A stretch of 64,000 bases of DNA, taken from positions 8,220 to 72,219 of the forward strand of contig CAYFJZ010000005.1 of assembly GCA_964343715.1 (NCBI GenBank), written 5' to 3'. The stretch comes from an uncultured Candidatus Peribacteria bacterium (GTDB lineage Bacteria; Patescibacteriota; Gracilibacteria; UBA4473). Within the stretch, counting starts at the first letter, position 1. Each line of letters begins with the position of its first letter. The notes under the pieces are model-generated. The model did no database searches and was not told where the DNA came from. It saw nothing but the letters and a program-made list of their open reading frames with translations. Positions 1 through 64,000 of this stretch are shown piece after piece. The position numbers and the translations under genes are program-made.

Positions 1-57
1 AAAACCAGTTAAAAACGCCCTCATTGTACTTTCCACCCCCAAAGGAGCAAGGTTCAT
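1..57 (-). CDS. N-terminus of an unidentified gene running off the left edge (partial)
   Basis: ATG at 55-57 on the minus strand opens MNLAPLGVESTMRAFLTGF... to the window edge. It lies 50 nt downstream of the proB stop. Too short to identify. Confidence 0.25.
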   Translation of the reverse strand, partial: MNLAPLGVESTMRAFLTGF

Positions 58-106
58 GTCAAAATGGAAAATAATCAATATTCGTCATTCGGGATGAAAA
101 ACTATT

Positions 107-1186
107 TTATTTTTTTCTTTCTCCCGAAGAACGAATCAAACATTGATGTTCATCAATCAGCACTAGGTCATTCGCTCTTACCAGCGTGACACCTTTATTT
201 CCTTTTTGTTCTCGTGCCTTATCAATCCCCATTTCCGTACGACCAATCCCCACCAAACAAGGGTTGTCGACTTCAAAAATCTCAACCAAATCTCCTGTTT
301 CAAAAGCCCCCTCACAAGACTGAACCCCCACCAACAACAAACTATTCCTGGATTTCAAAGCTTTTTTGGCCCCCCCATCCACATACACTCGCCCCTTCAG
401 GTTCCCCCCCAAACCAATCCAGCGCTGTCGAGCGTTGAGCGCACAGGTTTTGGGAGAACAAAAAGTCCCGGTCTTTTTTTCGTGCGCCTTCAATATCCCC
501 CCCTTCTGACAAATATCAAAAATCACCACTTCGGTCCCCATTCCCGCCGCCTTCGCCGCACACTCAATTTTAGATTTCATCCCGCCTCTTCCTCCTCGGC
601 TGGTTTCCGAGGAAACATGAGCCAAATCCTCAAAAGAGTCGAGCTCTCGTTGAACGATCCCATCTTTCATCACCCCCTCTACATTCGTTCCCAAAAGGAG
701 CTGGTGCGCCGAAAATCCCATCGCAATCATGGCCGCCAATTCATCATTGTCGCTAAATCGAATCTCGGCATCACTCACCACATCATTTTCATTAACCACA
801 ATCACCACGCCCGACTTCCACAAAGTCGTAAAGGTTTCACACAACTGCAAAAAAAGACCGCGATCGGAAAAATGACGACGCTCACAAAGCGCCTGCGCCA
901 CCGGTCGCTGATCGAATCGATCAAAAGCTTCACGATAAGCCTCAAGTAGTAACGGATTCCCCAAAGCCGCCGCGGCTTTTTGATCGGAAACCGTTCCCGA
1001 ATAGGGTTTAAGCAAATGTCTTCCACACCCTACCGCCCCCGAAGACACCAACAAAACATGAAAATTCTTTTGCAGCACCACCACCTGTCGCACAATCTCA
1101 TCCAAAACCACTCCGTCCAAATCCCCTTCTGTGGTGGTAATGGCCTTGGTCCCAATCTTTACAACAATTAATGGCTTGTGGTTCAT
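107..1186 (-). CDS. proB: glutamate 5-kinase with C-terminal PUA domain
   Basis: 359-aa ORF with ATG at 1184-1186 and a TAA stop. Amino-acid-kinase signatures are IVVKIGTKAIT, VLLVSSGAVGCG and SDNDELAAMIA. A PUA-like C-terminus is present (GRVYVDGGAKKAL...GDLVEI). Confidence 0.85.
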   Translation of the reverse strand: MNHKPLIVVKIGTKAITTTEGDLDGVVLDEIVRQVVVLQKNFHVLLVSSGAVGCGRHLLKPYSGTVSDQKAAAALGNPLLLEAYREAFDRFDQRPVAQALCERRHFSDRGLFLQLCETFTTLWKSGVVIVVNENDVVSDAEIRFSDNDELAAMIAMGFSAHQLLLGTNVEGVMKDGIVQRELDSFEDLAHVSSETSRGGRGGMKSKIECAAKAAGMGTEVVIFDICQKGGILKAHEKKTGTFCSPKTCALNARQRWIGLGGNLKGRVYVDGGAKKALKSRNSLLLVGVQSCEGAFETGDLVEIFEVDNPCLVGIGRTEMGIDKAREQKGNKGVTLVRANDLVLIDEHQCLIRSSGERKK

Positions 1187-1209
1187 GTGATATCAATTTG
1201 ATTATTTTT

Positions 1210-1262
1210 GTAGGGGCAAACACACGGGTTTGCCCCTACAAATATTGTTAATTATTTATTAT
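1210..1262. repeat. GTAG-type palindromic (REP-like) element, copy 1 of 2
   Basis: gtaggggcaaac-acacgg-gtttgcccctac forms a perfect 12-bp stem, followed by aaatattgtta.... A degenerate second copy lies at 50851-50905. Confidence 0.6.
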
Positions 1263-1276
1263 TAACTGATAATTGG

Positions 1277-2293
1277 TTAATATCCTCGCTTCCATCGTCT
1301 GTATTTTTCTACCCCCCAACTCAGCCAATACTTCCCCGTCAGCGGAAAATCCTGACAGTGGATAAAATTTCGTTCTTCCCCTCCAAAACCTCTCTTAAAT
1401 CGAGAAAGCCCCCACCAGGGATGTTTTTTTTGCTCCACATCACACACACCCCAAAAATTAAACTCTCGACACCCTCGACTTTTTCCTTCTTTGATAGCTT
1501 CCCAAAGGGTCGCATGAGCCACTGGGAGTTTTGAGTATCGCGACGCCCCCTGATGATAATACCCCGCCCGATCATCAAACAAGATCACTGAACTACTCAT
1601 GGGCTTTCCTTCTACAAAAGCCGTAAAGATCTGACAATCATCGCCATAAACCTTCAATTCCTTCTCGGTAGATTCCCGAGAAAAAGGCACAAACCCCTGC
1701 CGCGCCACTGTTTCTTCGTGCAATTCCCAAAAACAATCCAAATCTTTCTTCCCATTCCCCATCTTTACCTCAATCCCCATTTTTTCAATCCGACGCACCT
1801 CATAACGCGTAGACTTTTTCATCTGTTTGAGGAGATCTTCTTCCGATGGCGTGATATCCAAGACCCAGGTCTTTTCGGGATTTACTAAATGCACTGGCGC
1901 TGATCTAAATTTTTGTTCAGAAAAGACAAAATCCTCCTTCTCTCCCCACAAAGGAGCCATCCGAACAAAATCCGCACCAACTTCTTTTCCCAAATCTATA
2001 TACGATTCCAAAAAAAACACGGCCAATTGGTTCCAGTTTTTCTCCCCAATTGTCCCGACCAATAATGGCCCATGTGGCACATGCAAATAAGTCCCCCGCC
2101 GAGCCTCTATTTTCTGAATCAACCCCACCCCGATCAAACGATCTCCGTCAAATATCCCCTTCAAAAAAATCCCCTCTCCCATTTCTTTTCGAAACGAACC
2201 GTACTTTACCCCCTGCAAAAAAGTCCGTTCCCCCTCATAAGACCGCACAAAATCATCAAACACCTCCGACCCAATAGTTTCAAATCGCATCAT
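1277..2293 (-). CDS. FemAB-family peptidoglycan interpeptide-bridge aminoacyltransferase
   Basis: The ORF resembles FemX/FemAB (FLQGVKYGSFRKEMG near the N-terminus; YHQGASRY...AHATLWEAIKEGKSRGCREFNFWGV...RFKRGFGG at the C-terminus). I prefer the ATG at 2293 (MMRFETI) over the TTG at 2335. Confidence 0.7.
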   Translation of the reverse strand: MMRFETIGSEVFDDFVRSYEGERTFLQGVKYGSFRKEMGEGIFLKGIFDGDRLIGVGLIQKIEARRGTYLHVPHGPLLVGTIGEKNWNQLAVFFLESYIDLGKEVGADFVRMAPLWGEKEDFVFSEQKFRSAPVHLVNPEKTWVLDITPSEEDLLKQMKKSTRYEVRRIEKMGIEVKMGNGKKDLDCFWELHEETVARQGFVPFSRESTEKELKVYGDDCQIFTAFVEGKPMSSSVILFDDRAGYYHQGASRYSKLPVAHATLWEAIKEGKSRGCREFNFWGVCDVEQKKHPWWGLSRFKRGFGGEERNFIHCQDFPLTGKYWLSWGVEKYRRWKRGY

Positions 2294-2379
2294 CGACGCG
2301 TATTCTAACGACCTTCCCCTCAAAACAAAATCCAAACCCCAAGAACGGTGGACCGTCTCTTCTGAATCACCACTGATAA

Positions 2380-4032
2380 CTACGCATCAATTCGTTCCAA
2401 AACCTGAGTCTGTTTTTTGCCAATCTTTCCATACTGAACCGTCAGCTTAAACTGCTTGTCATCCGGAATGATCGTAATTGTAGCTTTCTGCCCTTCAATT
2501 ACTCCAACAAAGGTCACCGTTTTCCCCGGCTTCTGCAGCCTTTTTTTCGACAGATTAGAAACCGAAAGCACCTTTCGATTTGCCAAATGGAATGTATAAG
2601 TCGATTCTGGTGGGATCCCTCCCTTAATCTTTATCCGTCTTTTCAGCTGTCGAGTCTTGGCTCCAAGTTCTTCAATATTTTGTTGAGACTGATTAAATTC
2701 AACCCCTAGCTTTTTGGAAAATGCATAAAACTTCTGACGCATACCTCCGGTAGAATTCTCTGTAAAAACCTCATCCAGGTCTCCCATCAATTCTTTTTTT
2801 CGCTTCTTATCTAGATCTTTATAGGCATTCCAAACTCGATTGGCTCCAACTTCACTAATCACATCATAATCCACCAATCCTTTTTGCTTTCGACCCACCT
2901 TCGATCGTCCTCCAAACAAAACCTTCTTAAAATGGTTCTTGGTAACAAAATGCCGTTTTCCCTCCTGAGCCTTTCGCACCAATTCTTTCAACCGTCGCTT
3001 TTCATCCTCCGGCATAAATTTTTCCGCCGATGTTCTTTCATTCTCTAAAAGCATCTTTTTCTTTTCGGATCGCTGTTTTATCTTTTCAGCTACTTTTCCT
3101 TTAAGTTTTATTCCAGACATAACCAACCAAAACACTGAATAAGCAAATACCCCCACCTTAATCGTTTGAAAAAGCCCCATATTCTCAATGGGTTTTCGTT
3201 TTGTATACCCCTTTGCCGCCTCATGATCTTTTAGCAATTCCATCGGATCACCTCCTTTTGACAAATAATCATACGATCCAAAAGGATCCCCAAGAGATCC
3301 CAAAAAATTCCAATACCCAACACTTCCTTTTTTAATTCCCGTCCCCACAAAATCAACCGCTTTCTGCATGGTCTCCCGGTCGGAAATCGCCATAAGCACC
3401 GACCCGGTCACCATCCAAATCCAAGACTTATCTTTCAGGGCCGTGGGAGTAATAGGAATCTTTTCATTAATCATCCAGTAAGAAAAACCACCTAAAGCCG
3501 CCCCCGCCAATGATCTTCCAATCAGCTTATCCGAATCAACATTTTTCACCCCATCCACCCCACTTTCATATAATTCATTCATCTTCCCAATAATCCCCTT
3601 ATTATCTTCTAAAACTCCCTGAACCCCAGGGTCTGATGCTACTTTCTCCACCAACTCCTCAGCTTTTTCCTGAGCTAACTGTTCATTTCCCATCTGTTTC
3701 GCTTCTTTCACCTCCTCTACCAAATCATAATTCATTTCAATAGCCCCCTGAGCCTCAATATTAAAAAGCTGAACCACTTCACTCGCTTCTTGTTCAAACT
3801 TCAACAGCTCCAACTCCTCAGCCGTCTTTTTATGAGATTCATGTATCTCCTTATCCTTTAAAACTCCCTTCAACCCCTCTTTCGAATCAGCCAAAACTTC
3901 TCGCCTCTCATTCTGTTGGGCCAAAGCAACCACCTCCTTTCCTTGATTATTCGCGTTCAATTCTACCTTATTCTCATCCCCTCCCCCCGAAGGAGCAGCT
4001 TCATTCCCAGCACCAGATTTTATTTCGGTCAT
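2380..4032 (-). CDS. hypothetical protein (acidic coiled-coil N-half, about 3 TM segments, basic C-half)
   Basis: 550-aa ORF with consistent coding composition and hydrophobic stretches (LAGAALGGFSYWMI, WIWMVTGSVLMAI, VGVFAYSVFWLVMSGI). No motif recognised. Confidence 0.6.
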   Translation of the reverse strand: MTEIKSGAGNEAAPSGGGDENKVELNANNQGKEVVALAQQNERREVLADSKEGLKGVLKDKEIHESHKKTAEELELLKFEQEASEVVQLFNIEAQGAIEMNYDLVEEVKEAKQMGNEQLAQEKAEELVEKVASDPGVQGVLEDNKGIIGKMNELYESGVDGVKNVDSDKLIGRSLAGAALGGFSYWMINEKIPITPTALKDKSWIWMVTGSVLMAISDRETMQKAVDFVGTGIKKGSVGYWNFLGSLGDPFGSYDYLSKGGDPMELLKDHEAAKGYTKRKPIENMGLFQTIKVGVFAYSVFWLVMSGIKLKGKVAEKIKQRSEKKKMLLENERTSAEKFMPEDEKRRLKELVRKAQEGKRHFVTKNHFKKVLFGGRSKVGRKQKGLVDYDVISEVGANRVWNAYKDLDKKRKKELMGDLDEVFTENSTGGMRQKFYAFSKKLGVEFNQSQQNIEELGAKTRQLKRRIKIKGGIPPESTYTFHLANRKVLSVSNLSKKRLQKPGKTVTFVGVIEGQKATITIIPDDKQFKLTVQYGKIGKKQTQVLERIDA

Positions 4033-4072
4033 TACTGATCAATATTCATACAAAGATATTACCTACCCCATA

Positions 4073-4101
4073 ATTCATGATTCATAATTCATAATTCAAT
4101 T
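4073..4101. repeat. degenerate heptamer tandem array (ATTCATG/ATTCATA x4)
   Basis: attcatg attcata attcata attcaat, lying between the stop of 4116-4625 and the start of 2380-4032. Confidence 0.7.
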
Positions 4102-4115
4102 AAAACGACATTCCC

Positions 4116-4625
4116 CTAAAGCTTCAACGCTCTAATCCACAAATCCACCACCCCTTCCTTGTGATCCATCAACTCTTCCAGTCCCACCTGAGCAAAAACC
4201 TCTCGCAGCTGATCGGGGGTACAGTGTCCCATCTGAAGCGGAATTTTTTGATCGCCAGATTTGTCCAGCTGAAGATTGATCACACTTACCTGCTGCATTT
4301 CATCCCACACAAACCAGTACCCAGTAAACTGTTCCCACAGCATAAAGGTCTGATCAATCTGGATGCCTTTGGAATACACTACAATGTGGTGGGTGTCGGG
4401 CCCATGTCGATGAATGTAAAAGTACAGAGCCGCGACCAAAAAGAAGAGAGTCGCAACCACCCATTCCCCATTCCACAACGACCAAGCCGCTCCCCCAAAA
4501 ACAACCAGGCAACACATCACCATCCACAGCCACCCCCGCTGATGAGGATGATAATCATGGGCTTCCCAGGTAAAAATCCCGTTTCCGGGATTAAATCGAT
4601 TTTGTGATTCAGACTTTTGGTCCAT
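4116..4625 (-). CDS. hypothetical membrane protein (two TM helices plus small C-terminal domain)
   Basis: 169-aa ORF with ATG at 4623-4625. TM helices are WLWMVMCCLVVFGGAAWSLW and WVVATLFFLVAALYFYI. Confidence 0.6.
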   Translation of the reverse strand: MDQKSESQNRFNPGNGIFTWEAHDYHPHQRGWLWMVMCCLVVFGGAAWSLWNGEWVVATLFFLVAALYFYIHRHGPDTHHIVVYSKGIQIDQTFMLWEQFTGYWFVWDEMQQVSVINLQLDKSGDQKIPLQMGHCTPDQLREVFAQVGLEELMDHKEGVVDLWIRALKL

Positions 4626-4708
4626 TTTTACATATTAAATCTCTTGATTGTATCATATTTTTGTACAAAAAACAACCCCCATCAGGCTTACCATATCAAC
4701 GTCTAAAT

Positions 4709-4732
4709 GGACGCAAGATTTTGCGTCCCTAC
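4709..4732 (-). repeat. REP-like GTAG hairpin (GTAG-GGACGCAA...TTGCGTCC)
   Basis: The plus strand reads ggacgcaagattttgcgtcc-ctac; read on the minus strand this is GTAG followed by a palindrome. The same element occurs at 34641-34663 and 36852-36876, all in the same orientation. Confidence 0.6.
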
Positions 4733-4749
4733 GGAAAAAATATCCGCAT

Positions 4750-5319
4750 TTACCCCCGACTCAAAAAATACCGCACCAACCCCTCACTATTCATTCCCTC
4801 ATCCTTGACCGGATCCAACACCTTTCGAATCTGATCTGGCGCATAACCAAGCCCCTCAATGGCTTCTACCGCCTCCTCATAATCCGGATTTTTGGGGCCG
4901 GAAGCCGCATCAATCGCCGAAAGATCAATCTTTCCCCGCAACTCAACGATTAACCGTTCTGCCTTTTTCTTTCCCAACCCCGGAATCTGGGTCAAAAAAG
5001 CCACATCGCCTTCTTCTACCGCCTTCAAAAATGCATCCACCGGCACACTAACCATCGCCAAGCCCATTTTGGGGCCCACCCCCGAAATACCGATCAATTT
5101 CTGAAACAAAATCTTCTCTTCCTTCCCTCCAAAACCGTACAGAGAAATATCATTTTCCCGCACAATCATAAGCACTTCGGCTTCTATCACCTCGCCCTGT
5201 TTTACGCTTGCCAAAAGGCTTCCAGCCGGAATAACACTATACCCCACTCCTCCCGAAGTCATCACCAATATCTCTTTTTCCGAAAAATGCTGCACCGTGC
5301 CCTGAAGGTATCCAATCAT
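4750..5319 (-). CDS. ruvA: Holliday junction branch-migration complex subunit RuvA
   Basis: MIGYLQGTV...GGVGYSV N-terminal OB domain, HhH region (LIGISGVGPKMGLAM, IPGLGKKKAERL) and a C-terminal domain III-like tail. ATG at 5317-5319. Confidence 0.85.
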   Translation of the reverse strand: MIGYLQGTVQHFSEKEILVMTSGGVGYSVIPAGSLLASVKQGEVIEAEVLMIVRENDISLYGFGGKEEKILFQKLIGISGVGPKMGLAMVSVPVDAFLKAVEEGDVAFLTQIPGLGKKKAERLIVELRGKIDLSAIDAASGPKNPDYEEAVEAIEGLGYAPDQIRKVLDPVKDEGMNSEGLVRYFLSRG

Positions 5320-5364
5320 AAGCACATACTATCATATTTCCCCAAATTGGTACGGAAATAATTA

Positions 5365-7353
5365 TTAAGAAGAAGGGAAAAGGCGATCATACACCCTTTT
5401 CAAATCATTTACATTGCGCACACCGTTCATCTGGGTCATCAATTTAGAATAAAACCTTACTTTGTTGGCCACCATCCTATCCAGTTCATCATCTCCCTCA
5501 TATTGAGGATTATAACGCTTCAAATAAGCCTCCCTTTGGGCCATCAACTCAAAATAGGCTTTATTATCAATGATTATATTCATCAAACCTTTTAAGTTTT
5601 CAGGATTTTCAATCTTGAGCTCAAAATAATGACGCAAAACCTCAAAATCCACTGCTTCCAAAAAACATCTTGATCCTTTTTCCACACAAGTTCTTAATCG
5701 TACAAGAATCCGATTTAGAACCGGTTTTTTGGATAGTTCAAAAGCTTCATTTTCCTCATTGATCACCTCAAAAATTTTTGCAATTACCTGAGAATTACAA
5801 TACCCAAAAGCATAACAATATTGATACAAATCTAACAAATAAGATTCTTCATAACCATGACCCCACTCAGAAACCGACACATCAAAAATCTTTTCTTCTC
5901 TCCATTCGAGCATAATATCTACAGGAACAAAATATCCCTTATGCGCCCGGGCCAAATCAGTCCCCAACAAAGGCACCAAATAGGCCGCATCCGCTTCTAC
6001 TTTTGAAGATATAGCCTTAAAACGAGCCATTTCCTTCAGCTTCGCTTCATGAACAGAAGCCGGTGAATTCGGTGATAAGATGTAAGAAATTCGATTTTCT
6101 CCCGCCCCCCCTCGTTCATAATAAGCCTTCAAATACCACTCCATTCCCTGCCCCATCAAATCAAGATCTTCCTGAGACAATATTCTCTTTCCCTCGCCCT
6201 TCTTCCCCACCATATCATTATCCTTTTTCTTATTTACAACATCTCGTCCCCAAGTAAGTCGAGGTCTTGGCAATCCCAGCAACCAATCCAAATACAATTC
6301 CTTTTCGGGCAAAGCCAAATTTTCAATATCCCCAAAGAGAGTCACTGATTCATAATTTCCAGCAATTCCATCTGCCTCCAAAACCTGCATCAAACGCTCC
6401 CAATAGGCCTTTTTTTTCGTCGGATTAGGTCCCGTATTCGCCAAACGAGGGACTTTTTTGCCCCCAAATCGCTCCTGGTAATAAGCCACTTTTGCCCGGA
6501 CTTCTGCAATCACAAATTCCAAAGGAACCGCTTTTGGTCTCAGAGGATCAGTAGTACAAAAATCACACCCTCTTCCACATTTTGGAGACACCGAAAAGTG
6601 AAGATTCCAGCTATCGGGGTCAATACCGGTACTAAAAGTAGCCACAACAGGAATTTCCCTCCCTACATGCAAATCTTTCGCTACTACCGAATCCTGAGAA
6701 GGAAAAATCACATTCTCAGGAGGGTTCGAGGCTCGAAATCGTCCGACTTCATCACGAAATGTCGTTTCTTTCCCCTGCGCCAAAGATACCATATAATCCA
6801 CCGCCTCATCTCCCCCCCCCAAACCAATCACATCAACCATCCCTTTCTGAAAAACCCGGTTAACCGCTCCCTCATCGGGTCTTCGAAAAAGAGAACCTCC
6901 CACCCAAGTCACCACCCAAGGAGACTTAGCACGAGCATACTCAATCAGGGGATAAGTAATAATATGATCAATCTTATGTCCCCAGAGCGTAAATCCTAAA
7001 AACAAAAATCTTCTTGCCTGATCCGCTTGTTCAACCGCTTCATCAATACAACGCCTATACAAATCCAATATATTTTCTTCCTCTGTGGAAAGCTGAACCA
7101 AAGAATCAATCCCCTTAAGAGTTCTACTAGGGTCAAGGGTTCGAACTCTTTCATTCAAAAGGTTTGAAACCAGATCAGAAGAAAAACCAAATTTTTGCCC
7201 ATTTTTATCGGTAAATCGATAAGAGAAGTCAAAAAAATGAATCAACCCTTCTCTCCGAGAATGATCAAAAAGCTCAACAACTCTATCAGTAATTCGCTCC
7301 ATCAAAAAAACGAATACCAAAACAACCAAATATGTCAACACACCCTCTTCCAA
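5365..7353 (-). CDS. large radical SAM domain protein of unknown function
   Basis: 662-aa ORF with a CxxxCxxC cluster (CGRGCDFC). It has an N-terminal hydrophobic segment and a Rossmann-like stretch (VIGLGGGDEAVDYMVSL) that may be B12-binding-like. Substrate unknown. Confidence 0.6.
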   Translation of the reverse strand: MEEGVLTYLVVLVFVFLMERITDRVVELFDHSRREGLIHFFDFSYRFTDKNGQKFGFSSDLVSNLLNERVRTLDPSRTLKGIDSLVQLSTEEENILDLYRRCIDEAVEQADQARRFLFLGFTLWGHKIDHIITYPLIEYARAKSPWVVTWVGGSLFRRPDEGAVNRVFQKGMVDVIGLGGGDEAVDYMVSLAQGKETTFRDEVGRFRASNPPENVIFPSQDSVVAKDLHVGREIPVVATFSTGIDPDSWNLHFSVSPKCGRGCDFCTTDPLRPKAVPLEFVIAEVRAKVAYYQERFGGKKVPRLANTGPNPTKKKAYWERLMQVLEADGIAGNYESVTLFGDIENLALPEKELYLDWLLGLPRPRLTWGRDVVNKKKDNDMVGKKGEGKRILSQEDLDLMGQGMEWYLKAYYERGGAGENRISYILSPNSPASVHEAKLKEMARFKAISSKVEADAAYLVPLLGTDLARAHKGYFVPVDIMLEWREEKIFDVSVSEWGHGYEESYLLDLYQYCYAFGYCNSQVIAKIFEVINEENEAFELSKKPVLNRILVRLRTCVEKGSRCFLEAVDFEVLRHYFELKIENPENLKGLMNIIIDNKAYFELMAQREAYLKRYNPQYEGDDELDRMVANKVRFYSKLMTQMNGVRNVNDLKRVYDRLFPSS

Positions 7354-7395
7354 ATATCTACTTTTTACCCCCTACTAGCTCCGAAAATCTGTTAT

Positions 7396-9597
7396 CTACT
7401 CTCGTACCGTATTCACCGTCAACGTACTAATACGACTATAAAAATTTTTCGTCGCATACATTTTGATCTTAATCAGCATCACATCCCCTCGTTCCCATTC
7501 GGTCGTCGGATCCAGGGTAAAATCATCTACCTGCCACATATTTGATTGAAGTCCAAGTCCCGTTCCCAAAAGCTGATCTACTCCCGTTACGCCTCCTTTT
7601 TCGACTGTAATATCCAATTTGGCATCGGTATCTACCCCATCAGACTGGTACATCAACGAAATCGCCGGATCCTGAAAACTCATAAAATCTTGCCCCACAA
7701 TATAGCGCTTGATCACATCATAGCTCTGAATATCGGTCTTCCAGGTCTCCCATCGCACCACATTCTGCTCTACACCCCAATAGTCCTCAATTTCTTCATA
7801 CATGTTTCCCACATTGTCTGTCCCATCAGCTTCAAAAATCGAATTAGGATAAATAGGACTAAAAATCTCAGAATTAGGACGATTTCCAATCGCCACTCCA
7901 TTAATCGTCCCCACCAACGTTCCTGAAACCGTCAAATCTCCTTCTATGTCCAGAGCATCATTCAGAGTAAAACGATCCAAGGCCCCATCCCACGAAAGCA
8001 CCTTCCCCAAGACTCGCCCAAAGATCAAAGACAACACATCCGAATCCGTAGCCTCCCCCGCAGAATCCAATACAAATTCCGTCTGGTCCGTTCCTCCAGG
8101 AATAACCGTTTCTGGGAGGGTTCCTTCTGGATCTCGTACATAAGGAATTTGTCCGATTTCAAATCCCGTATCCATATGATCCAAACGATCAGAATCAAAA
8201 GCATAAGGGACAGGTCGGAACGTAATACGATCAACTTCATCACTGTTAAAATCAGAGTCCAACATCTGAAAATCAGTCAACGGAGATCCAATTCGTCGAA
8301 CTTCAACCTGCATATAAACAATCCCGGTCTCAAAAATCCGAGGATCAAGCCCTCCTCCAGAACCAATCAACAAAGAAAAATCTCCTCTTTCGTCCAAAAC
8401 CGTACTCTGAGTTTCATTCCATCCTAAGTAAGCCGTACTATATTCATTTAGCTGTCCATCAGGCATTAAGTCTGAAAAATCGAAATCCGCCGAATTCCAA
8501 AAGCTAAAACGAAAGATAAATCCTCCCGTCTCAGGTTCGCCCGCATCATTCATGAGAGTCCCCTCATAAATTAATTCATTGGTCATAGTATCAGCCGCCT
8601 GAGCTGTTCCTCCCATAAGAGGGAGCATCAACAATACAAAAGCCGAAAACCAGTGTTTAGCTCCTCTAATTTTTCGATTGATCCAATCTAGAGCCGAACG
8701 AAAAGAAGCAAAATTAAGCCCTATAAAGTAGAGCTGGGCACCAACCACAACCAAAAGCAGCCACAAAGAAGCTCTAATTTTTCCTGAAGTATCAGAAAGG
8801 GTGGCCATCATATGTACTTTTTCTTTTATTTTTCCATCCACAGTACTACAGAGTCCCAGTATCGTTCCCTCTGCATCACTTCCCAACGCCACATTAACCC
8901 CCTGTGAAAAGTCATCGTATGTACTGTATCCAGCAATTATTTTCCCTAATTCACGTAGTTTTTCAAGGAATTCATGATGCTGATTTTGCAGATCTTTGTA
9001 TTCGGCAAGCTTTCTCGCAGAACCATGCATAGTCGCCTCAAGTACATTTTCATATTCATCACTAAATTCGCTGGTCCTATAAATCAATTCATTGTTTACC
9101 ACCGTATATCGTTTGTCATCCTCCAAAGCCTCAATACTACTCCCACTTCCTGCAGAAGATTGTGGAGCTTCTACAACCTTATATCGATAAAAACCATCGG
9201 GAACAGTCGACTCAAAAGGGTATACCGGGGGGGTATAAACTGTTTTCGGAGCACTTGGATAGTATCCACCCCCTCCAGTGCCACTTCCCCCACCTTCGGT
9301 TCCACCGCCACCCCCTTCAGTGCCACCTCCCCCTCCTCCGGTTCCACCACCACCCCCTTCAGTGCCGCCTCCCCCTCCTCCGGTTCCACCGCCACCCCCT
9401 CCAGTAGTGCTAACCACATACTCATCAAGCGAAGTATGATGATGCACTTTTGAAATCAATCGAAAATTCTCAGAGATCGAAATCTTCTGATCTCCTCCAT
9501 AAACTCGAGTCCGAGCTTTGACCATGTACGCCTCCACCGATGTGAAGATCACACCCGTGACAATGCATACAATTCCAATGATTTTTCGAGCCATCAA
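7396..9597 (-). CDS. membrane-anchored/secreted surface protein with Gly-rich repeat; member of the local surface-protein family
   Basis: 733-aa ORF with an N-terminal TM/signal (IIGIVCIVTGVIFTSVEA). It shares the L.FG...L.WD...RF.LN module and a C-terminal domain (YPNSIFEADGTDNVGN...) with 11496-12947 and 13678-15129. Confidence 0.65.
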   Translation of the reverse strand: MMARKIIGIVCIVTGVIFTSVEAYMVKARTRVYGGDQKISISENFRLISKVHHHTSLDEYVVSTTGGGGGGTGGGGGGTEGGGGGTGGGGGGTEGGGGGTEGGGSGTGGGGYYPSAPKTVYTPPVYPFESTVPDGFYRYKVVEAPQSSAGSGSSIEALEDDKRYTVVNNELIYRTSEFSDEYENVLEATMHGSARKLAEYKDLQNQHHEFLEKLRELGKIIAGYSTYDDFSQGVNVALGSDAEGTILGLCSTVDGKIKEKVHMMATLSDTSGKIRASLWLLLVVVGAQLYFIGLNFASFRSALDWINRKIRGAKHWFSAFVLLMLPLMGGTAQAADTMTNELIYEGTLMNDAGEPETGGFIFRFSFWNSADFDFSDLMPDGQLNEYSTAYLGWNETQSTVLDERGDFSLLIGSGGGLDPRIFETGIVYMQVEVRRIGSPLTDFQMLDSDFNSDEVDRITFRPVPYAFDSDRLDHMDTGFEIGQIPYVRDPEGTLPETVIPGGTDQTEFVLDSAGEATDSDVLSLIFGRVLGKVLSWDGALDRFTLNDALDIEGDLTVSGTLVGTINGVAIGNRPNSEIFSPIYPNSIFEADGTDNVGNMYEEIEDYWGVEQNVVRWETWKTDIQSYDVIKRYIVGQDFMSFQDPAISLMYQSDGVDTDAKLDITVEKGGVTGVDQLLGTGLGLQSNMWQVDDFTLDPTTEWERGDVMLIKIKMYATKNFYSRISTLTVNTVRE
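9259..9408 (-). repeat. in-frame Gly-rich tandem repeat (GGGGGT/GGGGGGTE units)
   Basis: Encodes TTGGGGGGTGGGGGGTEGGGGGTGGGGGGTEGGGGGTEGGGSGTGGGG inside 7396-9597. Confidence 0.8.
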
Positions 9598-9781
9598 GTG
9601 ATTTTATCACACCCGAATCAAAAAATCAAATAAAATACTTTGATAGAAAGAGATATCTCAAATTAAGAACTATTACTTTATACAATAAACGATCAATTTC
9701 AGCATTTTAATCGTGTTCAAATATATTGCACGTGTTCTAATTTTGACTACATTTAAACAGAATTATTTTCGGAACAAAAGC

Positions 9782-11236
9782 ATGAAAAAAACAGTACTAA
9801 CCGCCGCACTTTTGCCGCTTGTGACTGGCCTTCAGAGCTCGAAAGCGTTTTCAGACGTGGTCATGACCGACAAGCTCTATCTAGGCCTTTCTTACATGGC
9901 TGAAAAAGGGATTATCGGAGGCTATGACGACGGAACATTTAACACCGAAGGAACCCTCAATCGAGCGGCCGCTATAAAAATAATTCTAACCGCTGCAGAA
10001 GTAGAAATCGAAGATCCTACCGAAGAAATTTTTCCCGATGTACCTCTCGACGCCTGGTTTGCCGGATACGTAAATCAAGCTCAAAAGCTTGGTATCGCCA
10101 AGGGAGATGAGGATACTGGAGAATTTTTTCCCGATCGAGAAGTTAATCGAGCAGAATTTTTGAAGATAATGCTTACTACTTTTGGTATAGATCCAACCAA
10201 ATTTAAACTCGAAGATCTTCCCAACGACGTTCCGGACGAAACGTGGTTTACCCCCTACATTCAATTTGCGATCAAATTTAAACTCATGGATCTAGATGGA
10301 AAAGGAAATGCCTATCCTTCACATGCTGTAACTCGAGGAGAAGCGGCCGATATACTCTATCGAACCATCAAAACCGGAAAAGCCCTCAAGCCTCAAATAC
10401 TACTCAAACTTTCTGAAGACCATCTAGTAAAAACTATTGAACTCCTAGAAGCAAACCTCCTCCCAGGAGCAGGAATTGCCGTAAATATGGCCCAGAGATA
10501 CATCGACGAATCAATAAAGATTGTCCCGGACAACGAAATTATCCAGAGCGCCGACAAAACCGTACGCGCGGTTAAAAATCTTGTTGGAGCCTATACCGCC
10601 GGTGAGCACGGAAGAATCGAGGACGTACTCAAAGCTACGGGAAAAGCCTGGAACCTGGCAAACGAAGCCGGACAGCTCAACCCTTCACAATCGGTAATGA
10701 CCGAAGCCATCAAAAACCTGGCTCATGAGCTAGCCAAGAAAACGCGCTCTGTAAAAGGTGAACTGGCCGATTTCAAGGCCAATCCAGAAGCCGCTTCCTC
10801 AGAACAGAAACCAGAAGCGCCCAAAAAAGAAGTAGCTATTCCCTCAGCAGAACCTGAAGAAGAAATTGAAGAAGCTGAAGAGGTAGAAGAAGCTGAAATA
10901 GAAACTCCAGCAGAAGAAACCGAAGAAGATCTAGAAGCTCGAATTCGAGCCGAAGTAGAAGCCCGAATGAAAGCTGAAATCGCAAAGAAGAAAAAAGCCG
11001 AAGCCGATGCCAAGAAAAAAGCGGCCAAAGAAGCCGCCGCCAAAAAAGCAAAAGCCGAAGCGGAAGCCAAAAAGAAAGCAGAAGAAGAAATGAGAAAGAA
11101 GATCGAAGCCGAAGAAGCGGCCAAAGCTAAAGCCGAGGCCGAAAAGGAAGAACCCGCAGAAGAAGGACCAACAAAAGAAGAACTTATGGCTCAGCTGAAA
11201 GCGCTGCAGGCCATCCTCTCCCAAATGGAAAAATAA
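9782..11236 (+). CDS. SLH-domain (S-layer homology) cell-surface protein with Lys/Ala/Glu-rich coiled-coil tail
   Basis: ATG at 9782 gives a signal peptide MKKTVLTAALLPLVTGLQSSKAFS. Three SLH-like repeats follow (FSDV...YMAEKGIIGGYDDGTF; FPDVPLDAWFAGYVNQAQKLGIAKGD; DVPDETWFTPYIQFA). The C-terminus is a KKAEAEAKKKAEEE low-complexity tail. Confidence 0.75.
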   Translation: MKKTVLTAALLPLVTGLQSSKAFSDVVMTDKLYLGLSYMAEKGIIGGYDDGTFNTEGTLNRAAAIKIILTAAEVEIEDPTEEIFPDVPLDAWFAGYVNQAQKLGIAKGDEDTGEFFPDREVNRAEFLKIMLTTFGIDPTKFKLEDLPNDVPDETWFTPYIQFAIKFKLMDLDGKGNAYPSHAVTRGEAADILYRTIKTGKALKPQILLKLSEDHLVKTIELLEANLLPGAGIAVNMAQRYIDESIKIVPDNEIIQSADKTVRAVKNLVGAYTAGEHGRIEDVLKATGKAWNLANEAGQLNPSQSVMTEAIKNLAHELAKKTRSVKGELADFKANPEAASSEQKPEAPKKEVAIPSAEPEEEIEEAEEVEEAEIETPAEETEEDLEARIRAEVEARMKAEIAKKKKAEADAKKKAAKEAAAKKAKAEAEAKKKAEEEMRKKIEAEEAAKAKAEAEKEEPAEEGPTKEELMAQLKALQAILSQMEK

Positions 11237-11265
11237 AAAGAAATTCTAATAAATAAAACAAAGCG

Positions 11266-11301
11266 GAAAAAGACCGAACCTCCAGGTTCGGTCTTTTTCT
11301 T
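11266..11301 (+). terminator. rho-independent terminator (bidirectional shape)
   Basis: aaaa-agaccgaacc-tcca-ggttcggtct-ttttctt: a perfect 10-bp stem with flanking A and T runs, about 30 nt after the SLH gene stop. Confidence 0.8.
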
Positions 11302-11428
11302 ATGAATCATAAACACCATTCACCTCCCTACTCCCTTATTACCTACCTCTCAGATACAATCTCATCCCAAAACTCACAAGCTCACAAAATCCCAAGTTCA
11401 TAAGTTGATAGAGTTTGTTCCCAAGTTC

Positions 11429-11460
11429 AAAAAAAAGCTCTACCCCCGAAGGGGCAGAGC
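11429..11460 (-). terminator. rho-independent terminator of paralog 1
   Basis: The minus strand reads GCUCUGCCCC-UUCG-GGGGUAGAGC followed by U8. It lies 36 nt downstream of the stop at 11496. Confidence 0.8.
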
Positions 11461-11495
11461 TTTCCGTTAACTGGCACGTCAACTTTTTAGGAGAT

Positions 11496-12947
11496 CTATT
11501 TGGTCAAATAGTTGAACTTAATTTCTCCGATATAAACGGCATTCTGGTTGTCATGAACATTCCCAGTCCATTCTGATTTTGAAGTCATAGTAAACTTCAT
11601 CGTCAAGAATTCTCCAGTAGTCCAATCTCCATCATCTTCCGTTGCAAAAACTAGTCCGTAATCATCTTCCCAGGTTCCAGCAACAGTACTAACCAAGTCA
11701 TCTTCAGATGTTCCCGTTACATCAACCGTAGTCCCAGCAGTATCTTGAACTAAGATATCTAACTGACTGTAATCGGTATCAGTGTTGTCTGTGTTGTAAT
11801 CAACAGAAATTTCTTCATCACAGGCCAAGTCTCCAACCCCATTTGTTGGCTGACAAAAGCCCAGGAATCCATCTGGAATTGGCCACTGAACTACCACCGT
11901 ATAGTCTTGAGCATTCTGAGATCCTCGTCCCTTCATAGTCGACCACTTGTAGTAGTTTCGACCAGAAGTTGGGTTATGATCAGCTTCAAGAGTTCCAATG
12001 TTGTCTGATCCATCTCCGTATAGAGTAAAGTTTGGATATTCAGGGGTAAGAACCGCCGTCTCTAGTCGAGTCTGCAAGTCATCAAGCGTAATAGAGTTAT
12101 CGGCTAATTCAAAAGCCCCTACTCCACCTTCCGCAATCTGAACTTCGTCTCCAATAACCGTCAAACTAGATCCATCTACATTCACATTCAGGTTTCCGCT
12201 TGCATCCTGAACCAATCCTTCTCCAGCCACAGCCGGATCAAGCATCACTCCAGTAACACTATTGTCCTGATTGGTCACCCACTGGTAAGTACCAGGAGTG
12301 TCATCACTCTCAGTACAGAACAAGAGGTTTCCATTGGTCGTGTTGTAGTACATTCGTCCGAGAGAATCCGCATCACAAGGAGGCGCTCCATCAAGAACTA
12401 CCGCATCAGCTGCTAAAGCCGTTACCAAGTCTTTATCAAGAGTGATATCCAAAAGGTTTGCGGCAATCGCTTTTATCTGATACTGCTCATCAGCTCCACC
12501 TGTTCCTCCAGGAAGAGTAATAAAATCACCTACAGCCAATCCATGAGTCGTTCCAGAAAGAGTTACATCTGGAGTCCCCGCAGATCCTGTAGCTGTTTCG
12601 GTCAGAGTGGTACCATCAGCATGATTTTCTACCAAGAAATTCATGAGTTGTTTTCCACTCATATCCAAATCCTGGCTAAAGATAAATTTATCCAGAATTT
12701 TGTCGTAACGCAAGAAAGCATCTTCAAGCGAAGCTGATGACCCGAACTGCAAGTCAATCAGATCGACTGAAGAGTCGTCGTTGTCCAAGGAATAGGTGTC
12801 TGCGTTAACACCATCTCCTTCGGTTGTAAAAATCAGGCGCGCATCTACCGCTCCCGGAAGAGAGAGGGATAGAAACATCCCTAAGGTAAGCCCGACTCCC
12901 AACACCCGTTTGGGTAATGCCCTGTTTTTGTTGGAAGCATGTTTCAT
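11496..12947 (-). CDS. secreted surface protein, paralog 1 (fibre/adhesin-like, unknown family)
   Basis: 483-aa ORF with a signal peptide (LGVGLTLGMFLSLSLPGAVDA). About 80% identical by eye, and identical in length, to 13678-15129. Its N-terminal module is shared with 15663-19445. Confidence 0.8.
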   Translation of the reverse strand: MKHASNKNRALPKRVLGVGLTLGMFLSLSLPGAVDARLIFTTEGDGVNADTYSLDNDDSSVDLIDLQFGSSASLEDAFLRYDKILDKFIFSQDLDMSGKQLMNFLVENHADGTTLTETATGSAGTPDVTLSGTTHGLAVGDFITLPGGTGGADEQYQIKAIAANLLDITLDKDLVTALAADAVVLDGAPPCDADSLGRMYYNTTNGNLLFCTESDDTPGTYQWVTNQDNSVTGVMLDPAVAGEGLVQDASGNLNVNVDGSSLTVIGDEVQIAEGGVGAFELADNSITLDDLQTRLETAVLTPEYPNFTLYGDGSDNIGTLEADHNPTSGRNYYKWSTMKGRGSQNAQDYTVVVQWPIPDGFLGFCQPTNGVGDLACDEEISVDYNTDNTDTDYSQLDILVQDTAGTTVDVTGTSEDDLVSTVAGTWEDDYGLVFATEDDGDWTTGEFLTMKFTMTSKSEWTGNVHDNQNAVYIGEIKFNYLTK

Positions 12948-13616
12948 GAGAACAAAGGGTTAAAAAATAAATAATAAATAAATTTCACACATTTCTCCGC
13001 CGTCGGTAAGAAGTTACAAAACTCACAAACTTTGGAGATCCCATAATCAATTTATTTTCCTTCTCTTTCAACTCATGAAGGTTGAACAAAACCTCAAAAG
13101 AAGGTGCAAAAAAAGTGAACGGACAATGAGATATTGCCCCCTTAAAAACCTCAAATTGCTCACAAAACACATAAGTTATTCGAGGAAAATATATATCTAT
13201 AAGTATTGCGAAAAAAACTGATAGTTATAAAGAAATATTTGTATAAATAATGCATACTCACCATATCTCATGATCAAATATTTTATTCACAAATAAAGCC
13301 TCTCTTCGCTCCCAAAAAATCATCCACAATTATTGCCTCAATAAGAACAAAATTATGAAACAACATTTCACATTAAAAGATAAAAATATTTTATCAAGAA
13401 TAAGCATTTTAAACAGCTACCAACAAGGAATATCTTAATTTTTCAATTCTTATAGATTTTTTACTCTTTCCAGGATCAATCCCCCTCCCCTATTCTACAA
13501 AAAAACTTCTCCCTCATCTTACTTCTTACTTCTTACTTCTTAGATACAATCCCATTCCCAAACTCACAAGTTCAAAAGATCCCAAGTTCATAAGTTGATA
13601 CCGTTTGGTCACAATT

Positions 13617-13645
13617 AAAAAAAAGCTCCACCCAAAGGGGCAGAG
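13617..13645 (-). terminator. rho-independent terminator of paralog 2
   Basis: The minus strand reads GCUCUGCCC-CUUU-GGGUGGAGC (two G-U pairs) followed by U7. It is homologous in position to 11429-11460. Confidence 0.65.
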
Positions 13646-13677
13646 CTTTTTCTATAATGGCACTTCAATCCAGTGTG

Positions 13678-15129
13678 TTACTTCGTCAGGTAGTTGAACT
13701 TAATTTCACCCACCTTTACCGGATTCTGATTATCGTGGATATTTCCACTCCAGTCAGATTTTGAAGTCAGGTTGAGCTTAATAGTCAAGAACTCACCCGT
13801 CGTCCAATCTCCGTCATCTTCGGTCGCAAATTCAAGCGCATAATCGTCTTCCCAATCTCCACCGACCGTACTGACCATAACATCTTCGGTTGATCCAACC
13901 ATATCAACAGTCGTACCAGCCGTATCTTCGACTAACAGGTCAATTCTGCTCAGGTTTCCATCTGTACTTTCGGTTGCATAATCAACCGTCATTTCAGATG
14001 TACAAGCCAGATCTCCTACACCACTTGTTGGCTGACAGAATCCCTGGAATCCATCTGGAATTGGCCACTGAACCACAATCGTGTAATCCTGAGCGGTTTC
14101 ACTTCCTCGTCCCTTCATAGTCGACCACTGATAAAAGTTTCGACCAGAAGTTGGGTCATGATCTGCCTCTAGAGTTCCAATATTATTCGATCCATCTCCA
14201 TAAAGCGTAAAGTTTGGATATTCTGGAGTTAGAACCGCCGTTTCCAGTCGGGTCTGAAGATCATCCTGAGTAATAGAGTTATCAGCCAATTCGTAGGCTC
14301 CTACTCCACCTTCAGCAATCTGAACCTCATCTCCTGCAATAGTCAAACTCGTTCCGTCTACATTCACATCCAGGTTTCCGTTAGCATCCTGAACCAAACC
14401 TTCTCCAGCTACGGCCGGATCTAGCATGACTCCCGTTACACTGTTATCCTGGTTGGTGACCCACTGATAAGTCCCGGGACTATCTGCACTATCAGTACAG
14501 AACAAGAGATTCCCATTGGTCGTATTGTAGTACATTCGACCCAAAGAGTCGGCATTACAGGGAGGAGCCCCATCTACAATCACCGCCGCTCCAGAAAGTG
14601 GTACTTCCAAAGCCTGGTCAATCTCTATAATCAACCCCGTTCCATCAATAGCTTTAATCTGGTACATCTCAAGTTCATGAGCAGGACCTCCCGGAAGCGT
14701 AATAAAATCTCCCACAGATAGTCCATGGCCAGTACCATCTAAAGTTATCGAAGTGGCTCCAAGCAATCCCGTTGCGGTCTCGCTCAGAGTCGTTCCATCG
14801 GCATGATTTTCCACCAAGAAATTAAGAATCTGCTTTCCGCTCATATCCAAGTCCTGGCTAAAGATAAACTTATCCAGAATCTTGTCATAACGTAAGAAAG
14901 CATCCTCAGTCGAAGCGGCACTCCCAAAAGAGAGATTAACCATATCCACGGATGAGTCGTCATTGTCCAAAGAATAGGTGTCAGCATTAACACCATCTCC
15001 TTCGGTCGTAAAAATCAAACGCGCATCTGCAGCCCCCGGCAAAGCCAGAGACATACACATACCCAGAGTCAATCCGACTCCCAACGCCCTCTGGGATAAT
15101 GCCCTACTTCTGTTGGAAGTGTGTTTCAT
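13678..15129 (-). CDS. secreted surface protein, paralog 2
   Basis: 483-aa ORF, a tandem duplicate of 11496-12947 that includes the 3' flank and an upstream motif about 155 nt before the ATG. Confidence 0.8.
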   Translation of the reverse strand: MKHTSNRSRALSQRALGVGLTLGMCMSLALPGAADARLIFTTEGDGVNADTYSLDNDDSSVDMVNLSFGSAASTEDAFLRYDKILDKFIFSQDLDMSGKQILNFLVENHADGTTLSETATGLLGATSITLDGTGHGLSVGDFITLPGGPAHELEMYQIKAIDGTGLIIEIDQALEVPLSGAAVIVDGAPPCNADSLGRMYYNTTNGNLLFCTDSADSPGTYQWVTNQDNSVTGVMLDPAVAGEGLVQDANGNLDVNVDGTSLTIAGDEVQIAEGGVGAYELADNSITQDDLQTRLETAVLTPEYPNFTLYGDGSNNIGTLEADHDPTSGRNFYQWSTMKGRGSETAQDYTIVVQWPIPDGFQGFCQPTSGVGDLACTSEMTVDYATESTDGNLSRIDLLVEDTAGTTVDMVGSTEDVMVSTVGGDWEDDYALEFATEDDGDWTTGEFLTIKLNLTSKSDWSGNIHDNQNPVKVGEIKFNYLTK

Positions 15130-15662
15130 GAGAAAGGGGGTTAAACAGTAATTAAAGAAATTTGTAACTTTTTCTTTTCCACAAGACCGAAGTATTATTT
15201 GCCCTTTCGGACCCGTGGAGTCTGAATCATCGGGTAACCCGATCCAAGAAGCAAGAAATAGGAATTGCCCAAAGATCCAAAAAGAGGTGCAAAAAATTTG
15301 AACATAATTCGAAAAATGTGTTCACCACCCAGGGGAAAAAATCACCCAAATAACAAATTTTGTTATCAATCAAAATAATACTTTTTAGTCCTTTCCAAAA
15401 GCACAAAAACATCTCATAAAGATAATTGCATGTGGCATTGTTGAATAAAAAAACTGGATCAATCCCAGAAGAAAAATAAAAACAAAAACAACTGATCAAA
15501 ATAATTACTCAAAAAACAAAACTGTATCAAAATAATATTCAAGCAAAAACACAACGCAAAATATCCTTCTCCCTCCCCTTTGGGTCAATTTTTTAAAAAA
15601 ATGGCCCCCGCCCAAACCTTGTAAAACCATTCAAAACAGGTAAAAATACAGGGCTATTAAAA

Positions 15663-18600
15663 ATGTATATAAAAAGCTTTAATATAAATCTAAAAAAAAT
15701 TACCAGCCTCCTCCTTGGAGTGGCCGGAATTTTGTGCACAGCCTCAACCGAAGCCCGGCTGGTTTTTCCAACGCTTGAAAACGCCACCAACGCCGACAAC
15801 TACATCCTCGACAACGATGATTCAGCCAGTGAATACATCGATTTAGAATTCGGATCCTCTCTGAGTTCGCGGTTTCGATACGATAAATTAAGTGACAACT
15901 TCAACGTAAATAAAAATCTCGATCTCTCTGGAAACGAGCTTACTTCCTTCCGGGTTGAAAACGTTGATTCAGTTGCCGAAGGAGGACGCCCCACCTGTAC
16001 AGAAGCCCTTCAGGGAAGGGTCTACTACGACTCCAACGACGACAATGCCTATATATGTATCGAAGTCACCTCTGGTTTTTGGGGCTGGTACGACTTCACC
16101 ACCTCGATCTCAAATTTCTCCGCTCGATTAATGACGGTTGGAACAGGTGGAGATTTCCCCAATATCGCCCAAGCCGCCTCATATCTAAATTCACTCAACG
16201 GAGGAATCATCTTTCTTACCCCCGAAACACATACCGTAGACTCAACAGTAGATCTAGAAATGATCAACATCATTGGTTCCAACACCTACGAAAGTATCAT
16301 TAATCTCACGGGAGCCGGACTCATGCAAGCGCAAGAAACTCAATTCAAATCACTCACCATCGAAATTGACAGCGGCATTACATCGGCTTACGGAATAGAT
16401 CTCAAAAGCAATCTCACCTCCAGCTCAATCGTTTTTGAATGGGTAAACTTTAACATTGGCGGCACCAAGATATTACTCGACACCTCCGCCGCTTCTCCCC
16501 CCGAACTTCGAACCCGATTTGTGCATACTTCTGCGACCTCCAACGGGGGTGGAATCGTAAACACCAAAACCAGTTCCAATCTTCTGGCCAGCTCAATATT
16601 TTTTGTTGCCTCTCAGGGGGTAAATACCGGAGGACTCGAATTTCACGACTGGGATGTACAGGTAGCCGGAGACGCAAATGTGCTAACCACCGGAACGATC
16701 AACACCATTCCCAATGACACGATCTACGTTTATCCCGGAATGGACATCGAAGGGGCTTCCAACAGTCTCCCAAACGGAGGCATCTTAACTCTTCTTCCCG
16801 GAACACACGAAATATCCGCCCCCATAAACATCACCAACAACAGCATTGAAATCGTGGGATATGGAGATGCCTCCATCATCCGAGCTTCAGGATTTGCCAG
16901 CACCGGAAGTACCATTGCCGCCATACACATGGGAGCCGAAGACGGAACCGCTCCCGTAAACGATGTCGTACTCAAAGACTTCAAAATTGAAGTCGATGGG
17001 CCCAACATCCACGGAGTTCGAGCTGCCGGAGGAGAAGACCTTCAAATCTACAACGTCACCATCCAGAAAATTTCTGGACAAGCAGGATCAGGATCAAGCG
17101 CACGAATGGGAATCCACTTTTTGGATGGAACCACCGAAATGCTCATGCGCCCCGTGATCAAAAACTGTCGTATTTTTGGAAACGAAGGTACCAATTATTT
17201 TACCGACGGAATACATGTCACGGGAGGCCCCGACTACAGCAACGCAGGTATCTGGACCAACGGCGCAGGAATCAAAAATGCCCTCGTTGACGGAAACAAC
17301 ATCGACTATGTGCGAGAAACCACGGCGGTTTTTGTGGGTGTAAACGACAGTTCTCTCTACAACAATCGACTCACTCGAATGGGAGTGGGATCAAATGGGG
17401 CTTACGGTCTATTTTTGGGAAGTTCAGAACGAACCAACATGAACACCAACGTAGTGAGCCGCTCCCTCACCTCCGACTCTTATGGATTTGTAATTGAAAA
17501 CTTCAACAACGGGTCTCTGAGAACCGTTTCTGATTGTTTAATCAACAACAACACCATCGACGGAACCAATGGGGGGGGCGGCGTAGGTTTCCAGTTTGCC
17601 TTCTTTATCGGGAACTCATCCAATACCGCTGTTCATCGAAATATCTTTCAGAACAACATCATCAAAGGCGCCTCAAATATAACCACCAACGCCTTTGACA
17701 TCAACGGGAACTTCGATGACAACGTAATCTCAAACAATTCCATCTACGGAGGCATTACTGATCCCTGGGATGTCGGAGTCGACATCGGATCTAGTGCAGC
17801 CGAAAGAAATGCCGTGCGAAACAATCAGTTTATCAATGTCACCACCCCCATTACCGATGGAGGAACCAACACCACCTTTGGAACCTTTTATCACAATTCG
17901 AACACTGACCCGACAGTGAACGACGACAACACCGATGGTTTTTATATCGGAACCATCTGGATCAACACCAGCACCGAAGAAGCCTTCATCAGTCTGGATG
18001 ACAGCACCGGAGGAGCCAACTGGGATCCAATCTCCGGAGGCGCAAGTGGCGGAATTACAAACGTCATAGAAGACACCTCCCCCGAACTGGGCGGCAACCT
18101 CGACACCAACAATTATGAGATCATATCAGGCAGCGGAGAAGACATCACTCTTGATCCCGGGACAGGCGGTAATGTGTCACTCTACGCCAATGTAGATGTT
18201 GCCGGTAATACATTTGTCCTCGATTCAAATGATTCTGGGGGCGACATCACCCTTCAGTTCGGAGCCACACTGGGCAATTACCTCCGCTGGTCAGATGTAG
18301 ACTCAAAATTTGTCCTCAATGCTCCACTAGAAGTACAAGGCGACGTGGAAGTCGTCGGACAAGCCTCTATCGCCAACAATCACACCGCCACCGACAGCGA
18401 TGGGACCATCAACCTCGGACGAGAAGGGGGCACCTGGGAAACAGTCGGGTACGATAACGTCGACAACGAAGTCGAAGTCTCGACCAACACCGAAGTCCAG
18501 GGATACCTCGATGTCTTCGGCAACAACATCATAATAGACGCCGACAACTCAGGAGGCGACGTAGCGGTTCAATTCGGTCAAGCCGCCAACAAAACCCTCA

Positions 18601-19445
18601 CCTGGAACGACGCCAACAGTCGGTTCGAATTCAACGATTCGGTTCGAATCAACGGAAACAATGCAATAGAAGGCATCACCTACATTGCCACCGACCAAGA
18701 AGCCACAGCCAGCGACGGCGTACTTTCTTTGGGAAGAAGTGCCGGAGCCTGGGAAACCCTGATCTACAACACTGCCACGGGCCAATTTGAACTGAGTGAC
18801 GATCTCCAAATATTAGGGGCTCTTGATGTAAACAATGTTGACCTCAATCTCAATCAGCTCATCGCCACCCGAGTAGAAAATCTCTCGGCAGCACCCAACT
18901 GCAACGCCGCCTCAACCGGGCGAATCTACTTCAACACCTCAGATCAAAAAACCTACATCTGTAACGGAAGTGCCTGGGTTGACCTTTCTGCCTCTGGAGG
19001 TGGTAGTGGAAGTTCTACCATCGTCGCCCAATACTACGACAGTTCCGGAGGACTCAACATCAACACCACCAGTTCCACCGCCATCCCCTGGAATACCGAA
19101 ACCCGTGAAGACACCGGATTTACCCATACTGGGTCAAGTGCCCTCGTCTATATAGACAATCCAGGGTGGTACGAGATTTCCTATTCCATCGCCTACGACA
19201 CCACAGCAAGCAGTCGAAGAAATATTCTGTGTCAGATAGAACTCAATGGCTCCACTTTGGTCCCCTCCAGATCTTACTCCTACGCCCGAAACAGCACAGA
19301 CGACAAAGGAAGCAACCATGCTAGTTTAATTCTGCAAACCACAACCTCCAACGAATACTACGAAGTTACCTGCCAACAAGAAGGGACCTCAGGAAGTAAT
19401 TCAACCATTCCCAATGAATCCTGGACGGTGATTAAGTCGTTGTAA
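15663..19445 (+). CDS. giant secreted parallel beta-helix / fibre-like surface protein
   Basis: 1260-aa ORF with a signal peptide. Its N-terminal module is homologous to the 483-aa paralogs (LDNDDSASEYIDLEFG...RVENV...C..GRVYYD...YIC). It has PbH1-like beta-helix repeats (NNTIDG..., NNIIKG..., NNSIYGG), three copies of the D.NDSGGD...FG module, a second VEN...C...GRIYFNT...YIC motif and a jelly-roll-like C-terminus. Confidence 0.8.
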   Translation: MYIKSFNINLKKITSLLLGVAGILCTASTEARLVFPTLENATNADNYILDNDDSASEYIDLEFGSSLSSRFRYDKLSDNFNVNKNLDLSGNELTSFRVENVDSVAEGGRPTCTEALQGRVYYDSNDDNAYICIEVTSGFWGWYDFTTSISNFSARLMTVGTGGDFPNIAQAASYLNSLNGGIIFLTPETHTVDSTVDLEMINIIGSNTYESIINLTGAGLMQAQETQFKSLTIEIDSGITSAYGIDLKSNLTSSSIVFEWVNFNIGGTKILLDTSAASPPELRTRFVHTSATSNGGGIVNTKTSSNLLASSIFFVASQGVNTGGLEFHDWDVQVAGDANVLTTGTINTIPNDTIYVYPGMDIEGASNSLPNGGILTLLPGTHEISAPINITNNSIEIVGYGDASIIRASGFASTGSTIAAIHMGAEDGTAPVNDVVLKDFKIEVDGPNIHGVRAAGGEDLQIYNVTIQKISGQAGSGSSARMGIHFLDGTTEMLMRPVIKNCRIFGNEGTNYFTDGIHVTGGPDYSNAGIWTNGAGIKNALVDGNNIDYVRETTAVFVGVNDSSLYNNRLTRMGVGSNGAYGLFLGSSERTNMNTNVVSRSLTSDSYGFVIENFNNGSLRTVSDCLINNNTIDGTNGGGGVGFQFAFFIGNSSNTAVHRNIFQNNIIKGASNITTNAFDINGNFDDNVISNNSIYGGITDPWDVGVDIGSSAAERNAVRNNQFINVTTPITDGGTNTTFGTFYHNSNTDPTVNDDNTDGFYIGTIWINTSTEEAFISLDDSTGGANWDPISGGASGGITNVIEDTSPELGGNLDTNNYEIISGSGEDITLDPGTGGNVSLYANVDVAGNTFVLDSNDSGGDITLQFGATLGNYLRWSDVDSKFVLNAPLEVQGDVEVVGQASIANNHTATDSDGTINLGREGGTWETVGYDNVDNEVEVSTNTEVQGYLDVFGNNIIIDADNSGGDVAVQFGQAANKTLTWNDANSRFEFNDSVRINGNNAIEGITYIATDQEATASDGVLSLGRSAGAWETLIYNTATGQFELSDDLQILGALDVNNVDLNLNQLIATRVENLSAAPNCNAASTGRIYFNTSDQKTYICNGSAWVDLSASGGGSGSSTIVAQYYDSSGGLNINTTSSTAIPWNTETREDTGFTHTGSSALVYIDNPGWYEISYSIAYDTTASSRRNILCQIELNGSTLVPSRSYSYARNSTDDKGSNHASLILQTTTSNEYYEVTCQQEGTSGSNSTIPNESWTVIKSL

Positions 19446-19453
19446 AAGAAGAA

Positions 19454-20578
19454 CTAATCTAAACCATTTATAACTTTCATAACTTCATTCACTTGCTGAG
19501 CCTGAAATCGAAGGTCCCTCACTGCCACCTCAGAGATGAAGGCTAATCCCCCAAGCTGTTTTTTGAATCGAGCCTCTTGAGAAAAAGGGTTCGTCATTTC
19601 CATAACCAAAGCCATCCCCTCGGGAGTGGCCAAACCCAATGGAGAAGCCTCAGAATCAGGAACTCTTGACGCCAGCTGAACCAAGAAAAACAGAATATTC
19701 ATACTCTTATACAACTCCTGAAGTAAATTAGAAAGAGACTCAAGATGAGTCCAAGCAAAGCCCCTTCTTTCATTCGATTCCCAGAAAAAACGAGAAGCCA
19801 ATGTTTCGAAATCACAGGATTCAACATCCGATAGATATTCCCCACGAAGATCCGAAGCAAAATGGTCCCCTCCTCTGACCACATTTTTAATCACCTGATG
19901 AAAAGCCGGCATAATTCGATCTAATTCTTTAAATGCTTTCGTCGCATAATAAATCTCATCAAACTGTTGAACCGCTATATCCCAATATCCAAGAAGCGCT
20001 TCTACAGACTCCAAAACCGTCTCCACTCGAACCTGAAGAGCCCTTTCTAGTTCCTCTTGGGGAAACGAATCAACACACATCATCCCCTTCTCTTTTCCCA
20101 CATAATCCACCACAAAAGAAAGGGGCAAGCCAGAATGGGGCCCCTGGTTTACTGAATAATTATCCCAAACAGCCTGATCAACACTCTGAATTGATTTTCG
20201 AACCATGTGATAAAAAGTCCGAACCGCCCGATCACCTTCAAGCCACAAAGGATCGGTATACTCCCCTTCTGGAATAAAAAAACCAATCGACCTCACCCCC
20301 TCATCCACAGCCATTCGAAGTCGTTCAGCATTTTTAGCGGCTCGATCAAAACGACCAAAATGATGTGCATCGGTCACAATAGACAATATTTGATCCTGAA
20401 CCCTTATTATTTCACATCCTACCGCAAAAGATGGTTCTCCTTCCCCCTCTTTTAATAACCCAAGCTGCTTAAAAAGATCAGGCACCTGCTCAATTCTGGC
20501 TTCAAAACCAGATTCCTCTTCCTCAAAATGAACCTCTTGATTGGATTCGATCATCATCAAAAAACACAGATAATACAA
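19454..20578 (-). CDS. hypothetical protein
   Basis: 374-aa ORF with native composition and no recognised motif. The true start may be MMIESNQ a few codons in. Confidence 0.55.
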   Translation of the reverse strand: MYYLCFLMMIESNQEVHFEEEESGFEARIEQVPDLFKQLGLLKEGEGEPSFAVGCEIIRVQDQILSIVTDAHHFGRFDRAAKNAERLRMAVDEGVRSIGFFIPEGEYTDPLWLEGDRAVRTFYHMVRKSIQSVDQAVWDNYSVNQGPHSGLPLSFVVDYVGKEKGMMCVDSFPQEELERALQVRVETVLESVEALLGYWDIAVQQFDEIYYATKAFKELDRIMPAFHQVIKNVVRGGDHFASDLRGEYLSDVESCDFETLASRFFWESNERRGFAWTHLESLSNLLQELYKSMNILFFLVQLASRVPDSEASPLGLATPEGMALVMEMTNPFSQEARFKKQLGGLAFISEVAVRDLRFQAQQVNEVMKVINGLD

Positions 20579-20766
20579 AAGGCAAAAAAATGCAAGCCAT
20601 CCCCTTACAAAGATTGACTTTTTAATGATTTCAGATGAACTAATAAAAGATGTTTTACATTCCGTCCACTTCTCGAGGTTCTCTGAAGGAAATATGTTTT
20701 GTCGAAAAAAGTTAACTTTTCTCGCGGCTAGTCCTTCGCAGCCGCCTCAATAAGGAGTTTAAGACT

Positions 20767-21042
20767 ATGTCTCTATCCACCGCCATTCCAACAACCTTCA
20801 AAAAGATATCAACCGAAGGATGGATGATCATCGGATTCAGCATTCTGGCCATCGTGCTTTGGGCCTGGATTATTTTTTCGTTCCAAAACGCAGAAGCCAG
20901 TGTCGGTTGGTTCTTCAGCACCTTCGTTGGATCCATCTTTTTTATCATCATCTATATTTACGTGGGCTTCGTAGCACAAAACGTCGAAGTCATCTTTGGC
21001 GGAATCATCGGATCTATTATCTGTGGAGCGGATACGCCCTGA
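20767..21042 (+). CDS. small hypothetical membrane protein (3 TM)
   Basis: 91-aa ORF with clear TM stretches (WMIIGFSILAIVLWAWIIF, WFFSTFVGSIFFIIIYIYVGF). A hairpin gcggtagata...tatctaccgc-ttt lies at 21073-21106 downstream. Confidence 0.45.
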   Translation: MSLSTAIPTTFKKISTEGWMIIGFSILAIVLWAWIIFSFQNAEASVGWFFSTFVGSIFFIIIYIYVGFVAQNVEVIFGGIIGSIICGADTP

Positions 21043-21195
21043 TTCTATAACTCCAACCCCCTGCGGCTGACGGCGGTAGATAATCACAATGAGTATCTAC
21101 CGCTTTCGCCTACCAAAAAAATAGCCCCCCCCCAATAAACATCCCAACAATTAATGGATGCTTTATCGTGGTCTACGACCTAAATCTAAACTTAG

Positions 21196-21272
21196 TGGTG
21201 GGCGATACAGGATTCGAACCTGTGACCTCCTCGGTGTAAACGAGATGCTCTAGCCAGCTGAGCTAATCGCCC
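21196..21272 (-). tRNA. tRNA-Val (anticodon TAC), CCA encoded
   Basis: The reverse complement is gggcgattagctcagctggctagagcatctcgtttacaccgaggaggtcacaggttcgaatcctgtatcgcccacca. It folds as a cloverleaf with anticodon loop tttacac. Confidence 0.9.
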
Positions 21273-21604
21273 TTCGTTGGAGACAGTTAAAGAACGGATC
21301 GATTTTAGGCGGGATCATACGAATGGCAAGTTTTTATATAAATAGTTTTTACAAAACAATATTTATAGAATAAAAAACAAAGATCTTTGAAAAAACAAAC
21401 AGACACCGATCTGCTCTACTCAAACAGATAGCAATACATCTTCACTCCGAATGCACTGGCTTCTGAACGAAGCAAATGTAGATGTTCTATCTGTTGAACC
21501 AATTCTCGAAATACCCTAGGAGATATCACAAAATGAAAGCAATCAAATACTACAAAGAAATTCCTGGTCGCAATGATTCATTCAGTTTTTCATAGATCAA
21601 AAAA

Positions 21605-21633
21605 TTGACAAAAAGACATAAATATGTTAAACT
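21605..21633 (+). promoter_or_regulatory. sigma70-like promoter (TTGACA-N17-TAAACT)
   Basis: ttgaca at 21605-21610, a 17-nt spacer and taaact at 21628-21633, about 125 nt upstream of the ATG at 21758. Confidence 0.4.
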
Positions 21634-21757
21634 AAAAAAGATATTTAACATCCCAACCCACGGCAGGCATTGTTTTGTTCTTTGCATACATTAAGTACTT
21701 TAGAGGACAAGAGTCTTGTCTGTCCGGAAGCACTCGTTAACCTACAGGAGCTACATC

Positions 21758-22144
21758 ATGAGTAACGCTACCACTTTCTATAACTACTACTCATCACTCT
21801 GGCGTCGAAAATATCAACCATCCAGAGTACATATGCATGAATTTTCAGTATGGCAACAGCATGAGGAGAGCTTCAATAACGAAAAATGGGCCCCCCATTT
21901 CGGTTTGGCATCCATATTTCTGAAGGAAGTTACAATCTCTATCAGAGAAATTAACATTTCAAAATCATGGACGTCCGAATGGAGAAGGCTGAAGTACAAA
22001 ACACTCCATAAAATGTGGCAACAATCCTCAGTAGCAGAGCGGATTAATTATGTCAGCCATCTCATTCTCTACGGGGTGCTATTCATTCTCTCCTCTGCCG
22101 TATTTATCCTACTACTTCTGAGGATCATTCAGCAGCTTGGATAA
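21758..22144 (+). CDS. orphan hypothetical protein with C-terminal TM anchor
   Basis: The ATG at 21758 is preceded by AGGAG 7 nt upstream, which is unusual for native genes here. The 128-aa product ends in LILYGVLFILSSAVFILLLLRII. It has its own promoter and terminator in an AT-rich tract next to tRNA-Val. Confidence 0.45.
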   Translation: MSNATTFYNYYSSLWRRKYQPSRVHMHEFSVWQQHEESFNNEKWAPHFGLASIFLKEVTISIREINISKSWTSEWRRLKYKTLHKMWQQSSVAERINYVSHLILYGVLFILSSAVFILLLLRIIQQLG

Positions 22145-22171
22145 GGTCGGCCTCCTTCCAGCAGACAAGAC

Positions 22172-22205
22172 AAAAAGGTGAGTGATGTGTGTCACTCACC
22201 TTTTT
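22172..22205. terminator. bidirectional rho-independent terminator
   Basis: aaaaa-ggtgagtga-tgtgtg-tcactcacc-ttttt: a perfect 9-bp stem flanked by A5 and T5. Confidence 0.75.
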
Positions 22206-22300
22206 GACATCCCCAAATCCAAATAATTTTCGAACAAAAAAACAGTACAAAAAAACATTGCTCCCCTTCCCCAGAACCGTAAAATAGCGTCGAAATAAAA

Positions 22301-23584
22301 ATGAGACGTCTATCCCCTTCCTTCTTTTTTTCATACCTCCTGGCGGGAAGTTTTCTTTGGCTTTCTTTTTTTTCCACTACCAGTGCCTCTCCCCTCTTTT
22401 CCAACCAGGTTCCCAAACCCATAAACCTGCTTTTTGACGATCAGACCATCACGATCAACTTTCGCGCCCAGCCCGAATTGCTCACCTACGAACCCATTCA
22501 TTATTTGGCCTGGGGAAAAGAACTCATCCCAGTGGACCTCAAAGGAGCGCTTCCAGAAAAAAGTGAATACATGGACTTCCAAACCCGGTTTGAACCCAAG
22601 ATTTCGGTCCCTCATTTTTATGAATTTTTGGAATCGGCCTTTGCCACCAGCCAGGTCAAAGAAGACACTCTGCGCATCACCCGGAACGAGCACAAGTGGA
22701 TCACCTTTCATTCCACCCCCAAAAACGGCTACGAAATCGACAAAGACCTCCTGGTAAACCTCATCAACCAGGCCATTACCAACAAAGAAAAAAACGTTCG
22801 AGTGCCGGGAAAAAAGATCTTTTCCAACGTCGAAATCGATCCCACACTCAAAGAAAGAGGGATAAAAGAAGTGCTCTCCATCGGCCAATCTAATTTTGCC
22901 GGAAGCGCCGAAACGCGTATTCAAAACATCCGGGCCGCCGCCAAAAAATTCAACGGATACATCATTCGCAAAGGGCAATCTTTTTCCTTTAATCGGGTGC
23001 TAGGTTCAGTATCAAAAGACGACGGATTCGTCGAAGAACTGGTAATCAAAGGAAATGAACTAAAAAAAGAATTGGGAGGAGGCGTCTGCCAAGTTTCGAC
23101 CACCATGTTTCGCGCCGCTTATCAGGCCGGACTCAAAATCACCGCCCGAAAAAACCACTCCTTTGCCGTCCCCTACTACAAACCCGCCGGAATCGACGCG
23201 GCCATCTATCTCAACGCCCACGATCTCAGATTCGTCAACAACACCAACGGGGACATTCTGATTCACGCATTCATCGAAAGAAACAATCTCTTCATCGCCT
23301 TTTACGGCACGAGAGAAGACCGAAAAGTAGTCCTCGAAGGTCCCTTTATATCGAGCATAATCCCCGCTCCCCTCCCCATGGTCTACGAAACCGAAGAACT
23401 CCCCAAAGGCAAAATCCAATACCTTTCCAAAGGCCACAGCGGATTCCAGTCTAAATGGGTTCGAAAGATCCGCATCAACAACCGATGGTACACCGACATT
23501 CTCACCTCCAACTACCGTCCCTGGCCCGCCCAAATCCGTCGCGGAATCGGAGAAAAAACAGAATTATTGGCCCAAAAGGAGTAA
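22301..23584 (+). CDS. VanW-domain protein
   Basis: 427-aa ORF with an N-terminal signal/TM. The VanW core reads GGGVCQVSTTMFRAAYQAGLKITARKNHSFAVPYYKPAGIDAAIY...DLRFVNNT. Confidence 0.75.
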   Translation: MRRLSPSFFFSYLLAGSFLWLSFFSTTSASPLFSNQVPKPINLLFDDQTITINFRAQPELLTYEPIHYLAWGKELIPVDLKGALPEKSEYMDFQTRFEPKISVPHFYEFLESAFATSQVKEDTLRITRNEHKWITFHSTPKNGYEIDKDLLVNLINQAITNKEKNVRVPGKKIFSNVEIDPTLKERGIKEVLSIGQSNFAGSAETRIQNIRAAAKKFNGYIIRKGQSFSFNRVLGSVSKDDGFVEELVIKGNELKKELGGGVCQVSTTMFRAAYQAGLKITARKNHSFAVPYYKPAGIDAAIYLNAHDLRFVNNTNGDILIHAFIERNNLFIAFYGTREDRKVVLEGPFISSIIPAPLPMVYETEELPKGKIQYLSKGHSGFQSKWVRKIRINNRWYTDILTSNYRPWPAQIRRGIGEKTELLAQKE

Positions 23585-23589
23585 AGAGT

Positions 23590-23826
23590 GTCATCCCGAG
23601 GGCCTTCCTTCTAAATAAAAAATATGATGGTCATCCCTGTGGGAATCGTCAGGGTTCTATGTCAAATCAGGCAACAAATTTGGCTTGTAACACCAACATA
23701 GAGAACGAGAGTTTCACTCCCCATGATGTATACATATCCTTCTTTATCACCCATGCTTTAGATCATAAGGAGGATCCCTCATTTTGTCGACGTTCGTTTC
23801 AAAACGGTCCGTTATTCGGGATGACC
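23590..23826. mobile_element. MITE-like non-coding element bounded by GTCATCCCGA inverted repeats (copy 1)
   Basis: The left end is gtcatcccgagggcc and the right end is ccgttattcgggatgac. Its interior matches 41908-42092 in inverse orientation (gagggatcctc palindrome; acatagaa..ctgacgattc block). No ORF. Confidence 0.55.
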
Positions 23827-23923
23827 ATGATTTATATTCTTTCCTCCCAAATAATGATCAAAACTCCCCCAAAACCTTGTTTTTTCACCAAAATCATGAT
23901 AAAATACACAGAAAACAAAAAAA

Positions 23924-24748
23924 ATGAAAGACCTAAAAGTCTTCGTCAACCAATCTTTTGCTCCTTTTTGTAAAAAAGAGGGAAACGTCGTAACCGCTAC
24001 CGAACACAGTATCGAGACCGAAACCGCGATGAACGTGCTCGAATTTATGGCCCACGTACGAACGTACAAAACCCCCGACTACCTCTGGGACAAGATGAAA
24101 AGCGCTTCTTTTGTTCGACTCCAACAAATCGCTACCGTCATAAATTTTGATCCCACTAGTTATTTCTGTAACTGGCCAATGATGTGCAAGGTCCTCAATC
24201 TCGATGCCGGGATTTTTGGACACGGTGGCGACATCAACTACTACGATGAAGAAAGCGTAAACACGCTTCAAAAGTGGTTTACCGAAGTGGTTAAACTGAC
24301 CCCCGAAAGAATAAAAGAAAAAGAAGTCACCCTCGAAGACGTATTGGCTCAACATCTACAAAAAGCCCCAACCGTCGAAGAGACAAAAGCCGTTCCTGCC
24401 TCTGAAGGCACTCCAGAAGTGGACGAAACAAAAACAATTCGAATGAAAACCGCCCTGAAACAGAAAAAAGAAATCAAAAGTCGAATTACAGCACTTCTAG
24501 CAAGACAAATAAAAACCACCGCCATAAAAGTAGAATCAGGCGACACTTTGGGCGGAATAGTTTTTGCCCTCAAAGACATTTTTTCTTCCTACAACGTCCC
24601 TACTCCGGATTTTGGATGGCACACCCCAGTTAAAATCAAAAACGGACCTCAGGGCGAATTATTGATCGAAAAAGACTTTCCCCTCACAGAAGGACAAACC
24701 GTACGCCTCGAAATTGAAGGGGAAAAAGTTTCTATCGTAGTGGAGTAG
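23924..24748 (+). CDS. hypothetical protein (possible weak LysM-like segment near the C-terminus)
   Basis: 274-aa ORF with ATG at 23924. IKVESGDTLGGIVFAL only loosely resembles LysM. Confidence 0.5.
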   Translation: MKDLKVFVNQSFAPFCKKEGNVVTATEHSIETETAMNVLEFMAHVRTYKTPDYLWDKMKSASFVRLQQIATVINFDPTSYFCNWPMMCKVLNLDAGIFGHGGDINYYDEESVNTLQKWFTEVVKLTPERIKEKEVTLEDVLAQHLQKAPTVEETKAVPASEGTPEVDETKTIRMKTALKQKKEIKSRITALLARQIKTTAIKVESGDTLGGIVFALKDIFSSYNVPTPDFGWHTPVKIKNGPQGELLIEKDFPLTEGQTVRLEIEGEKVSIVVE

Positions 24749-24864
24749 TCCCCTATTTACTACGGTCCTCTACTGATTTTACGCGAGCGATTTTTTTATA
24801 ATGTATCGCTCAATAATCCGTCTTCGCGATTCGCTAAATAACTTTTAATAGCTTCGCCGGATAA

Positions 24865-24901
24865 CTAAAAATTTGGCCTTCCACAATCCATGTGGAAGGC
24901 C
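24865..24901 (-). terminator. rho-independent terminator downstream of the SLT gene
   Basis: ggccttccaca-atcca-tgtggaaggcc forms a perfect 11-bp stem. On the minus strand it is followed by AAAUUUUUAG. Confidence 0.75.
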
Positions 24902-24924
24902 CATTCCTGATTCAACCGAAAGGA

Positions 24925-25881
24925 TCATCGACCGGCCCCTTTTTGGTGAGGAACACCTTGTTCCCAAACCATAAAATGGTGCAGTACACGATTCCCAAAA
25001 TCGGGATCTCCCTTTCCATATTGTCGGGTCAAAGCCGGAGCCAGTTTGTTGAATCCATGCTTGGTCACGAGCTTTTTCAACGCCTTGCCCATTCGGGTAA
25101 TATCTTTGGGACGTTTGAGACGAAGTTCATAGACCAACCCCGCCAAAACACCCACAAAGGTATCGGCTACACAAGCCGCTTCGCTGACATTCGCGACCAT
25201 ACGCACATTCCAGAGTTTGAAATACGCACGATCAACCGACGGATACACCGCACGGTTCATGCACTTCTGCAAGCGACGCCATTCGGCAATATGCCCCATT
25301 ACAAATTGAGCATATTCCCAGGGATGACCATCGGCCCCATAGCGGTTTGAAAGAATTCCGCCTTCTCCGCCATTGTAGCCAGCAAACATCCGATCCCACC
25401 GGCCATCAAATTGGCGATGCATCAGGGCCAAATAACCCACTCCCGCATGAATATTACGTTCGGGGATTACTCGTTCGTCTTGGGCACGTTTGGAACGCGC
25501 CTCAAATGCCCGTAAACCAAAAGCCCGAGCCGCCGGAGCACGCTCCTGCATCAGACCAACAGCCGGATCACGCTTAAGCTGTGATTCGACCTTGGGATTA
25601 TAATCGCTCTCACGCTTCATAACCCCGTTGACCATCTCCACTGTTACCAATCCCCGCACCCGAAGGCGTTGAGGAGGGGCACCGGGAGACGATCGATAGA
25701 TGGTGAATTCCTGACAGACTTCATGCGCGATAAAATCGGCATACGTCTGCCCCCTTTTGAACCGTCCTACATACCAAGCACTTCGTGCCTCTTGGTAGCA
25801 GGTCTCATACGCTGGATCTGTTGCTGCCTGAGCAGAAAAGCTCGGCAACAACATCACCAGCATCAACCAAAAATACCGCAT
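24925..25881 (-). CDS. secreted lytic transglycosylase (SLT domain; VirB1-like in architecture)
   Basis: Signal peptide MRYFWLMLVMLLPSFSAQA. SLT motifs are KRESDYNP...AVGLMQ...AGYNGG. GGAGGGAG lies upstream of the ATG (GGAGG core 8 nt). G+C-rich, G-ending codon usage. Confidence 0.75.
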   Translation of the reverse strand: MRYFWLMLVMLLPSFSAQAATDPAYETCYQEARSAWYVGRFKRGQTYADFIAHEVCQEFTIYRSSPGAPPQRLRVRGLVTVEMVNGVMKRESDYNPKVESQLKRDPAVGLMQERAPAARAFGLRAFEARSKRAQDERVIPERNIHAGVGYLALMHRQFDGRWDRMFAGYNGGEGGILSNRYGADGHPWEYAQFVMGHIAEWRRLQKCMNRAVYPSVDRAYFKLWNVRMVANVSEAACVADTFVGVLAGLVYELRLKRPKDITRMGKALKKLVTKHGFNKLAPALTRQYGKGDPDFGNRVLHHFMVWEQGVPHQKGAGR

Positions 25882-26035
25882 AACCGCTCCCTCCGTTGGG
25901 TTGAACTACTAAATGAATGAAGAAGATCCTCATCTCTTTGAATCAGGAAAAAGAGACAAGGATTTCTCCACTCAGAAAATCAACAATGTTGACAATATGG
26001 ATAATTATATAAAAGATCAATATTTTGTATAGCAT

Positions 26036-26063
26036 ATGACACAAAAATGTCAAACAAAACATT
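26036..26063 (-). promoter_or_regulatory. candidate sigma70-like promoter for the SLT gene (TTGACA-N16-TATACA)
   Basis: On the minus strand, ttgaca (26058-26063), a 16-nt spacer and tataca (26036-26041). Confidence 0.35.
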
Positions 26064-26239
26064 GACTATATTCAATTTTTATGATAGAAAGAGAAAGATC
26101 TTTGACAAAATTCTCTTTGAGGCTGCCTTGGGCTTCTAGAAAATCCCCTTTCTAACCGGGGAAAACCTTTTCTATAAGCTCAGAGCGAACCTCGAAGAGC
26201 CCCAAAACAACCCCCAATACCACATCCCAGGAGGGACCG

Positions 26240-26698
26240 ATGAAACGACGTTTTTTGTACCTTATTTCCGGCCTTTGGCTGCTCACACTCAGCGGATGCG
26301 CCATGTTCGGCGGGGAACCCCCCGAAGCCAACAACAGCGCTCCACAACCAGTACAAGGCGAAGCTCAGGCTCAACAGGTGGTCGATGCACAACCACCATC
26401 CCCAACCAACGCCGCTGCACCTCCCCCCCCTGCTGTAAAGGGCACATGGGAAAAAATGAACATCCCCTATATCCAGAATTCTTCACGAAAACTCTGGGAA
26501 GGGATTTATTTGATCTGCGGCGAATGGGAGCAGTGCACAGTGGTGAGCAACACCATTGCCCGCCTCGTTATCCGCCAAGAAGTCGGCGGCAAAGCCACCG
26601 TCTGGATCGACTCGGAAAAACGGTTGGTCGTCTCCTACGCCATCTTTGGCCGCGGAAAACAGGCCAAACATATGGTCGTGTTGCACCACAAGAAGTAG
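26240..26698 (+). CDS. lipoprotein, unknown function
   Basis: Lipobox LLTLSGC; Pro/Ala/Gln-rich linker. AGGAGGG lies upstream of the ATG (GGAGG core 5 nt). Followed by a strong terminator. Confidence 0.7.
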   Translation: MKRRFLYLISGLWLLTLSGCAMFGGEPPEANNSAPQPVQGEAQAQQVVDAQPPSPTNAAAPPPPAVKGTWEKMNIPYIQNSSRKLWEGIYLICGEWEQCTVVSNTIARLVIRQEVGGKATVWIDSEKRLVVSYAIFGRGKQAKHMVVLHHKK

Positions 26699-26727
26699 TG
26701 CACACAAAATCCGGGGCTCTTCGAAAG

Positions 26728-26762
26728 CGCTTGTCAGCTACAGCTGGCAAGCGTTTTTTTTA
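26728..26762 (+). terminator. rho-independent terminator
   Basis: cgcttgtcagc-taca-gctggcaagcg (11-bp stem with one G-U pair) followed by T9. Confidence 0.85.
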
Positions 26763-26820
26763 CATCTACAGATTATTACTAAACCCCAAAAGTAATACTT
26801 CCCCCCAAAAAATAACTTAA

Positions 26821-26872
26821 AAAAACAAATAGTGAAAACCCCTGGTTAGCAAATCCTTTGCTATACCAGGGG
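26821..26872 (-). terminator. rho-independent terminator for 27004-28005
   Basis: The minus strand reads CCCCUGGUAUAGCAAA-GGA-UUUGCUAACCAGGGG followed by a U-rich tail (uuuucacuauuuguuuuu). Confidence 0.6.
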
Positions 26873-27003
26873 TCGAGAGTGTCCAGAGGGTGAAAGGCCA
26901 AGGGGAGCTATGAAGCGCCCCCCTTCGCCCGTGCCAAGCGGCACCCCCTCCAAAGAGAGGGAGGAGGTAACCGCTGTTGTAGCCCCACTCGGGGAGTGGG
27001 GGC

Positions 27004-28005
27004 TTAGGATTGGGGGCCGGAAACCCGAGCACGGCAGGTGGCCGCACGGTTTTCCTTGGACTCCAGGAGCCCAATGCCGTCCATGCAGTTGTTGAAGGCC
27101 ACGTTGGAGGCAGAAGCACCACCCGCGTTTTTTTGCGAGACGGCCTGCTTCTTCTTCTGCATGGCGCGATACTTGTCAGCCATGGTGTTGCCGCCGACAT
27201 TCAGGCCATTGGCAACGTTGACACGACCAGCGTTCTGCAACCGCATGGAGCGGGCCTTATACAGAGCGCTGGCGCGCTGCTGCAAGCGGGTGGGAGCCGT
27301 GAAGTTCTCATGCTTGAACTTCACAGTACCAGTCCGCTTTTCGACCCAGGTCATGGCCGCAACCGGCGCATGGTCAGCCGCAGCCGGATCAACCTCACCG
27401 ATGTAGGGCATGCCCATGGAGGTGTAGTTGAAGCTGCCATCATTACGCATCAGGACGCACTCGCGATTGTCCTCGGCGATGTTATTGATGGCCGCACCGG
27501 TAGGCTTGACGAAGCAGACCGAGCGCTCTTTGTCGCCCTGCTCATTGCTGAGCGAGGTCAGCCAGACGGTGATGGTGGAGGCGTCGGCATAGGTGTCGGC
27601 GCGATCCACAGCGTTCAACGGCGCCGGAAAGCCATCACTGTCCGCCGACTGAGCTCCGACAGGCGCAGCGCCACCAGTCCCACCGGGGGCCTGACGCGGC
27701 ATGTACTGGGAGTTCAGGTTCTGCAGCTTGCGATCCAGGATCTTGCCCTGGATGGAGCGGGTGTCCTGAATGGACTGAATGGCCCCAGACTGCGCCTGAA
27801 AATCCTTGGCCAAATCCCAGGACTCCTGCGCCTTGGCGTTGAAGTAGGTCTGCTGCGTCTTGGGCACATTGGTGTTGGGCGTCGGCGCATCGCCGAAGCC
27901 ACCGCCAGCAAAGGCGGCACCGGAAATGGTCATGCCCGCAAAGAGCAGACCGGTCATAAGGGTGCGGCTCAGGCCGCGTTTGTGATTCTCAACGTTGTAC
28001 GACAT
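27004..28005 (-). CDS. secreted hypothetical protein (island)
   Basis: 333-aa ORF with signal/TM LMTGLLFAGMTISGAAFA. GAGGAG lies 8 nt upstream of the ATG. The 339-aa antisense ORF (27010-28029 +) is R/G/L/V-rich junk typical of high-GC antisense. Confidence 0.7.
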   Translation of the reverse strand: MSYNVENHKRGLSRTLMTGLLFAGMTISGAAFAGGGFGDAPTPNTNVPKTQQTYFNAKAQESWDLAKDFQAQSGAIQSIQDTRSIQGKILDRKLQNLNSQYMPRQAPGGTGGAAPVGAQSADSDGFPAPLNAVDRADTYADASTITVWLTSLSNEQGDKERSVCFVKPTGAAINNIAEDNRECVLMRNDGSFNYTSMGMPYIGEVDPAAADHAPVAAMTWVEKRTGTVKFKHENFTAPTRLQQRASALYKARSMRLQNAGRVNVANGLNVGGNTMADKYRAMQKKKQAVSQKNAGGASASNVAFNNCMDGIGLLESKENRAATCRARVSGPQS

Positions 28006-28447
28006 AATGGTAACTCCTCATCAAACTGATCAGTTAGAACGTTCACTACATAGGGAGGCTTTCTTTATCGACCCTCTGGACAGAAAGCCCAATCACTTCA
28101 CAATGACATCCTTGCCATCCTTGAAGCTTGTCCTGCTCATCGATCGATGGACAAAACAAGCCCCAAGAAAAAGAAAGTCATCTAAAGCAATATAAAGCTT
28201 TCCATTAAAGGGTCGATAATTTGCGAAATTGTCAAAGAGCCAAACGGAACAGAGGGCGGCTTAAAAGCACCTTCTTTTTCGTTTTTTTATTTTGTATTTT
28301 TTCCTCTATAAAGTTTTCCCAGTAAAAGTCAAGCTTTTTTTCTAAAAAAACCGGAGTGCACTCTAAAAGGACCTCTTAAAAAAAGCAAGCTTTTTTGAAA
28401 TGAATTTTCAAAGTCTCGCTTAACATAGGCTCTAAGCCGATTTTCAT

Positions 28448-28477
28448 AAAAAAAAAGGGACCGCTTGGTGCGGCCCC
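28448..28477 (-). terminator. rho-independent terminator for 28508-29314
   Basis: The minus strand reads GGGGCCGC-ACCAA-GCGGUCCC followed by U9. Confidence 0.8.
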
Positions 28478-28507
28478 TCAAAAAGTGGTGGCAGAAAAGA
28501 TTCACCC

Positions 28508-29314
28508 TTACGGGCAGTTGTGTCGATTCGAACATTTTTGAGAACGAATCCCATTACCACGGGGAACGTTCCGCATATCGATCGGCTTGTTGGGGTTCTT
28601 CAGGTGAATAGACGACGCCTGGGTCGGATCAAAGCCATAGACCTTACGCGACGAGTTCCGGGCATGGAAGTAGCCATCACAGGCAAGATGCGGATACTGA
28701 CGCCCGCCTTTGGAATTGATCGCCTTGTAGAAATAGCCCGGATCGGTGTCGCATACAAAGGTGCCCTCAGGCTCGGCTCCGCCGCGATTTTTCAGGAGGC
28801 TCATCTGCATCCCCGTCTTTCTCACAAACACGCCCGACTTACGAACCATGTTGCGATCCGGATTCTCCGGCCACGGAATATAGACCAGATCATCCCGAGG
28901 ATAATCATCCAACGGCGTCCGAGTATCGGGAATCAGTCCTCCGTCCCCGTTCTCCAAACATTTGCCCGTCTGACCGTTTTTCTTGCAGACATAAACGTCA
29001 AACGGCCAATTGATGGTGATCATCTTCACCAGAGGTCCAGGCAGCTGGGTCTCATCATCGTTTACCGGATTATTCTGGACAACACACTCACCATCGGAGT
29101 TCTTCACTCCCACGCTGCCATTGCCCATCACACAGGGTTCGACTTTGGGCTGTGCGCTCTCCTGCACTACCCCTGGTTGTTGGCCACCAGAAAACATCTT
29201 GGCCGCCAGGTTAAAATGAATGAATCCCCAGGCCATCAGGCCCAAGAGAATCGCCACGAGAATCCAGGCCAGATGGCCCCGGATCCACTGATACATCCTG
29301 TTCAGTTTGTCCAT
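28508..29314 (-). CDS. bitopic Cys-rich hypothetical protein (island)
   Basis: 268-aa ORF with N-terminal TM LAWILVAILLGLMAWGFI and about 10 Cys in the extracytoplasmic part. GAGGAG lies 8 nt upstream of the ATG. Confidence 0.7.
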   Translation of the reverse strand: MDKLNRMYQWIRGHLAWILVAILLGLMAWGFIHFNLAAKMFSGGQQPGVVQESAQPKVEPCVMGNGSVGVKNSDGECVVQNNPVNDDETQLPGPLVKMITINWPFDVYVCKKNGQTGKCLENGDGGLIPDTRTPLDDYPRDDLVYIPWPENPDRNMVRKSGVFVRKTGMQMSLLKNRGGAEPEGTFVCDTDPGYFYKAINSKGGRQYPHLACDGYFHARNSSRKVYGFDPTQASSIHLKNPNKPIDMRNVPRGNGIRSQKCSNRHNCP

Positions 29315-29486
29315 TTCGGTTGCTCCTCACGAGTACGAGATTCGAGAAATGTTTCAATCTTTTCTGTTACATCCACACGAAGCCAGCTTCCGTCCTTTTC
29401 AAAAACAAAGAACGGACCAAAAGCAAAAGCTTCGTTATGGACGCACAATACGAGTTATAAAAGAACGTACTTGTATAAGTATGTAT

Positions 29487-29515
29487 CTTATATAACATTT
29501 TTAACTAAAAGTCAA
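29487..29515 (-). promoter_or_regulatory. sigma70-like promoter (TTGACT-N17-TATAAG)
   Basis: On the minus strand, ttgact (29510-29515), a 17-nt spacer and tataag (29487-29492), upstream of 28508-29314. Confidence 0.45.
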
Positions 29516-29541
29516 GCCAAAAGGCTACCCAAGCACCAATC

Positions 29542-31617
29542 TTACAACTTATCAAGCATGTTTTCTTTCAGCTCCGAATAGTCGTCAAAATAGTACCATT
29601 CCCCTTCTTCGCCCATTCGAGCTCGATAGTCATATTGAATTGCATTCCATCGAGAACTTCCGTCTTCTTCGGCTTTTTCATACGTCGCTTCTTCGACCTG
29701 TACTTTTTGGGCCCCTTTGAGATTCAAAATCTGATCCAATACCTCCAGAGGGAGTTCTTGGGACCTCAGACCTGGAAACGCTCCCAAAGCCCGCAAAAAG
29801 TGCTCTCCGGTCAAAGAGGTCTCAGGATGTTTTTTTATCTGTTCATCATGCCGAGCATAAAAACTAGTCAAAACATCTAAGAATGGTTTTATCACCGCAT
29901 CATCATGAACATCCGACTCCCCACTTCCATCATCCAAAGAATACATTGCGCTTTTAGCTCTTTTTGGTACCTGATAAGCCTGCTCTCCCACTTTGATATG
30001 GAATCCATCCAGACCGATATCCAACCGGTCTTCTGTGTGACGATTCGCCGCCTCTATCCCATCATTATAAGCCTCCACTCTCGTTTTGTAAACTTTAAAT
30101 TGCTCCAAAAATAGTTTGTACCGAGCCAACAAACGAGCATAAGAAGGAATACCCCCTTTCCCATAAATTCCACCTTGCTCCAATATCAAACCAATTTCTT
30201 TAAGGGCATCTCTTTCTTTAACAAAATGACTCTGCCAACGATTCCATATATCATTCCCTTTGTCTGATCGAGCCGTTTCAATAAAAAACACTTCCCGATC
30301 TAAGTGAATCAAATCAGCCGGCAACAACTTCTTTCGCTTTTTTTCGATCAAAGAACGAACATCGTTCTTAAATAGATTGTATTCCTTCAGCAGCTCACGA
30401 TCTACATGAACATTATGTTTCGATACTCGAGCTTCAAGCCGCTTTACATCCTCTTCTGTACGAGCTTTATTAATCTGCTCAATTATAGCCGTTCGCTCCT
30501 TTTTGGCTGATTCAACCTTTCCCTTTACCTCCAAATATTGCTTTCTCAAACTAAGAGGAGTAATTTCTTCTTCTCTGAGCGGAGAGATAGAATCCTCAAC
30601 CAATTCAGGAACCCCCAGCCAGGCCATTTTCATGGTATTTTCCATCTCTTTAATTTTGGGGATGAGATCCGGTGACAAAGGCTGTACCTTTACTGTTTCT
30701 TTTGGTTTTTTTACCGGTTCTGGATTCGGAGCAGGCTTCTTTTCATCAGGATTTTTGACTTTTGGTACCGGTACCTCACCAGGTTTTGGTTTTGTTGAAG
30801 GTGCTGCCACAGAAGGAACCGGAATTTCTATCTGTTTCCTTCCAGGTTTCTCCGTCGGCGTTGAAGTAGACGGTTTTTCTTTTTTAGGAGGTTGATTCAA
30901 AACTGGAGGATGAAGACGAACATAAGTTTGTTTTTTTCCGGCCTTCTGATCGCCTTTATCTGGCACCGCAGGCGTCGGAACCGGAACAACCTGCGGAGGG
31001 GTTGAGGTCTTGGGCTCCGCACTTGGCGCCTTGTAAGGAGTTGGTGCGACAGGTTCAACAGACGGCGCACACTCCCCTGGCCTTTCTTCGACCACCGATT
31101 CCATATGAGGCAGTTCTCCCGGAGCGTACTTATCCGCTACCACAACTTTGTTCCCCTCCAACCACACATACTGTCCCGAATAAATCAAATTCGCCTTGGC
31201 CAAAACTCTCCCAGGATTTCGATCCATCTGCTTCAGAAGCTGATTTATTTTTCGCTTGTCATTGGTAAAGTTTCGATACTCAACCTCCATGCCATAACTA
31301 AATCTCTCACCGGCTTTTTTGGATAACCCCAAAGCAATTGCCCCCAATCCAGAGTAGTCTCGAGGTTTTACCTGATGAAAATCCCCCTCCATTCTCGAAA
31401 TTTGTCTCGCTCGCTCATTGGCCAATCGTCTTCGACGTTCTTTTACCGAGGTTTCTACTTTTTTGAGATCCTTTTTTACGTGAGACTTTACCTCCTGTAC
31501 TTGGCTTTCTGGACCACACAGCGGTACACGTTCTTGTTTTGGTTTTTGTTTTTCCGAAAGAAACAAAAAAGCGCCTAGTCCCCCACTTCCATTCTGATAT
31601 CGAGTGATTTTTTTCAT
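29542..31617 (-). CDS. large hypothetical protein with Pro/Lys-rich central linker
   Basis: The ORF runs to 31722, but a terminator hairpin occupies 31684-31720, so I prefer the ATG at 31617 (MKKITRYQNGSGGLGAFLFL). No SD. Composition is closer to native genes than to its island neighbours. Confidence 0.6.
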   Translation of the reverse strand: MKKITRYQNGSGGLGAFLFLSEKQKPKQERVPLCGPESQVQEVKSHVKKDLKKVETSVKERRRRLANERARQISRMEGDFHQVKPRDYSGLGAIALGLSKKAGERFSYGMEVEYRNFTNDKRKINQLLKQMDRNPGRVLAKANLIYSGQYVWLEGNKVVVADKYAPGELPHMESVVEERPGECAPSVEPVAPTPYKAPSAEPKTSTPPQVVPVPTPAVPDKGDQKAGKKQTYVRLHPPVLNQPPKKEKPSTSTPTEKPGRKQIEIPVPSVAAPSTKPKPGEVPVPKVKNPDEKKPAPNPEPVKKPKETVKVQPLSPDLIPKIKEMENTMKMAWLGVPELVEDSISPLREEEITPLSLRKQYLEVKGKVESAKKERTAIIEQINKARTEEDVKRLEARVSKHNVHVDRELLKEYNLFKNDVRSLIEKKRKKLLPADLIHLDREVFFIETARSDKGNDIWNRWQSHFVKERDALKEIGLILEQGGIYGKGGIPSYARLLARYKLFLEQFKVYKTRVEAYNDGIEAANRHTEDRLDIGLDGFHIKVGEQAYQVPKRAKSAMYSLDDGSGESDVHDDAVIKPFLDVLTSFYARHDEQIKKHPETSLTGEHFLRALGAFPGLRSQELPLEVLDQILNLKGAQKVQVEEATYEKAEEDGSSRWNAIQYDYRARMGEEGEWYYFDDYSELKENMLDKL

Positions 31618-31683
31618 CAGGATTTTTTTAAATTCCAAAATAAATCCCCACATTATATCACATTTCAATGTTTGATACAATAG

Positions 31684-31720
31684 AAAAGAGCGTCGTCTCC
31701 ACAAAGGGAAAACGACGCTC
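31684..31720 (-). terminator. rho-independent terminator for 31795-33060
   Basis: The minus strand reads GAGCGUCGU-(15-nt loop)-ACGACGCUC followed by UUUUCUAUUG. Confidence 0.6.
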
Positions 31721-31794
31721 ATTGGCCAGTATTAGAGATTGGATCGGAGCAAAACCGGAGGGGCTTCCTGCCCCCCCAGTTTCGCATCCGTACA

Positions 31795-33060
31795 TCACCA
31801 GGGCCCCATAAAACGTTCCAAACGCTCCTGGGGCGTCAAAGCCCTACGAGGCGGAGGTGCAGCCTGTTGCTGCACCGGAGGTGCTTCGGCAACCGGATTT
31901 ACCGCCTTTTCGTAGGTATCGACCATGGCGGCATAACGAGGATCGCCATACAGAATTTCGAAGATCCGAACAGGCTTGTCCCCATGCTCATCATAGTAGG
32001 GATCCCGTTTCGGAAAAATCACGCGATACTCAGTTTCAACGGGTCTGCCACCAGGCTTATTGGGGCGAAAGAAAGTTCCATACAAAACGCCGCCCTCTTG
32101 AGGCCCGATATAACGAAAACCGGGCATCTTAGAACCGACATGGCACCCTCCAATTGAACCCGTACAATGTAGATAGAGGCCATACAGAAGCGGGATATCT
32201 ACCCCAAACTCCAGCATGCCTCGTTCTCCAGCAACAATTGGCCGTCTGGAGTCCACACGAGAAACCAGATAAGTCCGTTGCCCCGGACGGGCCAACGAAA
32301 CATTTCGGCGACCAATCATCTTCCACATTTTACCGTCCTCGATATGGCGATTAAAACGACGAAGACGGTGTTTATCCGACCCCAAAACCAAGTTGTAGCC
32401 CTTAGGCCGTTTATCCAAATCCTTCAGGTGGTGGCCTCCGATACTCTTCCAAACTGGCTGTAGGTCTGTGTCAATGACCAGGTATCCACCAGTATCCCCC
32501 AAACCAAGAGAAGCCCTTGGCTGGTAGACGACCTCTTCACCAGTATGGTCGAGAGGGCGAAACCGGAGATCGAAGGGGATGTGACCACCAGGACTGTTTT
32601 GCCCTGCCGGCCCCTGAGCCACCTGTTGGTCTTGACCTTGCTGACCCTGGCCCTGTTGATCCTGAGCCTGTTGGCCTTGACCTTGTGGACCCTGGCCCTG
32701 TTGAGTCTGAGCCTGTTGGCCTTGACCTTGTGGACCCTGGCCCAGTTGAGCCTGATCCTGTTGGCCTTGACCTTGTGGACCCTGGCCCTGTTGAGCCTGA
32801 GCCTGTTGGCCTTGACCTTGCAGCTGCTGAGCCATCTGTCGAGCCTTGTCCTCCTCGGATTGGCTCGGCGGAGGCACGACGTTCTGACCACCAGAGGGAG
32901 ATTCTCCATCATCTTGATCAAAATCGCTGACTTCCGGCGGTTCCTGTTCGTCAGCATATGCGGCTTCGTCCTCCTTAGACCAGCCGCCAGCTTGGGTTGA
33001 AGATAACGGGGCCATCAAAAAGAAAAGCCCCAGACAAAATAATACAAATGCTCGGTTCAT
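31795..33060 (-). CDS. secreted protein with Gln/Gly tandem repeats (island)
   Basis: Signal peptide MNRAFVLFCLGLFFLMAPLSSTQA, then an acidic stretch, (GQGPQGQGQQAQxQQ)n repeats and a globular C-terminal half. GGAGG lies 5 nt upstream of the ATG. Confidence 0.7.
   Translation of the reverse strand: MNRAFVLFCLGLFFLMAPLSSTQAGGWSKEDEAAYADEQEPPEVSDFDQDDGESPSGGQNVVPPPSQSEEDKARQMAQQLQGQGQQAQAQQGQGPQGQGQQDQAQLGQGPQGQGQQAQTQQGQGPQGQGQQAQDQQGQGQQGQDQQVAQGPAGQNSPGGHIPFDLRFRPLDHTGEEVVYQPRASLGLGDTGGYLVIDTDLQPVWKSIGGHHLKDLDKRPKGYNLVLGSDKHRLRRFNRHIEDGKMWKMIGRRNVSLARPGQRTYLVSRVDSRRPIVAGERGMLEFGVDIPLLYGLYLHCTGSIGGCHVGSKMPGFRYIGPQEGGVLYGTFFRPNKPGGRPVETEYRVIFPKRDPYYDEHGDKPVRIFEILYGDPRYAAMVDTYEKAVNPVAEAPPVQQQAAPPPRRALTPQERLERFMGPW
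32620..32829 (-). repeat. in-frame 45-nt tandem repeat (about 4 units) encoding GQGPQGQGQQAQxQQ
   Basis: Near-identical units are visible in the plus-strand sequence, e.g. cctgttggccttgaccttgtggaccctggccc. Confidence 0.8.
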
Positions 33061-33218
33061 CGATTCCTCCTTCCACCCAGATGGGCGGAATTGATAGGTT
33101 GTTTACATATCCAATCTCTTACTGGGGCCATCCCCGATACTGACACCTTCCATGGGTCCAATATCGGAGAACACCCCAATAATAAATCATTTTGTCAAAG
33201 AACACTTCTACGTTTTAT

Positions 33219-33247
33219 TCATATATCAAATTTAAGCAAAAAAGTCA
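33219..33247 (-). promoter_or_regulatory. sigma70-like promoter (TTGACT-N17-TATATG)
   Basis: On the minus strand, ttgact (33242-33247), a 17-nt spacer and tatatg (33219-33224), upstream of 31795-33060. Confidence 0.45.
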
Positions 33248-33362
33248 ATACAATCTTTTTCGAAATTGATCAAAAAAATTACTCACAATAAAAAGATCCG
33301 CCCTTCATCGCACAACAACGTGTGCAACAAAGAGCGGAAAAAAACGACAACGATTTGTTGTA

Positions 33363-34418
33363 TCAGCACAAAAAGGCGGTAAACCCGCGTACCCTCTTCA
33401 GCGCCCGAGCCGCTTCTTCATTGTCCTCGGGCAAATGCCGCTCGACCTCCTGAAGCCAACCTTCCAGTTCATCTTCAGCCAGAGCCAGACGCAACGCCCC
33501 GCCAGTGATCGAAACCATCAACGGATGGCCCTCGGGAAGGGTCGAATAAAGACCATCCTGGACCGTTGGGGCGTACATCTCCAGCCCCTTGTGCAAACCG
33601 ACCAGCTGATAACTCAGGCTCTTCCGAGACTCATCATGGTATTTTCTCAGCCATTCAACCGCCTCTTTCCGAAGCCAGGAAGCCATAATCCGATCAAACT
33701 CCTGCTGGCGAGAAAAACGCCCCAGAAACGGCCACCCAAGACGGGTGTAGAAGACTTCCAAAACCGGGAGATTATTAAACTGGATTTTGGAGTTGCTAAA
33801 GAGCAGCCGAGTAAGCGCTGAAGCAAAAGTATCCTTCTTCCGCGCCTCTATATTCCAGGCATTCTTAAATTCCTTGAGCGCACGACGCTGTGGGGTATTC
33901 AGGCCCAATTTCCAAAGGCGAAAAAAGACCCCCAAAAAACCTACAAACAGCACCAATCCTCCAGCCATCACCGCCTGGTGAATCGGCGGAAAAGCCAGGA
34001 CCCAATCCTGCGCTTCTTTCCAGCTCTGAAAAGCCGGCGGAGAGAGATAGAGGGCGCCCCCCCACAGAGCCAAGGCGACAAAAGACACCACCCAGACCCC
34101 CGCCATAAGACCGCGCATAGAGGCCAAAAGAATGCGCACCAACCACCACAGGCCTCCCCACAAAACCACCGCCGCCCCCCAGATGATCTGTGATGGAACA
34201 TCCAGTCCCATAAAAGTGGTCCCAATTTCTTGGGCCCCCTCCAGAGAGTAGGGATGCTGCCAAAAGGTGGCCGCAATCAGAAAAGCTGTTGAAACCCACG
34301 CCAAGAGCACATAAATCCACAACATCCATCCCCCATAAGAGGACGCGACATCAGGGATTTTACGATTTTCCCAGGCGTACCAATCATCAATCCTCAATAC
34401 TTCATCTTCAATTTTCAC
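33363..34418 (-). CDS. polytopic membrane protein with cytoplasmic C-terminal domain (island)
   Basis: 351-aa ORF with a GTG start and GGAGG 8 nt upstream. At least 5 Trp/Gly/Leu-rich TM segments are followed by a soluble domain of about 170 aa. Confidence 0.65.
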   Translation of the reverse strand: MKIEDEVLRIDDWYAWENRKIPDVASSYGGWMLWIYVLLAWVSTAFLIAATFWQHPYSLEGAQEIGTTFMGLDVPSQIIWGAAVVLWGGLWWLVRILLASMRGLMAGVWVVSFVALALWGGALYLSPPAFQSWKEAQDWVLAFPPIHQAVMAGGLVLFVGFLGVFFRLWKLGLNTPQRRALKEFKNAWNIEARKKDTFASALTRLLFSNSKIQFNNLPVLEVFYTRLGWPFLGRFSRQQEFDRIMASWLRKEAVEWLRKYHDESRKSLSYQLVGLHKGLEMYAPTVQDGLYSTLPEGHPLMVSITGGALRLALAEDELEGWLQEVERHLPEDNEEAARALKRVRGFTAFLC

Positions 34419-34582
34419 GAGAATATCCTCCTATAGATACGTGATTCTTCCTAGTTCATTAATCATTAACAAATCGATACCGCAAAGAGCTGTTTTGTGA
34501 GACGCACAATACGGCATCTAAGAAATGAGTAACGAAAATCATTAAAAATGTCAAGCCCCCCTCTTTTTTATCAAGTAAAAAA

Positions 34583-34617
34583 ATGAAGCATGAATCATGA
34601 ATCATGAAGAATGAATC
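34583..34617. repeat. degenerate heptamer tandem array (CATGAAT x5)
   Basis: atgaagc atgaatc atgaatc atgaaga atgaatc. This is the first native-type repeat to the right of the island. Confidence 0.7.
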
Positions 34618-34640
34618 AAAAACAAAAATTCAGAAAGAAA

Positions 34641-34663
34641 GACGCAATATATTGCGTCCCTAC
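34641..34663 (-). repeat. REP-like GTAG hairpin
   Basis: gacgcaatatattgcgtc-cctac; the same family as 4709-4732 and 36852-36876. Confidence 0.6.
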
Positions 34664-34705
34664 AAGATAACTACTTACTCTTTGTTCTTTGTTATTCACT
34701 CATCC

Positions 34706-35470
34706 CTATCCCTCCATAAGATCAATTTCTGGTTTGATTTCTTCTTCTTGCAAATTGTCTTCCGGCCCACCTTGAACATAAATTTTATTCACATCTTCGA
34801 GCTTCTGATAACGCGAAGCCTCAGGATTATAGGCCTGATACATCAGCTCGATAATCTGCTCGGTCTTAAGCGGATTAACCTTGAGTCCACAGTTTTCAAG
34901 CCCCGTCTGAACCACATTCACACGCACATCAAGTTTATCGCGTAATTGGTGAAATTCCTTCTTACGCTGAATAACATCCAGCACTTTGTCTTCGGGGGTA
35001 ATATACTTCAAAAAGTCAGCAATCATCCCCTTTTTCTTGGAACGCAAAGGGGTATAAGGCACCACCACAAAAAATCGCTTTTCCATAATGTCGGCACTCT
35101 CAACCAGGCGTTGAATAAACTCGATATGCTCCACCATCTGCGCTTTGAGGAGATCGTTTTGCTGACGCTCCTTTTTTTCATTGAGGCTATCGATGTAGGG
35201 ATCAATATCCAACTTTCGAGAGCGCACCATAATCTGAACCGGAAAATCCAAAGCGTTCAGAAAATGCTGAAAAGACATAATCAGCGCGTTTTGCTCCTGT
35301 TCAGACTTCAGATCAAAATTAACCGCCCCCACCTCTAAAATCGCTCGTAGGCCTCCGTCTTTGAGCACCAAAGTATCATCATGAACCCCCGCAAATTGCA
35401 AATAACGCTGAGTAGAAAGCAGCTTATTGGGCTTTTTATTATTTACAGACTTGTTATCGCGGGTACTCAT
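34706..35470 (-). CDS. VirB4/TrbE-like protein, N-terminal domain only (no ATPase domain; truncated or split gene)
   Basis: HDDTLVLKDGGLRAILEVGAVNFDLKSEQEQNALIMSFQHFLNALDFPVQIMVRSR parallels the VirB4 N-terminus as I remember it (IVLLEDGSIMTMARIDGVAFELEE...FNTLLRNI...). The ORF stops after 254 aa with no Walker A. The downstream DNA is repeat-filled and non-coding. Confidence 0.6.
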   Translation of the reverse strand: MSTRDNKSVNNKKPNKLLSTQRYLQFAGVHDDTLVLKDGGLRAILEVGAVNFDLKSEQEQNALIMSFQHFLNALDFPVQIMVRSRKLDIDPYIDSLNEKKERQQNDLLKAQMVEHIEFIQRLVESADIMEKRFFVVVPYTPLRSKKKGMIADFLKYITPEDKVLDVIQRKKEFHQLRDKLDVRVNVVQTGLENCGLKVNPLKTEQIIELMYQAYNPEASRYQKLEDVNKIYVQGGPEDNLQEEEIKPEIDLMEG

Positions 35471-35525
35471 GGAGCAGGATATTTATTTTTAGTATTAGGG
35501 TATCTAGTATTCAGTATATTTTTCT

Positions 35526-35969
35526 CTAGGCATTTGGGGAAGACGCACTCAGGTCTACTTTGCCCACAATATCTTTCAGATGATCATCATCAAGACGTTT
35601 GATCACTATTTTTTGAGGCTTTTTCTTTTTGTTTGGAGAATAATTGGTCGTCAGAGAAACAAACTTTTCTCCGCCCCCCTGAATCCAGTATCGGCGCGGA
35701 GGACGAAAGAAAAAATATTCAATCATCAATAGTATAAACTGAAACAGAGCAATTCCCTTAATCGTTATAAAAGCAAAAGCCACCGAAAGCAATGCCGGCA
35801 ACCAAACAAGGAAATAGTCAAAAAGATTGAGCTCATAGTTTTTGCTCAGGTTTACAAACAACAAATACGAGATCCCTCCCCCCACCAACAAAATAATAAA
35901 CTGCTTAAACGTCAGAAACCACAAGATTCTGTCTTCTCGTTGGACGTTCTGAGGAACTTTATACTGCAT
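35526..35969 (-). CDS. PrgI-family (VirB3-like) membrane protein
   Basis: From the ATG at 35969: MQYKVPQNVQREDRILWFLTFKQFIILLVGGGISYLLF.... This is the PrgI pattern (VP....ED+I...LT..Q) followed by two TM helices, immediately upstream of the VirB4-like gene. Confidence 0.65.
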   Translation of the reverse strand: MQYKVPQNVQREDRILWFLTFKQFIILLVGGGISYLLFVNLSKNYELNLFDYFLVWLPALLSVAFAFITIKGIALFQFILLMIEYFFFRPPRRYWIQGGGEKFVSLTTNYSPNKKKKPQKIVIKRLDDDHLKDIVGKVDLSASSPNA

Positions 35970-36017
35970 AGTTTCAAAAATTCTCAATATTCTACCACAA
36001 AAGGAGGCCGCAAACAA

Positions 36018-36118
36018 GAGGAATAAGGAAGTAGGAATAAGGAATATGGGGTAATGAAACAATTAAATGGTTTACCTCTTGGAGTCCCTTATTCCTTATT
36101 CCTCATACCTAATTCCTC
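36018..36118 (+). repeat. about 100-nt long-hairpin element built from GGAATAA-type heptamers with a 34-nt apical loop (copy 1)
   Basis: Arms are gaggaataaggaagtaggaataaggaatatgggg and cccttattccttattcctcatacctaattcctc. The loop contains gtttacctcttggagt. It is homologous to 38381-38488. Confidence 0.7.
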
Positions 36119-36777
36119 TCACCACTGACTAATTTCCCCGCCACCACCACCCCATAAACCTCCTTAACACCAGCTTTTTTCAATATTTTCGCAGCCGATT
36201 GCATCGTAGCGCCAGTCGTCACCACATCATCCACTAAAACCACAACATTGGGCCATTTTGTGCCTTTCTTTACTTCAAAAACCCCCTGCACATTAATCAA
36301 ACGTTCTTTTTTGGTCAGCTGTGCCTGAACACGAGTTTTTCGTCGTTTTACCAGTCCATCACACACTTTACCCCACCCTCTTTTTTCCATTCCCAAAGCC
36401 AAAATCTGACTCTGATTAAATCCCCTCCACATCAAACGAGTCCGATGAAGCGGAATGGGAACCAAGACCACATGATCAAATTTTTTATTCACAAAAAAAG
36501 GCGTCATGCCTCTCAAAAGATAATCCTCCATCCCCCGCCCCCCACGATACTTAAATATTTCAATTAAGCGCTTCACTCGGTCATCGGCATAATCGGTCCC
36601 CACCCAAACGCTTTCAAGCCCCTCCAAAGATCGTCCCAAATATGATCCTGAAGGAAAATCCCCATGAACCTCACACAACCAACTCCCCTCTCGATCACAG
36701 ACCAAACACTTCGCCGGAAAAACCGCCTCAAAAAACCACCCAAAAGCCCTCCTCATCGCTCTTAAAACACTTTTCAT
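36109..36777 (-). CDS. comF: ComF-family phosphoribosyltransferase-domain protein
   Basis: N-terminal Cys motif (CLVCDREGSWLCEVH) and a PRTase motif (VVLVDDVVTTGATMQSAAKILKKAG). Confidence 0.8.
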   Translation of the reverse strand: MKSVLRAMRRAFGWFFEAVFPAKCLVCDREGSWLCEVHGDFPSGSYLGRSLEGLESVWVGTDYADDRVKRLIEIFKYRGGRGMEDYLLRGMTPFFVNKKFDHVVLVPIPLHRTRLMWRGFNQSQILALGMEKRGWGKVCDGLVKRRKTRVQAQLTKKERLINVQGVFEVKKGTKWPNVVVLVDDVVTTGATMQSAAKILKKAGVKEVYGVVVAGKLVSGERN

Positions 36778-36851
36778 TCCCTCCTTCTAACTCCAACAGA
36801 AAAAGAAATCAAGTGAAGGATTTAAGGTTCGCTTCATATTTATTACAAAAA

Positions 36852-36876
36852 GGACGCAAAATATTGCGTCCCTACT
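36852..36876 (-). repeat. REP-like GTAG hairpin
   Basis: ggacgcaaaatattgcgtcc-ctac. Confidence 0.6.
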
Positions 36877-36904
36877 CGTTTGACTACTGACTATTACACT
36901 ATTT

Positions 36905-37396
36905 CTAACGATAATGCTGGAACCCTCCCGCCCCAGGATTCATATTTCCAGCCTTTTGCTGACCCGTATCTATCAACTGAGTGATCTGAGAGATAATCTG
37001 GTCGTATGAAATATAGTTCATAAAATCAAAACCAAACATCTTTCCGACAATTGAAACCGCGAAAAAACTCATAATCGTCACAATCAACCCCACAATTGCG
37101 TAACGAATGGTGTTTACGGCCTGTTTTACCTTTTCGTCGTTTCCTCCCGAAAGAATAAAACTCATTCCCCCCACAAATACAAAAACGGCCGAAAGAGCGG
37201 CCGCAATAATAAAGGCGTACACCACAAACATCATCACAATCTCCTGAATTCCCCCATCAAGAGCATATTTGGTCTTGGGGACATAAACCGCTTGCTCCTG
37301 TCGATATCCCTGACTCGGAGCAGGATTCGTACGGGTATAAGGGTTGTTGTACGAATCATTATTGTACTGAACTGCCGGTGGGTAGGTATTGGCCAT
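36905..37396 (-). CDS. VirB2/TrbC-like (T4SS pilin-type) membrane protein
   Basis: Two TM helices joined by a short loop (VFVFVGGMSFILSGGNDEKVKQAVNTIRYAIVGLIVTIMSFFAV), the hairpin typical of T4SS pilin-like proteins of CPR genomes. The N-terminus is Asn/Pro/Tyr-rich. Confidence 0.6.
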   Translation of the reverse strand: MANTYPPAVQYNNDSYNNPYTRTNPAPSQGYRQEQAVYVPKTKYALDGGIQEIVMMFVVYAFIIAAALSAVFVFVGGMSFILSGGNDEKVKQAVNTIRYAIVGLIVTIMSFFAVSIVGKMFGFDFMNYISYDQIISQITQLIDTGQQKAGNMNPGAGGFQHYR

Positions 37397-37467
37397 TTTT
37401 ATTAGGTTTTATTTTATGAATAATCAATCTTCTTCTGGAAAGATTTGGGCTACCAATTTCAAAAAAA

Positions 37468-37722
37468 CTAGGCCTGTTCTACAACTTTGACACTAATTTT
37501 CTCGCCTTCCTTTGCGCCCATAACTCGAACCAAAGTTCGAACCGCTGAAATATTTTGACCTCGTTTTCCAATCAGTCGCCCCATATCATCCGAAGCTACT
37601 TGGACCTTAATCATAACGCCTCGATCATCAGAAACGACCTCAACGTTGATCTGGTCTTTTTCTTTACAGACCTGATCCAACACATAACGAACAAAATCTA
37701 CAGCGCTTTCGGTAACACTCAT
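37468..37722 (-). CDS. KH-domain RNA-binding protein (YlqC/UPF0109-like)
   Basis: From the ATG at 37722: ...QINVEVVSDDRGVMIKVQVASDDMGRLIGKRGQNISAVRTLV. Canonical position immediately after rpsP. Confidence 0.8.
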   Translation of the reverse strand: MSVTESAVDFVRYVLDQVCKEKDQINVEVVSDDRGVMIKVQVASDDMGRLIGKRGQNISAVRTLVRVMGAKEGEKISVKVVEQA

Positions 37723-37762
37723 TTCACGCAATATGATAAAGACAAATCCCCCCTCCGACAAA

Positions 37763-38221
37763 TTATTCCTCTTTCTTTTCTTCTTCGGCGGGTTTTTCTT
37801 CTGCTTTGGCTTCAGATTCTTCAGCTGGAGCCTCCGGCGTTTCTTCTTTTGGAGCTTCTTCAGAAGATTCAGCTGCTTCCTCACCAGCGTCTTCGGCAGG
37901 CGCTTCTTCAGCTACTTCTTTTTTGGGTTCTTCTTTTTTGGGCTTCGTAGGTCGTTTTTTAATAAATTTTTCGACCTCGCTCACTCCTTGTTTGAGCAAT
38001 AAACGAGCTACGGTCTGTGAAACCTCCGCTCCGTTAGAAATATACTTCTTCGTCAAATCCATATCAAAAACCAACTCCCCTTTTCCACCATCGCTCAAAG
38101 GGTTCAAATACCCCAGACGAGCCACAATCTTTTTCTGAACGGCCCGGGCCTTCTCGGCCGCGACTAAATCATAAAAAGGTCTCTTTTTTCTTCCCCTTCG
38201 AGCCAAACGAATCGTAAGCAT
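37763..38221 (-). CDS. rpsP: 30S ribosomal protein S16 with Glu/Lys/Ala-rich C-terminal extension
   Basis: From the ATG at 38221: MLTIRLARRGRKKRPFYDLVAAEKARAVQKKIVARLGYLNPL. Confidence 0.9.
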   Translation of the reverse strand: MLTIRLARRGRKKRPFYDLVAAEKARAVQKKIVARLGYLNPLSDGGKGELVFDMDLTKKYISNGAEVSQTVARLLLKQGVSEVEKFIKKRPTKPKKEEPKKEVAEEAPAEDAGEEAAESSEEAPKEETPEAPAEESEAKAEEKPAEEEKKEE

Positions 38222-38380
38222 GATACTAGAACTTAAGCGTATAAACCCCACCCCTCAGCTCGCGCAAGTGTAACTATACAACATACCTTGTCAAATGTTC
38301 CTCCTTTTTCTCCGTTGCAATCTCTCTTTTGTTCCCTAAAATCCGGGTTGAAAACAAAACCAAAGAGTTCTCTCAAAACA

Positions 38381-38488
38381 GGGAATAAGGAATTAGGAAT
38401 AAGGAATTAGGGGTATTTAAACAGCCTTTGCTGTTTACCTCTCGGAGTCCCTAATTCCTAATTCTTTATTCCTTATTCCTTCACTCTT
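38381..38488 (+). repeat. about 100-nt long-hairpin heptamer element (copy 2) in the rpsP/glmS divergent region
   Basis: Arms are gggaataaggaattaggaataaggaattagggg and ccctaattcctaattctttattccttattcc (about 31 bp with 3 mismatches). The 34-nt loop is tatttaaacagcctttgctgtttacctctcggagt. Confidence 0.7.
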
Positions 38489-38515
38489 AATTTATATATT
38501 TCCCTCCCCTTTCTC

Positions 38516-40261
38516 ATGTGTGGAATCTTCGCCATTTCCGGCCCCGATCAAAATGCAGGAGCCACCGTGCTCGAAGGACTCAAAAGACTCGAATATCGCG
38601 GATACGATTCTTGGGGAATCTCTATCCGACACAATGGCCAACCCATACACTTAGAAAAAGACATCGGAAAAATCTCCGAAGTAAAAAAAGAATTCCCAAC
38701 CGGGCACGAAGCCCTCGGCCACTCCCGATGGGCTACCCACGGAGGAGTTACCCAACAAAACGCACACCCTCATCAGGCCGGCAAAGTCACGCTAGTACAC
38801 AACGGTATTTTTGAAAACTATCTCGAAGTAAAAGAAAACCACCCCCACCACAAATTCCAATCCGAAACTGACTCAGAAGTTATTGCCGTCCTCATCAACC
38901 ACTTGATAGACGAAGGTCTTTCGCCTCAAACCGCTATCCGTCAGAGCGCCAAACAAATCGTAGGTCGTTTTGCCATTCTCGTCACCATCGATGGCATTCC
39001 AGGCATTTTTGCCGCCCGAAGAGGATCCCCTCTTATTATTGGACGAGGCGAAGACCGTACTTTTATCGCATCAGATATTCCCGCCTTTTTATCGGAAACC
39101 AACATCGTCAATTATTTAGACGACAACGAAATGGTACACATCCAAAACCAAGAAGTAACTTTTACCGATCTAGAAAGCGGCCAAAAAAAAGAAAAAAGAA
39201 ACGTCGAAGTTCCCTGGAATCTCGAAGAAGCCGAAAAGGGAGACTATCCCCACTTCATGATCAAAGAAATCTTCGATCAAAAAGAAACCATTGCCCGAGC
39301 CATCAACCAAGATCCCGACAAAATCAATGAAGCCATTGATCTATTAGTGCATTCCAACGGAACATACTTCATTGCCTGTGGAACCGCCCACAAAGTCGCC
39401 AAAGCGGCCGAATATTTCTTTTCCGAAATATCAGGACGAAAAATAAACGTAGTCCCAGCCTCTGAAATGGCCTATTTTGAGAATTTTGTAAAAGAAGGCA
39501 CCGCCGTAATCGCCGTTTCTCAGTCGGGGGAAACCGCCGACGTTCTGGAGATCCTCGAAAGAGCCAAGCTCAAAGGCGCCAATATATTGTCGCTCACCAA
39601 CGTCGAAAGCTCGTCGATTGCTCGAATATCAAACGTAGCGCTTCCCATAAACGCCGGCCCCGAAAAAGCCGTCGCTTCAACCAAAGCCGCCACGAGCCAG
39701 ATGGCCTTGCTCTTTCTGCTCGCTCATGCCGACGCCGGAACTCTCGCCCTGGCCCAACAGATTCTTTCCTCCGTCAGCGGAAATATAAACGACATGATCA
39801 ATCCCCGCTACGAAGATCATATCCAGTCTATCGCCCGAACCATTGTCGATCACGAAAATCTTTTTATCATCGGTCGAGGCTCTCTCTATCCCATGGCGCT
39901 GGAAGCCGCCATCAAAATCCAAGAAGTTTCTTACATTCACGCCCAAGGATTTGCCGCCGCCGAACTCAAACACGGCCCTATCGCGCTGATTACCAATGGC
40001 ACTCCCTGTTTGGTACTGGGATCGGACCGAGAAACGGTCTCCAATGCGATCGAACTCAAGTCTCGAGGCGCCCGAATTATCGGTATCGCGCCCGAAAACG
40101 CCGAAGTCTTCGATCAGTGGATCCGAGTTCCCGACGCCAACGGCGCTCAACCTATTGTTTCCATAATTCCCGTACAAATACTGGCCTACCATCTGGCCAT
40201 TCTAAAGGAACTCAATCCCGATACCCCCAGGAATCTGGCAAAATCGGTGACGGTGAAGTAA
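38516..40261 (+). CDS. glmS: glutamine--fructose-6-phosphate aminotransferase (isomerizing)
   Basis: MCGIFAISG N-terminal nucleophile, HSRWATHG, two SIS domains (SQSGETADV) and a C-terminal ...LAKSVTVK. Confidence 0.95.
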   Translation: MCGIFAISGPDQNAGATVLEGLKRLEYRGYDSWGISIRHNGQPIHLEKDIGKISEVKKEFPTGHEALGHSRWATHGGVTQQNAHPHQAGKVTLVHNGIFENYLEVKENHPHHKFQSETDSEVIAVLINHLIDEGLSPQTAIRQSAKQIVGRFAILVTIDGIPGIFAARRGSPLIIGRGEDRTFIASDIPAFLSETNIVNYLDDNEMVHIQNQEVTFTDLESGQKKEKRNVEVPWNLEEAEKGDYPHFMIKEIFDQKETIARAINQDPDKINEAIDLLVHSNGTYFIACGTAHKVAKAAEYFFSEISGRKINVVPASEMAYFENFVKEGTAVIAVSQSGETADVLEILERAKLKGANILSLTNVESSSIARISNVALPINAGPEKAVASTKAATSQMALLFLLAHADAGTLALAQQILSSVSGNINDMINPRYEDHIQSIARTIVDHENLFIIGRGSLYPMALEAAIKIQEVSYIHAQGFAAAELKHGPIALITNGTPCLVLGSDRETVSNAIELKSRGARIIGIAPENAEVFDQWIRVPDANGAQPIVSIIPVQILAYHLAILKELNPDTPRNLAKSVTVK

Positions 40262-40464
40262 ATCAAACGTAGGGGCTTTAAAATTACTCAGGAACGTTTC
40301 ATCTACCCATTCCCCATTCCTTGCCCTCCTTCTCTAAAAAACTACAATCCCCTCCGAAAGCCCCCTTAATTCTTGATACCTACTTCTCGAGTACTGCTAT
40401 TAAGACTTATCAATAAAAAGGATGGGCTTGCACAACATTAGTTTATCTCATAACCCCCAACCAA

Positions 40465-40770
40465 ATGGGACTCTTCGGACAAATGGGCGACATGTATCGC
40501 CTGCAAAAAGAAGCCAAGCGAATTAAAAAAGAGCTGGCCAAAACCCACGTTTTTTCAGAAGTAGACGGATGTAAGGTAACGGTTTCTGGTGAACAAAAAG
40601 TCATTAGCGTCGAATTCACTGACGAAACCATTCTCCAAAACCCCAAAAAAGCATCTTCCGCTCTAGTAGAAGCCACCAACAAAGCCATTACCAAATCACA
40701 GGAAATCGCCGCGGAAAAAATGAAATCCATCATGGGAAATTTCCCCGGACTAGGCGGACCACAACAGTAA
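40465..40770 (+). CDS. ybaB: YbaB/EbfC-family nucleoid-associated protein
   Basis: 101 aa: MGDMYRLQKEAKRIKKELAKTHVFSEVDGCKVTVSGEQKVISVEFTDE. Confidence 0.8.
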   Translation: MGLFGQMGDMYRLQKEAKRIKKELAKTHVFSEVDGCKVTVSGEQKVISVEFTDETILQNPKKASSALVEATNKAITKSQEIAAEKMKSIMGNFPGLGGPQQ

Positions 40771-40935
40771 ACATTTCAGATCAAATACGTGAAAACCCTC
40801 TCTTGTAAAAAATTACTTTTGAATTAATTATAAGAGAGGGTGGCGATGCAAAAATACTCGTTATGATCTTTCTTTCAGAGCCGGGAGAGTTCCCTCCCTC
40901 CAAGACTAAATATCAAAATATCCACAAGACAAATT

Positions 40936-41904
40936 ATGAAAAAATTCCTCTTCCTCGCCCTTCTCTGCCTCGGACTCTATTTTGGAGCTCGTATTCTTTT
41001 GGTCTGGGACAAACCCAACTCTGATTCATCCGACCGGGTAAGTATCACCATTTCCAAGGGGATGGGACTCAATTCGATCGCAAACCTCCTCCACAAAAAG
41101 GATCTCATTCGCGATCCCCTCGTGTTTCGACTCTATGCCCACAAAAACAAAGTCGGCAATCGCCTCCAGGCCGGAGAGTATGTACTCACCAAAGATCTTA
41201 CCTTTCGCGAAGTCGTAGAAGCCCTTCAGCACGGAAAAGGCTCCGAACAAAAAGTAACGATTCCCGAAGGCTCTACCATCAATCAAATCGACCAAATCTT
41301 AGCGAGAAAAAATCTGATATCCCGTGGTGAATTCATCGACTGCACCAATACCTGTGAATTTAATTTTCATCTAGCTAGCATGGAAGGATATCTTTTCCCC
41401 TCTACCTATTACGTAAATCCAGAAACATTTACGATCAAAAAATTTATACAAAGATTGAGATATCAGTTCAACCAACAAATCGACCCCCTTCAGACCAAAA
41501 TCCAAGAATCTGGGCGAACGCTCAACGAAATCATTATCGTTGCCTCGATGATCGAACGAGAAGCCAACACTGATGGCGAAATGGCCACTATTTCTGATGT
41601 GATCTGGAAACGACTCGACGACCGTATGTATCTCGGCATAGATGCCACCACCCGATACGAAAAAAACGACTGGAGATCGCCGCTTCTCGCCGCTGATTTT
41701 GAAAAAGACTCTCCCTACAACACCCGCAAAAGAAAGGGCCTCCCTCCCACGGCCATATCCAACCCCGGACTCGCCGCACTAAAAGCCGCTACCTCTCCCA
41801 AACCAAGTCCCTACTGGTACTATTTGCACGATTCAAAGGGCCAGGTTCATTTTGCAAAAACTCTGGAAGAGCATAATGCGAATAAGAGGAGATACATTTA
41901 TTAA
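40936..41904 (+). CDS. mltG: endolytic murein transglycosylase MltG (YceG-like)
   Basis: N-terminal TM, then EGYLFPSTY, ASMIEREA and SPYNTRKRKGLPPTAISNPG motifs. Confidence 0.85.
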   Translation: MKKFLFLALLCLGLYFGARILLVWDKPNSDSSDRVSITISKGMGLNSIANLLHKKDLIRDPLVFRLYAHKNKVGNRLQAGEYVLTKDLTFREVVEALQHGKGSEQKVTIPEGSTINQIDQILARKNLISRGEFIDCTNTCEFNFHLASMEGYLFPSTYYVNPETFTIKKFIQRLRYQFNQQIDPLQTKIQESGRTLNEIIIVASMIEREANTDGEMATISDVIWKRLDDRMYLGIDATTRYEKNDWRSPLLAADFEKDSPYNTRKRKGLPPTAISNPGLAALKAATSPKPSPYWYYLHDSKGQVHFAKTLEEHNANKRRYIY

Positions 41905-41907
41905 CAC

Positions 41908-42092
41908 GTCATCCCGAATAACGGAATATTTTAAAACTATCTACGATAAAATGAGGGATCCTCGAAATATTAAATGATCAGAGTTTCAAAAAGGATTTTT
42001 TCATACTCAATTAACCTTTTCCTCATTAATAAAAAGGATGATTTCTCATCTTAAGCAGACACTAACATAGAATACTGACGATTCGAAATGAC
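41908..42092. mobile_element. MITE-like element bounded by GTCATCCCGAAT / ATTCGAAATGAC inverted repeats (copy 2)
   Basis: gtcatcccgaataacggaat...aaaatgagggatcctcgaaatattaaa...acatagaatactgacgattcgaaatgac. It lies between the convergent mltG and methylthiotransferase genes. No ORF. Confidence 0.55.
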
Positions 42093-42115
42093 TTATTTTT
42101 ATTACTCACAAAGTT

Positions 42116-43339
42116 TTAATCTTTATTGATAATTGCTAATTGTTCATTGATTAAAACTTCCTCAATCCCCCCTTCCTCCGCTCCCTCCTTCCGAACCCGA
42201 ACAAAATTAGTACTCAACCCAACCCCCTTCCCCTCCCACAAAACCGATTTTGTCTTTCCCAACTGAGATCGATAAAAATCCCGCAACAAATCCTCCCCTA
42301 CCGCTCTCAAATGAGCCGAGCGCTTCTTTTTTTCCTGTTCTGATACTAATCCTTCTTTTAGATGCTCGGCGGCCGTCCCTTGGCGCAGAGAAAAGGGAAA
42401 AACATGCAACTTGGAAAAAGCCAAACGGCGCATCAGATCTTCACTTTCTTTAAATTCACGCTCTCCCTCTCCAGGAAAACCCACAATAATATCACTCGTT
42501 AAAGCCGTATCAGGGCGAACCTTTCGAGCTTTATGAGCCACCTGTTCGATAGACGCCACCCCATGCCCCCGATTCATGAGTTTCAAAACCTTCTCACTCC
42601 CCGACTGCACAGAAACATGAAGATGGTCACAAATTCTTTCATTAGCATACACGTCAAAAAACTCATCACCCAAAAACTCGGGACCCACCGATGATATTCG
42701 AATACGGGGAATGGAAGTTCGCTCTAAAATATATTTGAGCAAGTGTGCAAAACAGTTCTCTTCAGGCTTACGTGTATGAGTTGCCCCCCAAGCAGCAAGA
42801 TTAATACCGGTCAGCACTACTTCTTTCCCCCCCTGTAATTCCAGATTCAAGATTTCTTTCACAATGGCCTCTTTCTCTCGACTTTCACTTTTTCCTCTCG
42901 CAAAAGGAATGATGCAATACGAACAATAAGTATCACATCCATTCTGAATCGCCACATAACGTCGCGTTCGTCCCAAAAACACGGGAAGAGAAGAAGAACT
43001 CATACGAGTGGATTGATCGCTCTCTTTATCTGTGATGATTTTTATCACTTCCTCTATTTGGGGTACCAAAAGAACCTTTGGGAATTGTTGCTTCCAAAAA
43101 TCATGATCAGTACGAGCTCCACAACCCGTTATGATCACATTTTGTGTTCGAGAAAACGCATTTCGAATCTTGATCGCCGATTTCTTATCAGCCGAATGCG
43201 TCACCGTACAGGTATTCACAACAACCCAATCTGGATTATCCTCCTCAATCTGATATCCCCGTTCCCCCAATTCCTTCGCCAAACGCTCAGAATCCACAAA
43301 ATTCATCTTGCAGCCGAGTGTATGGATCTGAATACGCAT
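42116..43339 (-). CDS. radical SAM methylthiotransferase, MiaB/MtaB family
   Basis: UPF0004 N-domain (MRIQIHTLGCKMNFVDSE...VVVNTCTVT), a radical SAM CDTYCSYC motif and a TRAM-like C-terminus. Confidence 0.85.
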   Translation of the reverse strand: MRIQIHTLGCKMNFVDSERLAKELGERGYQIEEDNPDWVVVNTCTVTHSADKKSAIKIRNAFSRTQNVIITGCGARTDHDFWKQQFPKVLLVPQIEEVIKIITDKESDQSTRMSSSSLPVFLGRTRRYVAIQNGCDTYCSYCIIPFARGKSESREKEAIVKEILNLELQGGKEVVLTGINLAAWGATHTRKPEENCFAHLLKYILERTSIPRIRISSVGPEFLGDEFFDVYANERICDHLHVSVQSGSEKVLKLMNRGHGVASIEQVAHKARKVRPDTALTSDIIVGFPGEGEREFKESEDLMRRLAFSKLHVFPFSLRQGTAAEHLKEGLVSEQEKKKRSAHLRAVGEDLLRDFYRSQLGKTKSVLWEGKGVGLSTNFVRVRKEGAEEGGIEEVLINEQLAIINKD

Positions 43340-43358
43340 AAATACCTAAACAGTAATA

Positions 43359-43676
43359 CTAAGCTGACTCAAATTGTTTCAAAATCGCTTTGTATTCTTC
43401 ATCCGAAACAACTTCTCCCTGCAAACAGTTACAATCATTATTCTGCCAATAAGGAAGATTCTTCATGGTTTTTCGACACAATTTCTGAGCCAACGCTTCA
43501 TCTACTCCAGGAACCTCTGCCAAAAAGAAGTGAACACCTCCCTCAAAAATCTCTTCACAGTTTTTCACACTTCCATCTGGATTCGTGCAGTGAACACAAC
43601 TATCACACTGAACATCATGATTTCCAAAATCTTCCACCTCCACCATCGGCATACTACAGGCAATACAGGTCTTCAT
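43359..43676 (-). CDS. zinc-ribbon domain protein
   Basis: 105 aa with Cys pairs MKTCIACSMP...CDSCVHC. Confidence 0.6.
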   Translation of the reverse strand: MKTCIACSMPMVEVEDFGNHDVQCDSCVHCTNPDGSVKNCEEIFEGGVHFFLAEVPGVDEALAQKLCRKTMKNLPYWQNNDCNCLQGEVVSDEEYKAILKQFESA

Positions 43677-43707
43677 AAGACAATAATATTAATACGACCT
43701 CAAACTA

Positions 43708-44004
43708 TTAATCAATAAAAGAAGGGCCTATCTGACAAGGAATTACTTCTATATTTTTCCAAACCTCCCCCACGACATAAGGTTCGATTTTTAACCATTC
43801 ATCCAACTCTTTTCGGGATGCAAAATCCACAATATAGACCGATCCATTCATTTGCCCCTCATCACTCAAAAGAGCCGCCCCATACAAAGCTTTTCCTTCA
43901 GCTTTGAGACGATCTCCCATACGGATATGATCCTCCCGAACCTTTAAACGTCTGTCCAAAGCCTCTTTATCTTTTCCATCCCGAGCGATAACTATGAATG
44001 GCAT
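43708..44004 (-). CDS. YciI-family protein
   Basis: From the ATG at 44004: MPFIVIARDGKDKEALDRRLKVREDHIRMG...GSVYIVDFASRKELDEWLKIEPY. The longer ORF to 44052 runs into tRNA-Lys. Confidence 0.7.
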   Translation of the reverse strand: MPFIVIARDGKDKEALDRRLKVREDHIRMGDRLKAEGKALYGAALLSDEGQMNGSVYIVDFASRKELDEWLKIEPYVVGEVWKNIEVIPCQIGPSFID

Positions 44005-44018
44005 GAGCTCTAAAAAAA

Positions 44019-44094
44019 TGGTGGGTTGGGCGGGATTCGAACCCGCGACCAATAGCTTAAAAGGCTACTGCTCTACCAACTGAGCTACCAACCC
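44019..44094 (-). tRNA. tRNA-Lys (anticodon TTT), CCA encoded
   Basis: The reverse complement is gggttggtagctcagttggtagagcagtagccttttaagctattggtcgcgggttcgaatcccgcccaacccacca, with anticodon loop cttttaa. Confidence 0.9.
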
Positions 44095-44300
44095 GTCGTC
44101 GGACGTGACTGTGCACATTCCGTTTTGTTCCGAATAGCTACACAAAACTACATGTTCTCCGTAACGTTCTCCTCTCCAAAAAGCACTTATGGACTGAACT
44201 TTCTCAATCACTTTTTGGGGAAATTTGGGGGCCCCTTTTGTTGGGGAATATCTCTGTTAAACATCATACAATCCTCATATTTGTGAAAATTCCACTCCCC
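44095..44300 (-). ncRNA. conserved structured 5' leader element abutting tRNA-Lys (copy E1; unclassified)
   Basis: Homologous to 48874-49063, 49234-49380 and 57041-57215. It has nested stems (acgtgac/gtaacgt; acat/atgt; gttttgt/acaaaac), a purine tract and a CCCC-loop-GGGG hairpin on the minus strand. Confidence 0.5.
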
Positions 44301-44371
44301 CCCTTCCAGCAAATACAGAACTGTTTTGCCCCGTTGTTAAAAACAAAAGTTCAACACACAAGACGCGGTGG

Positions 44372-44399
44372 ATTGTAGCTCCCACAACGGGTTTGTCAA
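44372..44399 (-). promoter_or_regulatory. sigma70-like promoter (TTGACA-N16-TACAAT) for leader + tRNA-Lys
   Basis: On the minus strand, ttgaca (44394-44399), a 16-nt spacer and tacaat (44372-44377). The -10 and downstream block CTACAATCCAC is shared with 49438-49465. Confidence 0.65.
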
Positions 44400-44601
44400 A
44401 AAAACAGAACCCGCTCTAAAAATCACACCCAAATCTACCCGTTACCCGACGAAAACTCTCTACGTGATCAGCTTGGGCTCAAACCAAAAATATTTAAAAC
44501 CGACGTTTTATATCATTGGTAGATCCACAATAAAATCTACTATCTTCTTTTTTACTTTGTAATAAATACAAATATCCAGTCATAGTATTATATTAAGTCT
44601 C

Positions 44602-44626
44602 AAAAAAACCTCTTTTGTAAAAGAAG
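44602..44626 (-). terminator. possible terminator after tRNA-Ala(TGC)
   Basis: The minus strand reads CUUCUUUUACAAAAGAGG (short stem) followed by U7. Confidence 0.4.
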
Positions 44627-44641
44627 CGTTTTTGATTTTCT

Positions 44642-44718
44642 TGGTGGAGCTAAAGGGATTCGAACCCTTGACCCCCTGCTTGCAAAGCAGGTGCTCTAGC
44701 CAGCTGAGCTATAGCCCC
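44642..44718 (-). tRNA. tRNA-Ala (anticodon TGC), CCA encoded
   Basis: The reverse complement is ggggctatagctcagctggctagagcacctgctttgcaagcagggggtcaagggttcgaatccctttagctccacca. Confidence 0.9.
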
Positions 44719-44739
44719 GTTATTTCTTTGTTCCTATCT

Positions 44740-44973
44740 CTACCACATGGCAGGCCCGAGAAGACTATAAAAAAATTCTCTGAGACCTCCTCCAATCCAC
44801 AAAAAGGAAAGGATAATCAGGACCACACCAAATAGTTTAATAAAACTATAGGTTCGACCTGGGCCCATGTGACGCTCGGCAAACTCAATCTCGCCAGTAA
44901 AGTCGCCAACCTTTTTGGTATAAACGACCATCAACACCCCCGCGACAATGAGTATCCAAGGAAAGAGGAACAT
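44740..44973 (-). CDS. small hypothetical membrane protein (2 TM)
   Basis: 77 aa: MFLFPWILIVAGVLMVVY...FIKLFGVVLIILSFLWIGGG. Confidence 0.5.
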   Translation of the reverse strand: MFLFPWILIVAGVLMVVYTKKVGDFTGEIEFAERHMGPGRTYSFIKLFGVVLIILSFLWIGGGLREFFYSLLGPAMW

Positions 44974-45095
44974 TTCGACACCTCAAAAGAACAAAGTGAC
45001 GCAATTTTAGTGGAGGACAACCGATTGTCAAAAAAGTTCTCAGACAGGCTTTATTTTTTCGCTTTTTTAAGGTATAATATAAAGATTTTCATAAG

Positions 45096-46040
45096 ATGAT
45101 TCTCAAAAAAATATTAACCCTCGGGAAAAAACAACTCGCTCCCCTTTTGTGTGCGCTTTTCATAACGCTGAGTTTTTCGCCTGTATTGGCAAGCGAAAAC
45201 GGCCGAAACCTAATCCCCTTAGAAGCTACTGGGTTTGACGGAATCATGACCACCAACAAAGTCCAACAAGCCATTGACCCCAATCTAGAAAAAACCCAAG
45301 ACGCACTCAAAGATCTTTTTTCTTCCTCCAACGGGACCCAAGTTATCCTCATTGCCAATCGTATCTTGGGGATCGTTGCCATACTGTGGATCATGATCAT
45401 CGGTACCAAAATGGCCGTGGTTTCACGAGGGAACGACGAAAACATGACCAATTACAAGAAACAACTCGGATGGGCCGTGTTGGGGCTGGGAGTCATATCG
45501 GCAGCCGAATTTGCCGGTTATGCCGTCTTTGATCCGACCAAAGACCTACTCACAGGCTCTGCCAGTGGTGAATTCCGAGCCAAAACCATTCAGATCAAAC
45601 ACTTCGTGCAGTACTTAGCCTTTGGCGTGGCCCTAATAGCCTGTGTGATTTCGGGCTTCAAACTGATGACTGCCGCCACCGATGATGAAACCATTACCAA
45701 CGAAAAACGATTCGTCCAGGCCTTTCTAATTGGTACCGGACTTATCTTTCTCTCAGAAGTAATCACCCGAATTATATCTTTTCAGGAACAGTGGAACCAA
45801 GGAGATGGAACAGCCGCTGCTACCGCGGGAGTAAATGAAGTCATCGGAATCATAAATTTCGCGCTGACTTTTGTTGGTTGGGCGAGTGTCTTTATGCTCG
45901 TACTAGCCAGCTTGTACTACGTCGCCAGTTTCGGATCCGAAGATCAAACTCAACGCGCCAAACGAATTATCATTGCCTGTGTTGTAGCAATCGTGATCAT
46001 TCTCTCCAGCTACGCGATTATTAACTTCTTTGTGCGATAA
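45096..46040 (+). CDS. membrane protein with two tandem VirB2/TrbC-like pilin modules
   Basis: Signal peptide, then two TM-loop-TM hairpins: ...FGVALIACVISGFKLMTAATDDETITNEKRFVQAFLIGTGLIFL and ...WASVFMLVLASLYYVASFGSEDQTQRAKRIIIACVVAIVIIL. Confidence 0.6.
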   Translation: MILKKILTLGKKQLAPLLCALFITLSFSPVLASENGRNLIPLEATGFDGIMTTNKVQQAIDPNLEKTQDALKDLFSSSNGTQVILIANRILGIVAILWIMIIGTKMAVVSRGNDENMTNYKKQLGWAVLGLGVISAAEFAGYAVFDPTKDLLTGSASGEFRAKTIQIKHFVQYLAFGVALIACVISGFKLMTAATDDETITNEKRFVQAFLIGTGLIFLSEVITRIISFQEQWNQGDGTAAATAGVNEVIGIINFALTFVGWASVFMLVLASLYYVASFGSEDQTQRAKRIIIACVVAIVIILSSYAIINFFVR

Positions 46041-46041
46041 G

Positions 46042-47019
46042 ATGATGAATCCCATCAAAAGACTCGGAATGCTAACCGGCCTCTTACTAGGCCTAGGACT
46101 CGCTATAACTACCAGTCTGATCCCCCAAACCAACGCCCAAGGACAAGTCCCAAGCTCCACCGCTGTATTCGGCGAAGGCAACTTTCTCAACCGTTCAACA
46201 GGCTCTGAAGACGATATGGGATCCCTGGTTCGAGACTACACCAAAGGAGGAGCCGAGGGAGAAGTTCAGATTCGAAACACGATTATCAACGCAATTAATT
46301 TCCTCAAAAAACTGCTGATTCCCATTACCTTTGTACTCTTTGCCTGGGCTGGGGTCGAGCTCTATCTCACCCACGGAAACGAAGAAGATCTCAAGAATAA
46401 GAAAAACATGGTCATCGCAGCCTCGATGGGGTTTGCCGTGATTCTTTTGGCCTACACTATGGTCGACAACGTTTTCTTTGGGAAAGAAGGAAAAATCCTA
46501 ATCGGGGACGAATCAGCCTCCAATGCCATGGCCCAGGTCGGAGTGAATGAAATCAAGGGAATAATTGCCTTCCTCACCACCTTTGCCGTCGCTATCGCTG
46601 TCGCCTTTGTGGTTATTGCCGCCATGAAACTGATCATGGGAGGCGAAAACGAAGAAGAAATCGGAAACATCAAAAAACAAGTCATCTACGCCTGTCTGGG
46701 AATCACCGCCATTATGGTCGCCTCCCCCGTCGTAGAATTCATCGCCACCGAAAACGAAATCCGAACCTTCGATCCGGCCAAAATGAATACCTTCTACCCC
46801 ACCCTAGTTCGATACACCAATATCATCCTCGGGTTCATCGGGGTGATTGGCGTGATTTCTCTCATCTATGGTGGAATTCGACTCATCCTGGGATTCGAAG
46901 ACGAACAGGCCACCGAAGACGCCAAAAACATTGTTATCTACTCAGTTATCGCCGTCGTCCTTGCCTTTTCAGCTTTCACTATCACACGGTTTCTCATTAC
47001 GCCTCCGGCGGTGATGTAG
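46042..47019 (+). CDS. membrane protein with three tandem VirB2/TrbC-like pilin modules
   Basis: The ATG at 46042 lies just after the upstream TAA. Three hairpins carry loops LTHGNEEDLKNKKN, IMGGENEEEIGNIKKQ and ILGFEDEQATEDAKN. Confidence 0.6.
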   Translation: MMNPIKRLGMLTGLLLGLGLAITTSLIPQTNAQGQVPSSTAVFGEGNFLNRSTGSEDDMGSLVRDYTKGGAEGEVQIRNTIINAINFLKKLLIPITFVLFAWAGVELYLTHGNEEDLKNKKNMVIAASMGFAVILLAYTMVDNVFFGKEGKILIGDESASNAMAQVGVNEIKGIIAFLTTFAVAIAVAFVVIAAMKLIMGGENEEEIGNIKKQVIYACLGITAIMVASPVVEFIATENEIRTFDPAKMNTFYPTLVRYTNIILGFIGVIGVISLIYGGIRLILGFEDEQATEDAKNIVIYSVIAVVLAFSAFTITRFLITPPAVM

Positions 47020-48025
47020 GGTCTTGCTCCAAAAGCTTCACCCCCAGAGCCTCCAAAGTCCCCTGACCACCAATTTTTTGAGCCACCTCTCCACAGTGCT
47101 CTCTTCTTACCGAACCTCCCACAGCAAGATAATTTTTCATGCGTTCAAGAGCCGCCTTGGCGTCTTCCATTCCTTCTGAAACAAAATAACTCTTATACGT
47201 TAACAAATAACCAATCGCCTTTTGGCAGATTTCACAGATTTCTTCTTCTGAACTTCCTATCTCCTGAGGGGTTATGCCAAGGTTAAGGGGACGCAATAAA
47301 CGATCAAAGAATCTCAAAAAAGTTTGTACATCCCGCCTATCTTCACAGGTATCAACAATTCTGTTAATAATTTCCAAAGCCTTCGCCGAGTAAGCAAAGT
47401 AAGCCTCACGATTCTGACGAAAATAAATCTCAATTTCATCTGGTTGTCCTCCCCAAAGATCCAGATCATGCTGATTAAGGTCTCCTTCCATTAACCCAGA
47501 AGCCAATCTCAGTCCCCTCCTTTGAGGAATCGTCATTCCATAGCGTTCCGCCAATTGCTGCTCCTTCTTATGAATTTCACCTCGCATTTGATCCTGCCTA
47601 ATCACACTAAGGTCCTCTTCTATACTCATCGTACGAGTCAAAGACATTTTCGTTACAAAACAAACCTGTTTAAACCGCTCAAAATTACGCAGAGCTTCTC
47701 TGGAGGCGAGCGGTTGAGGACTTAACTTTTCTCTCACTACTGCCAAAAGGGCTCTTCCTCGAATGATATCCGCCATCTGAGTAATTTTTTCGAGCCGATC
47801 CTGAAGTTTTTCGGCCAAAAGGGACAAGTCTTCCCTTTCCAGATTAAAACGAAAAAGCCACTCAGCGAATTCAAAAATAACTGCTTCTGGGATCTGCCCT
47901 GCCTGGTCGACTTTCTTTGCCATTGCCATTACCTCTCTGGCCGTTTCACTCCCCTCATAAAGTCCTATTTCACGTCGTTCGGTAAAAGGGCCATAAAAAT
48001 CGTTTGTGGGATCAAATCTTTCCAT
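46997..48025 (-). CDS. hypothetical protein
   Basis: 342-aa ORF, helical and acidic, with no recognised motif. It overlaps the convergent 46042-47019 by 23 nt. Confidence 0.55.
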   Translation of the reverse strand: MERFDPTNDFYGPFTERREIGLYEGSETAREVMAMAKKVDQAGQIPEAVIFEFAEWLFRFNLEREDLSLLAEKLQDRLEKITQMADIIRGRALLAVVREKLSPQPLASREALRNFERFKQVCFVTKMSLTRTMSIEEDLSVIRQDQMRGEIHKKEQQLAERYGMTIPQRRGLRLASGLMEGDLNQHDLDLWGGQPDEIEIYFRQNREAYFAYSAKALEIINRIVDTCEDRRDVQTFLRFFDRLLRPLNLGITPQEIGSSEEEICEICQKAIGYLLTYKSYFVSEGMEDAKAALERMKNYLAVGGSVRREHCGEVAQKIGGQGTLEALGVKLLEQDPTSPPEA

Positions 48026-48290
48026 GAAAGTATTAAGAATAACTCTTTTAATAATGTTTGTATTTCAAACAAAATGATAAGTCAAAACAAAGCAATCAAA
48101 AAAGTATTTTTTTAAATTGTCCAATTATCAGGAAGAGAATCCGAGAATCCTGTGCCCTCTCTACTGTACCAAGTGGATTGTGATTTTTATATAGCATGCT
48201 AACGGCTATTTGTTTAACATTTTCGAAATTAACCCCGAAAGCATTCGGCTAATTTCTTCAAAAGAAGCGTGTAGTTCTTGGAAGAGGTCT

Positions 48291-48638
48291 TCACCTCTGG
48301 CTATTAATTAACCCGAGAAGCATTTTTGAAATTTCTTCAAATTGACTGTAAAAATACTGAAATTTTTCTTCCAAAATTTGTTGATCATCATGAATAACAT
48401 CAAATAGAGAAACACACTCGTAAACTGATCCCCTAGCAATCACATAAAAATTTCGTTTATCCGCTTTTGTGAAACGACCACTTCCCTCAGCAATGTTTAT
48501 GACCATGCTGATAGAAGCTCTGCGTAGCTGATCTCTCAGGTAAGTATCAATTTGTTTATTTTCTTTTAAAAATTTTTGAACATCTTTGTTGAGGGCTTTT
48601 GTTTTTTTATATACAGAGAGATTTTCGAAGTCGAACAT
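48291..48638 (-). CDS. four-helix-bundle protein (23S rRNA intervening-sequence protein / Avd-like family)
   Basis: MFDFENLSVYKKTKALNKDV...LRRASISMVINIAEGSGRFTKADKRNFYVIARGSVYE is the typical family signature. Confidence 0.8.
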   Translation of the reverse strand: MFDFENLSVYKKTKALNKDVQKFLKENKQIDTYLRDQLRRASISMVINIAEGSGRFTKADKRNFYVIARGSVYECVSLFDVIHDDQQILEEKFQYFYSQFEEISKMLLGLINSQR

Positions 48639-48664
48639 GGGATAAATATTAAAATTTTCCTTTG

Positions 48665-48760
48665 CTCACACTAATTACTAAATACTCATTACTCAAATTT
48701 TTGCCATGAGGAAACCTCCACCGTTGTAGGGGGGTGAGTGTGAGTAGTTAGTATTTAGGG
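48665..48760. repeat. pair of oppositely oriented heptamer arrays
   Basis: ctcacac taattac taaatac tcattac (48665-48694) faces gtgagtg tgagtag ttagtat ttag (48733-48758). The arms are complementary heptamer by heptamer but not perfectly colinear. Confidence 0.55.
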
Positions 48761-48783
48761 ATAAATTTTTTTGCAAAAATTTA

Positions 48784-48873
48784 TGGCGGAGAGAGAGGGA
48801 TTCGAACCCTCGGTGAGATTGCTCCCACACACGCGTTCCAGGCGTGCCCATTCGACCACTCTGGCATCTCTCC
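48784..48873 (-). tRNA. tRNA-Ser (anticodon GGA), long variable arm, CCA encoded
   Basis: The reverse complement is ggagagatgccagagtggtcgaatgggcacgcctggaacgcgtgtgtgggagcaatctcaccgagggttcgaatccctctctctccgcca. Confidence 0.9.
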
Positions 48874-49063
48874 TCGTCGTCGATGACTGCGTATGTTCCG
48901 CTTTCACTACGCTTTGCTTCGTGAAAACTCCACATACTCCGTCATCTCCTCCTCTCCCCAATAAGTCTCCGCATTCGCTCCGAATTCCCGGGGGCCCCGT
49001 TTTTTCGGGGAATTCTATGTAGAACATCATACAATCTTTTGTTTCATGAAAACTCCATTTCTC
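48874..49063 (-). ncRNA. conserved structured leader element abutting tRNA-Ser (copy E2)
   Basis: Stems are gatgac/gtcatc, gtatgt/acatac and (g)ctttcac/gtgaaa(ac). On the minus strand it carries GGGGAGAGGAGGAG and a CCCCG-A6-CGGGG hairpin. Confidence 0.5.
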
Positions 49064-49156
49064 TTGAGGAGAACAAACACAATTCTAAGTCTTTTCCTTA
49101 AACCTTTCCCTAAGTCTTAGAAATATTCCAAACTATTTCTATTTAAATAAATTTCT

Positions 49157-49233
49157 TGGTGGAGCTACAGGGATTCGAACCCTGGACCTCGCCCATGCCA
49201 TGGGCGCGCTCTAGCCAGCTGAGCTATAGCCCC
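49157..49233 (-). tRNA. tRNA-Ala (anticodon GGC), CCA encoded
   Basis: The reverse complement is ggggctatagctcagctggctagagcgcgcccatggcatgggcgaggtccagggttcgaatccctgtagctccacca, with anticodon loop atggcat. Confidence 0.9.
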
Positions 49234-49380
49234 TCGTCGTTGGTTACTACGTATCTTCCGTTTCCATTTCGCTATCGCTTCTCGAAAACTCCAAATACTT
49301 CGTAACCTCCTCCTCTCCCCAAAAATCCTCCATTTCATTCCGGCTTTCCAGGGGGCCCCTTTTTTTGGGGGGTAGTTTTA
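49234..49380 (-). ncRNA. conserved structured leader element abutting tRNA-Ala(GGC) (copy E3)
   Basis: Stems are ggttac/gtaacc, gtat/atac and tttcg/cgaaa. On the minus strand it carries GGGGAGAGGAGGAGG and a CCCC-A7-GGGG hairpin. Confidence 0.5.
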
Positions 49381-49437
49381 AAGAACTATTACTGTTTACC
49401 GTTTATTGATTGCTGTTCACTGTTTTAACCGCCGTGG

Positions 49438-49465
49438 ATTGTAGGATAAAAATGGAAATGTTCAA
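49438..49465 (-). promoter_or_regulatory. sigma70-like promoter (TTGAAC-N16-TACAAT) for leader + tRNA-Ala(GGC) (and possibly tRNA-Ser)
   Basis: On the minus strand, ttgaac (49460-49465), a 16-nt spacer and tacaat (49438-49443), followed by CCAC as in the 44372 promoter. Confidence 0.6.
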
Positions 49466-49576
49466 ATAATTCTCCTCAGAAAGGAGAAAACAAAAACCAT
49501 CGCCCTCTGTCAACAAATCTTATCAACACATCCTCCTTTCAAAACTCAATCATTCGTTCTACCCTTGGAGTCATAA

Positions 49577-50293
49577 ATGAAAACCATAATTATTTTCATC
49601 ATGACCTTTCTCTCTTCTCTTTCCGCACTCTTCGGTGGTTCTTCTGAAAATCCAGAAGAAAACCAAAAGAAGGCCGAAGCACTCCACCAGAAAGGACGAG
49701 AAGAAGCCGGAAAAGGCAATTATGAAGCGGGTATAAAACTCTTCAAAGAAGCTCAGACCCTAGCCCCCCAATGGCCCTATCCCCCCTACGACCTCGCCTA
49801 TACCTACCTACTCCAAGGCGACCACAAAAACGCCCTCAAATACTATCTCCAGACCGACCAGCTTTCTCCCAACGGTTTCTTCACCTGCAAAACCGCCCTC
49901 TGGAGCCTCGAAAAAGAAGCCAAAGGCATTTATCCAAAAGGTCTTTATCTCCTGTACATCGAAATCGAATGGGCCCCCTCAGCCGAAGAAAAAATTAAAA
50001 TAGCGAAAAAAATCGTCGAATCGCATCCCGACTATGCCCCCGCCTGGAAGGAACTCTTTATTCTGCTCGAAACAAAAGAAGAAAAAATGGAAGCGCTCGA
50101 AAAAGGACTCAAAAATGACCCCGACCCAGAGACCAAAGGTATTCTCCTCGCCAACAAAGCCGCTCAGCTCTATCAGAACCAACAAAAAAAAGAAGCTCGT
50201 GAACTCCTGAATCAAATCATTCAGGACCCACAAGCTTCCTTCGCCTCAAAAGGCATCGCGAAAACCCTGCTAGAGAATTTTGAACTCCAATAG
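49577..50293 (+). CDS. TPR-repeat protein with signal peptide
   Basis: 238 aa with TPR-like helices (AEALHQKGREEAGKGNYEAGIKLFKEAQTL; YDLAYTYLLQGDHKNALKYY). Confidence 0.65.
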   Translation: MKTIIIFIMTFLSSLSALFGGSSENPEENQKKAEALHQKGREEAGKGNYEAGIKLFKEAQTLAPQWPYPPYDLAYTYLLQGDHKNALKYYLQTDQLSPNGFFTCKTALWSLEKEAKGIYPKGLYLLYIEIEWAPSAEEKIKIAKKIVESHPDYAPAWKELFILLETKEEKMEALEKGLKNDPDPETKGILLANKAAQLYQNQQKKEARELLNQIIQDPQASFASKGIAKTLLENFELQ

Positions 50294-50294
50294 A

Positions 50295-50777
50295 TTACTG
50301 CCCCAAATTGCCTCTAAACACCTCAAAATCAACCGGGAAAGCGCCTCCTCTCACCTGAGCCAAAACCTCAAACTCATTGTGAAGTCGTTTTTTTACCTTC
50401 TGAGCAAAGTTTGCTTCATCAATTACCTCCAACGCAATCATAATACGCTCGAGCCGTTGAAAATAACTATTTTCAGTCCACTCTCTCAGCAGTTCATAAG
50501 CCTGAAAAGCGTAATCTTCATTTCCCATATCCGAAAACTGTTTCTTGTACACCGAATACGAAGGAAAGCTATCTACCCCCTGCCTCAAATCCTCCAAAAA
50601 AGTCTCCACATTAACGCGCAGGCGAACCTTTAACTCTTGTTTCATCCGCACCAATGACTGTTCAAGGATCTCAATCTCCTCTTTGGGTTTGAGATCCTCT
50701 GCCGATACTTCTCCCCCACCCCCCATAACCGCGACCAAAAGCATTCCCCCCACAATTTTGTTTTTCGTTTTCAACAT
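50295..50777 (-). CDS. hypothetical secreted protein
   Basis: 160 aa with N-terminal signal-like IVGGMLLVAVMGGGGEVSA. Confidence 0.5.
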   Translation of the reverse strand: MLKTKNKIVGGMLLVAVMGGGGEVSAEDLKPKEEIEILEQSLVRMKQELKVRLRVNVETFLEDLRQGVDSFPSYSVYKKQFSDMGNEDYAFQAYELLREWTENSYFQRLERIMIALEVIDEANFAQKVKKRLHNEFEVLAQVRGGAFPVDFEVFRGNLGQ

Positions 50778-50850
50778 ACGATATAGATTTAGGAATAGAA
50801 AAACTTTTGTTATTATACAATAAAATCAAATAAATGTAAATATCAAAAAA

Positions 50851-50905
50851 TAGGGCAAACACACGGGTATGTCCCCTACGCGGAATATTGTTGGATTATT
50901 AATGA
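50851..50905. repeat. degenerate second copy of the 1210-1262 GTAG palindromic element
   Basis: tagggcaaacacacgggtatgtcccctacgcggaatattgttggatt compared with gtaggggcaaacacacgggtttgcccctacaaatattgttaatt. Confidence 0.55.
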
Positions 50906-50918
50906 AAAATATTCTCGA

Positions 50919-51341
50919 TCATGATTCTTGTTTCTCTTCTGCTTCTTCTTTTACTCCTTCTTGCTTTTTTTCAATGTCTTCAGCTGAAACTCCATAGTCC
51001 GCTACACATTTAGCATATCCTTCTTTGTGTCCCTCTTCTCTCCCCTGCTTGAGACCGTCCACATGTCGATCACTACAAATATAATCAAAATCCTCATTTC
51101 GCACCTGTGCCGGACATTTATGAAGCCCCGGAACTACATACCCCAGACTCAAACATTCCTGACGAACCTCGGTTTCATCTTTTTTGACCGGTTTATCACG
51201 AGTCGCATTAAACATATCGGCCTGAAGTTGGTCATAAGCCTCTTTCCATTCCCGAGCAGATTTCCCCTCATACGCTTCTCCATCAAAATAAGAACACCCC
51301 GTAAACACTAATCCCAGTCCCAGAACAAATATCTTTGCCAT
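50919..51341 (-). CDS. lipoprotein, unknown function
   Basis: From the ATG at 51341: MAKIFVLGLGLVFTGC (lipobox). Confidence 0.6.
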   Translation of the reverse strand: MAKIFVLGLGLVFTGCSYFDGEAYEGKSAREWKEAYDQLQADMFNATRDKPVKKDETEVRQECLSLGYVVPGLHKCPAQVRNEDFDYICSDRHVDGLKQGREEGHKEGYAKCVADYGVSAEDIEKKQEGVKEEAEEKQES

Positions 51342-51517
51342 GCGTCTACAAATACAATAATTTAGCACCAAAGAGTTATACTCAAATAATAGGCCATTTC
51401 AAACCTACAAACTCTTCCTTGTATGGAATTACATTTGAATTAATTATAAAAAAATATCACAGCTTCATTCCCCTTCTAGGGCCAGAAAAACTCGAAGTAA
51501 ACCATAAATCCCAATAA

Positions 51518-52732
51518 ATGAACAATCTTTTTACTCAAAACAGAGAAGCTTTTAGTCCTCTCGCCGACCAACTCCGCCCCAAAACACTCGACGAATACGT
51601 GGGACAAACACACATCATGAGCGAAAAGGGCACCCTGAGAAAAATCATCAATGCCGATTGTTTTACCTGCCTGATTTTCTGGGGCCCCCCGGGGGTAGGA
51701 AAAACCAGTCTAGCCAACGTAATCGCGCATTCTACAAGAAGTAATTTTGTTCCCTTTTCCGCCGTGCTCCAGGGAGTCGCCGACCTGAGAAAAATCGTTG
51801 CCAAAGCCGAAGAAGAACAAGAACTTCGTCAGCGGAAAACCATTGTTTTTGTTGATGAAATTCACCGCCTCAACAAATCCCAGCAAGACGCTTTTCTTCC
51901 ACACACCGAAAAAGGCACCTTTACCCTTATCGGTGCCACGACCGAAAATCCTTCTTTCTCCATAAATTCAGCCCTACTGTCGAGATCTCATGTTTTTTCA
52001 CTCAAGGAACTCCGCCCAAAAGATCTAGAAAAACTCATAGAAAGAACAAAAAAAATACTCAACATAAATTTCACTCCAGAAGCCCAAAAACGACTCATTC
52101 AGTATGCCGATGGAGACGCTAGAAAAGTCATTTCGACCATCGAATTAGTAACGGCCCTCTCCAAAGAAAAAACCATCACCGAAGACCTCCTCACTCAATC
52201 GCTCAAAGACAAAACCCTACTCTACGACCGAAAAGGCGAAAATCACTACAACGTTATATCCGCCTACATAAAATCCATGCGCGGATCCGATCCCAATGCC
52301 GCCATCTACTATCTGGCTCGAATGCTCGATGCAGGAGAAGATCCTCGGTTTATAGCACGTCGTCTGGTCATCTTTGCCTCCGAAGACATCGGACTCGCCG
52401 ACCAACAGGCCCTCCCTCAAGCCATCGCCGTCTACCAAGCCGCCGAAAGACTCGGAATGCCCGAAATTCGTATTCCCCTGGGGCACATAACCGCTTATTG
52501 CGCCCGCGCCCAAAAAGACAACACCGCCTACCGCGCCATCAATCAAGCCCTAGAAACCGTAAAACAAACCGGATCTCTCCCCGTCCCGTTTCACCTACGC
52601 AATGCCCCCACCTCACTCATGAAAGAGATGGGATACGGAAAAGGATATGAATATGCGCACAACCTAGAAAATAAAAAACCAAGTCATGCGCATTTGCCCG
52701 AAGAAATTGAAGGGATGAATTTTTTTTCGTAG
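51518..52732 (+). CDS. rarA: replication-associated recombination protein A (AAA+ ATPase)
   Basis: [15 protein letters not shown]..., Walker [12 protein letters not shown], Walker B VFVDEIHR and MgsA C-terminal motifs ([23 protein letters not shown]). Confidence 0.9.
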
Positions 52733-52751
52733 GGAAACAAAATCTTGTCTC

Positions 52752-53243
52752 CTAGACCGCTTCTCCTTCAACAACGGCTCCTACCCTATCAGAAGCACCA
52801 CTAACTTCTTCAGTAAGAGGTGCTGGATATACCCCATCTTCTCCTTCAACAGCATTAACCAATCGTCCTATAAAATCAGCAGAAAAATTTTCGATTCTTC
52901 CAACAGCAAATCCCAGGGCAATTTCTGCCTGATCTTGTGAAAAAGCCAAGCCAGCCTCATTTTCCGTTCTTGAATCCTTCAAATCAGTATGAGAAAAAAC
53001 CTTCAAATCATTTCCTTCTCGGAAGAGAAAATAGGTATCCCTATGCCCACCTAAAACAAAATACTGTCCTTCGGGAACCTCATTTCGCCCTTCAAAGGCC
53101 TCATCTGGATTAGCTAACTCCAACACCTTCGCCAGAGCTAAAGTTGCTTCTTGTCCCTCCTGCTGTTGATCAACATCCCCATCCAAAAAAACATAACTCT
53201 GCCTTCGCTGTGATCTTCCTCGAAACCGAAATAAAGTCTTCAT
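52752..53243 (-). CDS. hypothetical protein
   Basis: I prefer the ATG at 53243 (MKTLFRF...). Acidic, with no motif recognised. Confidence 0.5.
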   Translation of the reverse strand: MKTLFRFRGRSQRRQSYVFLDGDVDQQQEGQEATLALAKVLELANPDEAFEGRNEVPEGQYFVLGGHRDTYFLFREGNDLKVFSHTDLKDSRTENEAGLAFSQDQAEIALGFAVGRIENFSADFIGRLVNAVEGEDGVYPAPLTEEVSGASDRVGAVVEGEAV

Positions 53244-53400
53244 AATAAGTAACTTAATTAGTATGTTAGGACGCCCAAAATAAGGATGATTCACGTACCT
53301 TCAAATTTTTTTCAAAAAAATCTCATAAAAAGCAAATATTTGTTTCATTTAAAACATTTGTACCATTCATGCCCCCTCGCATAAAAAATAACGCTGGGTA

Positions 53401-53447
53401 TACTCCATCACTCTTTACTCTTTACTCTTCACTCTTTGTTCTTCACT
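53401..53447 (+). repeat. pyrimidine-type heptamer array (ACTCTTT-like x6) immediately 5' of dnaX
   Basis: tactcca tcactct ttactct ttactct tcactct ttgttct tcact ends 8 nt before the dnaX ATG. It is complementary to 55104-55136. Confidence 0.7.
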
Positions 53448-53455
53448 AAAACGTC

Positions 53456-55072
53456 ATGACAACCCTCTTTCTCAAATATCGTCCCAAAACCTTTACCGAC
53501 TTAGTAGGGCAAGAATCCATCGTAAAAACCCTCCAGAACGCGATCAAAAATGATTCCCCCGCCCATGCCTACCTCTTTGCCGGCAGTCGAGGAACGGGCA
53601 AAACTTCTTCAGCTCGGATCTTTGCCAAAGCGCTCAACTGTGACGAAATAAAGAGCGGGAACCCCTGTGGAGGATGTCATACCTGTGATGACATTGCCCA
53701 AGGAAACCTCATCGACATCATCGAAATCGACGCCGCCTCCCACACCGGGGTCGACAATATTCGATCTATCATCGAAAAAATCGATTTTGCCCCCACCTAC
53801 GCCAAAAGAAAAGTCTACATCATCGACGAAGTCCATATGCTGTCAAAAGGCGCCTTTAATGCGCTACTCAAAACACTCGAAGAACCACCCGATCACAGTT
53901 TTTTCCTGCTGGCCACGACCGAAATGCACAAGATTCCCGAAACCATTGTTTCCCGATGTCAGACCTTTCGGTTTAATCGGTTTACGATTCCCCAGCTAGT
54001 CGAACGGCTCCAGTTCATCTGTGAACAAGAAGGATTCAAAGCCGATCCTCAAGCGCTCGAAATCATTGCTCAAAAAGCCGAAGGCGGAATGCGTGACTCA
54101 ATTACTCTCCTCGATCAAGTCGCAGCCGAAACCGAAAACAACATCACTCCCGAAGCCGTACGTACCAGCCTCGGACTAGCGCCCAAAGAGCATCTAGAAC
54201 AAATGTGGGAAGCTCTTACGAACAAAAATAGTGATCAAGGAATAAAGATCCTTCATCAATTAAATGAATCCGGAAGCGACTTCCGACATTTTGGTCATGA
54301 ATTTCTAAAGTTCCTTCGAACCAAGCTTCACGAAAACCTAAACACCCCCGAAAAACTCAGCTTAATACTGCCGGCTATTGAAGCTTTCGAACAAGCCGTG
54401 GGACGTCTCAAATCCTCACCCATTGCCGAACTCCCATTGGAAATCGCCATTATTACCCTCTGTCACCACGATCAAATCGCCTCTTCGGCTCCAGCACCTT
54501 CTTCTCCACCAGCACCAACATCAGTTCCCACAGCTTCCTCAAATCCAGCCCCCACACCTCCTCCCCCTTCAGACCCAAGTCCCACCCCATCTCCACCAGA
54601 ACCAACTCCTCCCCCCGAAAAAAACAAACCCAACGACGGATTTGTTTTTGACGACAATACCTCTTCTCCCTCTACCCCATCCCCAAAAAAGAAAGCCGAT
54701 CAAGCTTCGGCCCCTCCTCTCCCCAACGACGGATCAGTCATTCAGCTATCGGCCAACAATGTAACGGTGAATCTCAAAAACATCGGGGAAAAAGCCGGCA
54801 TCCCCATCTTTGCCAAAAAATCTCTTCTCACCACACAAGTAGAAGTAAACGGCCAAGAAGTCACCTTCAAAACCGATTCAGATTTTCATCTCAACAAACT
54901 CACCGCCAACAATGTTGCCGGGCCCATAAACAAAGCCATAAACGATATTTTCGGCCAAGAAGCCTCCATCAAATTCGTCCGCTCAAACACCCCAAAACCA
55001 CGCCCCCAAACAACAACTTCTGATTCGAAAAGCAATGAATCAGCGAGTATCGAAGACTTTCTCAGTTTTTAA
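53456..55072 (+). CDS. dnaX: DNA polymerase III subunit gamma/tau
   Basis: YRPKTFTDLVGQ, Walker A GSRGTGKTS, Zn module CGGCHTC, DEVHML and SRCQTFRF. A Pro-rich linker precedes the C-terminal domain. Confidence 0.9.
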   Translation: MTTLFLKYRPKTFTDLVGQESIVKTLQNAIKNDSPAHAYLFAGSRGTGKTSSARIFAKALNCDEIKSGNPCGGCHTCDDIAQGNLIDIIEIDAASHTGVDNIRSIIEKIDFAPTYAKRKVYIIDEVHMLSKGAFNALLKTLEEPPDHSFFLLATTEMHKIPETIVSRCQTFRFNRFTIPQLVERLQFICEQEGFKADPQALEIIAQKAEGGMRDSITLLDQVAAETENNITPEAVRTSLGLAPKEHLEQMWEALTNKNSDQGIKILHQLNESGSDFRHFGHEFLKFLRTKLHENLNTPEKLSLILPAIEAFEQAVGRLKSSPIAELPLEIAIITLCHHDQIASSAPAPSSPPAPTSVPTASSNPAPTPPPPSDPSPTPSPPEPTPPPEKNKPNDGFVFDDNTSSPSTPSPKKKADQASAPPLPNDGSVIQLSANNVTVNLKNIGEKAGIPIFAKKSLLTTQVEVNGQEVTFKTDSDFHLNKLTANNVAGPINKAINDIFGQEASIKFVRSNTPKPRPQTTTSDSKSNESASIEDFLSF

Positions 55073-55103
55073 ACAAAACTTTTGAACAAGTAGTTTAAAA
55101 ACA

Positions 55104-55136
55104 GTTAAGAGTAGAAAACAAAGAGTAGAGAGTATT
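55104..55136 (+). repeat. purine-type heptamer array 3' of dnaX; left inverted repeat around the four-helix-bundle gene
   Basis: gttaagagtagaaaacaaagagtagagagtatt. Its reverse complement matches 53423-53447 at 20/25 positions and matches 55521-55552. Confidence 0.7.
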
Positions 55137-55488
55137 ACTTTTTTCTGGCAGTCTTTATAGAAGCACACAATATTCTCTGAAGCTCATCACAGTCTTTCCA
55201 CAAAGATTGGCTCAAAGGTTCTTCAATATAATCTGTTGCGCTTAACAACTTTATCCAATACCCAGTCTCTCGAGCTTCTTTATAAGCGATCGAAAGCTTT
55301 GAAGAAAATTCAGCACTTGAAATCGCTCCATTCGCCTCTTCAATATTTGCCCCAATCGAAGTTCCACTTCTCAATATTTGTTTTGATAAAATATATTCCC
55401 TCTTACTTTGAGAAAGGACTTTGTAAAGATCTACAATTCGAACCGCAAACAAAAAAGACTTATCCAACAAAACACTTTTCTTAATCAT
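55135..55488 (-). CDS. four-helix-bundle protein (23S rRNA IVS protein / Avd-like family)
   Basis: ...LRSGTSIGANIEEANGAISSAEFSSKLSIAYKEARETGYWIKLL is the family signature. Confidence 0.8.
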   Translation of the reverse strand: MIKKSVLLDKSFLFAVRIVDLYKVLSQSKREYILSKQILRSGTSIGANIEEANGAISSAEFSSKLSIAYKEARETGYWIKLLSATDYIEEPLSQSLWKDCDELQRILCASIKTARKK

Positions 55489-55520
55489 TTTGTAAAAATT
55501 TAAGAAATATCCCCCAAATC

Positions 55521-55552
55521 AATACTCTTTACTCTTTGTTCTTTGTTCTCAA
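55521..55552 (+). repeat. pyrimidine-type heptamer array; right inverted repeat around the four-helix-bundle gene / 3' of miaA
   Basis: aatactctttactctttgttctttgttctcaa. Its reverse complement, ttgagaacaaagaacaaagagtaaagagtatt, parallels 55104-55136. Confidence 0.7.
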
Positions 55553-56296
55553 CTAATTCAAAGAAATCCACCGAACATCACTTCTCCCCCTCCACCAGGT
55601 CAATTGTCGCTTGGCATAATTCCGATTTCTCTGTTGATTCAAATTCAGAGCTTCTTCATAGCTTAAATCCCCTTTTAGATAGGATTCAATTTCTTGGTAA
55701 CCAAAACTCGTAAAAGCAGATTGAGTAATATTTTTATACAAAGAAAGAACCTGTTTCGTTTCTTCAATCAATCCCGACTCAAATTGCTGACAAGCTCGTT
55801 TATTTATTCGTTCATATAGCTTTTCTCGATCCCATTCGAGTCCCCATTTGAGAACTGGAAAACGAGGTGGTAATTTCTGAGTCGACTTGGTTCCCTTTTC
55901 AGAAAAAACATAATTCTCACTCACCGCATCCAACCACAGCATCGTCCCTCCACACAGCATTGCTACTTTTTCTCGAGACTGAATATCTTCGATCTTTTCA
56001 AAGGCATACTGCTGAAATTGAAAAACATTGAAATCCTCCTCTGGGCTCACTAAATCGATCCCATGATGTGGCACCCCCTGCATTTCATCCTCGGTAATTT
56101 TCGCCGCCGAAACATCCACCCCCCGATACACCTGCCGTGAATCCACCGAAATAATCTCACTATTCCCCAAAGTCAGAGCCAAACGCACCGAAAAGTCAGT
56201 TTTCCCACTCGCAGTAGGCCCCAAAACTTCCACCACCCCATTGGGATGAGAGGCTAGAAAGTCCTTCGTTTCTTGCAGTACTAATTCAAATTTCAT
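55553..56296 (-). CDS. miaA: tRNA dimethylallyltransferase
   Basis: P-loop GPTASGKT, IISVDSRQVYRGVDVSAAKIT...PHHGIDL. Relatively short (247 aa). Confidence 0.8.
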   Translation of the reverse strand: MKFELVLQETKDFLASHPNGVVEVLGPTASGKTDFSVRLALTLGNSEIISVDSRQVYRGVDVSAAKITEDEMQGVPHHGIDLVSPEEDFNVFQFQQYAFEKIEDIQSREKVAMLCGGTMLWLDAVSENYVFSEKGTKSTQKLPPRFPVLKWGLEWDREKLYERINKRACQQFESGLIEETKQVLSLYKNITQSAFTSFGYQEIESYLKGDLSYEEALNLNQQRNRNYAKRQLTWWRGRSDVRWISLN

Positions 56297-56310
56297 CAAA
56301 AAAACAGACT

Positions 56311-56730
56311 CTAAGAAGTCACCGAATGATGAGCACGAACATGCTGATCTATCTGATACTCAATCTCCCCTCTCCATTCCGATCTCATTCCATAAATCTG
56401 CCCCAAAATTAATTTTTGAGTTTCTTTCAGATCCAAAAGATCATCTCTCACCTGCTGATTATGATCAATCTGTTGATGAACAAAATGCTCCAAAAAATCC
56501 AACCTCGCTCGCGTATTTCGAGACTCCTCATTGAGCCCTCCTACATCTCTTTCCAGTCCCAAAAAACCTGTTTTTAATCCCGAAACATCTTCTTTTAGAA
56601 CTGAAACATCACCTTTCAGTTCCAAAACGTCTTCCTTCAAAACCGATACATCCTCCTTCAGAAAAGAAACATCAGTCGAAAGAGTGTCTAGTTTTTGCAG
56701 GACCAATAACTGAAATTCCTGAGTATTCAT
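56311..56730 (-). CDS. coiled-coil hypothetical protein with 7-aa (21-nt) repeats
   Basis: From the ATG at 56730: MNTQEFQLL.... Repeats read DVSFLKE DVSVLKE DVLELKG DVSVLKE DVSGLKT. Confidence 0.55.
   Translation of the reverse strand: MNTQEFQLLVLQKLDTLSTDVSFLKEDVSVLKEDVLELKGDVSVLKEDVSGLKTGFLGLERDVGGLNEESRNTRARLDFLEHFVHQQIDHNQQVRDDLLDLKETQKLILGQIYGMRSEWRGEIEYQIDQHVRAHHSVTS
56533..56676 (-). repeat. in-frame 21-nt tandem repeat (about 7 units)
   Basis: Encodes (DVSxLKE)n within 56311-56730. Confidence 0.75.
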
Positions 56731-56966
56731 GACCAAAAACCTAACTTCACTTTTCTGGAGAGTCAAAAAATTATTTTCAATTTCTTCATACTAATTTAAG
56801 GTTAGCGAATAAACACAATCTACAAAAGAGATAACACGATTAGTACAAAGTCAGAAAAAAGATTTACAAAACAAAAAACAGTACTAATTAATTAAAATCA
56901 CCAATTGATTTAATTTCCTCAATAAGTAGCTTCAACAAAGCCTAAAATTGTTCTCACCAAATATCA

Positions 56967-57040
56967 GACCTCATAGTTTAATGGAAAAACAACTCCCTCC
57001 TAAGGAGTAGATCCTGGTTCGATCCCAGGTGGGGTCACCA
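56967..57040 (+). tRNA. tRNA-Arg (anticodon CCT), CCA encoded
   Basis: gacctcatagtttaatggaaaaacaactccctcctaaggagtagatcctggttcgatcccaggtggggtcacca, with anticodon loop ctcctaa. Confidence 0.85.
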
Positions 57041-57215
57041 CATCGTCAGCGACTACGGATATTCCGTTGTTTTTTCGCTGCACTTCAAAAAAACTCCAGC
57101 TACTTCATCATCTCTCCTGTCCCGGCAAAGCATAACGATCTTTTCAACATGCAAAGCCAGATCCTCTCCCCAAAAATCCTTCATTTCATTCTGGATTCCC
57201 GGGGGCTCCATTATT
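57041..57215 (-). repeat. degenerate copy (E4) of the tRNA-leader element, antisense and abutting the 3' end of tRNA-Arg
   Basis: It shares the blocks cgtc.gcgactacggatattccg, aaaaactcc and ctctccccaaaaatcc.tcatttcattc.gg with E1-E3. It carries a roughly 50-nt insertion and has lost the outer-stem complementarity. Confidence 0.45.
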
Positions 57216-57229
57216 TAGCTATAAAATAA

Positions 57230-57520
57230 CTACTGCCACCGAGACTGACGTCTGTGACGATCACTATTCTTAGAAGGCACTGGGGCCATTAGCCTTCGAA
57301 ATCGAGCCTGGGAAATCTTTTTTTTCCAGCCACTCCCTTCCTGAATCGCCAACAAAGCAAACTCAGAAAAAGCCAGATGATAAGTTTCAATACCCAAAGC
57401 AGTCGAAGCGTCGTAATCATGGGTTTCCCGCCATAATTTTAAATCAGCATTCATAGCAATATTATGGGCTGCTATTTCTGCATGAATATGTGAATCTTTG
57501 GGAACGTGATGAAGGGGCAT
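57230..57520 (-). CDS. hypothetical protein
   Basis: I prefer the ATG at 57520 (MPLHHVPKDSHIHAE...). Basic C-terminus, no motif recognised. Confidence 0.45.
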   Translation of the reverse strand: MPLHHVPKDSHIHAEIAAHNIAMNADLKLWRETHDYDASTALGIETYHLAFSEFALLAIQEGSGWKKKISQARFRRLMAPVPSKNSDRHRRQSRWQ

Positions 57521-57648
57521 GGAATAAAAAATCAATTAATACAATGGGAAACATAATCAAATCAGGCAATTTGTCAATGTTTTTGATCTAATTTTGTATA
57601 CAAAAATTACATTTTTCCCTCAAAATATGGTAAAATACACACGTAACC

Positions 57649-58575
57649 ATGAATAAAAAAAGCATCAAAATCCGATCTGTGGCCATTTACTGCCACCACA
57701 AGCCGGAAAAAGAAAAGGAAGAAACCGTCTTTATACGGGATTTGTTGCGATTTTTACACAAAAACAAAGTACGACATATCCACGGAGATGTTCGAACGGT
57801 TTCCATGCTCAAAAACACCATCCCCCTGATCAACGACGAGAGCAAATACGACCTCAAAATAGGAATTGGCGGCGACGGAACCATTCTCAAAATGATCCGA
57901 ACGCTGAGAAAAAACGACGGGCTGATTCTGGGGATCAACTTTGGAACCCTGGGATTTTTGTCTGAATTCCATCCCGACAACGCACTGGAAAAACTGAAAC
58001 ATGTTTTCAGAGGAGAATTTCACATCGACGAACGGATGCTGTTGAAATCATTTGTCTATCGTAAAAATCGGAACGGAAAAAAAGAAAAAATATTCCGAGC
58101 CTACGGCCTCAACGAAATCGTCTTCGGTCACGGCGGAATTGCTCGACTCACCAACTTTCACGTCAAAGTAAACAGACGTTTTCTCTCGACCTACCGATCC
58201 GACGGACTGATCTTCTCTACCCCGACCGGATCAACCGCCTACTCACTCTCTGCCGGAGGCCCTATTGTTTCCCCAAATCTACACACCATTCTTCTCACTC
58301 CCGTTTCCCCACACACTCTCACTCACCGCCCCATCCTGCTGCCCGACGACAAAATTATCCATATCACCTTCGACGCACGAGTCGATTCGATCTCTATGAC
58401 TACCGACGGTCAAATCCACTTTTCGATCAAACCCACCGACGAAATATCTCTCCAACGAGCCACCCGAACGGCTCGTTTTATTCGACTCAAAAAATCCCAC
58501 TTCGGTCGGACCCTGCGAAACAAAATGGGCTGGGGAGAACACCACAATGGGGTAAACAAAAGAGGTAAGAGATAG
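57649..58575 (+). CDS. nadK: NAD(+) kinase
   Basis: GGDGTILKMIR, NEIVFGHG and STPTGSTAYSLSAGGPIV motifs. Confidence 0.9.
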   Translation: MNKKSIKIRSVAIYCHHKPEKEKEETVFIRDLLRFLHKNKVRHIHGDVRTVSMLKNTIPLINDESKYDLKIGIGGDGTILKMIRTLRKNDGLILGINFGTLGFLSEFHPDNALEKLKHVFRGEFHIDERMLLKSFVYRKNRNGKKEKIFRAYGLNEIVFGHGGIARLTNFHVKVNRRFLSTYRSDGLIFSTPTGSTAYSLSAGGPIVSPNLHTILLTPVSPHTLTHRPILLPDDKIIHITFDARVDSISMTTDGQIHFSIKPTDEISLQRATRTARFIRLKKSHFGRTLRNKMGWGEHHNGVNKRGKR

Positions 58576-58602
58576 GAGTTGTCAGTAACCAAAGTTCTCA
58601 CA

Positions 58603-59712
58603 CTACCCAACTACAGATTGATAAAACTCCTCAGCAAACCGATCCGTCATTCCCGCAATATAATCACAAACCCGCTGTTCCGGAGCTTCTTCGGGAAAAA
58701 AATCCTCTGGGATCTTGTGGGGATGATCGATTAAATACTCAAAAATATCCGCCACCATTTTTTCGCCCTTATCCGTCACCACTACAACGGGGGGAGCTGA
58801 ATAATATCGATCTATCAAAAAATTCTTCAGCTCCTTAAACTTTGGATAAAAATTCTTCGAAAAATAAACCATTCGTTTCTTTGACTTCTGAACATCTTCC
58901 AGAGACTGAATACAATATTTATTCAGATTTTTTGTGGTATCCAACACTACCTGAGAAAACAAACGACGGACAATAGCCCGAGTAATTGAGGGTCGATGGT
59001 CTTTCCGGTCTTGCGGCAACTGCCGAAGTACTTCTTCACACAGCATAATCGAAGACAAATCATCATAAGTAAAAAATTCTCCCCGAAGCCCATCTTCTAA
59101 ATCCGCCGAAAGATAAGCCACCTCATCGGCCACATCGACCAACTGCGATTCTAAATGAGGCGAAAAAACAGACGGTCCATCCGCTCGATCAAAAAAAGTC
59201 TCGTGTTTTTGGATTCCTTCTAATACTTCAAGCGAAAGATTGAGTCCAGGAAAATCACGATATCGGTTTTCAAAAAGAGTCACGACCCGAAGACTCTGCT
59301 TGTTATGATCAAATTCTTTGTTCATGTTTTTCATGGCTTTATCCAGCGCCCGCTCACCCGAATGGCCAAAAGGAGGGTGTCCCAAGTCATGCGCCAAAGC
59401 CACGGTCTCTGCTAAATCTTCGTTGAGCCTCAATTCCCGAGCCAAGTCCCGAGCAATCTGAGCCACTTCCAAAGTATGCGTAAGCCGATTTCGATAATGA
59501 TCCCCCCCCAAAGGCGAAACCACCTGCATCTTCCCATTCAACCGCCGAAAAGCCGTCGTATGAAGAATTCGATCCCGATCACGTTGAAACGGGAGTCGAT
59601 CAGGATCCGCTACATGCGAATGAGCCCGCCCCCGAGAAGCTGCATTTTTTTGGGCATAAGGGGCCAAGTAGGCATCAAAAGCCGTAGCCAGATTTTTTCC
59701 GTCGAGCACCAT
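58603..59712 (-). CDS. dGTP triphosphohydrolase-like HD-domain protein
   Basis: From the ATG at 59712: FQRDRDRILHTTAFRRLNGKMQV, NRLTHTLEVAQIARDLA, LAHDLGHPPFGH. The longer ORF to 59805 runs into a repeat element. Confidence 0.85.
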   Translation of the reverse strand: MVLDGKNLATAFDAYLAPYAQKNAASRGRAHSHVADPDRLPFQRDRDRILHTTAFRRLNGKMQVVSPLGGDHYRNRLTHTLEVAQIARDLARELRLNEDLAETVALAHDLGHPPFGHSGERALDKAMKNMNKEFDHNKQSLRVVTLFENRYRDFPGLNLSLEVLEGIQKHETFFDRADGPSVFSPHLESQLVDVADEVAYLSADLEDGLRGEFFTYDDLSSIMLCEEVLRQLPQDRKDHRPSITRAIVRRLFSQVVLDTTKNLNKYCIQSLEDVQKSKKRMVYFSKNFYPKFKELKNFLIDRYYSAPPVVVVTDKGEKMVADIFEYLIDHPHKIPEDFFPEEAPEQRVCDYIAGMTDRFAEEFYQSVVG

Positions 59713-59733
59713 TAAAAATATTATTATGAACCT

Positions 59734-59808
59734 GTCATTCCGAGTGTAATGACATTTCGAAGCCCTCAAACAAAAAACGAGGAATCCTCGAAATATTAAA
59801 GGCAAAAA
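59734..59808. mobile_element. partial copy (left end only) of the GTCATCCCGA MITE-like family
   Basis: gtcattccgagtgtaatgac...aaaaacgaggaatcctcgaaatattaaagg matches the left part of 41908-42092. I found no right inverted repeat. Confidence 0.45.
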
Positions 59809-59993
59809 AAGAAAGACTTATCTTTTACTATTTTTCCCAGAATTCATCTCCCTATTAGACATAAAAGAAGATCTCTTCCACTCTCGCTCATTAATTACAA
59901 AAGAATGCCACCTTCAGCCTAAGCTATATAGCTTATACTAACTTGCACCATTAATTGACAAAAAAAACAAAACCAATAAAAAAATAAAGTTCT

Positions 59994-60497
59994 TTGAAAA
60001 AATCAATATTTCTCTGTGCCCCTTTGGGTTTGATGCAATACTCAAATCATGATTTCAACCCGGATTATGAGCCATCGTTCAAATCCAAAGTTCACACAGA
60101 GAAGGACAACACAATGTATACGATTAAAAGAGGAGAAGCCAAAACATTCTCAATGTCCCCTCAAAACAATAACTCTCCCACCTTTCCGCCCAAAGACAAC
60201 ACTGTAAAAATCTCTATCGATCTATCAATTACCCTCACGGCAACATCAAATCCAACATCATCAGATATTACCCTTGAGTTCAAAGAAGGAGAAGAAATTA
60301 TCTATCGCAGCCGTATTCACAAAGGGTATACAGAAGAAAGACACATCAGAGAACTCCATGGCCGCAGGCTCAAAGCCTGCAAGATTCCCCCAAAACCAAT
60401 GGATACAGCAAGCTTCCACGAGGAATTAATTATTCAAGTAAGCCTCATAGATGAACATAGTTTATCTATTATCGGAATCTCCGTATTTAATAGATAA
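59994..60497 (+). CDS. hypothetical protein
   Basis: 167-aa ORF with a TTG start (internal ATGs are possible). No motif recognised. A hairpin ggagcagg...cctgctcc lies at 60531-60557 downstream. Confidence 0.45.
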   Translation: MKKSIFLCAPLGLMQYSNHDFNPDYEPSFKSKVHTEKDNTMYTIKRGEAKTFSMSPQNNNSPTFPPKDNTVKISIDLSITLTATSNPTSSDITLEFKEGEEIIYRSRIHKGYTEERHIRELHGRRLKACKIPPKPMDTASFHEELIIQVSLIDEHSLSIIGISVFNR

Positions 60498-60674
60498 CAA
60501 TCCCCGTCCTTCTCTTCATATCAACAATCGGAGCAGGGTGTAAAAAATCCTGCTCCAAAATAATTTAGAATCTCGCAACTTTCAAATTCAACACCTCCCG
60601 TCTCCAAAAAACAAGCTTCAAGAACATTTCAAAATTAATGCCCTCTCACTCCTTGCTCACAAATTCATAAGTTA

Positions 60675-60712
60675 AAACTCTCCACTCTATACTCTCTACT
60701 CTTCACTCTCAC
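60675..60712 (+). repeat. heptamer array 3' of mraY (purine-type in mRNA sense)
   Basis: aaactct ccactct atactct ctactct tcactct cac on the plus strand. Confidence 0.65.
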
Positions 60713-61788
60713 AAGATCCCCTGATCCCCCATCCCCAACAACCCCACCAAAAGACCAACCACTCCACAGCCCATCCCCAAAATCCAAAACCGCATCACAA
60801 TCTGGGTTTCACTCCAGCCCTTAGCCTCAAAATGATGATGGATCGGCGCGATCAAAAACAGCTTTCGACCAAAGTGCTTCTTCCAGAAAAGCTGTAAAAT
60901 CACCGAAACCGTTTCCAGCACAAAAAGCGCGCCCACAATCGCCAACACAAAAATGGAATTGGTCAGCATCGCAATAACGCCCAAAGTCGACCCCAACGCC
61001 AAAGACCCCGTATCTCCCATGTAAATCCTGGCGGGCGGAATATTAAACCACAAAAACGCCAACAATGCCCCCACCACAATCATACAAAAAGCCGCCAATA
61101 TCGGGAGTCCGTAAAAATACGAAATCACCGCAAAAACCGTATACGCTACACTCAATAGCCCCCCCGCCAATCCATCCAGCCCATCGGTCAAATTTACCGA
61201 ATTAGCCGACCCCACCAGCACAAATATAAAGAGTGGAAAATACCAATATCCAATATCAAAATCTCCCACCCCGGGAATGTGAATAATCGACCACTGCAGT
61301 TTAAACGAAAACCACATCGCTCCTATCACCGCAAAAAGTACCAAACTCCAAAATTTCACCTTGGCCGACAACCCTTTTTGTTTGGAGTTTTCCTGAATAT
61401 TCAAGAAATCATCAATCAACCCCAACACTCCCACCGCCGCCAGGGTGATAATGGGCAAATAGGTCTCTCCGCGGTTCAAAATCGAGTAATCAATCCACCC
61501 CATATAATTGGCCCACCACGATCCCATCACCGTCATCAAGATCGAAATGATTACCACGGCCCCTCCCATGGTCGGTGTCCCCGCTTTGTGAGAATGCAGT
61601 TTTTTAAACAACTTCGCCACTCCTCCGCTCAGCCCGTCTTCTCGGATCTTTTGTGTCAGTTTAAAGGCCTGAACTAAACGAATGAAGAAAGGAAAAACCA
61701 CACAGGCAAAAACAAAAGCAAAAACGGTAAAACAAAAAATTTCAATCAGGTTGGTCACGTGAATCGAATCGAGAATAGAGGAATCCAT
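60709..61788 (-). CDS. mraY: phospho-N-acetylmuramoyl-pentapeptide-transferase
   Basis: HKAGTPTMGG, DDFLNI, NSVNLTDGLDGLAGG, MGDTGSLALG and APIHHHFE motifs. Confidence 0.95.
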   Translation of the reverse strand: MDSSILDSIHVTNLIEIFCFTVFAFVFACVVFPFFIRLVQAFKLTQKIREDGLSGGVAKLFKKLHSHKAGTPTMGGAVVIISILMTVMGSWWANYMGWIDYSILNRGETYLPIITLAAVGVLGLIDDFLNIQENSKQKGLSAKVKFWSLVLFAVIGAMWFSFKLQWSIIHIPGVGDFDIGYWYFPLFIFVLVGSANSVNLTDGLDGLAGGLLSVAYTVFAVISYFYGLPILAAFCMIVVGALLAFLWFNIPPARIYMGDTGSLALGSTLGVIAMLTNSIFVLAIVGALFVLETVSVILQLFWKKHFGRKLFLIAPIHHHFEAKGWSETQIVMRFWILGMGCGVVGLLVGLLGMGDQGIL

Positions 61789-61809
61789 GAAGGAGGTTTA
61801 AATGACTGT

Positions 61810-61850
61810 GGGAGTATAGAGCATTAAGTATGGAGTATTAAGTATTAAAG
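61810..61850 (+). repeat. heptamer array 5' of mraY (pyrimidine-type in mRNA sense)
   Basis: gggagtatagagcattaagtatggagtattaagtattaaag. It contains gagtatagag, which is complementary to ctctatactc in 60675-60712. Confidence 0.6.
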
Positions 61851-61967
61851 TCCAAAAACTAAAAAAGCTCCTCCCATTATTATTAATTGTTAACTTTTAA
61901 TTCCCTCCACTCCTTACTCACAAGTTCAAAAGATAAAAAGTTAAATAACTCTTCACTCTCTACTAAT

Positions 61968-62897
61968 CTAAACCCCTTCCCCCAAATACGTCACCCAGAT
62001 AATCGTCTTCACCAAGATGTAAGAAAAGACAATCAAAGCCAACCCCAAGACTCCATAGACCATCCCATTTTTGGCTCGGGTCAACCGCTCGGTATCTCCT
62101 GCCGTCGTAGCCATATTGACTCCATTAAAAACCACAAAAAACACCGCCACCACCCCCGTAATGCCCACAATAATATCAATCGCCTTCTGAATCACAATCG
62201 TCACATCGCCTGCTTCTCCTTTCTTATCATCTTTGTCCCTACCAGGCATATATATGGGTTTCTTAGCCGCATTTTTTTTCATCGCATCACTCAAAGAATA
62301 AGGGCCCGTTGGCAGAGGCTCTTCTTCAGCCGCTTCTTCTCCTCCAGGAGTAGTAGATTCCGAATCCATTCCTCCATCAGTACCGCCATCGCCGCTCCCC
62401 CCCATATCCCCCGTCGAACTTTCTTCCGACATCCCCGCTCCCCCTCCACCACTTCGTCCACGGCCTCTGGACTTCTTCGGCCCACCTCCAAACAAATGTC
62501 TTACCGAATACCCCACCGACTTGGTCTCCTCATCAACTTCAGAAACCTTAATCTCAATATCTGGTTTTCCATGCCCATCAATATTAACTTCTTTAGAAGA
62601 GCCCTTATCAATTGAATGCTTGTCCCCATTAACGATAAAAACGGCGCCATCTGCAGTTACCGAATCTACAGAAATTGAACACGAAACAGGGCAATTTGGA
62701 GTAGCCGCTGAAGCGCCCCCCCCAGAAGTAGTCGAAGCCGCCTCGGGCGCTGGATTTTCAGCCGCCGTTGGCTCCGCAGGAGGATCATCCGCGGCCCATA
62801 TCTCCCCAAACAAAAAACCGCCTCCCACCAATACACCCAATCCCCAAAAACCAAGACGAGGAAGAAAAAGCGTTTTATTTTGGGGCCCCAACTTCAT
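61968..62897 (-). CDS. secreted Gly/Ser-rich protein ending in a VirB2/TrbC-like pilin module
   Basis: From the ATG at 62897: signal/TM LGFWGLGVLVGGGFLFG. The C-terminal hairpin reads VGITGVVAVFFVVFNGVNMATTAGDTERLTRAKNGMVYGVLGLALIVFSYIL. Confidence 0.6.
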   Translation of the reverse strand: MKLGPQNKTLFLPRLGFWGLGVLVGGGFLFGEIWAADDPPAEPTAAENPAPEAASTTSGGGASAATPNCPVSCSISVDSVTADGAVFIVNGDKHSIDKGSSKEVNIDGHGKPDIEIKVSEVDEETKSVGYSVRHLFGGGPKKSRGRGRSGGGGAGMSEESSTGDMGGSGDGGTDGGMDSESTTPGGEEAAEEEPLPTGPYSLSDAMKKNAAKKPIYMPGRDKDDKKGEAGDVTIVIQKAIDIIVGITGVVAVFFVVFNGVNMATTAGDTERLTRAKNGMVYGVLGLALIVFSYILVKTIIWVTYLGEGV

Positions 62898-63008
62898 TTT
62901 TTCGTATTTCTTTAGTAACCGAAGAATACCTTTCTCCACCAAAAAAGAAAGCCTCCCCCCACCTCTTAGTTCTTTATTCTTAATTCCCATTCATCTACCA
63001 TAAAATTA

Positions 63009-64000
63009 TGAAAAAAACATTGCTCCGTCTTCTTGGTCTCAGTTGGATGATGTGTCCGGTTCTCTCAGAAGCCTTTTTTCCCCAATCCGAATTTGAACGT
63101 CTCGAAAAAAAGGTCCTCATCCAGGTTCACAACGAACAAGCCCACGTAGAAATTCTAGAAAAAATCACCAACATCACCCCCGATCCAAAACACATAGAAC
63201 TCTTTCATTCTCTTCCTCAAGGAGCCAGAGACATCCAGTTTTTTATCGATGCACGAGGAGAAAGCTACGAAACCTTTCAACACGACGAAAAACTCAACCA
63301 CCTTTTTTCAAAAGCGGCCACCTATAAAGACGCTCGCTTCTTTCGATACGCCCTGCCAACAGACGATCAGCTCTTTCAGTCAACTACCCTCGAAATTGGA
63401 GGCGAACAGACCATCCTCTCCAAAGTCACCTACGACTACTCAATTACCCCTTTTGAAGACTTTTTTCATCTCCCCCTTTGGGATCAAGACGACATCATGA
63501 CCCTCAAAGCCGAAATAGTCGTCACCATCAATACCGACGTGCCCATCAAACACTTTTTCTCGACGCTTCCCAGCGAAGAGCTCTTCGATCAAACCGAAAA
63601 ACAAGTCACCCTGCTGTTCCAAAAAGACGCCTTCAACCCCAATACCGACATCAATTTTTTCTGGAGTCACGCGCCTGAACCCATTTTGTCTTTTAATGTC
63701 CATCGCGAAACCTATCTCGGTCACTTCCTCCCCCCCTCCCCGCCCCGAGAAATCGAAGAAATCACTTTTCTGATCGATCAATCAGGATCATTGTATGGAG
63801 CCCCCTGGGAACGAGTTCAAGAATACATTCAGTTCTGGCTCGATCATATCGGATCAGACAAAAGGATTCGCATCATCTTTTTTGATGAAGGAATCGAATT
63901 TCTTCGCGCTGATTTTACCCAAAACACCAAAGAGTTTCGTCAGCTGGTCTTTGATGCCCTCCGAAGCATCAAACCCCACAAAAAAACCGACATCTCAACC
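63009..64000 (+). CDS. VIT-like + von Willebrand factor type A domain protein (3' partial, runs off the window)
   Basis: My own translation from the ATG at 63009: MKKTLLRLLGLSWMMCPVLSEA (signal)... ITFLIDQSGSLYG (MIDAS DxSxS)... The frame is open to 64000. Confidence 0.65.

Follow-up and report, generated by a model that had tools for sequence, protein, structure and literature searches.

What does a cell gain from a row of neighbouring genes for surface proteins that share modules with one another? The question is raised by positions 7396–19445 of the window, by which is meant the whole analysed stretch of 64,000 nucleotides from an uncultured Candidatus Peribacteria bacterium (GCA_964343715.1 CAYFJZ010000005.1:8220-72219). 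The reading preferred here, and considered fairly probable, is that the locus of this Peribacteria-type CPR bacterium produces adhesive fibres of mosaic build, docked on the envelope and probably trimeric, analogous to the mosaic adhesive trimer (MAT) fibres of Bdellovibrio bacteriovorus (Caulton et al. 2024, PMC10769870). Such a locus is probably how tiny symbiotic bacteria display binding fibres, with binding itself being predicted. The five open reading frames of the initial annotation are all present in the following order:

7396..9597, minus strand: protein A, 733 aa, with an N-terminal hydrophobic segment, Gly-rich heptads, a transmembrane hairpin and an ectodomain
9713..11236, plus strand: SLH protein, 507 aa, with a signal peptide, three SLH repeats, a helical domain and an E/K/A-rich tail
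11496..12947, minus strand: B1, 483 aa
13678..15129, minus strand: B2, 483 aa, paralog in tandem with B1 (+2182 nt), its domains arranged as in B1
15663..19445, plus strand: C, 1260 aa, a composite fibre

The module, detected by regular expression and HMM, has a single copy in A (aa 502-559), one N-terminal copy in each of B1 and B2 (aa 46-104) and three strong copies in C (aa 41-96, 845-898 and 950-1004), in the distribution originally described; C also has a degenerate fourth copy (aa 1016-1057). Run against the 11,173 ORFs of a six-frame translation of the whole genome, the module HMM matches six proteins (full E 3e-62 to 2e-15), and no further match is found below E=1. The sole match beyond the locus proteins, at C4:26565-27335 (the C4 protein), is counted as the sixth family member. 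Membership of one family, as was proposed, is confirmed by BLASTP, with 50% identity between the N-terminus of B1 and C (E=6e-18), 27% identity over 175 aa between the C-terminal domains of A and B1 (aa 294-464; E 3e-11), and 40% identity between the module of A and residues 851-899 of C (E 3e-6). The idea that the shared segments are chance or low-complexity resemblances between unrelated proteins has in its favour only the shortness of the motifs. It is refuted by these E values, by the specificity of the HMM and by the recovery of the N-terminal unit described below in 845 protein clusters among 1.84 billion proteins, and its probability is negligible.

In B1, B2, C and the C4 protein the module begins an N-terminal unit of ~100 aa, with a neck and a two-Cys hairpin behind it, and a signal-peptide cleavage site (A|RLIFTTE) directly precedes this unit. 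The unit has no Pfam or NCBIfam model and is a previously undescribed building block. These four proteins are Sec-exported by the signal peptide, and an anchor of the membrane, sortase or SLH kind is missing from each; the secreted module fibres are hydrophobic in the N-terminal signal region alone, and Pfam shows no SLH or other anchor family in B1, B2, C and 72 further module proteins. In the wider family the unit is likewise nearly always located directly behind a signal peptide (136 of the 143 best module proteins, with the first module starting at a median of aa 41). Pfam domains fused to the module in the 72 further proteins are Collagen (three), Peptidase_S74 (two), BclA_C (seven) and BppL_N, and the heads joined to the unit in the wider family include lectin-type ones. 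The fusions are hallmarks of trimeric fibres and were counted in favour of the preferred explanation. In the AF2 monomer the module and the repeats are modelled at low confidence (pLDDT <50), which was weighed against that explanation.

In a module tree built on 56 columns, the N-terminal modules of different fibre types group by genome in four genomes (support 92-98%), and the nearest relatives of the first module of C are those of B1 and B2 from the same genome. The module of A groups with orthologous A-type modules and not by genome. The grouping by genome was also counted in favour of docked fibres, but it would equally follow from recent head-swapping or gene conversion, for which no docking partner is needed.

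The second motif of the initial annotation, C...GR[MVI]Y[YF]...C, is indeed present in the paralogs (aa 191-211) and twice in C (aa 112-132 and 1080-1100), but it is contiguous in the form first written only in C; in B1 and B2 an inserted domain of ~85 aa lies between the VEN sequence (aa 105-107) and the Cys hairpin. The neck and motif 2, which make up the second half of the N-terminal unit, share homology with the very N-terminal end of fibre and head-decoration proteins of phages (phrog_8309, 38707 and 16122), in which the motif begins at Met1 without a signal peptide. The bacterial motif has a Cys pair, the phage version does not, and the first half of the unit, the ~45-aa module, is not found in the viral contigs searched. 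The head of the 304-aa ortholog of the C4 protein in L004 matches phage tail-fibre tip families (phrog_9017, 22179, 27998 and 7760, “tail fiber”).

These ties to fibre, decoration and tail-fibre PHROGs, together with fold matches of B1 in BFVD that are mostly tail proteins and a head that resembles part of a giant Salinibacter phage protein, could suggest that a tail-fibre module was left behind by a prophage or tailocin. However, export signals are predicted for every locus protein, with Sec signal peptides that the phage counterparts lack, and the module half of the unit has no viral match. The flanking genes are housekeeping ones, namely RuvA, FemAB, glutamate kinase (AA_kinase), VanW and SLT, with no capsid, terminase or tail genes near the locus. 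The locus is syntenic beside housekeeping genes in 35 genomes, its flanks in relatives including RuvB, PNPase, S15, YidC and RNase P. As the signal peptides, the flanks and the retention in 35 class genomes indicate, the locus is cellular and not a prophage; a phage remnant is thereby largely refuted and is very improbable. The phage-fibre or adhesin architecture noted at first is upheld by homology, folds and fusions, but it belongs to a cellular locus without virion genes.

B1 and B2 are built from the same parts, given here for B1 (all on the minus strand):

12840-12947: signal peptide
12624-12839: module
12384-12623: insert
12273-12383: Cys hairpin
12063-12272: fibre repeats
11499-12062: jelly-roll C-terminus

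The two paralogs are 78% identical in amino acid sequence without gaps, and the duplicated unit of 2182 nt includes a terminator hairpin. Their dS is about 1.4 and dN/dS 0.11, so that this paralog comparison shows no positive selection, unlike many host-range determinants, and gives no support to the hypervariability that had been suggested; the absence of positive selection was weighed against the preferred explanation. In the AF2 model of B1 the C-terminal beta-sandwich has a pLDDT of 75-92 and the insert of 65-85. Fold matches are weak (CBM, EphA2-LBD and FlaA1), an alginate-binding CBM being among the best for the B C-terminus.

Protein A has hydrophobic segments at aa 1-19 and 276-294 and a weaker signal-like segment at 315-336, and its orthologs of 704-995 aa are found in L004, L005, G182 and G002. 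Its other parts, all on the minus strand, are:

9265..9405: GGGGGT[E/G] heptads, aa 65-111, encoded by 21-nt tandem repeats of families D4 and D5
8098..8586: ectodomain N-terminal domain (“ELIYEG...”, INYQG-type), aa 338-500, by homology
7921..8094: module copy, aa 502-559 (HMM iE 9e-17)
7399..7881: jelly-roll C-terminal domain, aa 573-733, common to A, B1 and B2

The last of these is the C-terminal domain which the initial annotation had recognized in A and the paralogs, and which proves to be a jelly-roll beta-sandwich. The ectodomain N-terminal domain is found in A-type proteins of five other genomes (E 1e-19 to 1e-26), and in long proteins with a beta-helix core a domain of the same type stands N-terminally in place of the module.

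Protein C is made of five parts, all on the plus strand:

15756..16082: N-terminal unit, with module 1 (aa 32-100; HMM iE 2e-21) and Cys hairpin 1 (aa 101-140; motif-2 HMM iE 4e-14)
16083..18062: beta-helix core, aa 141-800, from AF2 and Foldseek
18195..18833: internal module array, aa 845-898, 950-1004 and degenerate 1016-1057 (HMM iE 2e-17, 3e-17 and 1e-3)
18858..18992: Cys hairpin 2, aa 1066-1110 (motif-2 HMM iE 3e-16; E 8e-10 to the N-terminus of phrog_8309)
19005..19442: BclA_C/C1q-like head, aa 1115-1260, from a sub-threshold Pfam BclA_C match

The two halves of C are separate genes in G199, one of 789 aa with module and core (51% identity) and one of 447 aa with module and head (46% identity). 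The C1q/TNF-type head predicted earlier is supported at a sub-threshold level: residues 1101-1260 match Pfam BclA_C with E 1.2e-5 and 25.6 bits, under the gathering cut-off of 38, as do 7 of the 9 heads homologous to it (best E 1.7e-7), and a PF18573 match is precomputed for its homologs P0013 and P0015. The head has no sequence match in the PDB.

Residues 141-800 have no Pfam match at E<=1, beta-helix and PbH1 families included, yet the proposed beta-helix is confirmed by the AF2 model of residues 97-800, a right-handed parallel beta-helix with pLDDT 87 and pTM 0.73. Foldseek returns 126 PDB matches at E<=1e-3, all of them beta-helix proteins, led by PfbA, fucoidan lyase and the CBA120, Sf6, P22 and Det7 tailspikes. 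The core has 35 homologs at 43-57% identity and many invariant H/D/E/K/R residues, and this very strong conservation, seen in sequence comparison, points to an enzymatic core more than to a simple shaft or adhesin, which was weighed against the preferred explanation.

Such a core could be a polysaccharide lyase or hydrolase, with the jelly-roll and BclA_C-like domains as its carbohydrate-binding modules, in a system that would feed on or remodel the cell's own wall polymer or a host capsule and would not mainly adhere. The invariant charged residues agree with this, as do Foldseek matches to fucoidan lyase, K1 capsule lyase, PL6 alginate lyases, AlgE4 epimerase and depolymerising tailspikes, and the CBM match of the B C-terminus. 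A primarily glycan-degrading or foraging role is nevertheless rather unlikely: the top fold match, PfbA, is a non-enzymatic adhesin, no Pfam or CAZy-type family is matched, any catalytic residues among the invariant polar ones are putative, and the helix core is absent from B1, B2, A and the C4 protein.

The SLH protein, recognized as such from the start, matches Pfam SLH (PF00395) with three repeats (E=1.1e-23, 83.3 bits against a cut-off of 20.8) and probably starts at Met24 (9782). Its SLH repeats (about 9848-10402) are followed by a helical domain of ~120 aa (10403-10747), which aligns with cluster-adjacent SLH proteins of six other genomes, and by the E/K/A-rich tail (10748-11233). A gene of the PS_pyruv_trans (CsaB-type) family is present in the genome (G000:C1:313623-314390, 35.4 bits against a cut-off of 25.3) and was counted in favour of the preferred explanation; the family is broader than CsaB and also has matches in 9 of the 14 control genomes. 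Counted on the opposite side was the orientation of the SLH gene, which converges with B and is not co-transcribed with it.

Three parts of the locus are conserved: an A-type protein anchored in the membrane, the secreted fibres with the module, and a protein combining SLH repeats with the helical domain. They occur together in all eight genomes inspected and in 35 of the 121 genomes of the class, while both the module and the SLH-helical protein are absent from 73. The genes are a median of 2.5 kb apart and lie within 5 kb (<=5 kb) in 22 of 28 same-contig cases. The SLH-helical domain is found in 47 class genomes, 36 of them with the module, and the A ectodomain in 41. The counts for both, module alone, partner alone and neither are 36/1/11/73 for module and SLH-helical domain (Fisher 7e-20) and 35/2/6/78 for module and A ectodomain (8e-22), phylogenetic relatedness being ignored in both. 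In a further 11 genomes the SLH-helical protein is present while the module goes undetected, so that the role of this protein may be broader than the fibres, and these genomes were also weighed against the preferred explanation. In the window's own family, the module and the SLH-helical protein are both present in eight genomes and both missing in four.

The tight linkage to the SLH protein is also compatible with envelope architecture, in which the B jelly-rolls and A would sit in an S-layer or wall lattice tethered by the SLH-helical protein and have no specific ligand on other cells. These genomes encode many SLH proteins, S-layer genes have been reported in Peribacteria (PMC4736985), B1 and B2 are under purifying selection, and the B C-terminus weakly resembles the fold of a spirochaete flagellar sheath protein. 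A lattice is still an improbable reading, if slightly less so than foraging, as exchangeable lectin- and C1q-like heads, tailspike-like helices and collagen and S74 fusions typify adhesive fibres, and a core envelope layer would hardly be expected to be missing in one third of the window's own family. Lattice proteins usually carry their own SLH or wall anchor, and an SLH domain is lacking in B1, B2 and C.

In the preferred reading of docked adhesive fibres, the N-terminal unit would be the cell-proximal end that fixes the fibres on the envelope, probably as trimers. It would be followed by shaft elements (fibre repeats, further module copies or the tailspike-like beta-helix) and a distal head of one of three kinds: jelly-roll sandwich, BclA_C/C1q-like, or similar to tail-fibre tips. 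One candidate docking partner is the membrane-anchored A, which displays the same module and jelly-roll; another is the SLH protein, whose repeats would hold the wall polymer and leave the helical domain free for a protein. On other cells, the heads and the beta-helix would bind surface glycans and might cleave them; new specificities could arise by head swaps onto the resident N-terminal unit. The locus may be the host-attachment surface of an episymbiont.

The MAT fibres were counted as a precedent for this. Both systems are multigene repertoires of exported fibre proteins, and Bdellovibrio lives on other bacteria (PMC10769870). Both have a conserved beta-rich N-terminal domain directly behind the signal peptide, presumed to hold the fibre on the cell and analogous in architecture only, as well as phage-like beta-helical shafts with swappable C-terminal tips (putative in the present system) and both S74 and non-S74 members. 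The MAT host is a Gram-negative predator, whereas the bacterium described here is of the monoderm-type CPR, and its locus has an SLH protein and a membrane-anchored relative as linked neighbours. The tailspike-like single-chain beta-helix core and the BclA_C-like heads are prominent here, and S74 occurs in the wider family but in none of the window's proteins.

Phage tail fibres, head fibres and tailspikes (P22, Sf6 and CBA120; PHROGs 2647, 8309, 38707, 11518 and 9017) share the beta-helix fold of the C core and the logic of tip swapping, and the neck and motif 2 are homologous to the virion-proximal N-terminal ~55 aa of fibre and decoration proteins; the locus proteins, in contrast, belong to a cell: they are encoded on the chromosome, exported by Sec and have no virion genes in their vicinity. 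BclA, the exosporium filament of Bacillus anthracis and B. cereus, ends in BclA_C, a C1q/TNF-like trimer matched by the C head and about 30 family members under the Pfam gathering score, and some wider-family members have collagen repeats ahead of such heads. However, C itself has no collagen stalk and its N-terminal attachment region is unlike that of BclA.

PfbA from Streptococcus pneumoniae (PDB codes 4mr0 and 3zpp), the best structural match to the C core, is likewise a surface-exposed right-handed beta-helix of a monoderm bacterium, although identity is 12-14%, TM is about 0.3-0.45, and PfbA is LPXTG-anchored while C has no sortase signal. The SLH-anchored SpaA and SlhA of Paenibacillus alvei (PMC6081394) are similar in their three SLH repeats and in the presence of a pyruvyl-transferase-family gene in the genome, but here the repeats carry only the helical domain, on a polypeptide separate from the fibres.

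The five open reading frames described in the initial annotation are all present in the window:

7396–9597, minus strand: A, 733 aa
9713–11236, plus strand: SLH protein, 507 aa (Pfam SLH, three repeats, E=1.1e-23)
11496–12947, minus strand: B1, 483 aa
13678–15129, minus strand: B2, 483 aa
15663–19445, plus strand: C, 1260 aa

The window corresponds to positions 8220–72219 of contig C5 of a 1.87 Mb genome (G000) with 97.8% completeness and 0.39% contamination. This genome is nearly twice the size of those of most family members (0.9–1.3 Mb), and both quality values look normal. The locus is flanked by genes for glutamate kinase, FemAB, RuvA, VanW and an SLT transglycosylase, and no virion genes are found around it. 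A 662-aa ORF at 5365–7353 (minus strand) contains the sequence CGRGCDFC, a CX3CX2C motif of the kind expected in radical-SAM enzymes, and has no Pfam or NCBIfam match at E<=0.1.

A ~45-aa module had been proposed to occur once in A, at the N-terminus of B1 and B2 and three times in C, and this distribution is borne out by both BLASTP and a profile HMM. In BLASTP, residues 33–108 of B1 align with residues 28–100 of C (E=6e-18, 50% identity), the N-terminal region of B1 also aligns with C 846–893 and 958–1103, and the module of A aligns with C 851–899 (E=3e-6, 40% identity). The HMM was built from 20 module copies and run against 11,173 six-frame ORFs (>=60 aa) of the whole genome. It matches A, B1 and B2 once each, C three times strongly plus a degenerate fourth copy, and an ORF outside the window at C4:26565-27335 (minus strand). 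The protein encoded there, of ~244 aa, is the sixth of the genome to carry the module. Beyond these proteins nothing is found at E<1 among the 11,173 ORFs, and the family is therefore specific rather than compositional; with E-values down to 6e-18, the shared segments are real similarity and not low-complexity coincidences. The C-terminal domain described as common to A and the paralogs is likewise recovered (B1 against A, E=3e-11, 27% identity over 175 aa).

The second motif, a two-cysteine hairpin, is located at residues 191–211 of B1 and B2 and at 112–132 and 1080–1100 of C. It is thus present in the paralogs and twice in C as described, but it is not contiguous in B1/B2, where its ‘VEN’ part is separated from the hairpin by an insert of ~85 aa. 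B1 and B2 differ most in this insert (residues 109–188, 59% identity). A third, cysteine-less copy following the β-helix (about residues 755–790 of C) appeared plausible by eye and was rejected, as the motif HMM gave no match at iE<1. Two tandem paralogous ORFs on another contig (G000:C7:1257-3284 and 3288-5642) contain a motif-2-like Cys hairpin (TNCDTNNEGSLRFNSTGNTMEFCNGLTWNK; HMM iE about 3e-3) and may represent a more distant branch of the same kit. The module, a neck and the Cys hairpin together form an N-terminal unit of ~100 aa.

B1 and B2 show 78% identity without gaps and arose by tandem duplication of a unit of 2182 nt, terminator hairpin included. The two hairpins lie at 11431–11482 and 13617–13668, and a downstream 100-nt block is conserved at 11335–11434 and 13525–13624 with 82% identity (duplication at window 11300–15662). 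The dS of ~1.4 indicates that the duplication is old, not recent. The codon comparison gives dN/dS of 0.06–0.17 in every segment (about 0.1) with dS saturated, so no diversifying selection is shown for the pair.

The AF2 model of C 97–800, obtained with 24 homologs (pLDDT 87, pTM 0.73), is a right-handed parallel β-helix with 126 Foldseek matches in the PDB at E<=1e-3. The best of these are the pneumococcal adhesin PfbA, the fucoidan lyase FdlA, the tailspikes of CBA120, Sf6, P22 and Det7, the K1 capsule lyase, PL6 lyases and AlgE4. None of the Pfam β-helix models matches C, hence the PbH1-type repeats assigned to it are correct on the level of fold but not of sequence family. The last 160 aa of C match Pfam BclA_C, a C1q/TNF-like trimer, with E=1.2e-5. 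BclA_C is also matched by 7 of 9 homologous heads (distal C-terminal domains; best E 1.7e-7), and two homologs carry a precomputed PF18573 match. These matches agree with the C1q/TNF-type head suggested previously, although the score of C itself, 25.6 bits, is below the Pfam cut-off of 38.

In the AF2 model of B1 (12 sequences) the C-terminal domain, residues 294–483, is a confident β-sandwich (pLDDT 75–92), while the insert reaches pLDDT 65–85 and the module and repeats stay below 50. The sandwich weakly resembles CBMs, the EphA2 ligand-binding domain and a spirochaete sheath protein. Foldseek finds only generic jelly-roll matches in the PDB (E about 1e-3) and many phage tail proteins in BFVD, the latter treated as weak (TM 0.1–0.24). 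Sequence searches of the PDB that started from C, from the profiles of the head and the B family, from protein P0010 and from the A ectodomain gave no significant match. Scans of whole A, B and C with Pfam, NCBIfam and PHROG returned nothing but one PHROG match to C; the informative family scans are those of domain pieces only.

The β-helix core occurs in 35 CPR proteins of 783–2064 aa with 43–57% identity and is very highly conserved, with many invariant charged residues. This conservation favors an alternative in which the proteins are cell-bound glycan-degrading enzymes, a reading that we regard as quite improbable for the locus and keep alive at least for C. Attachment to other cells would be a plausible function of the locus. 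Some core proteins consist of a signal peptide, module, core and variable tail (a BclA_C-like head in about 8), while others start with an ‘INFQGK’-type domain, the same as at the start of the A ectodomain, followed by a Cys hairpin immediately N-terminal to the core. B-type proteins are rare, with 12 among 5.8 billion proteins.

With the N-terminal profile (module and Cys hairpin), an exhaustive HMMER search of 1.84 billion representatives yields 845 clusters at E<=1e-3, of which 298 remain at E<=1e-10. Among the best 143 of the 845, 136 open with what looks like a signal peptide, the median start of the first module is residue 41, and there are 1–6 module copies; the C-terminus is a BclA_C-like head in about 23 and a B-type jelly roll in about 20, and the core is present in 6. 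The minimal members P0013 and P0014 (about 300 aa) contain only a signal peptide, module, Cys hairpin and head. Pfam domains in 72 further module proteins include BclA_C (7), Collagen (3), Peptidase_S74 (2), Laminin_G_3, F5/8 type C, fn3, CBM_5_12, BppL_N and SO2946-like_C. The collagen triple helix, the S74 chaperone and BclA_C are hallmarks of trimeric fibres, and the other partners are lectin-like tips. A protein of a related Peribacteria MAG (L005:3665-4909) joins the module to a fibrillar-collagen C-terminal (COLFI, E 1.8e-17)/fibrinogen-C-like domain, head types otherwise typical of animals. The module has no model in Pfam or NCBIfam, and no source provides a functional name for any protein of the family. 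Named relatives in which the same proteins occur are MAGs labelled ‘Candidatus Peribacteria’, ‘Candidatus Gracilibacteria’, ‘Candidatus Altimarinota’ and ‘Patescibacteria group’.

The same set of genes stands side by side in two NCBI MAGs (L004, L005) and in the species genomes G199, G127, G182, G287 and G002. It comprises an A-type protein with an ectoN domain, a module and a jelly roll, module proteins of the B type and of other types, and an SLH protein of 331–359 aa. The SLH proteins of the window, L004, L005, G199, G127, G182 and G287 have C-terminal helical domains of ~120 aa that can be aligned with each other. The window's SLH protein has in addition a 160-aa E/K/A-rich tail (10748–11233, with internal DNA repeats at 10981–11161) that the 331–359-aa orthologs lack; its annotated GTG start probably precedes the true one by 23 codons, with the signal peptide starting from Met24 (9782).

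Across 121 genomes of the class, the module and the SLH-helical domain occur together in 36, the module alone in 1, the helical domain alone in 11 and neither in 73 (Fisher p 7e-20, phylogeny ignored). For the module and the A ectodomain the corresponding numbers are 35, 2, 6 and 78 (Fisher p 8e-22, phylogeny ignored), and all three parts are found in 35 of the 121. Within the window's own family the module and the SLH-helical protein are both present in 8 genomes and both absent from 4, thus the pattern is not mere clade membership. In the 28 genomes that carry the two genes on one contig, the distance between them has a median of 2.5 kb; it is at most 5 kb in 22 and at most 24 kb in all 28. 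Outside the class the N-terminal unit is nearly absent, with one weak match among about 280 other genomes of the phylum. A-ectodomain homologs with 3–17 in-frame TGA codons (G310:C31:48935-50260; G332:C12:15213-15851 and C4:52045-52662) indicate that the locus also exists in TGA-recoded lineages of the class, where table-11 ORF calls would miss it. The architectural reading is supported and can be widened to a locus of three conserved components that includes a domain family not described before.

B1, B2 and C possess a signal peptide with an A-x-A cleavage site immediately before RL[IV]F, no hydrophobic segment past the N-terminal signal region and no SLH domain. A and its orthologs have a hydrophobic segment at the N-terminus; an exposed region of low complexity comes next, then a TM hairpin (residues 276–294 and about 315–336 of A) and finally the ectodomain, which in some genomes is a separate protein led by a signal peptide. 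The exposed region of A is made of GGGGGT[E/G] heptads encoded by seven 21-nt tandem repeats (window 9265–9405, minus strand), a tract that is likely slippage-prone and variable in length. The genome also has a PS_pyruv_trans gene, compatible with binding of the SLH domain to a pyruvylated wall polymer. A purely structural role of these proteins, in an S-layer or the envelope, would be another explanation, and we consider it unlikely.

The resemblance to phage tail-fibre or adhesin architecture noted at first sight holds, given the tailspike-like helix, the fusion partners and homology to phage fibres. In viral contigs only the second half of the N-terminal unit is found (19 loci), at the extreme N-terminus of 280–500-aa proteins (MARKFL..DL.KNEL.N..IQNL..AP..P..GQMYYDT....L..Y.GT.W), without cysteines or a signal peptide. 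Judged by this position, the shared element is virion-proximal in the phages. The PHROGs of these proteins (‘head decoration’, ‘virion structural protein’, ‘tail fiber’, ‘tail collar fiber’) agree with those matched by C and P0013/P0014. The L004 ortholog of the C4:26565-27335 protein (304 aa, 60% identity in the head) has a head with matches to four ‘tail fiber protein’ PHROGs (best E=1.8e-10), and the C head shows 30% identity to an internal stretch of a 2762-aa protein from Salinibacter phage M8CRM-1. These building blocks are thus shared with phage fibres. A prophage remnant is rejected on account of the signal peptides and the genomic context.

In G199 the halves of C are separate genes, encoding a 789-aa module and core protein and a 447-aa module and head protein, which makes C a composite of a core fibre and a complete small fibre, devoid of its signal peptide, fused behind it. 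When 35 module copies are placed in a tree, N-terminal modules from different types of fibre cluster by genome: C with B1/B2 of the window (support 92/75), 447 with 789 of G199 (96/88), 411 with 440 of G127 (98/87) and 766 with 485 of G002 (96/99). The genome label is more clustered than in all 200 shuffles, and the grouping, based on an alignment of only 56 columns, is indicative but not conclusive. The internal module of A joins its orthologs instead (94/90). The composite C and this clustering underlie the idea that new specificities may come about when the resident N-terminal unit acquires a different head behind it.

The fibres, exported by Sec and probably trimeric, would be anchored to the envelope through the common N-terminal unit, with the conserved neighbors, membrane-anchored A and the wall-bound SLH-helical protein, as candidate docking partners; the distal heads and the β-helix may bind, or cleave, glycans of other cells. 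Tentatively, and with some doubt, we suggest that the ~100-aa unit could be a so far unrecognized, CPR-specific envelope-docking domain, originating in part from the end by which phage fibres attach to the virion, that plugs interchangeable receptor-binding fibres into a base of A-type and SLH-helical proteins, as a cellular counterpart of the phage baseplate and its receptor-binding proteins that sets the host range of Peribacteria/Gracilibacteria-type episymbionts. If the docking model is true, the heads are candidates for setting the host range, and metagenomes would allow them to be read directly.

Apart from the type IV pili of Saccharibacteria, little is known of how the ultrasmall CPR/Patescibacteria recognize and hold their hosts, and the locus is relevant to CPR biology as a concrete parts list for the cell surface: an unannotated N-terminal family of 845 clusters, a swappable set of heads and two conserved candidate docking partners. 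For Peribacteria and Absconditabacteria, papers speak only in general terms of ‘large extracellular proteins’ or a ‘fibrous surface’ (PMC4736985, PMC8080830, PMC13059738). The proposed system fits both the Peribacteria proteins, which ‘may function in attachment’ (PMC4736985), and the fibrous surface of Vampirococcus (PMC8080830). It is classed with the known mosaic adhesive fibres and follows the same logic as phage receptor-binding proteins and the mosaic adhesive trimer (MAT) fibres of Bdellovibrio, to which it would add a third version, in a monoderm symbiont lineage.

Follow-up and report, generated by a model that had tools for sequence, protein, structure and literature searches.

Horizontal gene transfer (HGT) into related CPR lineages has been documented, and 126 transferred genes were inferred for Vampirococcus lugosii (PMC8080830). 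The HGT islets of CPR/Patescibacteria consist of foreign genes in a reduced, symbiont-type genome, many of them surface-related or without known function, and the locus described here resembles them in these respects. It differs in that transfer is read from composition and translation signals alone, without a donor homologue, and in the unusually clean signal given by the contrast between Shine-Dalgarno (SD)-led and SD-free genes together with a missing strand skew. Peribacteria are themselves reported to encode many large exported, often Cys-rich proteins (PMC4736985). The products considered here are likewise exported, lineage-restricted and without assigned function, and one of them, p268, has 8 Cys in its extracytoplasmic part; the reported proteins are described as native, however, whereas these carry a foreign composition and SD motifs. 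A further point of comparison is the family-1 lytic transglycosylases (PF01464, GH23; E. coli Slt70, 1QSA), with which SLT318 has in common a Sec signal peptide as well as the ES (E91), GLMQ and AYNxG motifs, although its identity to them, about 25-38%, is low and confined to about 95 residues.

The window, by which is meant the whole 64-kb stretch of DNA that was analysed, derives from a Peribacteria-type CPR genome, and six of its genes are best read as a recent horizontal acquisition in two blocks. The foreign DNA totals ~7.5 kb, has one resident gene between its blocks, and is situated directly downstream of a conserved pilin-ComF-PrgI-TraC-like block. The features of this island and its surroundings are as follows.

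About 24.87-29.52 kb: block 1 of the foreign DNA
24749-24874: interval holding the junction with native DNA
24875-24901, minus strand: terminator after SLT318, forming the left edge of block 1; 11-bp stem with 7 GC pairs, T-run (fold z = -3.9)
24925-25881, minus strand: SLT318, predicted secreted family-1 lytic transglycosylase; SD ggagg; GC 52%; skew at 4-fold sites -0.09
26240-26698, plus strand: lip152, predicted lipoprotein with lipobox LSG|C; SD aggagg; GC 54.7%
About 26724-26761: terminator after lip152; hairpin (z = -4.6), then T8
27004-28005, minus strand: p333, predicted secreted protein; signal peptide ending AFA|G; GC 60.7%; followed by GC-rich hairpins without a T-run
28455-28479, minus strand: terminator after p268; 10-bp stem, then T9
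28508-29314, minus strand: p268, predicted membrane-anchored protein; one N-terminal TM helix (residues 10-28); SD aggag
29488-29516, minus strand: promoter-like site upstream of p268, TTGACT-17-TATAAG; function putative
29542-31653, minus strand: middle gene, 703 aa (Logan call); Pro/Lys-rich; no SD
About 31.69-34.56 kb: block 2 of the foreign DNA
31757-31777 and 31688-31720 plus T-run, minus strand: two hairpins after p421 (z = -6.6), forming the lower edge of block 2 (31688-31777)
31795-33060, minus strand: p421, predicted secreted protein; signal peptide ending TQA|G; SD aaggagg
33297-33338, minus strand: terminator after p351; 18-bp stem and T-run (fold z = -6.4)
33363-34418, minus strand: p351, predicted polytopic membrane protein; GTG start; SD aggagg
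34501-34554, minus strand: upper edge of block 2, with a promoter-like site and a 13-mer copy
34554-34526, minus strand: the promoter-like site at that edge, TTGACA-17-TACTCA
34706-37396, minus strand: native block beside the island (context)
34706-35470, minus strand: TraC-like protein (VirB4 N-domain only)
35526-36062, minus strand: PrgI
36109-36777, minus strand: ComF-type PRTase
36905-37396, minus strand: T4SS pilin

The six ORFs of the first-pass annotation are all present (24925-34418), as are its spurious antisense ORFs at 27010-28029(+) and 28520-29581(+). They form six separate transcription units, each with its own SD and its own terminal hairpin. These hairpins are strong behind all six genes (fold z -2.7 to -6.5) and carry a T-run in five, the number of terminators originally claimed. 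The candidate promoters proposed alongside them do not stand out, as promoter-like sites occur at chance level (12 found against 12.8 expected from shuffles). The exact 13-mer CGTATTGTGCGTC, at 29440-29452 after the p268 promoter-like site, is repeated only at 34501-34513. Native repeats had been described as absent between 24.9 and 34.5 kb; this holds for the heptamer arrays, which are common in native intergenic DNA, but the absence of GGACGCAA and GTCATCCCGA carries no weight, since each has 3 copies in 64 kb and a gap of 10 kb is therefore uninformative. Just outside block 2, on its upper side, come a heptamer array (34583-34618) and then a hairpin (34640-34659), both native. A search at the island for mobility genes, an integrase, a tRNA target or flanking repeats returned none.

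The translation signals set the six genes apart, as had been claimed. In 6/6 island genes the first start codon is preceded by an SD core of 5 nt or more, at a spacing of 3-6 nt by script count and about 5-8 nt by direct reading, against 2/39 other genes of the window (Fisher p = 3.4e-6). The two native carriers are the ComF-like gene at 36109-36777 (strong) and PrgI (weak). The lineage as a whole is SD-free: across 71 related loci, an SD precedes 17 of 1020 ORFs, none of them a high-GC ORF.

Base composition agrees. GC content spans 52.0-60.7% in the island genes and 39.1-49.0% in the 39 others, two ranges that do not overlap (p = 2e-7), which bears out the higher G+C noted earlier. Scored against a native model of the same strand, synonymous codons give log-likelihoods of -1.12 to -1.47 for the island genes, compared with a native mean of -1.015 (sd 0.055, minimum -1.129). 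The codons raised are the C-ending GTC, GGC, CGC, ACC, TCC and AGC, along with CTG and CCG, while GGA, CGA and AGA are avoided; the G-ending preference first described is thus correct for CTG and CCG but not for GTG and GCG, relative to native genes on the same strand. At 4-fold sites, the plus-strand GC skew of native genes averages -0.48 +/- 0.15. In the island, the values are -0.09, +0.33, -0.11, +0.03 and -0.21 for the five genes on the minus strand and a native-like -0.62 for lip152, the sole plus-strand gene, so that the reported absence of the host C>G bias applies to five of the six. TGA stops terminate 3/6 island genes and 2/39 others. By tetranucleotides, only two genes are atypical, 27004-28005 (z 6-8) and 31795-33060 (z 4-5); the remaining four lie within background. 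Composition is heterogeneous among the six, p333 being the most foreign (GC 60.7%, GC at 4-fold sites 0.77), and these differences may reflect more than one event or source. Given this heterogeneity and the six separate transcription units, the functional unity implied by the earlier term "module" is unproven.

The middle gene lies outside the foreign DNA. With a GC content of 43.5%, a codon log-likelihood of -1.06, a 4-fold skew of -0.43 and no SD, it is as native-looking as first described. Its start is probably 31653 or 31617, because the 726-aa ORF overlaps the terminator hairpin at 31688-31720. No matches to it were found in family libraries or the PDB.

It is unlikely that the six are native, fast-evolving surface-protein genes whose SD, codons and GC derive from an expression regime or local selection. 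Such an origin would suit the exported, Cys-rich, lineage-specific proteins of Peribacteria (PMC4736985), the ordinary tetranucleotide signature of 4/6 island genes and the strong SD of the clearly native ComF-like gene; the middle gene (p726) and a neighbouring 274-aa gene, both of native composition, are also matchless in 80 related loci and the family and PDB libraries. Against it, the 4-fold skew is a mutational signal present in every other gene on both strands and missing in five of these. Expression level is also a poor explanation for C-ending codons on a G-rich coding strand and for altered Arg and Gly choices, and the nearby ribosomal protein S16 gene has no such features. The enrichment of TGA stops and the near absence of SD from the related loci, their high-GC ORFs included, argue in the same direction.

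Export signals are recognizable in all six products by hydropathy and N-terminal sequence, as a signal peptide, a lipobox (LSGC) or TM segments, in keeping with the first-pass annotation. The lytic transglycosylase domain recognized in SLT318 is likewise upheld (Pfam SLT PF01464, E = 8e-16), with its catalytic motifs intact: following a signal peptide that ends AQA|A, E91 (codon 25609-25611), GLMQ at 109 and AGYNGG at 167 align with Slt70 (1QSA) across the ES, GLMQ and AYNxG motifs. The first 60 and last 140 residues of SLT318 gave no matches, nor did lip152 in family libraries. The AF2 model of p268 is confident in its N-terminal helix only. Residues 30-175 of p351 contain 4-5 TM segments, and its C-terminal half (~170 aa) is hydrophilic. 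p421 combines a C-terminal domain of about 270 aa with a Q/G-rich 15-aa repeat, which corresponds to a tandem repeat of 45 nt at 32622-32820 in the gene. When 1.84 billion representative proteins were scanned in full with HMMER, p333, p268 and p351 matched only themselves and the C-terminal part of p421 matched nothing, so no donor can be named. SLT318 found only itself in a word-indexed search, with no relative at E = 1e-3 among 5.8 billion proteins, and tblastn gave no match to any island protein in 80 related loci surrounding one and the same conserved neighbour gene. The SLT domain of SLT318 shows 31-38% identity to VirB1-position transglycosylases of proteobacteria and to T7-like virion proteins; this weak similarity is the sole basis for the diderm donor once suggested, which is unproven.

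The neighbouring block had been taken for a truncated T4SS locus. Instead, the pilin-ComF-PrgI-TraC-like block is kept in the same form lineage-wide, with synteny in the three closest relatives (L004, L006 and L008) and in 80 genomes, and its TraC-like protein, at 254 aa, has the full length of its family (about 245 aa, >1000 homologues). The DNA downstream of the TraC-like gene varies among these three relatives; the nearest relative has 64% identity in TraC-like, and no close relative genome with an empty site exists. At 1.6-1.9 kb downstream of this gene, L004 (12617-13534) and L006 (12473-13381) carry native SLT genes of 302-305 aa that match SLT318 in position, orientation and domain, but which, unlike SLT318, have native composition and no SD. 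Identity to SLT318 is 26% within the domain, compared with about 60% for TraC-like and PrgI, a pattern more in keeping with a foreign replacement than with orthology.

That the island instead represents divergent diderm-type T4SS envelope parts, grafted beside the native pilin-PrgI-TraC-like genes, is quite improbable. The assignments would be SLT318 as VirB1, lip152 as VirB7, p333 as VirB9, p268 as VirB8, p421 as VirB10 and p351 as VirB6, a set compatible with the sizes and membrane topologies of the proteins, and T4SS-derived genes do lie directly upstream. On plasmids, the SLT domain is matched best by the VirB1-type transglycosylase WP_249850119.1 of Acinetobacter pDETAB14 (E = 8e-8, 38% over 98 aa), which adjoins T4SS-type genes as SLT318 does, with VirB2/VirB4 of an MPF_T system just downstream, and 55/72 SLT-matching plasmids are conjugative. 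This match is nevertheless weak and domain-limited, the plasmid collection is skewed to T4SS-linked SLT genes, and NCBIfam places the domain nearest Slt70 and MltC rather than VirB1. Pfam, NCBIfam and the PDB show no similarity to VirB6, VirB8, VirB9 or VirB10 even at E = 0.1 to 1, and the VirB4 ATPase, VirB11 and VirD4 are all missing within 64 kb. Additionally, the genes are separate transcription units, one of them on the opposite strand, and a VirB7/9/10 core needs an outer membrane, which a monoderm CPR cell does not have.

A prophage remnant or phage-derived lysis-type cassette, comprising a transglycosylase endolysin, membrane proteins and a lipoprotein, is still harder to credit. Among PHROG families, the SLT domain matches those of endolysins and internal virion proteins (phrog_669, E = 3.6e-9), with ~31% identity to T7-like virion proteins; homologue-less proteins are typical of phage, and a lipoprotein with bitopic and polytopic partners superficially resembles spanins and holins. 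However, structural, replication and integrase genes of phage are absent, none of the five non-SLT proteins is matched significantly in PHROG (two matches are marginal, E 0.04-0.08), and p333, p351 and SLT318 have no IMG/VR relatives. The proteins are also several-fold larger than holins or spanins, and their monocistronic genes form no cassette. Finally, the metagenome source and sharp composition change at the borders could suggest an assembly or binning chimera, with DNA of a higher-GC organism joined to a CPR contig, but this is nearly refuted and is in effect excluded because independent single-run assemblies reproduce every border (Logan contigs of ERR2281802 and ERR2281803, 100% identical to window 23719-32691, 23719-27555 and 32766-36100 and jointly covering all four), because the native gene between the blocks would require four independent false joins, and because the only assembly gap, where both contigs stop, is the tandem repeat inside p421.

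Recent foreign DNA in two blocks, encoding six exported or membrane-protein units with the envelope roles and entry route outlined below, is therefore the best explanation, to which we assign a probability of roughly 0.65. The horizontal acquisition first proposed is supported by the agreement of SD use, GC, codon choice, missing 4-fold skew and TGA stops; phylogenetic proof is lacking because no donor or homologue was found for the island proteins searched. The DNA probably entered through uptake and illegitimate recombination, given that the locus lacks an integrase, a tRNA target and flanking repeats. The genes retain foreign GC, codon and stop-codon use, and five of the six have yet to acquire the strong strand-specific bias of the host. 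The products are predicted to exit through Sec, three as signal-peptidase-I substrates, one as a lipoprotein, one N-terminally anchored and one polytopic. SLT318 would cleave the MurNAc-GlcNAc bond of peptidoglycan via Glu91 at the envelope, and may replace the role of the native SLT gene carried by the two closest relatives. The other five would be surface or membrane proteins, for which cell-surface remodelling or cell contact is the most plausible role. Together, gene import at this locus is a clear but fairly ordinary case.

The six genes of the island are best explained as foreign DNA, acquired recently by horizontal transfer in two blocks (about 24.87-29.52 kb and 31.69-34.56 kb), the foreign origin itself being well supported. 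ORF calling returned all six at the coordinates proposed for them in the first-pass annotation:

24925-25881, minus strand: SLT318, lytic transglycosylase gene
26240-26698, plus strand: lip152
27004-28005, minus strand: p333
28508-29314, minus strand: p268
31795-33060, minus strand: p421
33363-34418, minus strand: p351

As that annotation had claimed, each is preceded by a Shine-Dalgarno (SD) motif, with a core of 5 nt or more located 3-6 nt ahead of the first start in a script count. Its description of the surroundings as SD-free holds for 37 of the 39 other genes and fails for two, PrgI (35526-36062), where the motif is weak, and the ComF-like gene (36109-36777), whose leader gaaggagggaATG is the sole strong native case. 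The contrast between SD-led and SD-free genes is sharp (6/6 vs 2/39; Fisher p=3.4e-6). Among 1020 ORFs from 71 related loci centered on a conserved neighbor of the island, an SD core was found in just 17, with no high-GC ORFs among them. The lineage at large does without SD, and six consecutive SD-led genes are therefore exceptional; as far as the data reach, the contrast is specific to the island segment. Internal SD-motif depletion, a proxy for anti-SD activity, gave z scores of -0.3 and -1.9, and a 16S rRNA 3' end was sought in the window and the fetched related loci and not found. Native genes at 11496-12947, 13678-15129, 38516-40261 and 60709-61788 carry C/T-rich leaders ending in ccctttctcATG or cctccttcATG, which are anti-SD-like rather than SD-like and may represent a lineage-specific initiation signal.

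The window is approximately 44% GC, with C exceeding G on the plus strand throughout. GC skew lies between -0.04 and -0.49 in each 1-kb bin of 1-64000, and its sign never changes across the 64 kb. Because G and C at third codon positions track the DNA strand and not gene orientation, a strong strand-specific mutation bias is indicated. At 4-fold sites the native skew averages -0.48 +/- 0.15 regardless of gene orientation. The loss of this bias, claimed for the whole island, is seen in the five minus-strand genes (-0.21 to +0.33) but not in lip152, which is native-like (-0.62). No other observation speaks as strongly against a native origin as the missing skew, since every other gene, on either strand, is subject to the bias. 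With the 64-kb window as the sole reference for composition, the island genes are also richer in GC, as first proposed, at 52.0-60.7% vs 39.1-49.0% in the 39 others, and the ranges are disjoint. Their synonymous codon scores under a same-strand native model are -1.12 to -1.47 per codon (native mean -1.015, sd 0.055, worst -1.129), and their codon log-likelihoods fall beyond the native range, except for lip152 at its edge. The proposed preference for the G-ending codons CTG, GTG, GCG and CCG survives for CTG and CCG, while GTG and GCG are no commoner than in native genes of the same strand; C-ending codons are up, and GGA, CGA and AGA are down. In tetranucleotide composition, p333 and p421 are the only outliers among the six. 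TGA terminates three of the six island genes vs two of the 39 native ones. The remaining native stops are 19 TAG and 18 TAA, and the scarcity of TGA deserves attention given the lineage's closeness to the code-25 Gracilibacteria; in-frame TGA does not interrupt long native genes, so the standard code applies.

These features bear directly on the possibility that the island consists of native, fast-evolving surface genes. The skew at 4-fold sites, the shifted codon choice, the TGA stops and the lack of SD across the lineage all make that explanation less likely. The gene between the blocks (p726, 29542-31653, minus strand), suspected from the start to be close to native, is native by every measure. 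The 5' end of its 726-aa longest ORF (31654-31722) overlaps the 13-bp-stem terminator hairpin (31688-31720) of the upstream gene, and translation probably begins at 31653 (703 aa, as called by Logan) or 31617.

The transcription signals attributed to the island fared unevenly. Hairpins follow all six genes (z -2.7 to -6.5 vs shuffles), and the T-run expected of a terminator is present after five. The candidate promoters dissolve into background, as promoter-like sites occur at chance (12 found vs 12.8 expected). Of the three native repeat families described as absent from the island, two are so rare that their absence means little. The repeats and related elements are as follows:

Repeats and other elements of the window
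4069-4098, 13517-13542, 34583-34618, 53410-53437 and 60677-60710: tandem heptamer arrays, 3-5 copies, native intergenic
36019-36046 with 36087-36117, and 38382-38411 with 38450-38481: the same type of array, listed as pairs
29440-29452 and 34501-34513, minus strand: exact 13-mer CGTATTGTGCGTC, the only two copies in the window
32622-32820: 45-nt tandem repeat in p421, 4.4 copies, 93% matches, encoding a Q/G-rich 15-aa repeat
23590-23842 (arms 23613-23637 and 23818-23842): inverted copies of an element containing GTCATCCCGA, between the VanW gene and a 274-aa gene of native composition

Two of the heptamer cases are inverted pairs (AGGAATA / CCTTATT) on either side of gene starts. Both copies of CGTATTGTGCGTC precede the first gene of their island block by 80-125 nt and closely follow a TTGAC(T/A)-17-TAnnnn box, and the 13-mer may be a common operator or leader element of both blocks. 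An extended head sequence common to the two was rejected, as similarity is limited to the 13-mer itself. Elsewhere, a relative of 39% GC overall (L006) carries a 158-aa ORF of 66% GC at 4781-5257, possibly a gene of foreign origin or else a structured RNA.

Only one island product has an assignable domain. SLT318 contains a family-1 lytic transglycosylase domain (Pfam SLT, PF01464, residues 81-177, 58.1 bits, gathering threshold 21.3, E=8e-16). Like Escherichia coli Slt70, it has the ES (E91), GLMQ and AYNxG motifs, with RE91SDYNP aligned to QE478SAWNP of Slt70, GLMQ at 109-112 and AGYNGG at 167-172, and it is predicted to cleave peptidoglycan. Its best matches are weak and limited to the domain, and comprise transglycosylases of proteobacterial plasmids (mostly conjugative) and internal virion proteins of T7-like phages; the top plasmid match, from Acinetobacter pDETAB14, is encoded just upstream of VirB2/VirB4 and is 38% identical over 98 aa. 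The export signals noted at the outset are present on every product, as signal peptides (AQA-A, AFA-G, TQA-G), a lipobox (LSG-C), a single N-terminal anchor and, in one protein, 4-5 TM segments, which suggests that the products exit the cytoplasm via the Sec pathway. The five non-SLT proteins would then act at the cell surface, possibly contacting a partner cell. These five have no significant match in Pfam, NCBIfam, PHROG or PADLOC; in NCBIfam the SLT domain alone was matched, and in PHROG it was the only significant match, with p726 and p351 marginal (E 0.04-0.08).

The SLT domain is the only point in favor of a phage remnant or lysis cassette, for which neither phage hallmark genes nor a compact, co-transcribed holin-endolysin-spanin set was found. 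Moreover, every gene has its own terminator, and the proteins are 152-421 aa long.

The gene neighborhood raises the further possibility of a divergent VirB1/6/7/8/9/10 set. Native genes in the window include glmS, S16, YbaB, YceG, VanW and a radical-SAM enzyme, together with a block encoding a T4SS pilin (36905-37396), a ComF-type PRTase, PrgI and a 254-aa TraC-like protein (34706-35470). The order glmS, S16, KH, pilin, ComF, PrgI and TraC-like is kept in the closest relatives (L004, L006 and L008), and the block from S16 to TraC-like (window 34706-37396) is common to 80 genomes of Peribacteria, Gracilibacteria and Altimarinota (L004, L006, L008 and L010-L089). The TraC-like protein corresponds to the VirB4 N-domain only (approximately 245 aa, PF26593), and its homologues, 55-64% identical, are found in genomes that bear the label Candidatus Peribacteria, Gracilibacteria or Altimarinota, which places the organism within the CPR/Patescibacteria as a Peribacteria-type bacterium. 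The view of the locus as a truncated T4SS was mistaken, as more than 1000 homologues are of about 245 aa, with 47 invariant alignment columns; truncation of VirB4 by insertion of the island is likewise rejected, the 254-aa protein being full length for its family. A separate VirB4-type ATPase (610-656 aa) directly follows the TraC-like gene in four distant loci only (L070, L083, L088 and L089). The remaining loci have none within +/-10 kb, and tblastn of the window with VirB4 ATPases from CPR (610-656 aa) gives no hit; the seemingly truncated form is therefore an old trait of the whole lineage.

The position, sizes and topologies of the island proteins fit a VirB set, which nonetheless fails every sequence test. 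Pfam and NCBIfam show no VirB6/8/9/10 domains at E<=0.1 in p351, p268, p333 and p421, and PDB sequence searches with p333, p268, p351 and the C-terminal part of p421 give no significant hit, nor does that with p726. The ATPases are missing, VirB4 being represented by the 254-aa N-domain protein only, and an outer-membrane core would serve no purpose in a monoderm cell. A multi-TM gene as a regular VirB6-type partner after the TraC-like gene was also rejected (just 2/66 loci).

Gene content beyond the TraC-like gene is variable, with genes for a small TM protein, a RhuM-family protein and an SLT protein (the last native in composition) in L004 and L006, and lexA and recA in L008. The SLT proteins of L004 and L006 are 26% identical to SLT318, within the domain, compared to approximately 60% for PrgI and the TraC-like protein. 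This divergence fits a scenario in which foreign DNA took the place of a native segment with an SLT gene. An SLT gene at this position is not a lineage-wide feature, as it occurs in only the two closest relatives of 64 loci with enough flank. All three nearest relatives carry other genes at the island position, and the nearest is only 64% identical in the neighboring gene, hence no true empty site is available. A more ambitious proposal, which we consider very improbable, is that the six proteins, rather than being a random import, are a foreign envelope toolkit added to the native pilin-PrgI-TraC-like apparatus, which has no ATPase; the toolkit would have displaced the native SLT segment and generated a hybrid surface machine. 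Its components would be a transglycosylase resembling VirB1, a lipoprotein, and membrane proteins, bitopic and polytopic, of VirB7/8/9/10/6-like size and topology. Were it true, the machine would allow an episymbiont to attach to, or break into, a host that is possibly diderm, and the retained SD would give island transcripts privileged translation in an otherwise SD-free genome.

A chimeric assembly is excluded in practice, as single-run Logan contigs are identical to the window across all four block borders, which they span jointly with a sole gap (32692-32765) inside the 45-nt repeat of p421:

Logan single-run assemblies matching the window at 100% identity
23719-32691: L001, run ERR2281802
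23719-27555: L002, run ERR2281803
32766-36100: L091, run ERR2281802

Since both independent contigs end within this repeat, its copy number is uncertain and may vary, and the repeat also accounts for the absence of the exact p421 sequence from the protein collection. Logan contigs also break at the GTCATCCCGA element, with L003 ending at 23641 and L001 beginning at 23719.

With foreign acquisition as the preferred reading, six independent transcription units for exported proteins would have been imported in two blocks, with DNA uptake followed by illegitimate recombination as the default guess for their entry. Pfam, NCBIfam and PHROG reveal no integrase or transposase, there is no tRNA target at the island (the nearest, tRNA Val at 21196-21272, is 3.5 kb off), and no convincing flanking repeats were found around it. 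When p333, p268, p351 and the C-terminal part of p421 were run in full by HMMER against 1.84 billion representative proteins, three self entries alone came back, with none for the p421 part, and a word-indexed search of 5.8 billion with SLT318 returned only itself; no relative of these five proteins was found in these searches, nor any donor-lineage homologue with an incongruent phylogeny. Neither tblastn of the island proteins, p726 and the 274-aa gene against 80 related loci, nor IMG/VR scans with p333, p351 and SLT318, nor megablast of the island nucleotides against a plasmid collection gave a match. In 90% clusters the window proteins looked up, glmS included, stand alone or almost alone. 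Single-sequence AlphaFold2 models are poor (pLDDT 34 for the p421 C-terminal part; 45 for p268, confident in the TM helix only). Because the protein, related-locus, IMG/VR and plasmid searches are empty and the models poor, the donor cannot be named. The earlier suggestions of a diderm donor and of a functional module are not supported.

A wider principle would be at stake only if the island proteins work with the neighboring pilus-type genes. If the foreign origin is correct, the island represents a clean, datable gene import into a reduced CPR genome, its genes being marked both by translation signals that the recipient lineage lacks and by a missing strand mutation bias. It also raises the question of whether the ribosomes of an SD-free Peribacteria lineage can still use SD. 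Together, the five exported proteins without known fold and the divergent lytic transglycosylase are candidates for host-contact functions.

Follow-up and report, generated by a model that had tools for sequence, protein, structure and literature searches.

An intact TrsD-like protein paired with PrgI in a Candidatus Peribacteria genome whose VirB4 ATPase is encoded elsewhere

The genome of an uncultured Candidatus Peribacteria bacterium (GCA_964343715.1; Peribacteria, GTDB class Gracilibacteria, Patescibacteria) contains a 254-aa ORF which very probably codes for an intact and conserved stand-alone TrsD-like protein, the VirB4 of Patescibacteria being encoded in two pieces. The ORF is found in a window of 64,000 nt, i.e., the whole stretch of DNA analysed here (contig CAYFJZ010000005.1, positions 8,220-72,219 of the forward strand), and belongs to a group of four ORFs, coding for a pilin, ComF, PrgI and the 254-aa protein, that were all confirmed on the minus strand with unchanged coordinates (Table 1). 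The first-pass annotation had left two explanations for a VirB4 gene ending after its N-terminal domain: the loss of the ATPase part on arrival of a foreign island, or an N-domain encoded as a separate protein in this lineage. The latter proved correct and holds for the phylum, not for this lineage only.

Table 1. Features of the PrgI/TrsD-like region and of the separate VirB4 gene (window positions, unless a contig is given)
Feature	Position	Strand	Basis or remark
TrsD-like protein, 254 aa	34706..35470	(-)	N-terminal positions of VirB4 NCBIfam models and TrsD/TraD
PrgI/VirB3-like small membrane protein, 147 aa from ATG	35526..35969	(-)	PF12666
ComF, ComFC-type phosphoribosyltransferase-fold competence protein	36109..36777	(-)	TIGR00201, PF00156
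VirB2-like T4SS pilin, two-helix hairpin	36905..37396	(-)	PF18895
Palindromic terminator-like hairpin, GGGACGCAATATATTGCGTC then T-rich run	34640..34659	(-)	47 nt past the stop of the TrsD-like gene
The same terminator-like palindrome, second copy	36850..36873	(-)	between pilin gene and comF
VirB4 ATPase, 685 aa	contig C1:399675-401732		intact; Walker A and B

Identity of the TrsD-like protein and of the separate ATPase

Profile searches place the 254-aa protein at the N-terminal end of the VirB4 models: it matches positions 102-233 of 894 in NF045975 (VirB4_plasma, E 1.9e-10) and positions 18-170 of 792 in TIGR00929 (E 9.6e-6), and it also matches positions 21-143 of 201, or 61% of the profile, in the TrsD/TraD model NF041427 (E 1.9e-9). 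The score against the latter is 37.7 bits, far from the curated cut-off of 200 bits; thus, to judge from its sequence, the protein is a remote TrsD homologue and stands outside the strict staphylococcal/enterococcal TrsD/TraD subfamily. Members of the TrsD-like family match VirB4_plasma in 89/89 cases and the TrsD model in 82/89. The protein is soluble, with no hydrophobic segment, and has neither a Walker A nor a Walker B motif, which means that the Walker A/B NTPase C-terminal domain expected of a VirB4 ATPase (TIGR00929/CagE_TrbE_VirB) is absent from this ORF. These significant N-terminal matches bear out the early reading of the gene as VirB4 N-domain only.

The AF2 model of the protein (pLDDT 85.3, pTM 0.76) was compared with the PDB by Foldseek, and the best 14 matches were all TrwK/VirB4, with a probability of at least 0.99, the next match having 0.16. 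The match to TrwK is moderate (query-normalised TM-score 0.40-0.46, E ~1e-3, aligned TrwK residues not reported); the link of the family to TrwK comes from this fold search only, since the family profile retrieved nothing from the PDB sequences at E up to 1. In full-length VirB4, the homologous counterpart of this stand-alone protein is the N-terminal subdomain, i.e., the first 170-230 residues.

A search of the genome for a separate VirB4 ATPase gene, which had been suggested earlier, identified an intact one on contig C1, and not directly downstream of the TrsD-like gene. Its 685-aa product contains Walker A (AKSGAGKS) and Walker B (LLVIDE), covers positions 267-892 of VirB4_plasma and 139-726 of TIGR00929, and matches positions 175-734 of 752 of a CD1110-family model with 380 bits (cut-off 325). 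On these alignments, the two proteins are complementary pieces, the C1 ATPase supplying the VirB4 model positions that are missing from the 254-aa protein. The neighbours of the C1 gene, inspected by eye from the ORF starts, are housekeeping-like or of no evident function; no other T4SS genes were evident among them by the same inspection. The source genome also contains four ORFs with a TraG-D_C domain (T4CP-like).

The gene preceding the TrsD-like one had been proposed as PrgI, and this was confirmed by 38.3 bits against PF12666 (gathering score 27) and by two hydrophobic segments. A longer frame would start at the TTG in 36062; however, this codon falls within a heptamer-armed hairpin element and PrgI orthologs are mostly of 141-161 aa, so that the gene likely starts at the ATG of 35969. 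The TrsD-like gene, starting at 35470, comes directly after the PrgI stop at 35526. In a comparison of 13 relatives' PrgI/TrsD-like loci, based on all-against-all BLAST of their ORFs, this adjacency was kept in 12/13, and no conserved third neighbour, such as the missing VirB6, was found in the 13 loci; beside the TrsD-like gene, the relatives have nothing equivalent to the 351-aa membrane protein of 33363-34418.

As in pGO1-type systems, the VirB4 of Patescibacteria consists of a small TrsD-like protein and of a separate ATPase of ~600-700 aa, starting where TrsD ends; in the source genome, the ATPase piece is the C1 gene, and the genes for PrgI and the TrsD-like protein form the tight pair of the window. 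In R388, the N-terminal domains of VirB4 contact VirB3, and PrgI has been modelled as binding PrgJ 1:1 (PMC12857230). By analogy with R388, the membrane protein PrgI may bind the TrsD-like protein, which could then dock the ATPase hexamer, and the three proteins would together reconstitute the VirB3-VirB4 engine at the inner membrane for the T4SS of Patescibacteria. This engine would probably drive the assembly of VirB2-like pilins or a secretion needed for the host-dependent lifestyle; no VirB6 was found in the genome.

Conservation and gene order in Patescibacteria

Relatives from the same family and class (Peribacteria/Gracilibacteria, Patescibacteria) were represented by 41 genomes. An intact TrsD-like ortholog, with an open frame of ~230-310 aa, is present in 37/41 of them and the VirB4 ATPase in 38/41; two genomes (G003 and G029) are missing both. 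In a phylum-wide sample of 61 Patescibacteria genomes, each gene was found in 59/61. A library of 1.8 billion proteins yielded 2767 TrsD-like matches, and the best 150 of these 2767 are all 157-443 aa long. The first-pass annotation had recognized that orthologs of about 250 aa in many relatives would indicate a normal stand-alone protein, and this is what was found: the stand-alone N-domain protein is a phylum-wide feature, normal in nearly all bacteria of the candidate phyla radiation and not lineage-specific, and the arrangement is common also to the pGO1-type conjugation systems of Gram-positive bacteria.

The position of the gene relative to virB4 depends on the class. In 52/56 genomes of the other Patescibacteria classes, virB4 immediately follows the TrsD-like gene, whereas the two genes adjoin in 0/35 genomes of Gracilibacteria, where the two VirB4 pieces are 80-550 kb apart. 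Both the TrsD-like family and the exception of Gracilibacteria are already known from Quinonero-Coronel et al. 2025 (Microb Genom, PMC12102498), who reported that, among the T4SS components of Patescibacteria, TrsD homologues are the most abundant, that their homology to the VirB4 N-terminus is remote, and that TrsD and VirB3 are encoded near virB4 except in Gracilibacteria. The present analysis adds the count of the PrgI/TrsD pairing, the adjacency tallies and the fold match, and it provides a clear-cut case of the layout of Gracilibacteria.

As for the two upstream genes, their first assignment as comF and VirB2-like pilin agrees with the profile matches. ComF matches TIGR00201 with E 2.2e-25 (89.7 bits, against a curated cut-off of 233.55), is above the cut-off of PF00156 and has a CxxC motif visible in the sequence; the pilin scores 31.3 bits against PF18895 (gathering cut-off 26.6), with hydrophobic stretches spanning residues 46-85 and 93-123. 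Pilin orthologs are found in 41/41 relatives. The pilin gene is followed by comF in 24/25 genomes of the same family and in 0/13 genomes that represent other Gracilibacteria families, and PrgI/TrsD adjoins pilin/ComF only in the source genome and in one other genus.

Alternative explanations

The 254-aa ORF could be what remains of a full-length VirB4 after the insertion of the downstream island removed its ATPase part: it is devoid of Walker motifs and a foreign-composition island starts ~290 nt downstream of it. This explanation deserves hardly any credence, because the orthologs of 37/41 relatives, with open frames of 232-313 aa, stop at the same point in other genomic contexts, where no island is present, a finding that refutes the proposed loss on island arrival; moreover, the best 150 library matches are all short. 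The stretch 34419-34705 is indeed non-coding and repeat-bearing, as had been noted, with a 7-nt tandem repeat at 34583-34618; a terminator-like hairpin, present in 3 copies in the window (0 expected) and in 15 genome-wide, comes after the stop codon, tblastn of the genome's VirB4 detected no ATPase remnant in the window, and an intact ATPase of complementary coverage is encoded on C1. A truncated VirB4 pseudogene was thus rejected, the orthologs not being markedly longer and the window having no ATPase remnant.

The pilin, ComF, PrgI and TrsD-like proteins might also work as one ComB-like T4SS module for DNA uptake, a link that the first-pass annotation had drawn from their arrangement. Indeed, the four genes follow one another in the same orientation both in the source genome and in one relative (G006), pilin and comF are neighbours throughout nearly all of the family, and comF occurs in T4SS loci of class ABY1 (PMC12102498). 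Such a module is nevertheless unlikely, since in G013 and G015, two relatives with single-contig genomes, PrgI/TrsD is located 74-130 kb from pilin/ComF, in most other relatives the two pairs are on separate contigs, and the pairing of pilin with comF does not extend to the 13 genomes of other families. In addition, the pilin gene and comF have a terminator-like hairpin between them. A ComB-type system is characterised by cluster conservation, by homologues of VirB6 to VirB10 and by a role in transformation; of these homologues VirB6 was searched for, and PF04610 (TrbL/VirB6) had no match in the source genome. Furthermore, the T4SS of Saccharibacteria is essential for epibiotic growth, and this essentiality is not attributable to ComEC (review PMC12857230). 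The four-gene cluster is a local juxtaposition; therefore, a ComB-like role in DNA uptake is unsupported.

The distance between the two VirB4 pieces in Gracilibacteria would fit partly independent functions too. In this class, the PrgI-TrsD pair could function independently of VirB4, serving for example a T4CP-like ATPase, of which the four TraG-D_C ORFs of the source genome would be candidates; this independence, if real, would account for the genomic separation and for the lack of adjacency to virB4. It is quite improbable, however, since the TrsD-like gene and VirB4 co-occur, both being absent from G003 and G029, and the VirB4 of the class is still without the N-terminal subdomain provided by the TrsD-like protein. 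Besides, the genes of a single machine are often dispersed in reduced genomes. A related proposal, to which a similarly low probability is assigned, explains the uncoupling of PrgI-TrsD from virB4 in Gracilibacteria/Peribacteria by its present action as a free-standing membrane adaptor, which would serve more than one motor (e.g., the four T4CP-like proteins) or would link the family-conserved pair of pilin and ComF to DNA uptake; if true, it would imply a modular T4SS engine assembled in trans. The two-piece VirB4, with PrgI and the TrsD-like protein as partners of the C1 ATPase, is thus the preferred reading. For annotation, the appropriate label is TrsD-like T4SS component rather than truncated VirB4 or pseudogene, and the source genome, whose intact VirB4 is on another contig, should count as T4SS-positive. 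In the Saccharibacteria strain ML1, which has been used for transposon sequencing, trsD and prgI are listed as essential by a source that PMC12102498 cites. The general interest lies in the fact that the T4SS of Patescibacteria is essential for the epibiotic growth of Saccharibacteria and that TrsD, though uncharacterised, is the most widespread part of this Patescibacteria system, as published in 2025.

Comparison with known systems

The ComB system of Helicobacter pylori resembles the present case in having VirB2-, VirB3- and VirB4-like parts alongside ComF in the same genome. It differs in that no VirB6, the one component of VirB6 to VirB10 searched for, was found here, the cluster is not conserved and the source organism is monoderm; a role in DNA uptake is, as said, unsupported.

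TrwK of R388 (PDB 7O41, 7O42, 7O43, 8RTB, 8RTD) matches the TrsD-like protein at the level of fold, and the N-terminal domain of the R388 VirB4 contacts both VirB3 and the membrane (PMC12857230). However, in TrwK this domain is fused to the ATPase in one 823-aa polypeptide, and its identity to the TrsD-like protein is ~10%.

A likeness is also found in the staphylococcal plasmids pGO1/pSK41 (MPF-FATA subclass), where TrsC-TrsD-TrsE represent a VirB3-like protein, TrsD and a VirB4 ATPase, coded by separate genes in the same order. Unlike these, the genes of the window are chromosomal and outside any conjugative element, the VirB4 ATPase is unlinked, and the NF041427 score of the protein is far under the curated cut-off.

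The systems described in Patescibacteria (PMC12102498) follow a pattern of which the source genome is one more case. Their TrsD homologues, like the protein studied here, are small, show remote homology to the VirB4 N-terminus and are the most widespread T4SS component, and they are accompanied, as in the source genome, by PrgI/VirB3, a shorter VirB4 and VirB2-like pilins. The layout reported for Gracilibacteria, with TrsD and VirB3 away from virB4, is the same as that of the Peribacteria genome, and the two agree in everything of substance.

A VirB4 encoded in two pieces

The four genes that the first-pass annotation had read in this region, coding for a VirB2-like pilin, ComF, PrgI and a protein limited to the VirB4 N-terminal domain, are all supported by ORF reading and profile matches. 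PrgI and the pilin pass their Pfam models and contain two hydrophobic segments each. The 254-aa product gave no Pfam match of note; among NCBIfam models it is recognized by N-terminal portions only of VirB4 (positions 18-170 of 792 in TIGR00929; 102-233 of 894 in NF045975, E 1.9e-10) and by the TrsD/TraD model NF041427 (positions 21-143 of 201, E 1.9e-9), and it is here called TrsD-like. Scanning of its sequence revealed neither a Walker motif nor a hydrophobic segment.

Features of the four-gene region and of related loci in the same genome (window coordinates unless a contig, C, is given)
Feature	Position	Strand	Evidence or remark
Four co-oriented ORFs	34706-37396	minus	ORF reading
VirB2-like pilin	36905-37396	minus	Pfam T4SS_pilin, 31.3 bits (gathering score 26.6)
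ComF	36109-36777	minus	TIGR00201, E 2.2e-25, score below the model's cut-off; PRTase domain over its own
PrgI	35526-35969	minus	Pfam PrgI, 38.3 bits (gathering score 27)
TrsD-like, 254 aa	34706-35470	minus	NCBIfam: VirB4 N-terminal positions; TrsD/TraD model
Hairpin with GGAATAA-type heptamer arms	36018-36118		between comF and prgI
Palindromic terminator-like hairpin	34640-34659		47 nt past TrsD-like stop codon
Terminator-like hairpin with T-run, palindrome copy	36852-36871		between pilin gene and comF
Third palindrome copy	4709-4728
VirB4 ATPase, 685 aa	C1:399675-401732		only strong VirB4 match outside the window
TraG-D_C domains	C6:120889-121116, C4:70364-70606, C1:184257-184463, C7:47665-47850		Pfam

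The search of the whole genome (1.87 Mb, 9 contigs, the window lying at C5:8220-72219) for a separate ATPase gene identified a single strong candidate, whose 685-aa product contains both Walker motifs, A as AKSGAGKS and B as LLVIDE. Its score of 380 bits exceeds the cut-off (325) of the CD1110-family VirB4 model, although the alignment is confined to positions 175-734 of 752; it also covers positions 267-892 of VirB4_plasma and 139-726 of TIGR00929. Given this complementary coverage, the two proteins tile a full-length VirB4 with almost no overlap.

The first-pass annotation had favored a VirB4 whose ATPase part was lost upon arrival of a downstream foreign island, with a separately encoded N-domain as the alternative. 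The 287 nt downstream of the gene are indeed non-coding, as it had described, and contain a hairpin and a 7-nt tandem repeat. Truncation is refuted by the short orthologs, by the intact ATPase gene and by the lack of any ATPase remnant in the window after tblastn with the 685-aa protein. Intact orthologs (frames of 232-313 aa, 31-64% identity) are found in 37/41 genomes from the family and class of this organism, the very outcome named beforehand as decisive against a loss, and the alternative, which had already been published, is the correct one. Exhaustive phmmer analysis against 1.84 billion representative proteins (E up to 1e-3) returned 2767 matches, the best 150 of which are all 157-443 aa long and matched at their N-terminus, none being of VirB4 length. 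The VirB4 ATPase is present in 38 of the 41 genomes; two of the 41 (G003 and G029) lack both genes. In six single- or long-contig assemblies (G013, G015, G016, G026, G039 and G040) the two genes are 80-550 kb apart.

Gene order across the phylum

Among 61 genomes spread over the phylum, a profile from 89 family members detected the TrsD-like gene in 59, and the ATPase is likewise present in 59, as a frame of about 600-800 aa aligning from approximately residue 60-90 of the 685-aa protein. Outside Gracilibacteria, the class of Patescibacteria (CPR) to which this organism belongs, 52/56 genomes with both genes have the TrsD-like one on the virB4 strand and no more than 1 kb upstream; the other four are three members of family f24 and one case at a contig edge. 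Inside Gracilibacteria, the two are adjacent in none of 35 genomes with both. Thus, the split of VirB4 is a phylum-wide trait, and the move of its small piece is particular to this class. In the three f24 genomes (G046, G073 and G098), which belong to another class, the genes are on different contigs, suggesting a second, independent uncoupling.

PrgI is located immediately upstream of the TrsD-like gene, sometimes overlapping it, in 12 of 13 relatives' loci, which revealed no other conserved neighbor. The pilin ortholog is directly followed by comF in 24/25 genomes of the window's family and in 0/13 from other Gracilibacteria families; in one of the latter (G035, C5:73563-76074) it is directly upstream of virB4, indicating that its partner gene differs between families. 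Apart from this genome, only G006 has the PrgI/TrsD-like pair next to the pilin/comF pair; G016 has them inverted with 4 kb in between, and in G013 and G015 the distance is 74-130 kb. The four-gene cluster is therefore a local arrangement that brings together two pairs, each conserved on its own. The proposed link to ComB-type DNA uptake is not supported, in view of this separation, the hairpin between pilin gene and comF, and the absence of a detectable VirB6 homolog in the genome; a ComB-like machine made of the four products would be speculation.

Other features of the loci

The palindrome GGGACGCAAnATnTTGCGTC occurs in three perfect or near-perfect window copies of 19-20 nt (chance expectation 0), and a loose regular expression matches 15 times genome-wide. 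The copies at 34640 and 36852 are just 3′ of a minus-strand gene, with T-rich sequence next; the palindrome resembles a shared terminator or a REP-type element. A TTG-started extension of PrgI (36062) crosses the heptamer-armed hairpin, so the ATG at 35969 is favored as start. The S16 and KhpA-like KH-domain ORFs (37468-38251) overlap as called, with long Lys/Glu-rich tails, C-terminal and N-terminal, respectively; since KH orthologs have 86-96 aa, the true KH start is probably further downstream.

One small plus-strand gene separates the orphan ATPase gene from a 2164-aa ORF (C1:402771-409265, minus strand) situated about 1 kb upstream. Four large ORFs (764-1014 aa) each contain a TraG-D_C (type IV coupling protein) domain over the Pfam cut-off: multiple T4CP-like paralogs in a 1.87-Mb CPR genome, none near virB4 or trsD.

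Fold, proposed function and comparison with known systems

An AlphaFold2 model of the TrsD-like protein, built from an 89-sequence alignment, is confident (mean pLDDT 85.3, pTM 0.76), most of the stretch 20-215 scoring over 90. The top 14 Foldseek matches in the PDB are all TrwK/VirB4 of plasmid R388 (probability 0.99 or more each, E 1e-3 to 3e-2, query-normalized TM-score 0.40-0.46), the next having probability 0.16; the family's sequence profile found nothing in the PDB. Taken together, these results make the link to diderm VirB4 remote but specific.

In R388, the VirB4 N-terminal domains touch VirB3 as well as VirB8 and serve as membrane anchor for the ATPase, and PrgI has been modeled as a 1:1 binder of PrgJ/VirB4 (review PMC12857230). 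By analogy, the two-TM, VirB3-like PrgI probably recruits the soluble TrsD-like protein, and both would supply the short ATPase with the N-terminal subdomain that it lacks; the VirB3-VirB4 inner-membrane engine thus rebuilt would drive the extraction and assembly of pilins, or the transfer of substrates. The complementarity of the pieces, the strict pairing of PrgI with the TrsD-like gene, and the co-occurrence of the latter with VirB4, both missing in two genomes, support a functional link, physical contact being presumed.

Quinonero-Coronel et al. (2025), searching 3,035 Patescibacteria genomes, reported TrsD homologs, remotely related to the VirB4 N-terminus, as the T4SS component found most often in this phylum, located close to virB4 except in Gracilibacteria. 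They also reported that a mere 4.7% of the VirB3/PrgI homologs of Gracilibacteria lie near virB4, that VirB6 is absent or undetectable in this class, that VirB2-like pilins are widespread, and that T4SS loci of the class ABY1 often include comF; in Saccharibacteria strain ML1, TrsD and PrgI homologs are essential for epibiotic growth (PMC12102498). The arrangement seen in the window is therefore already described, and the published pattern is independently reproduced here on a different genome sample.
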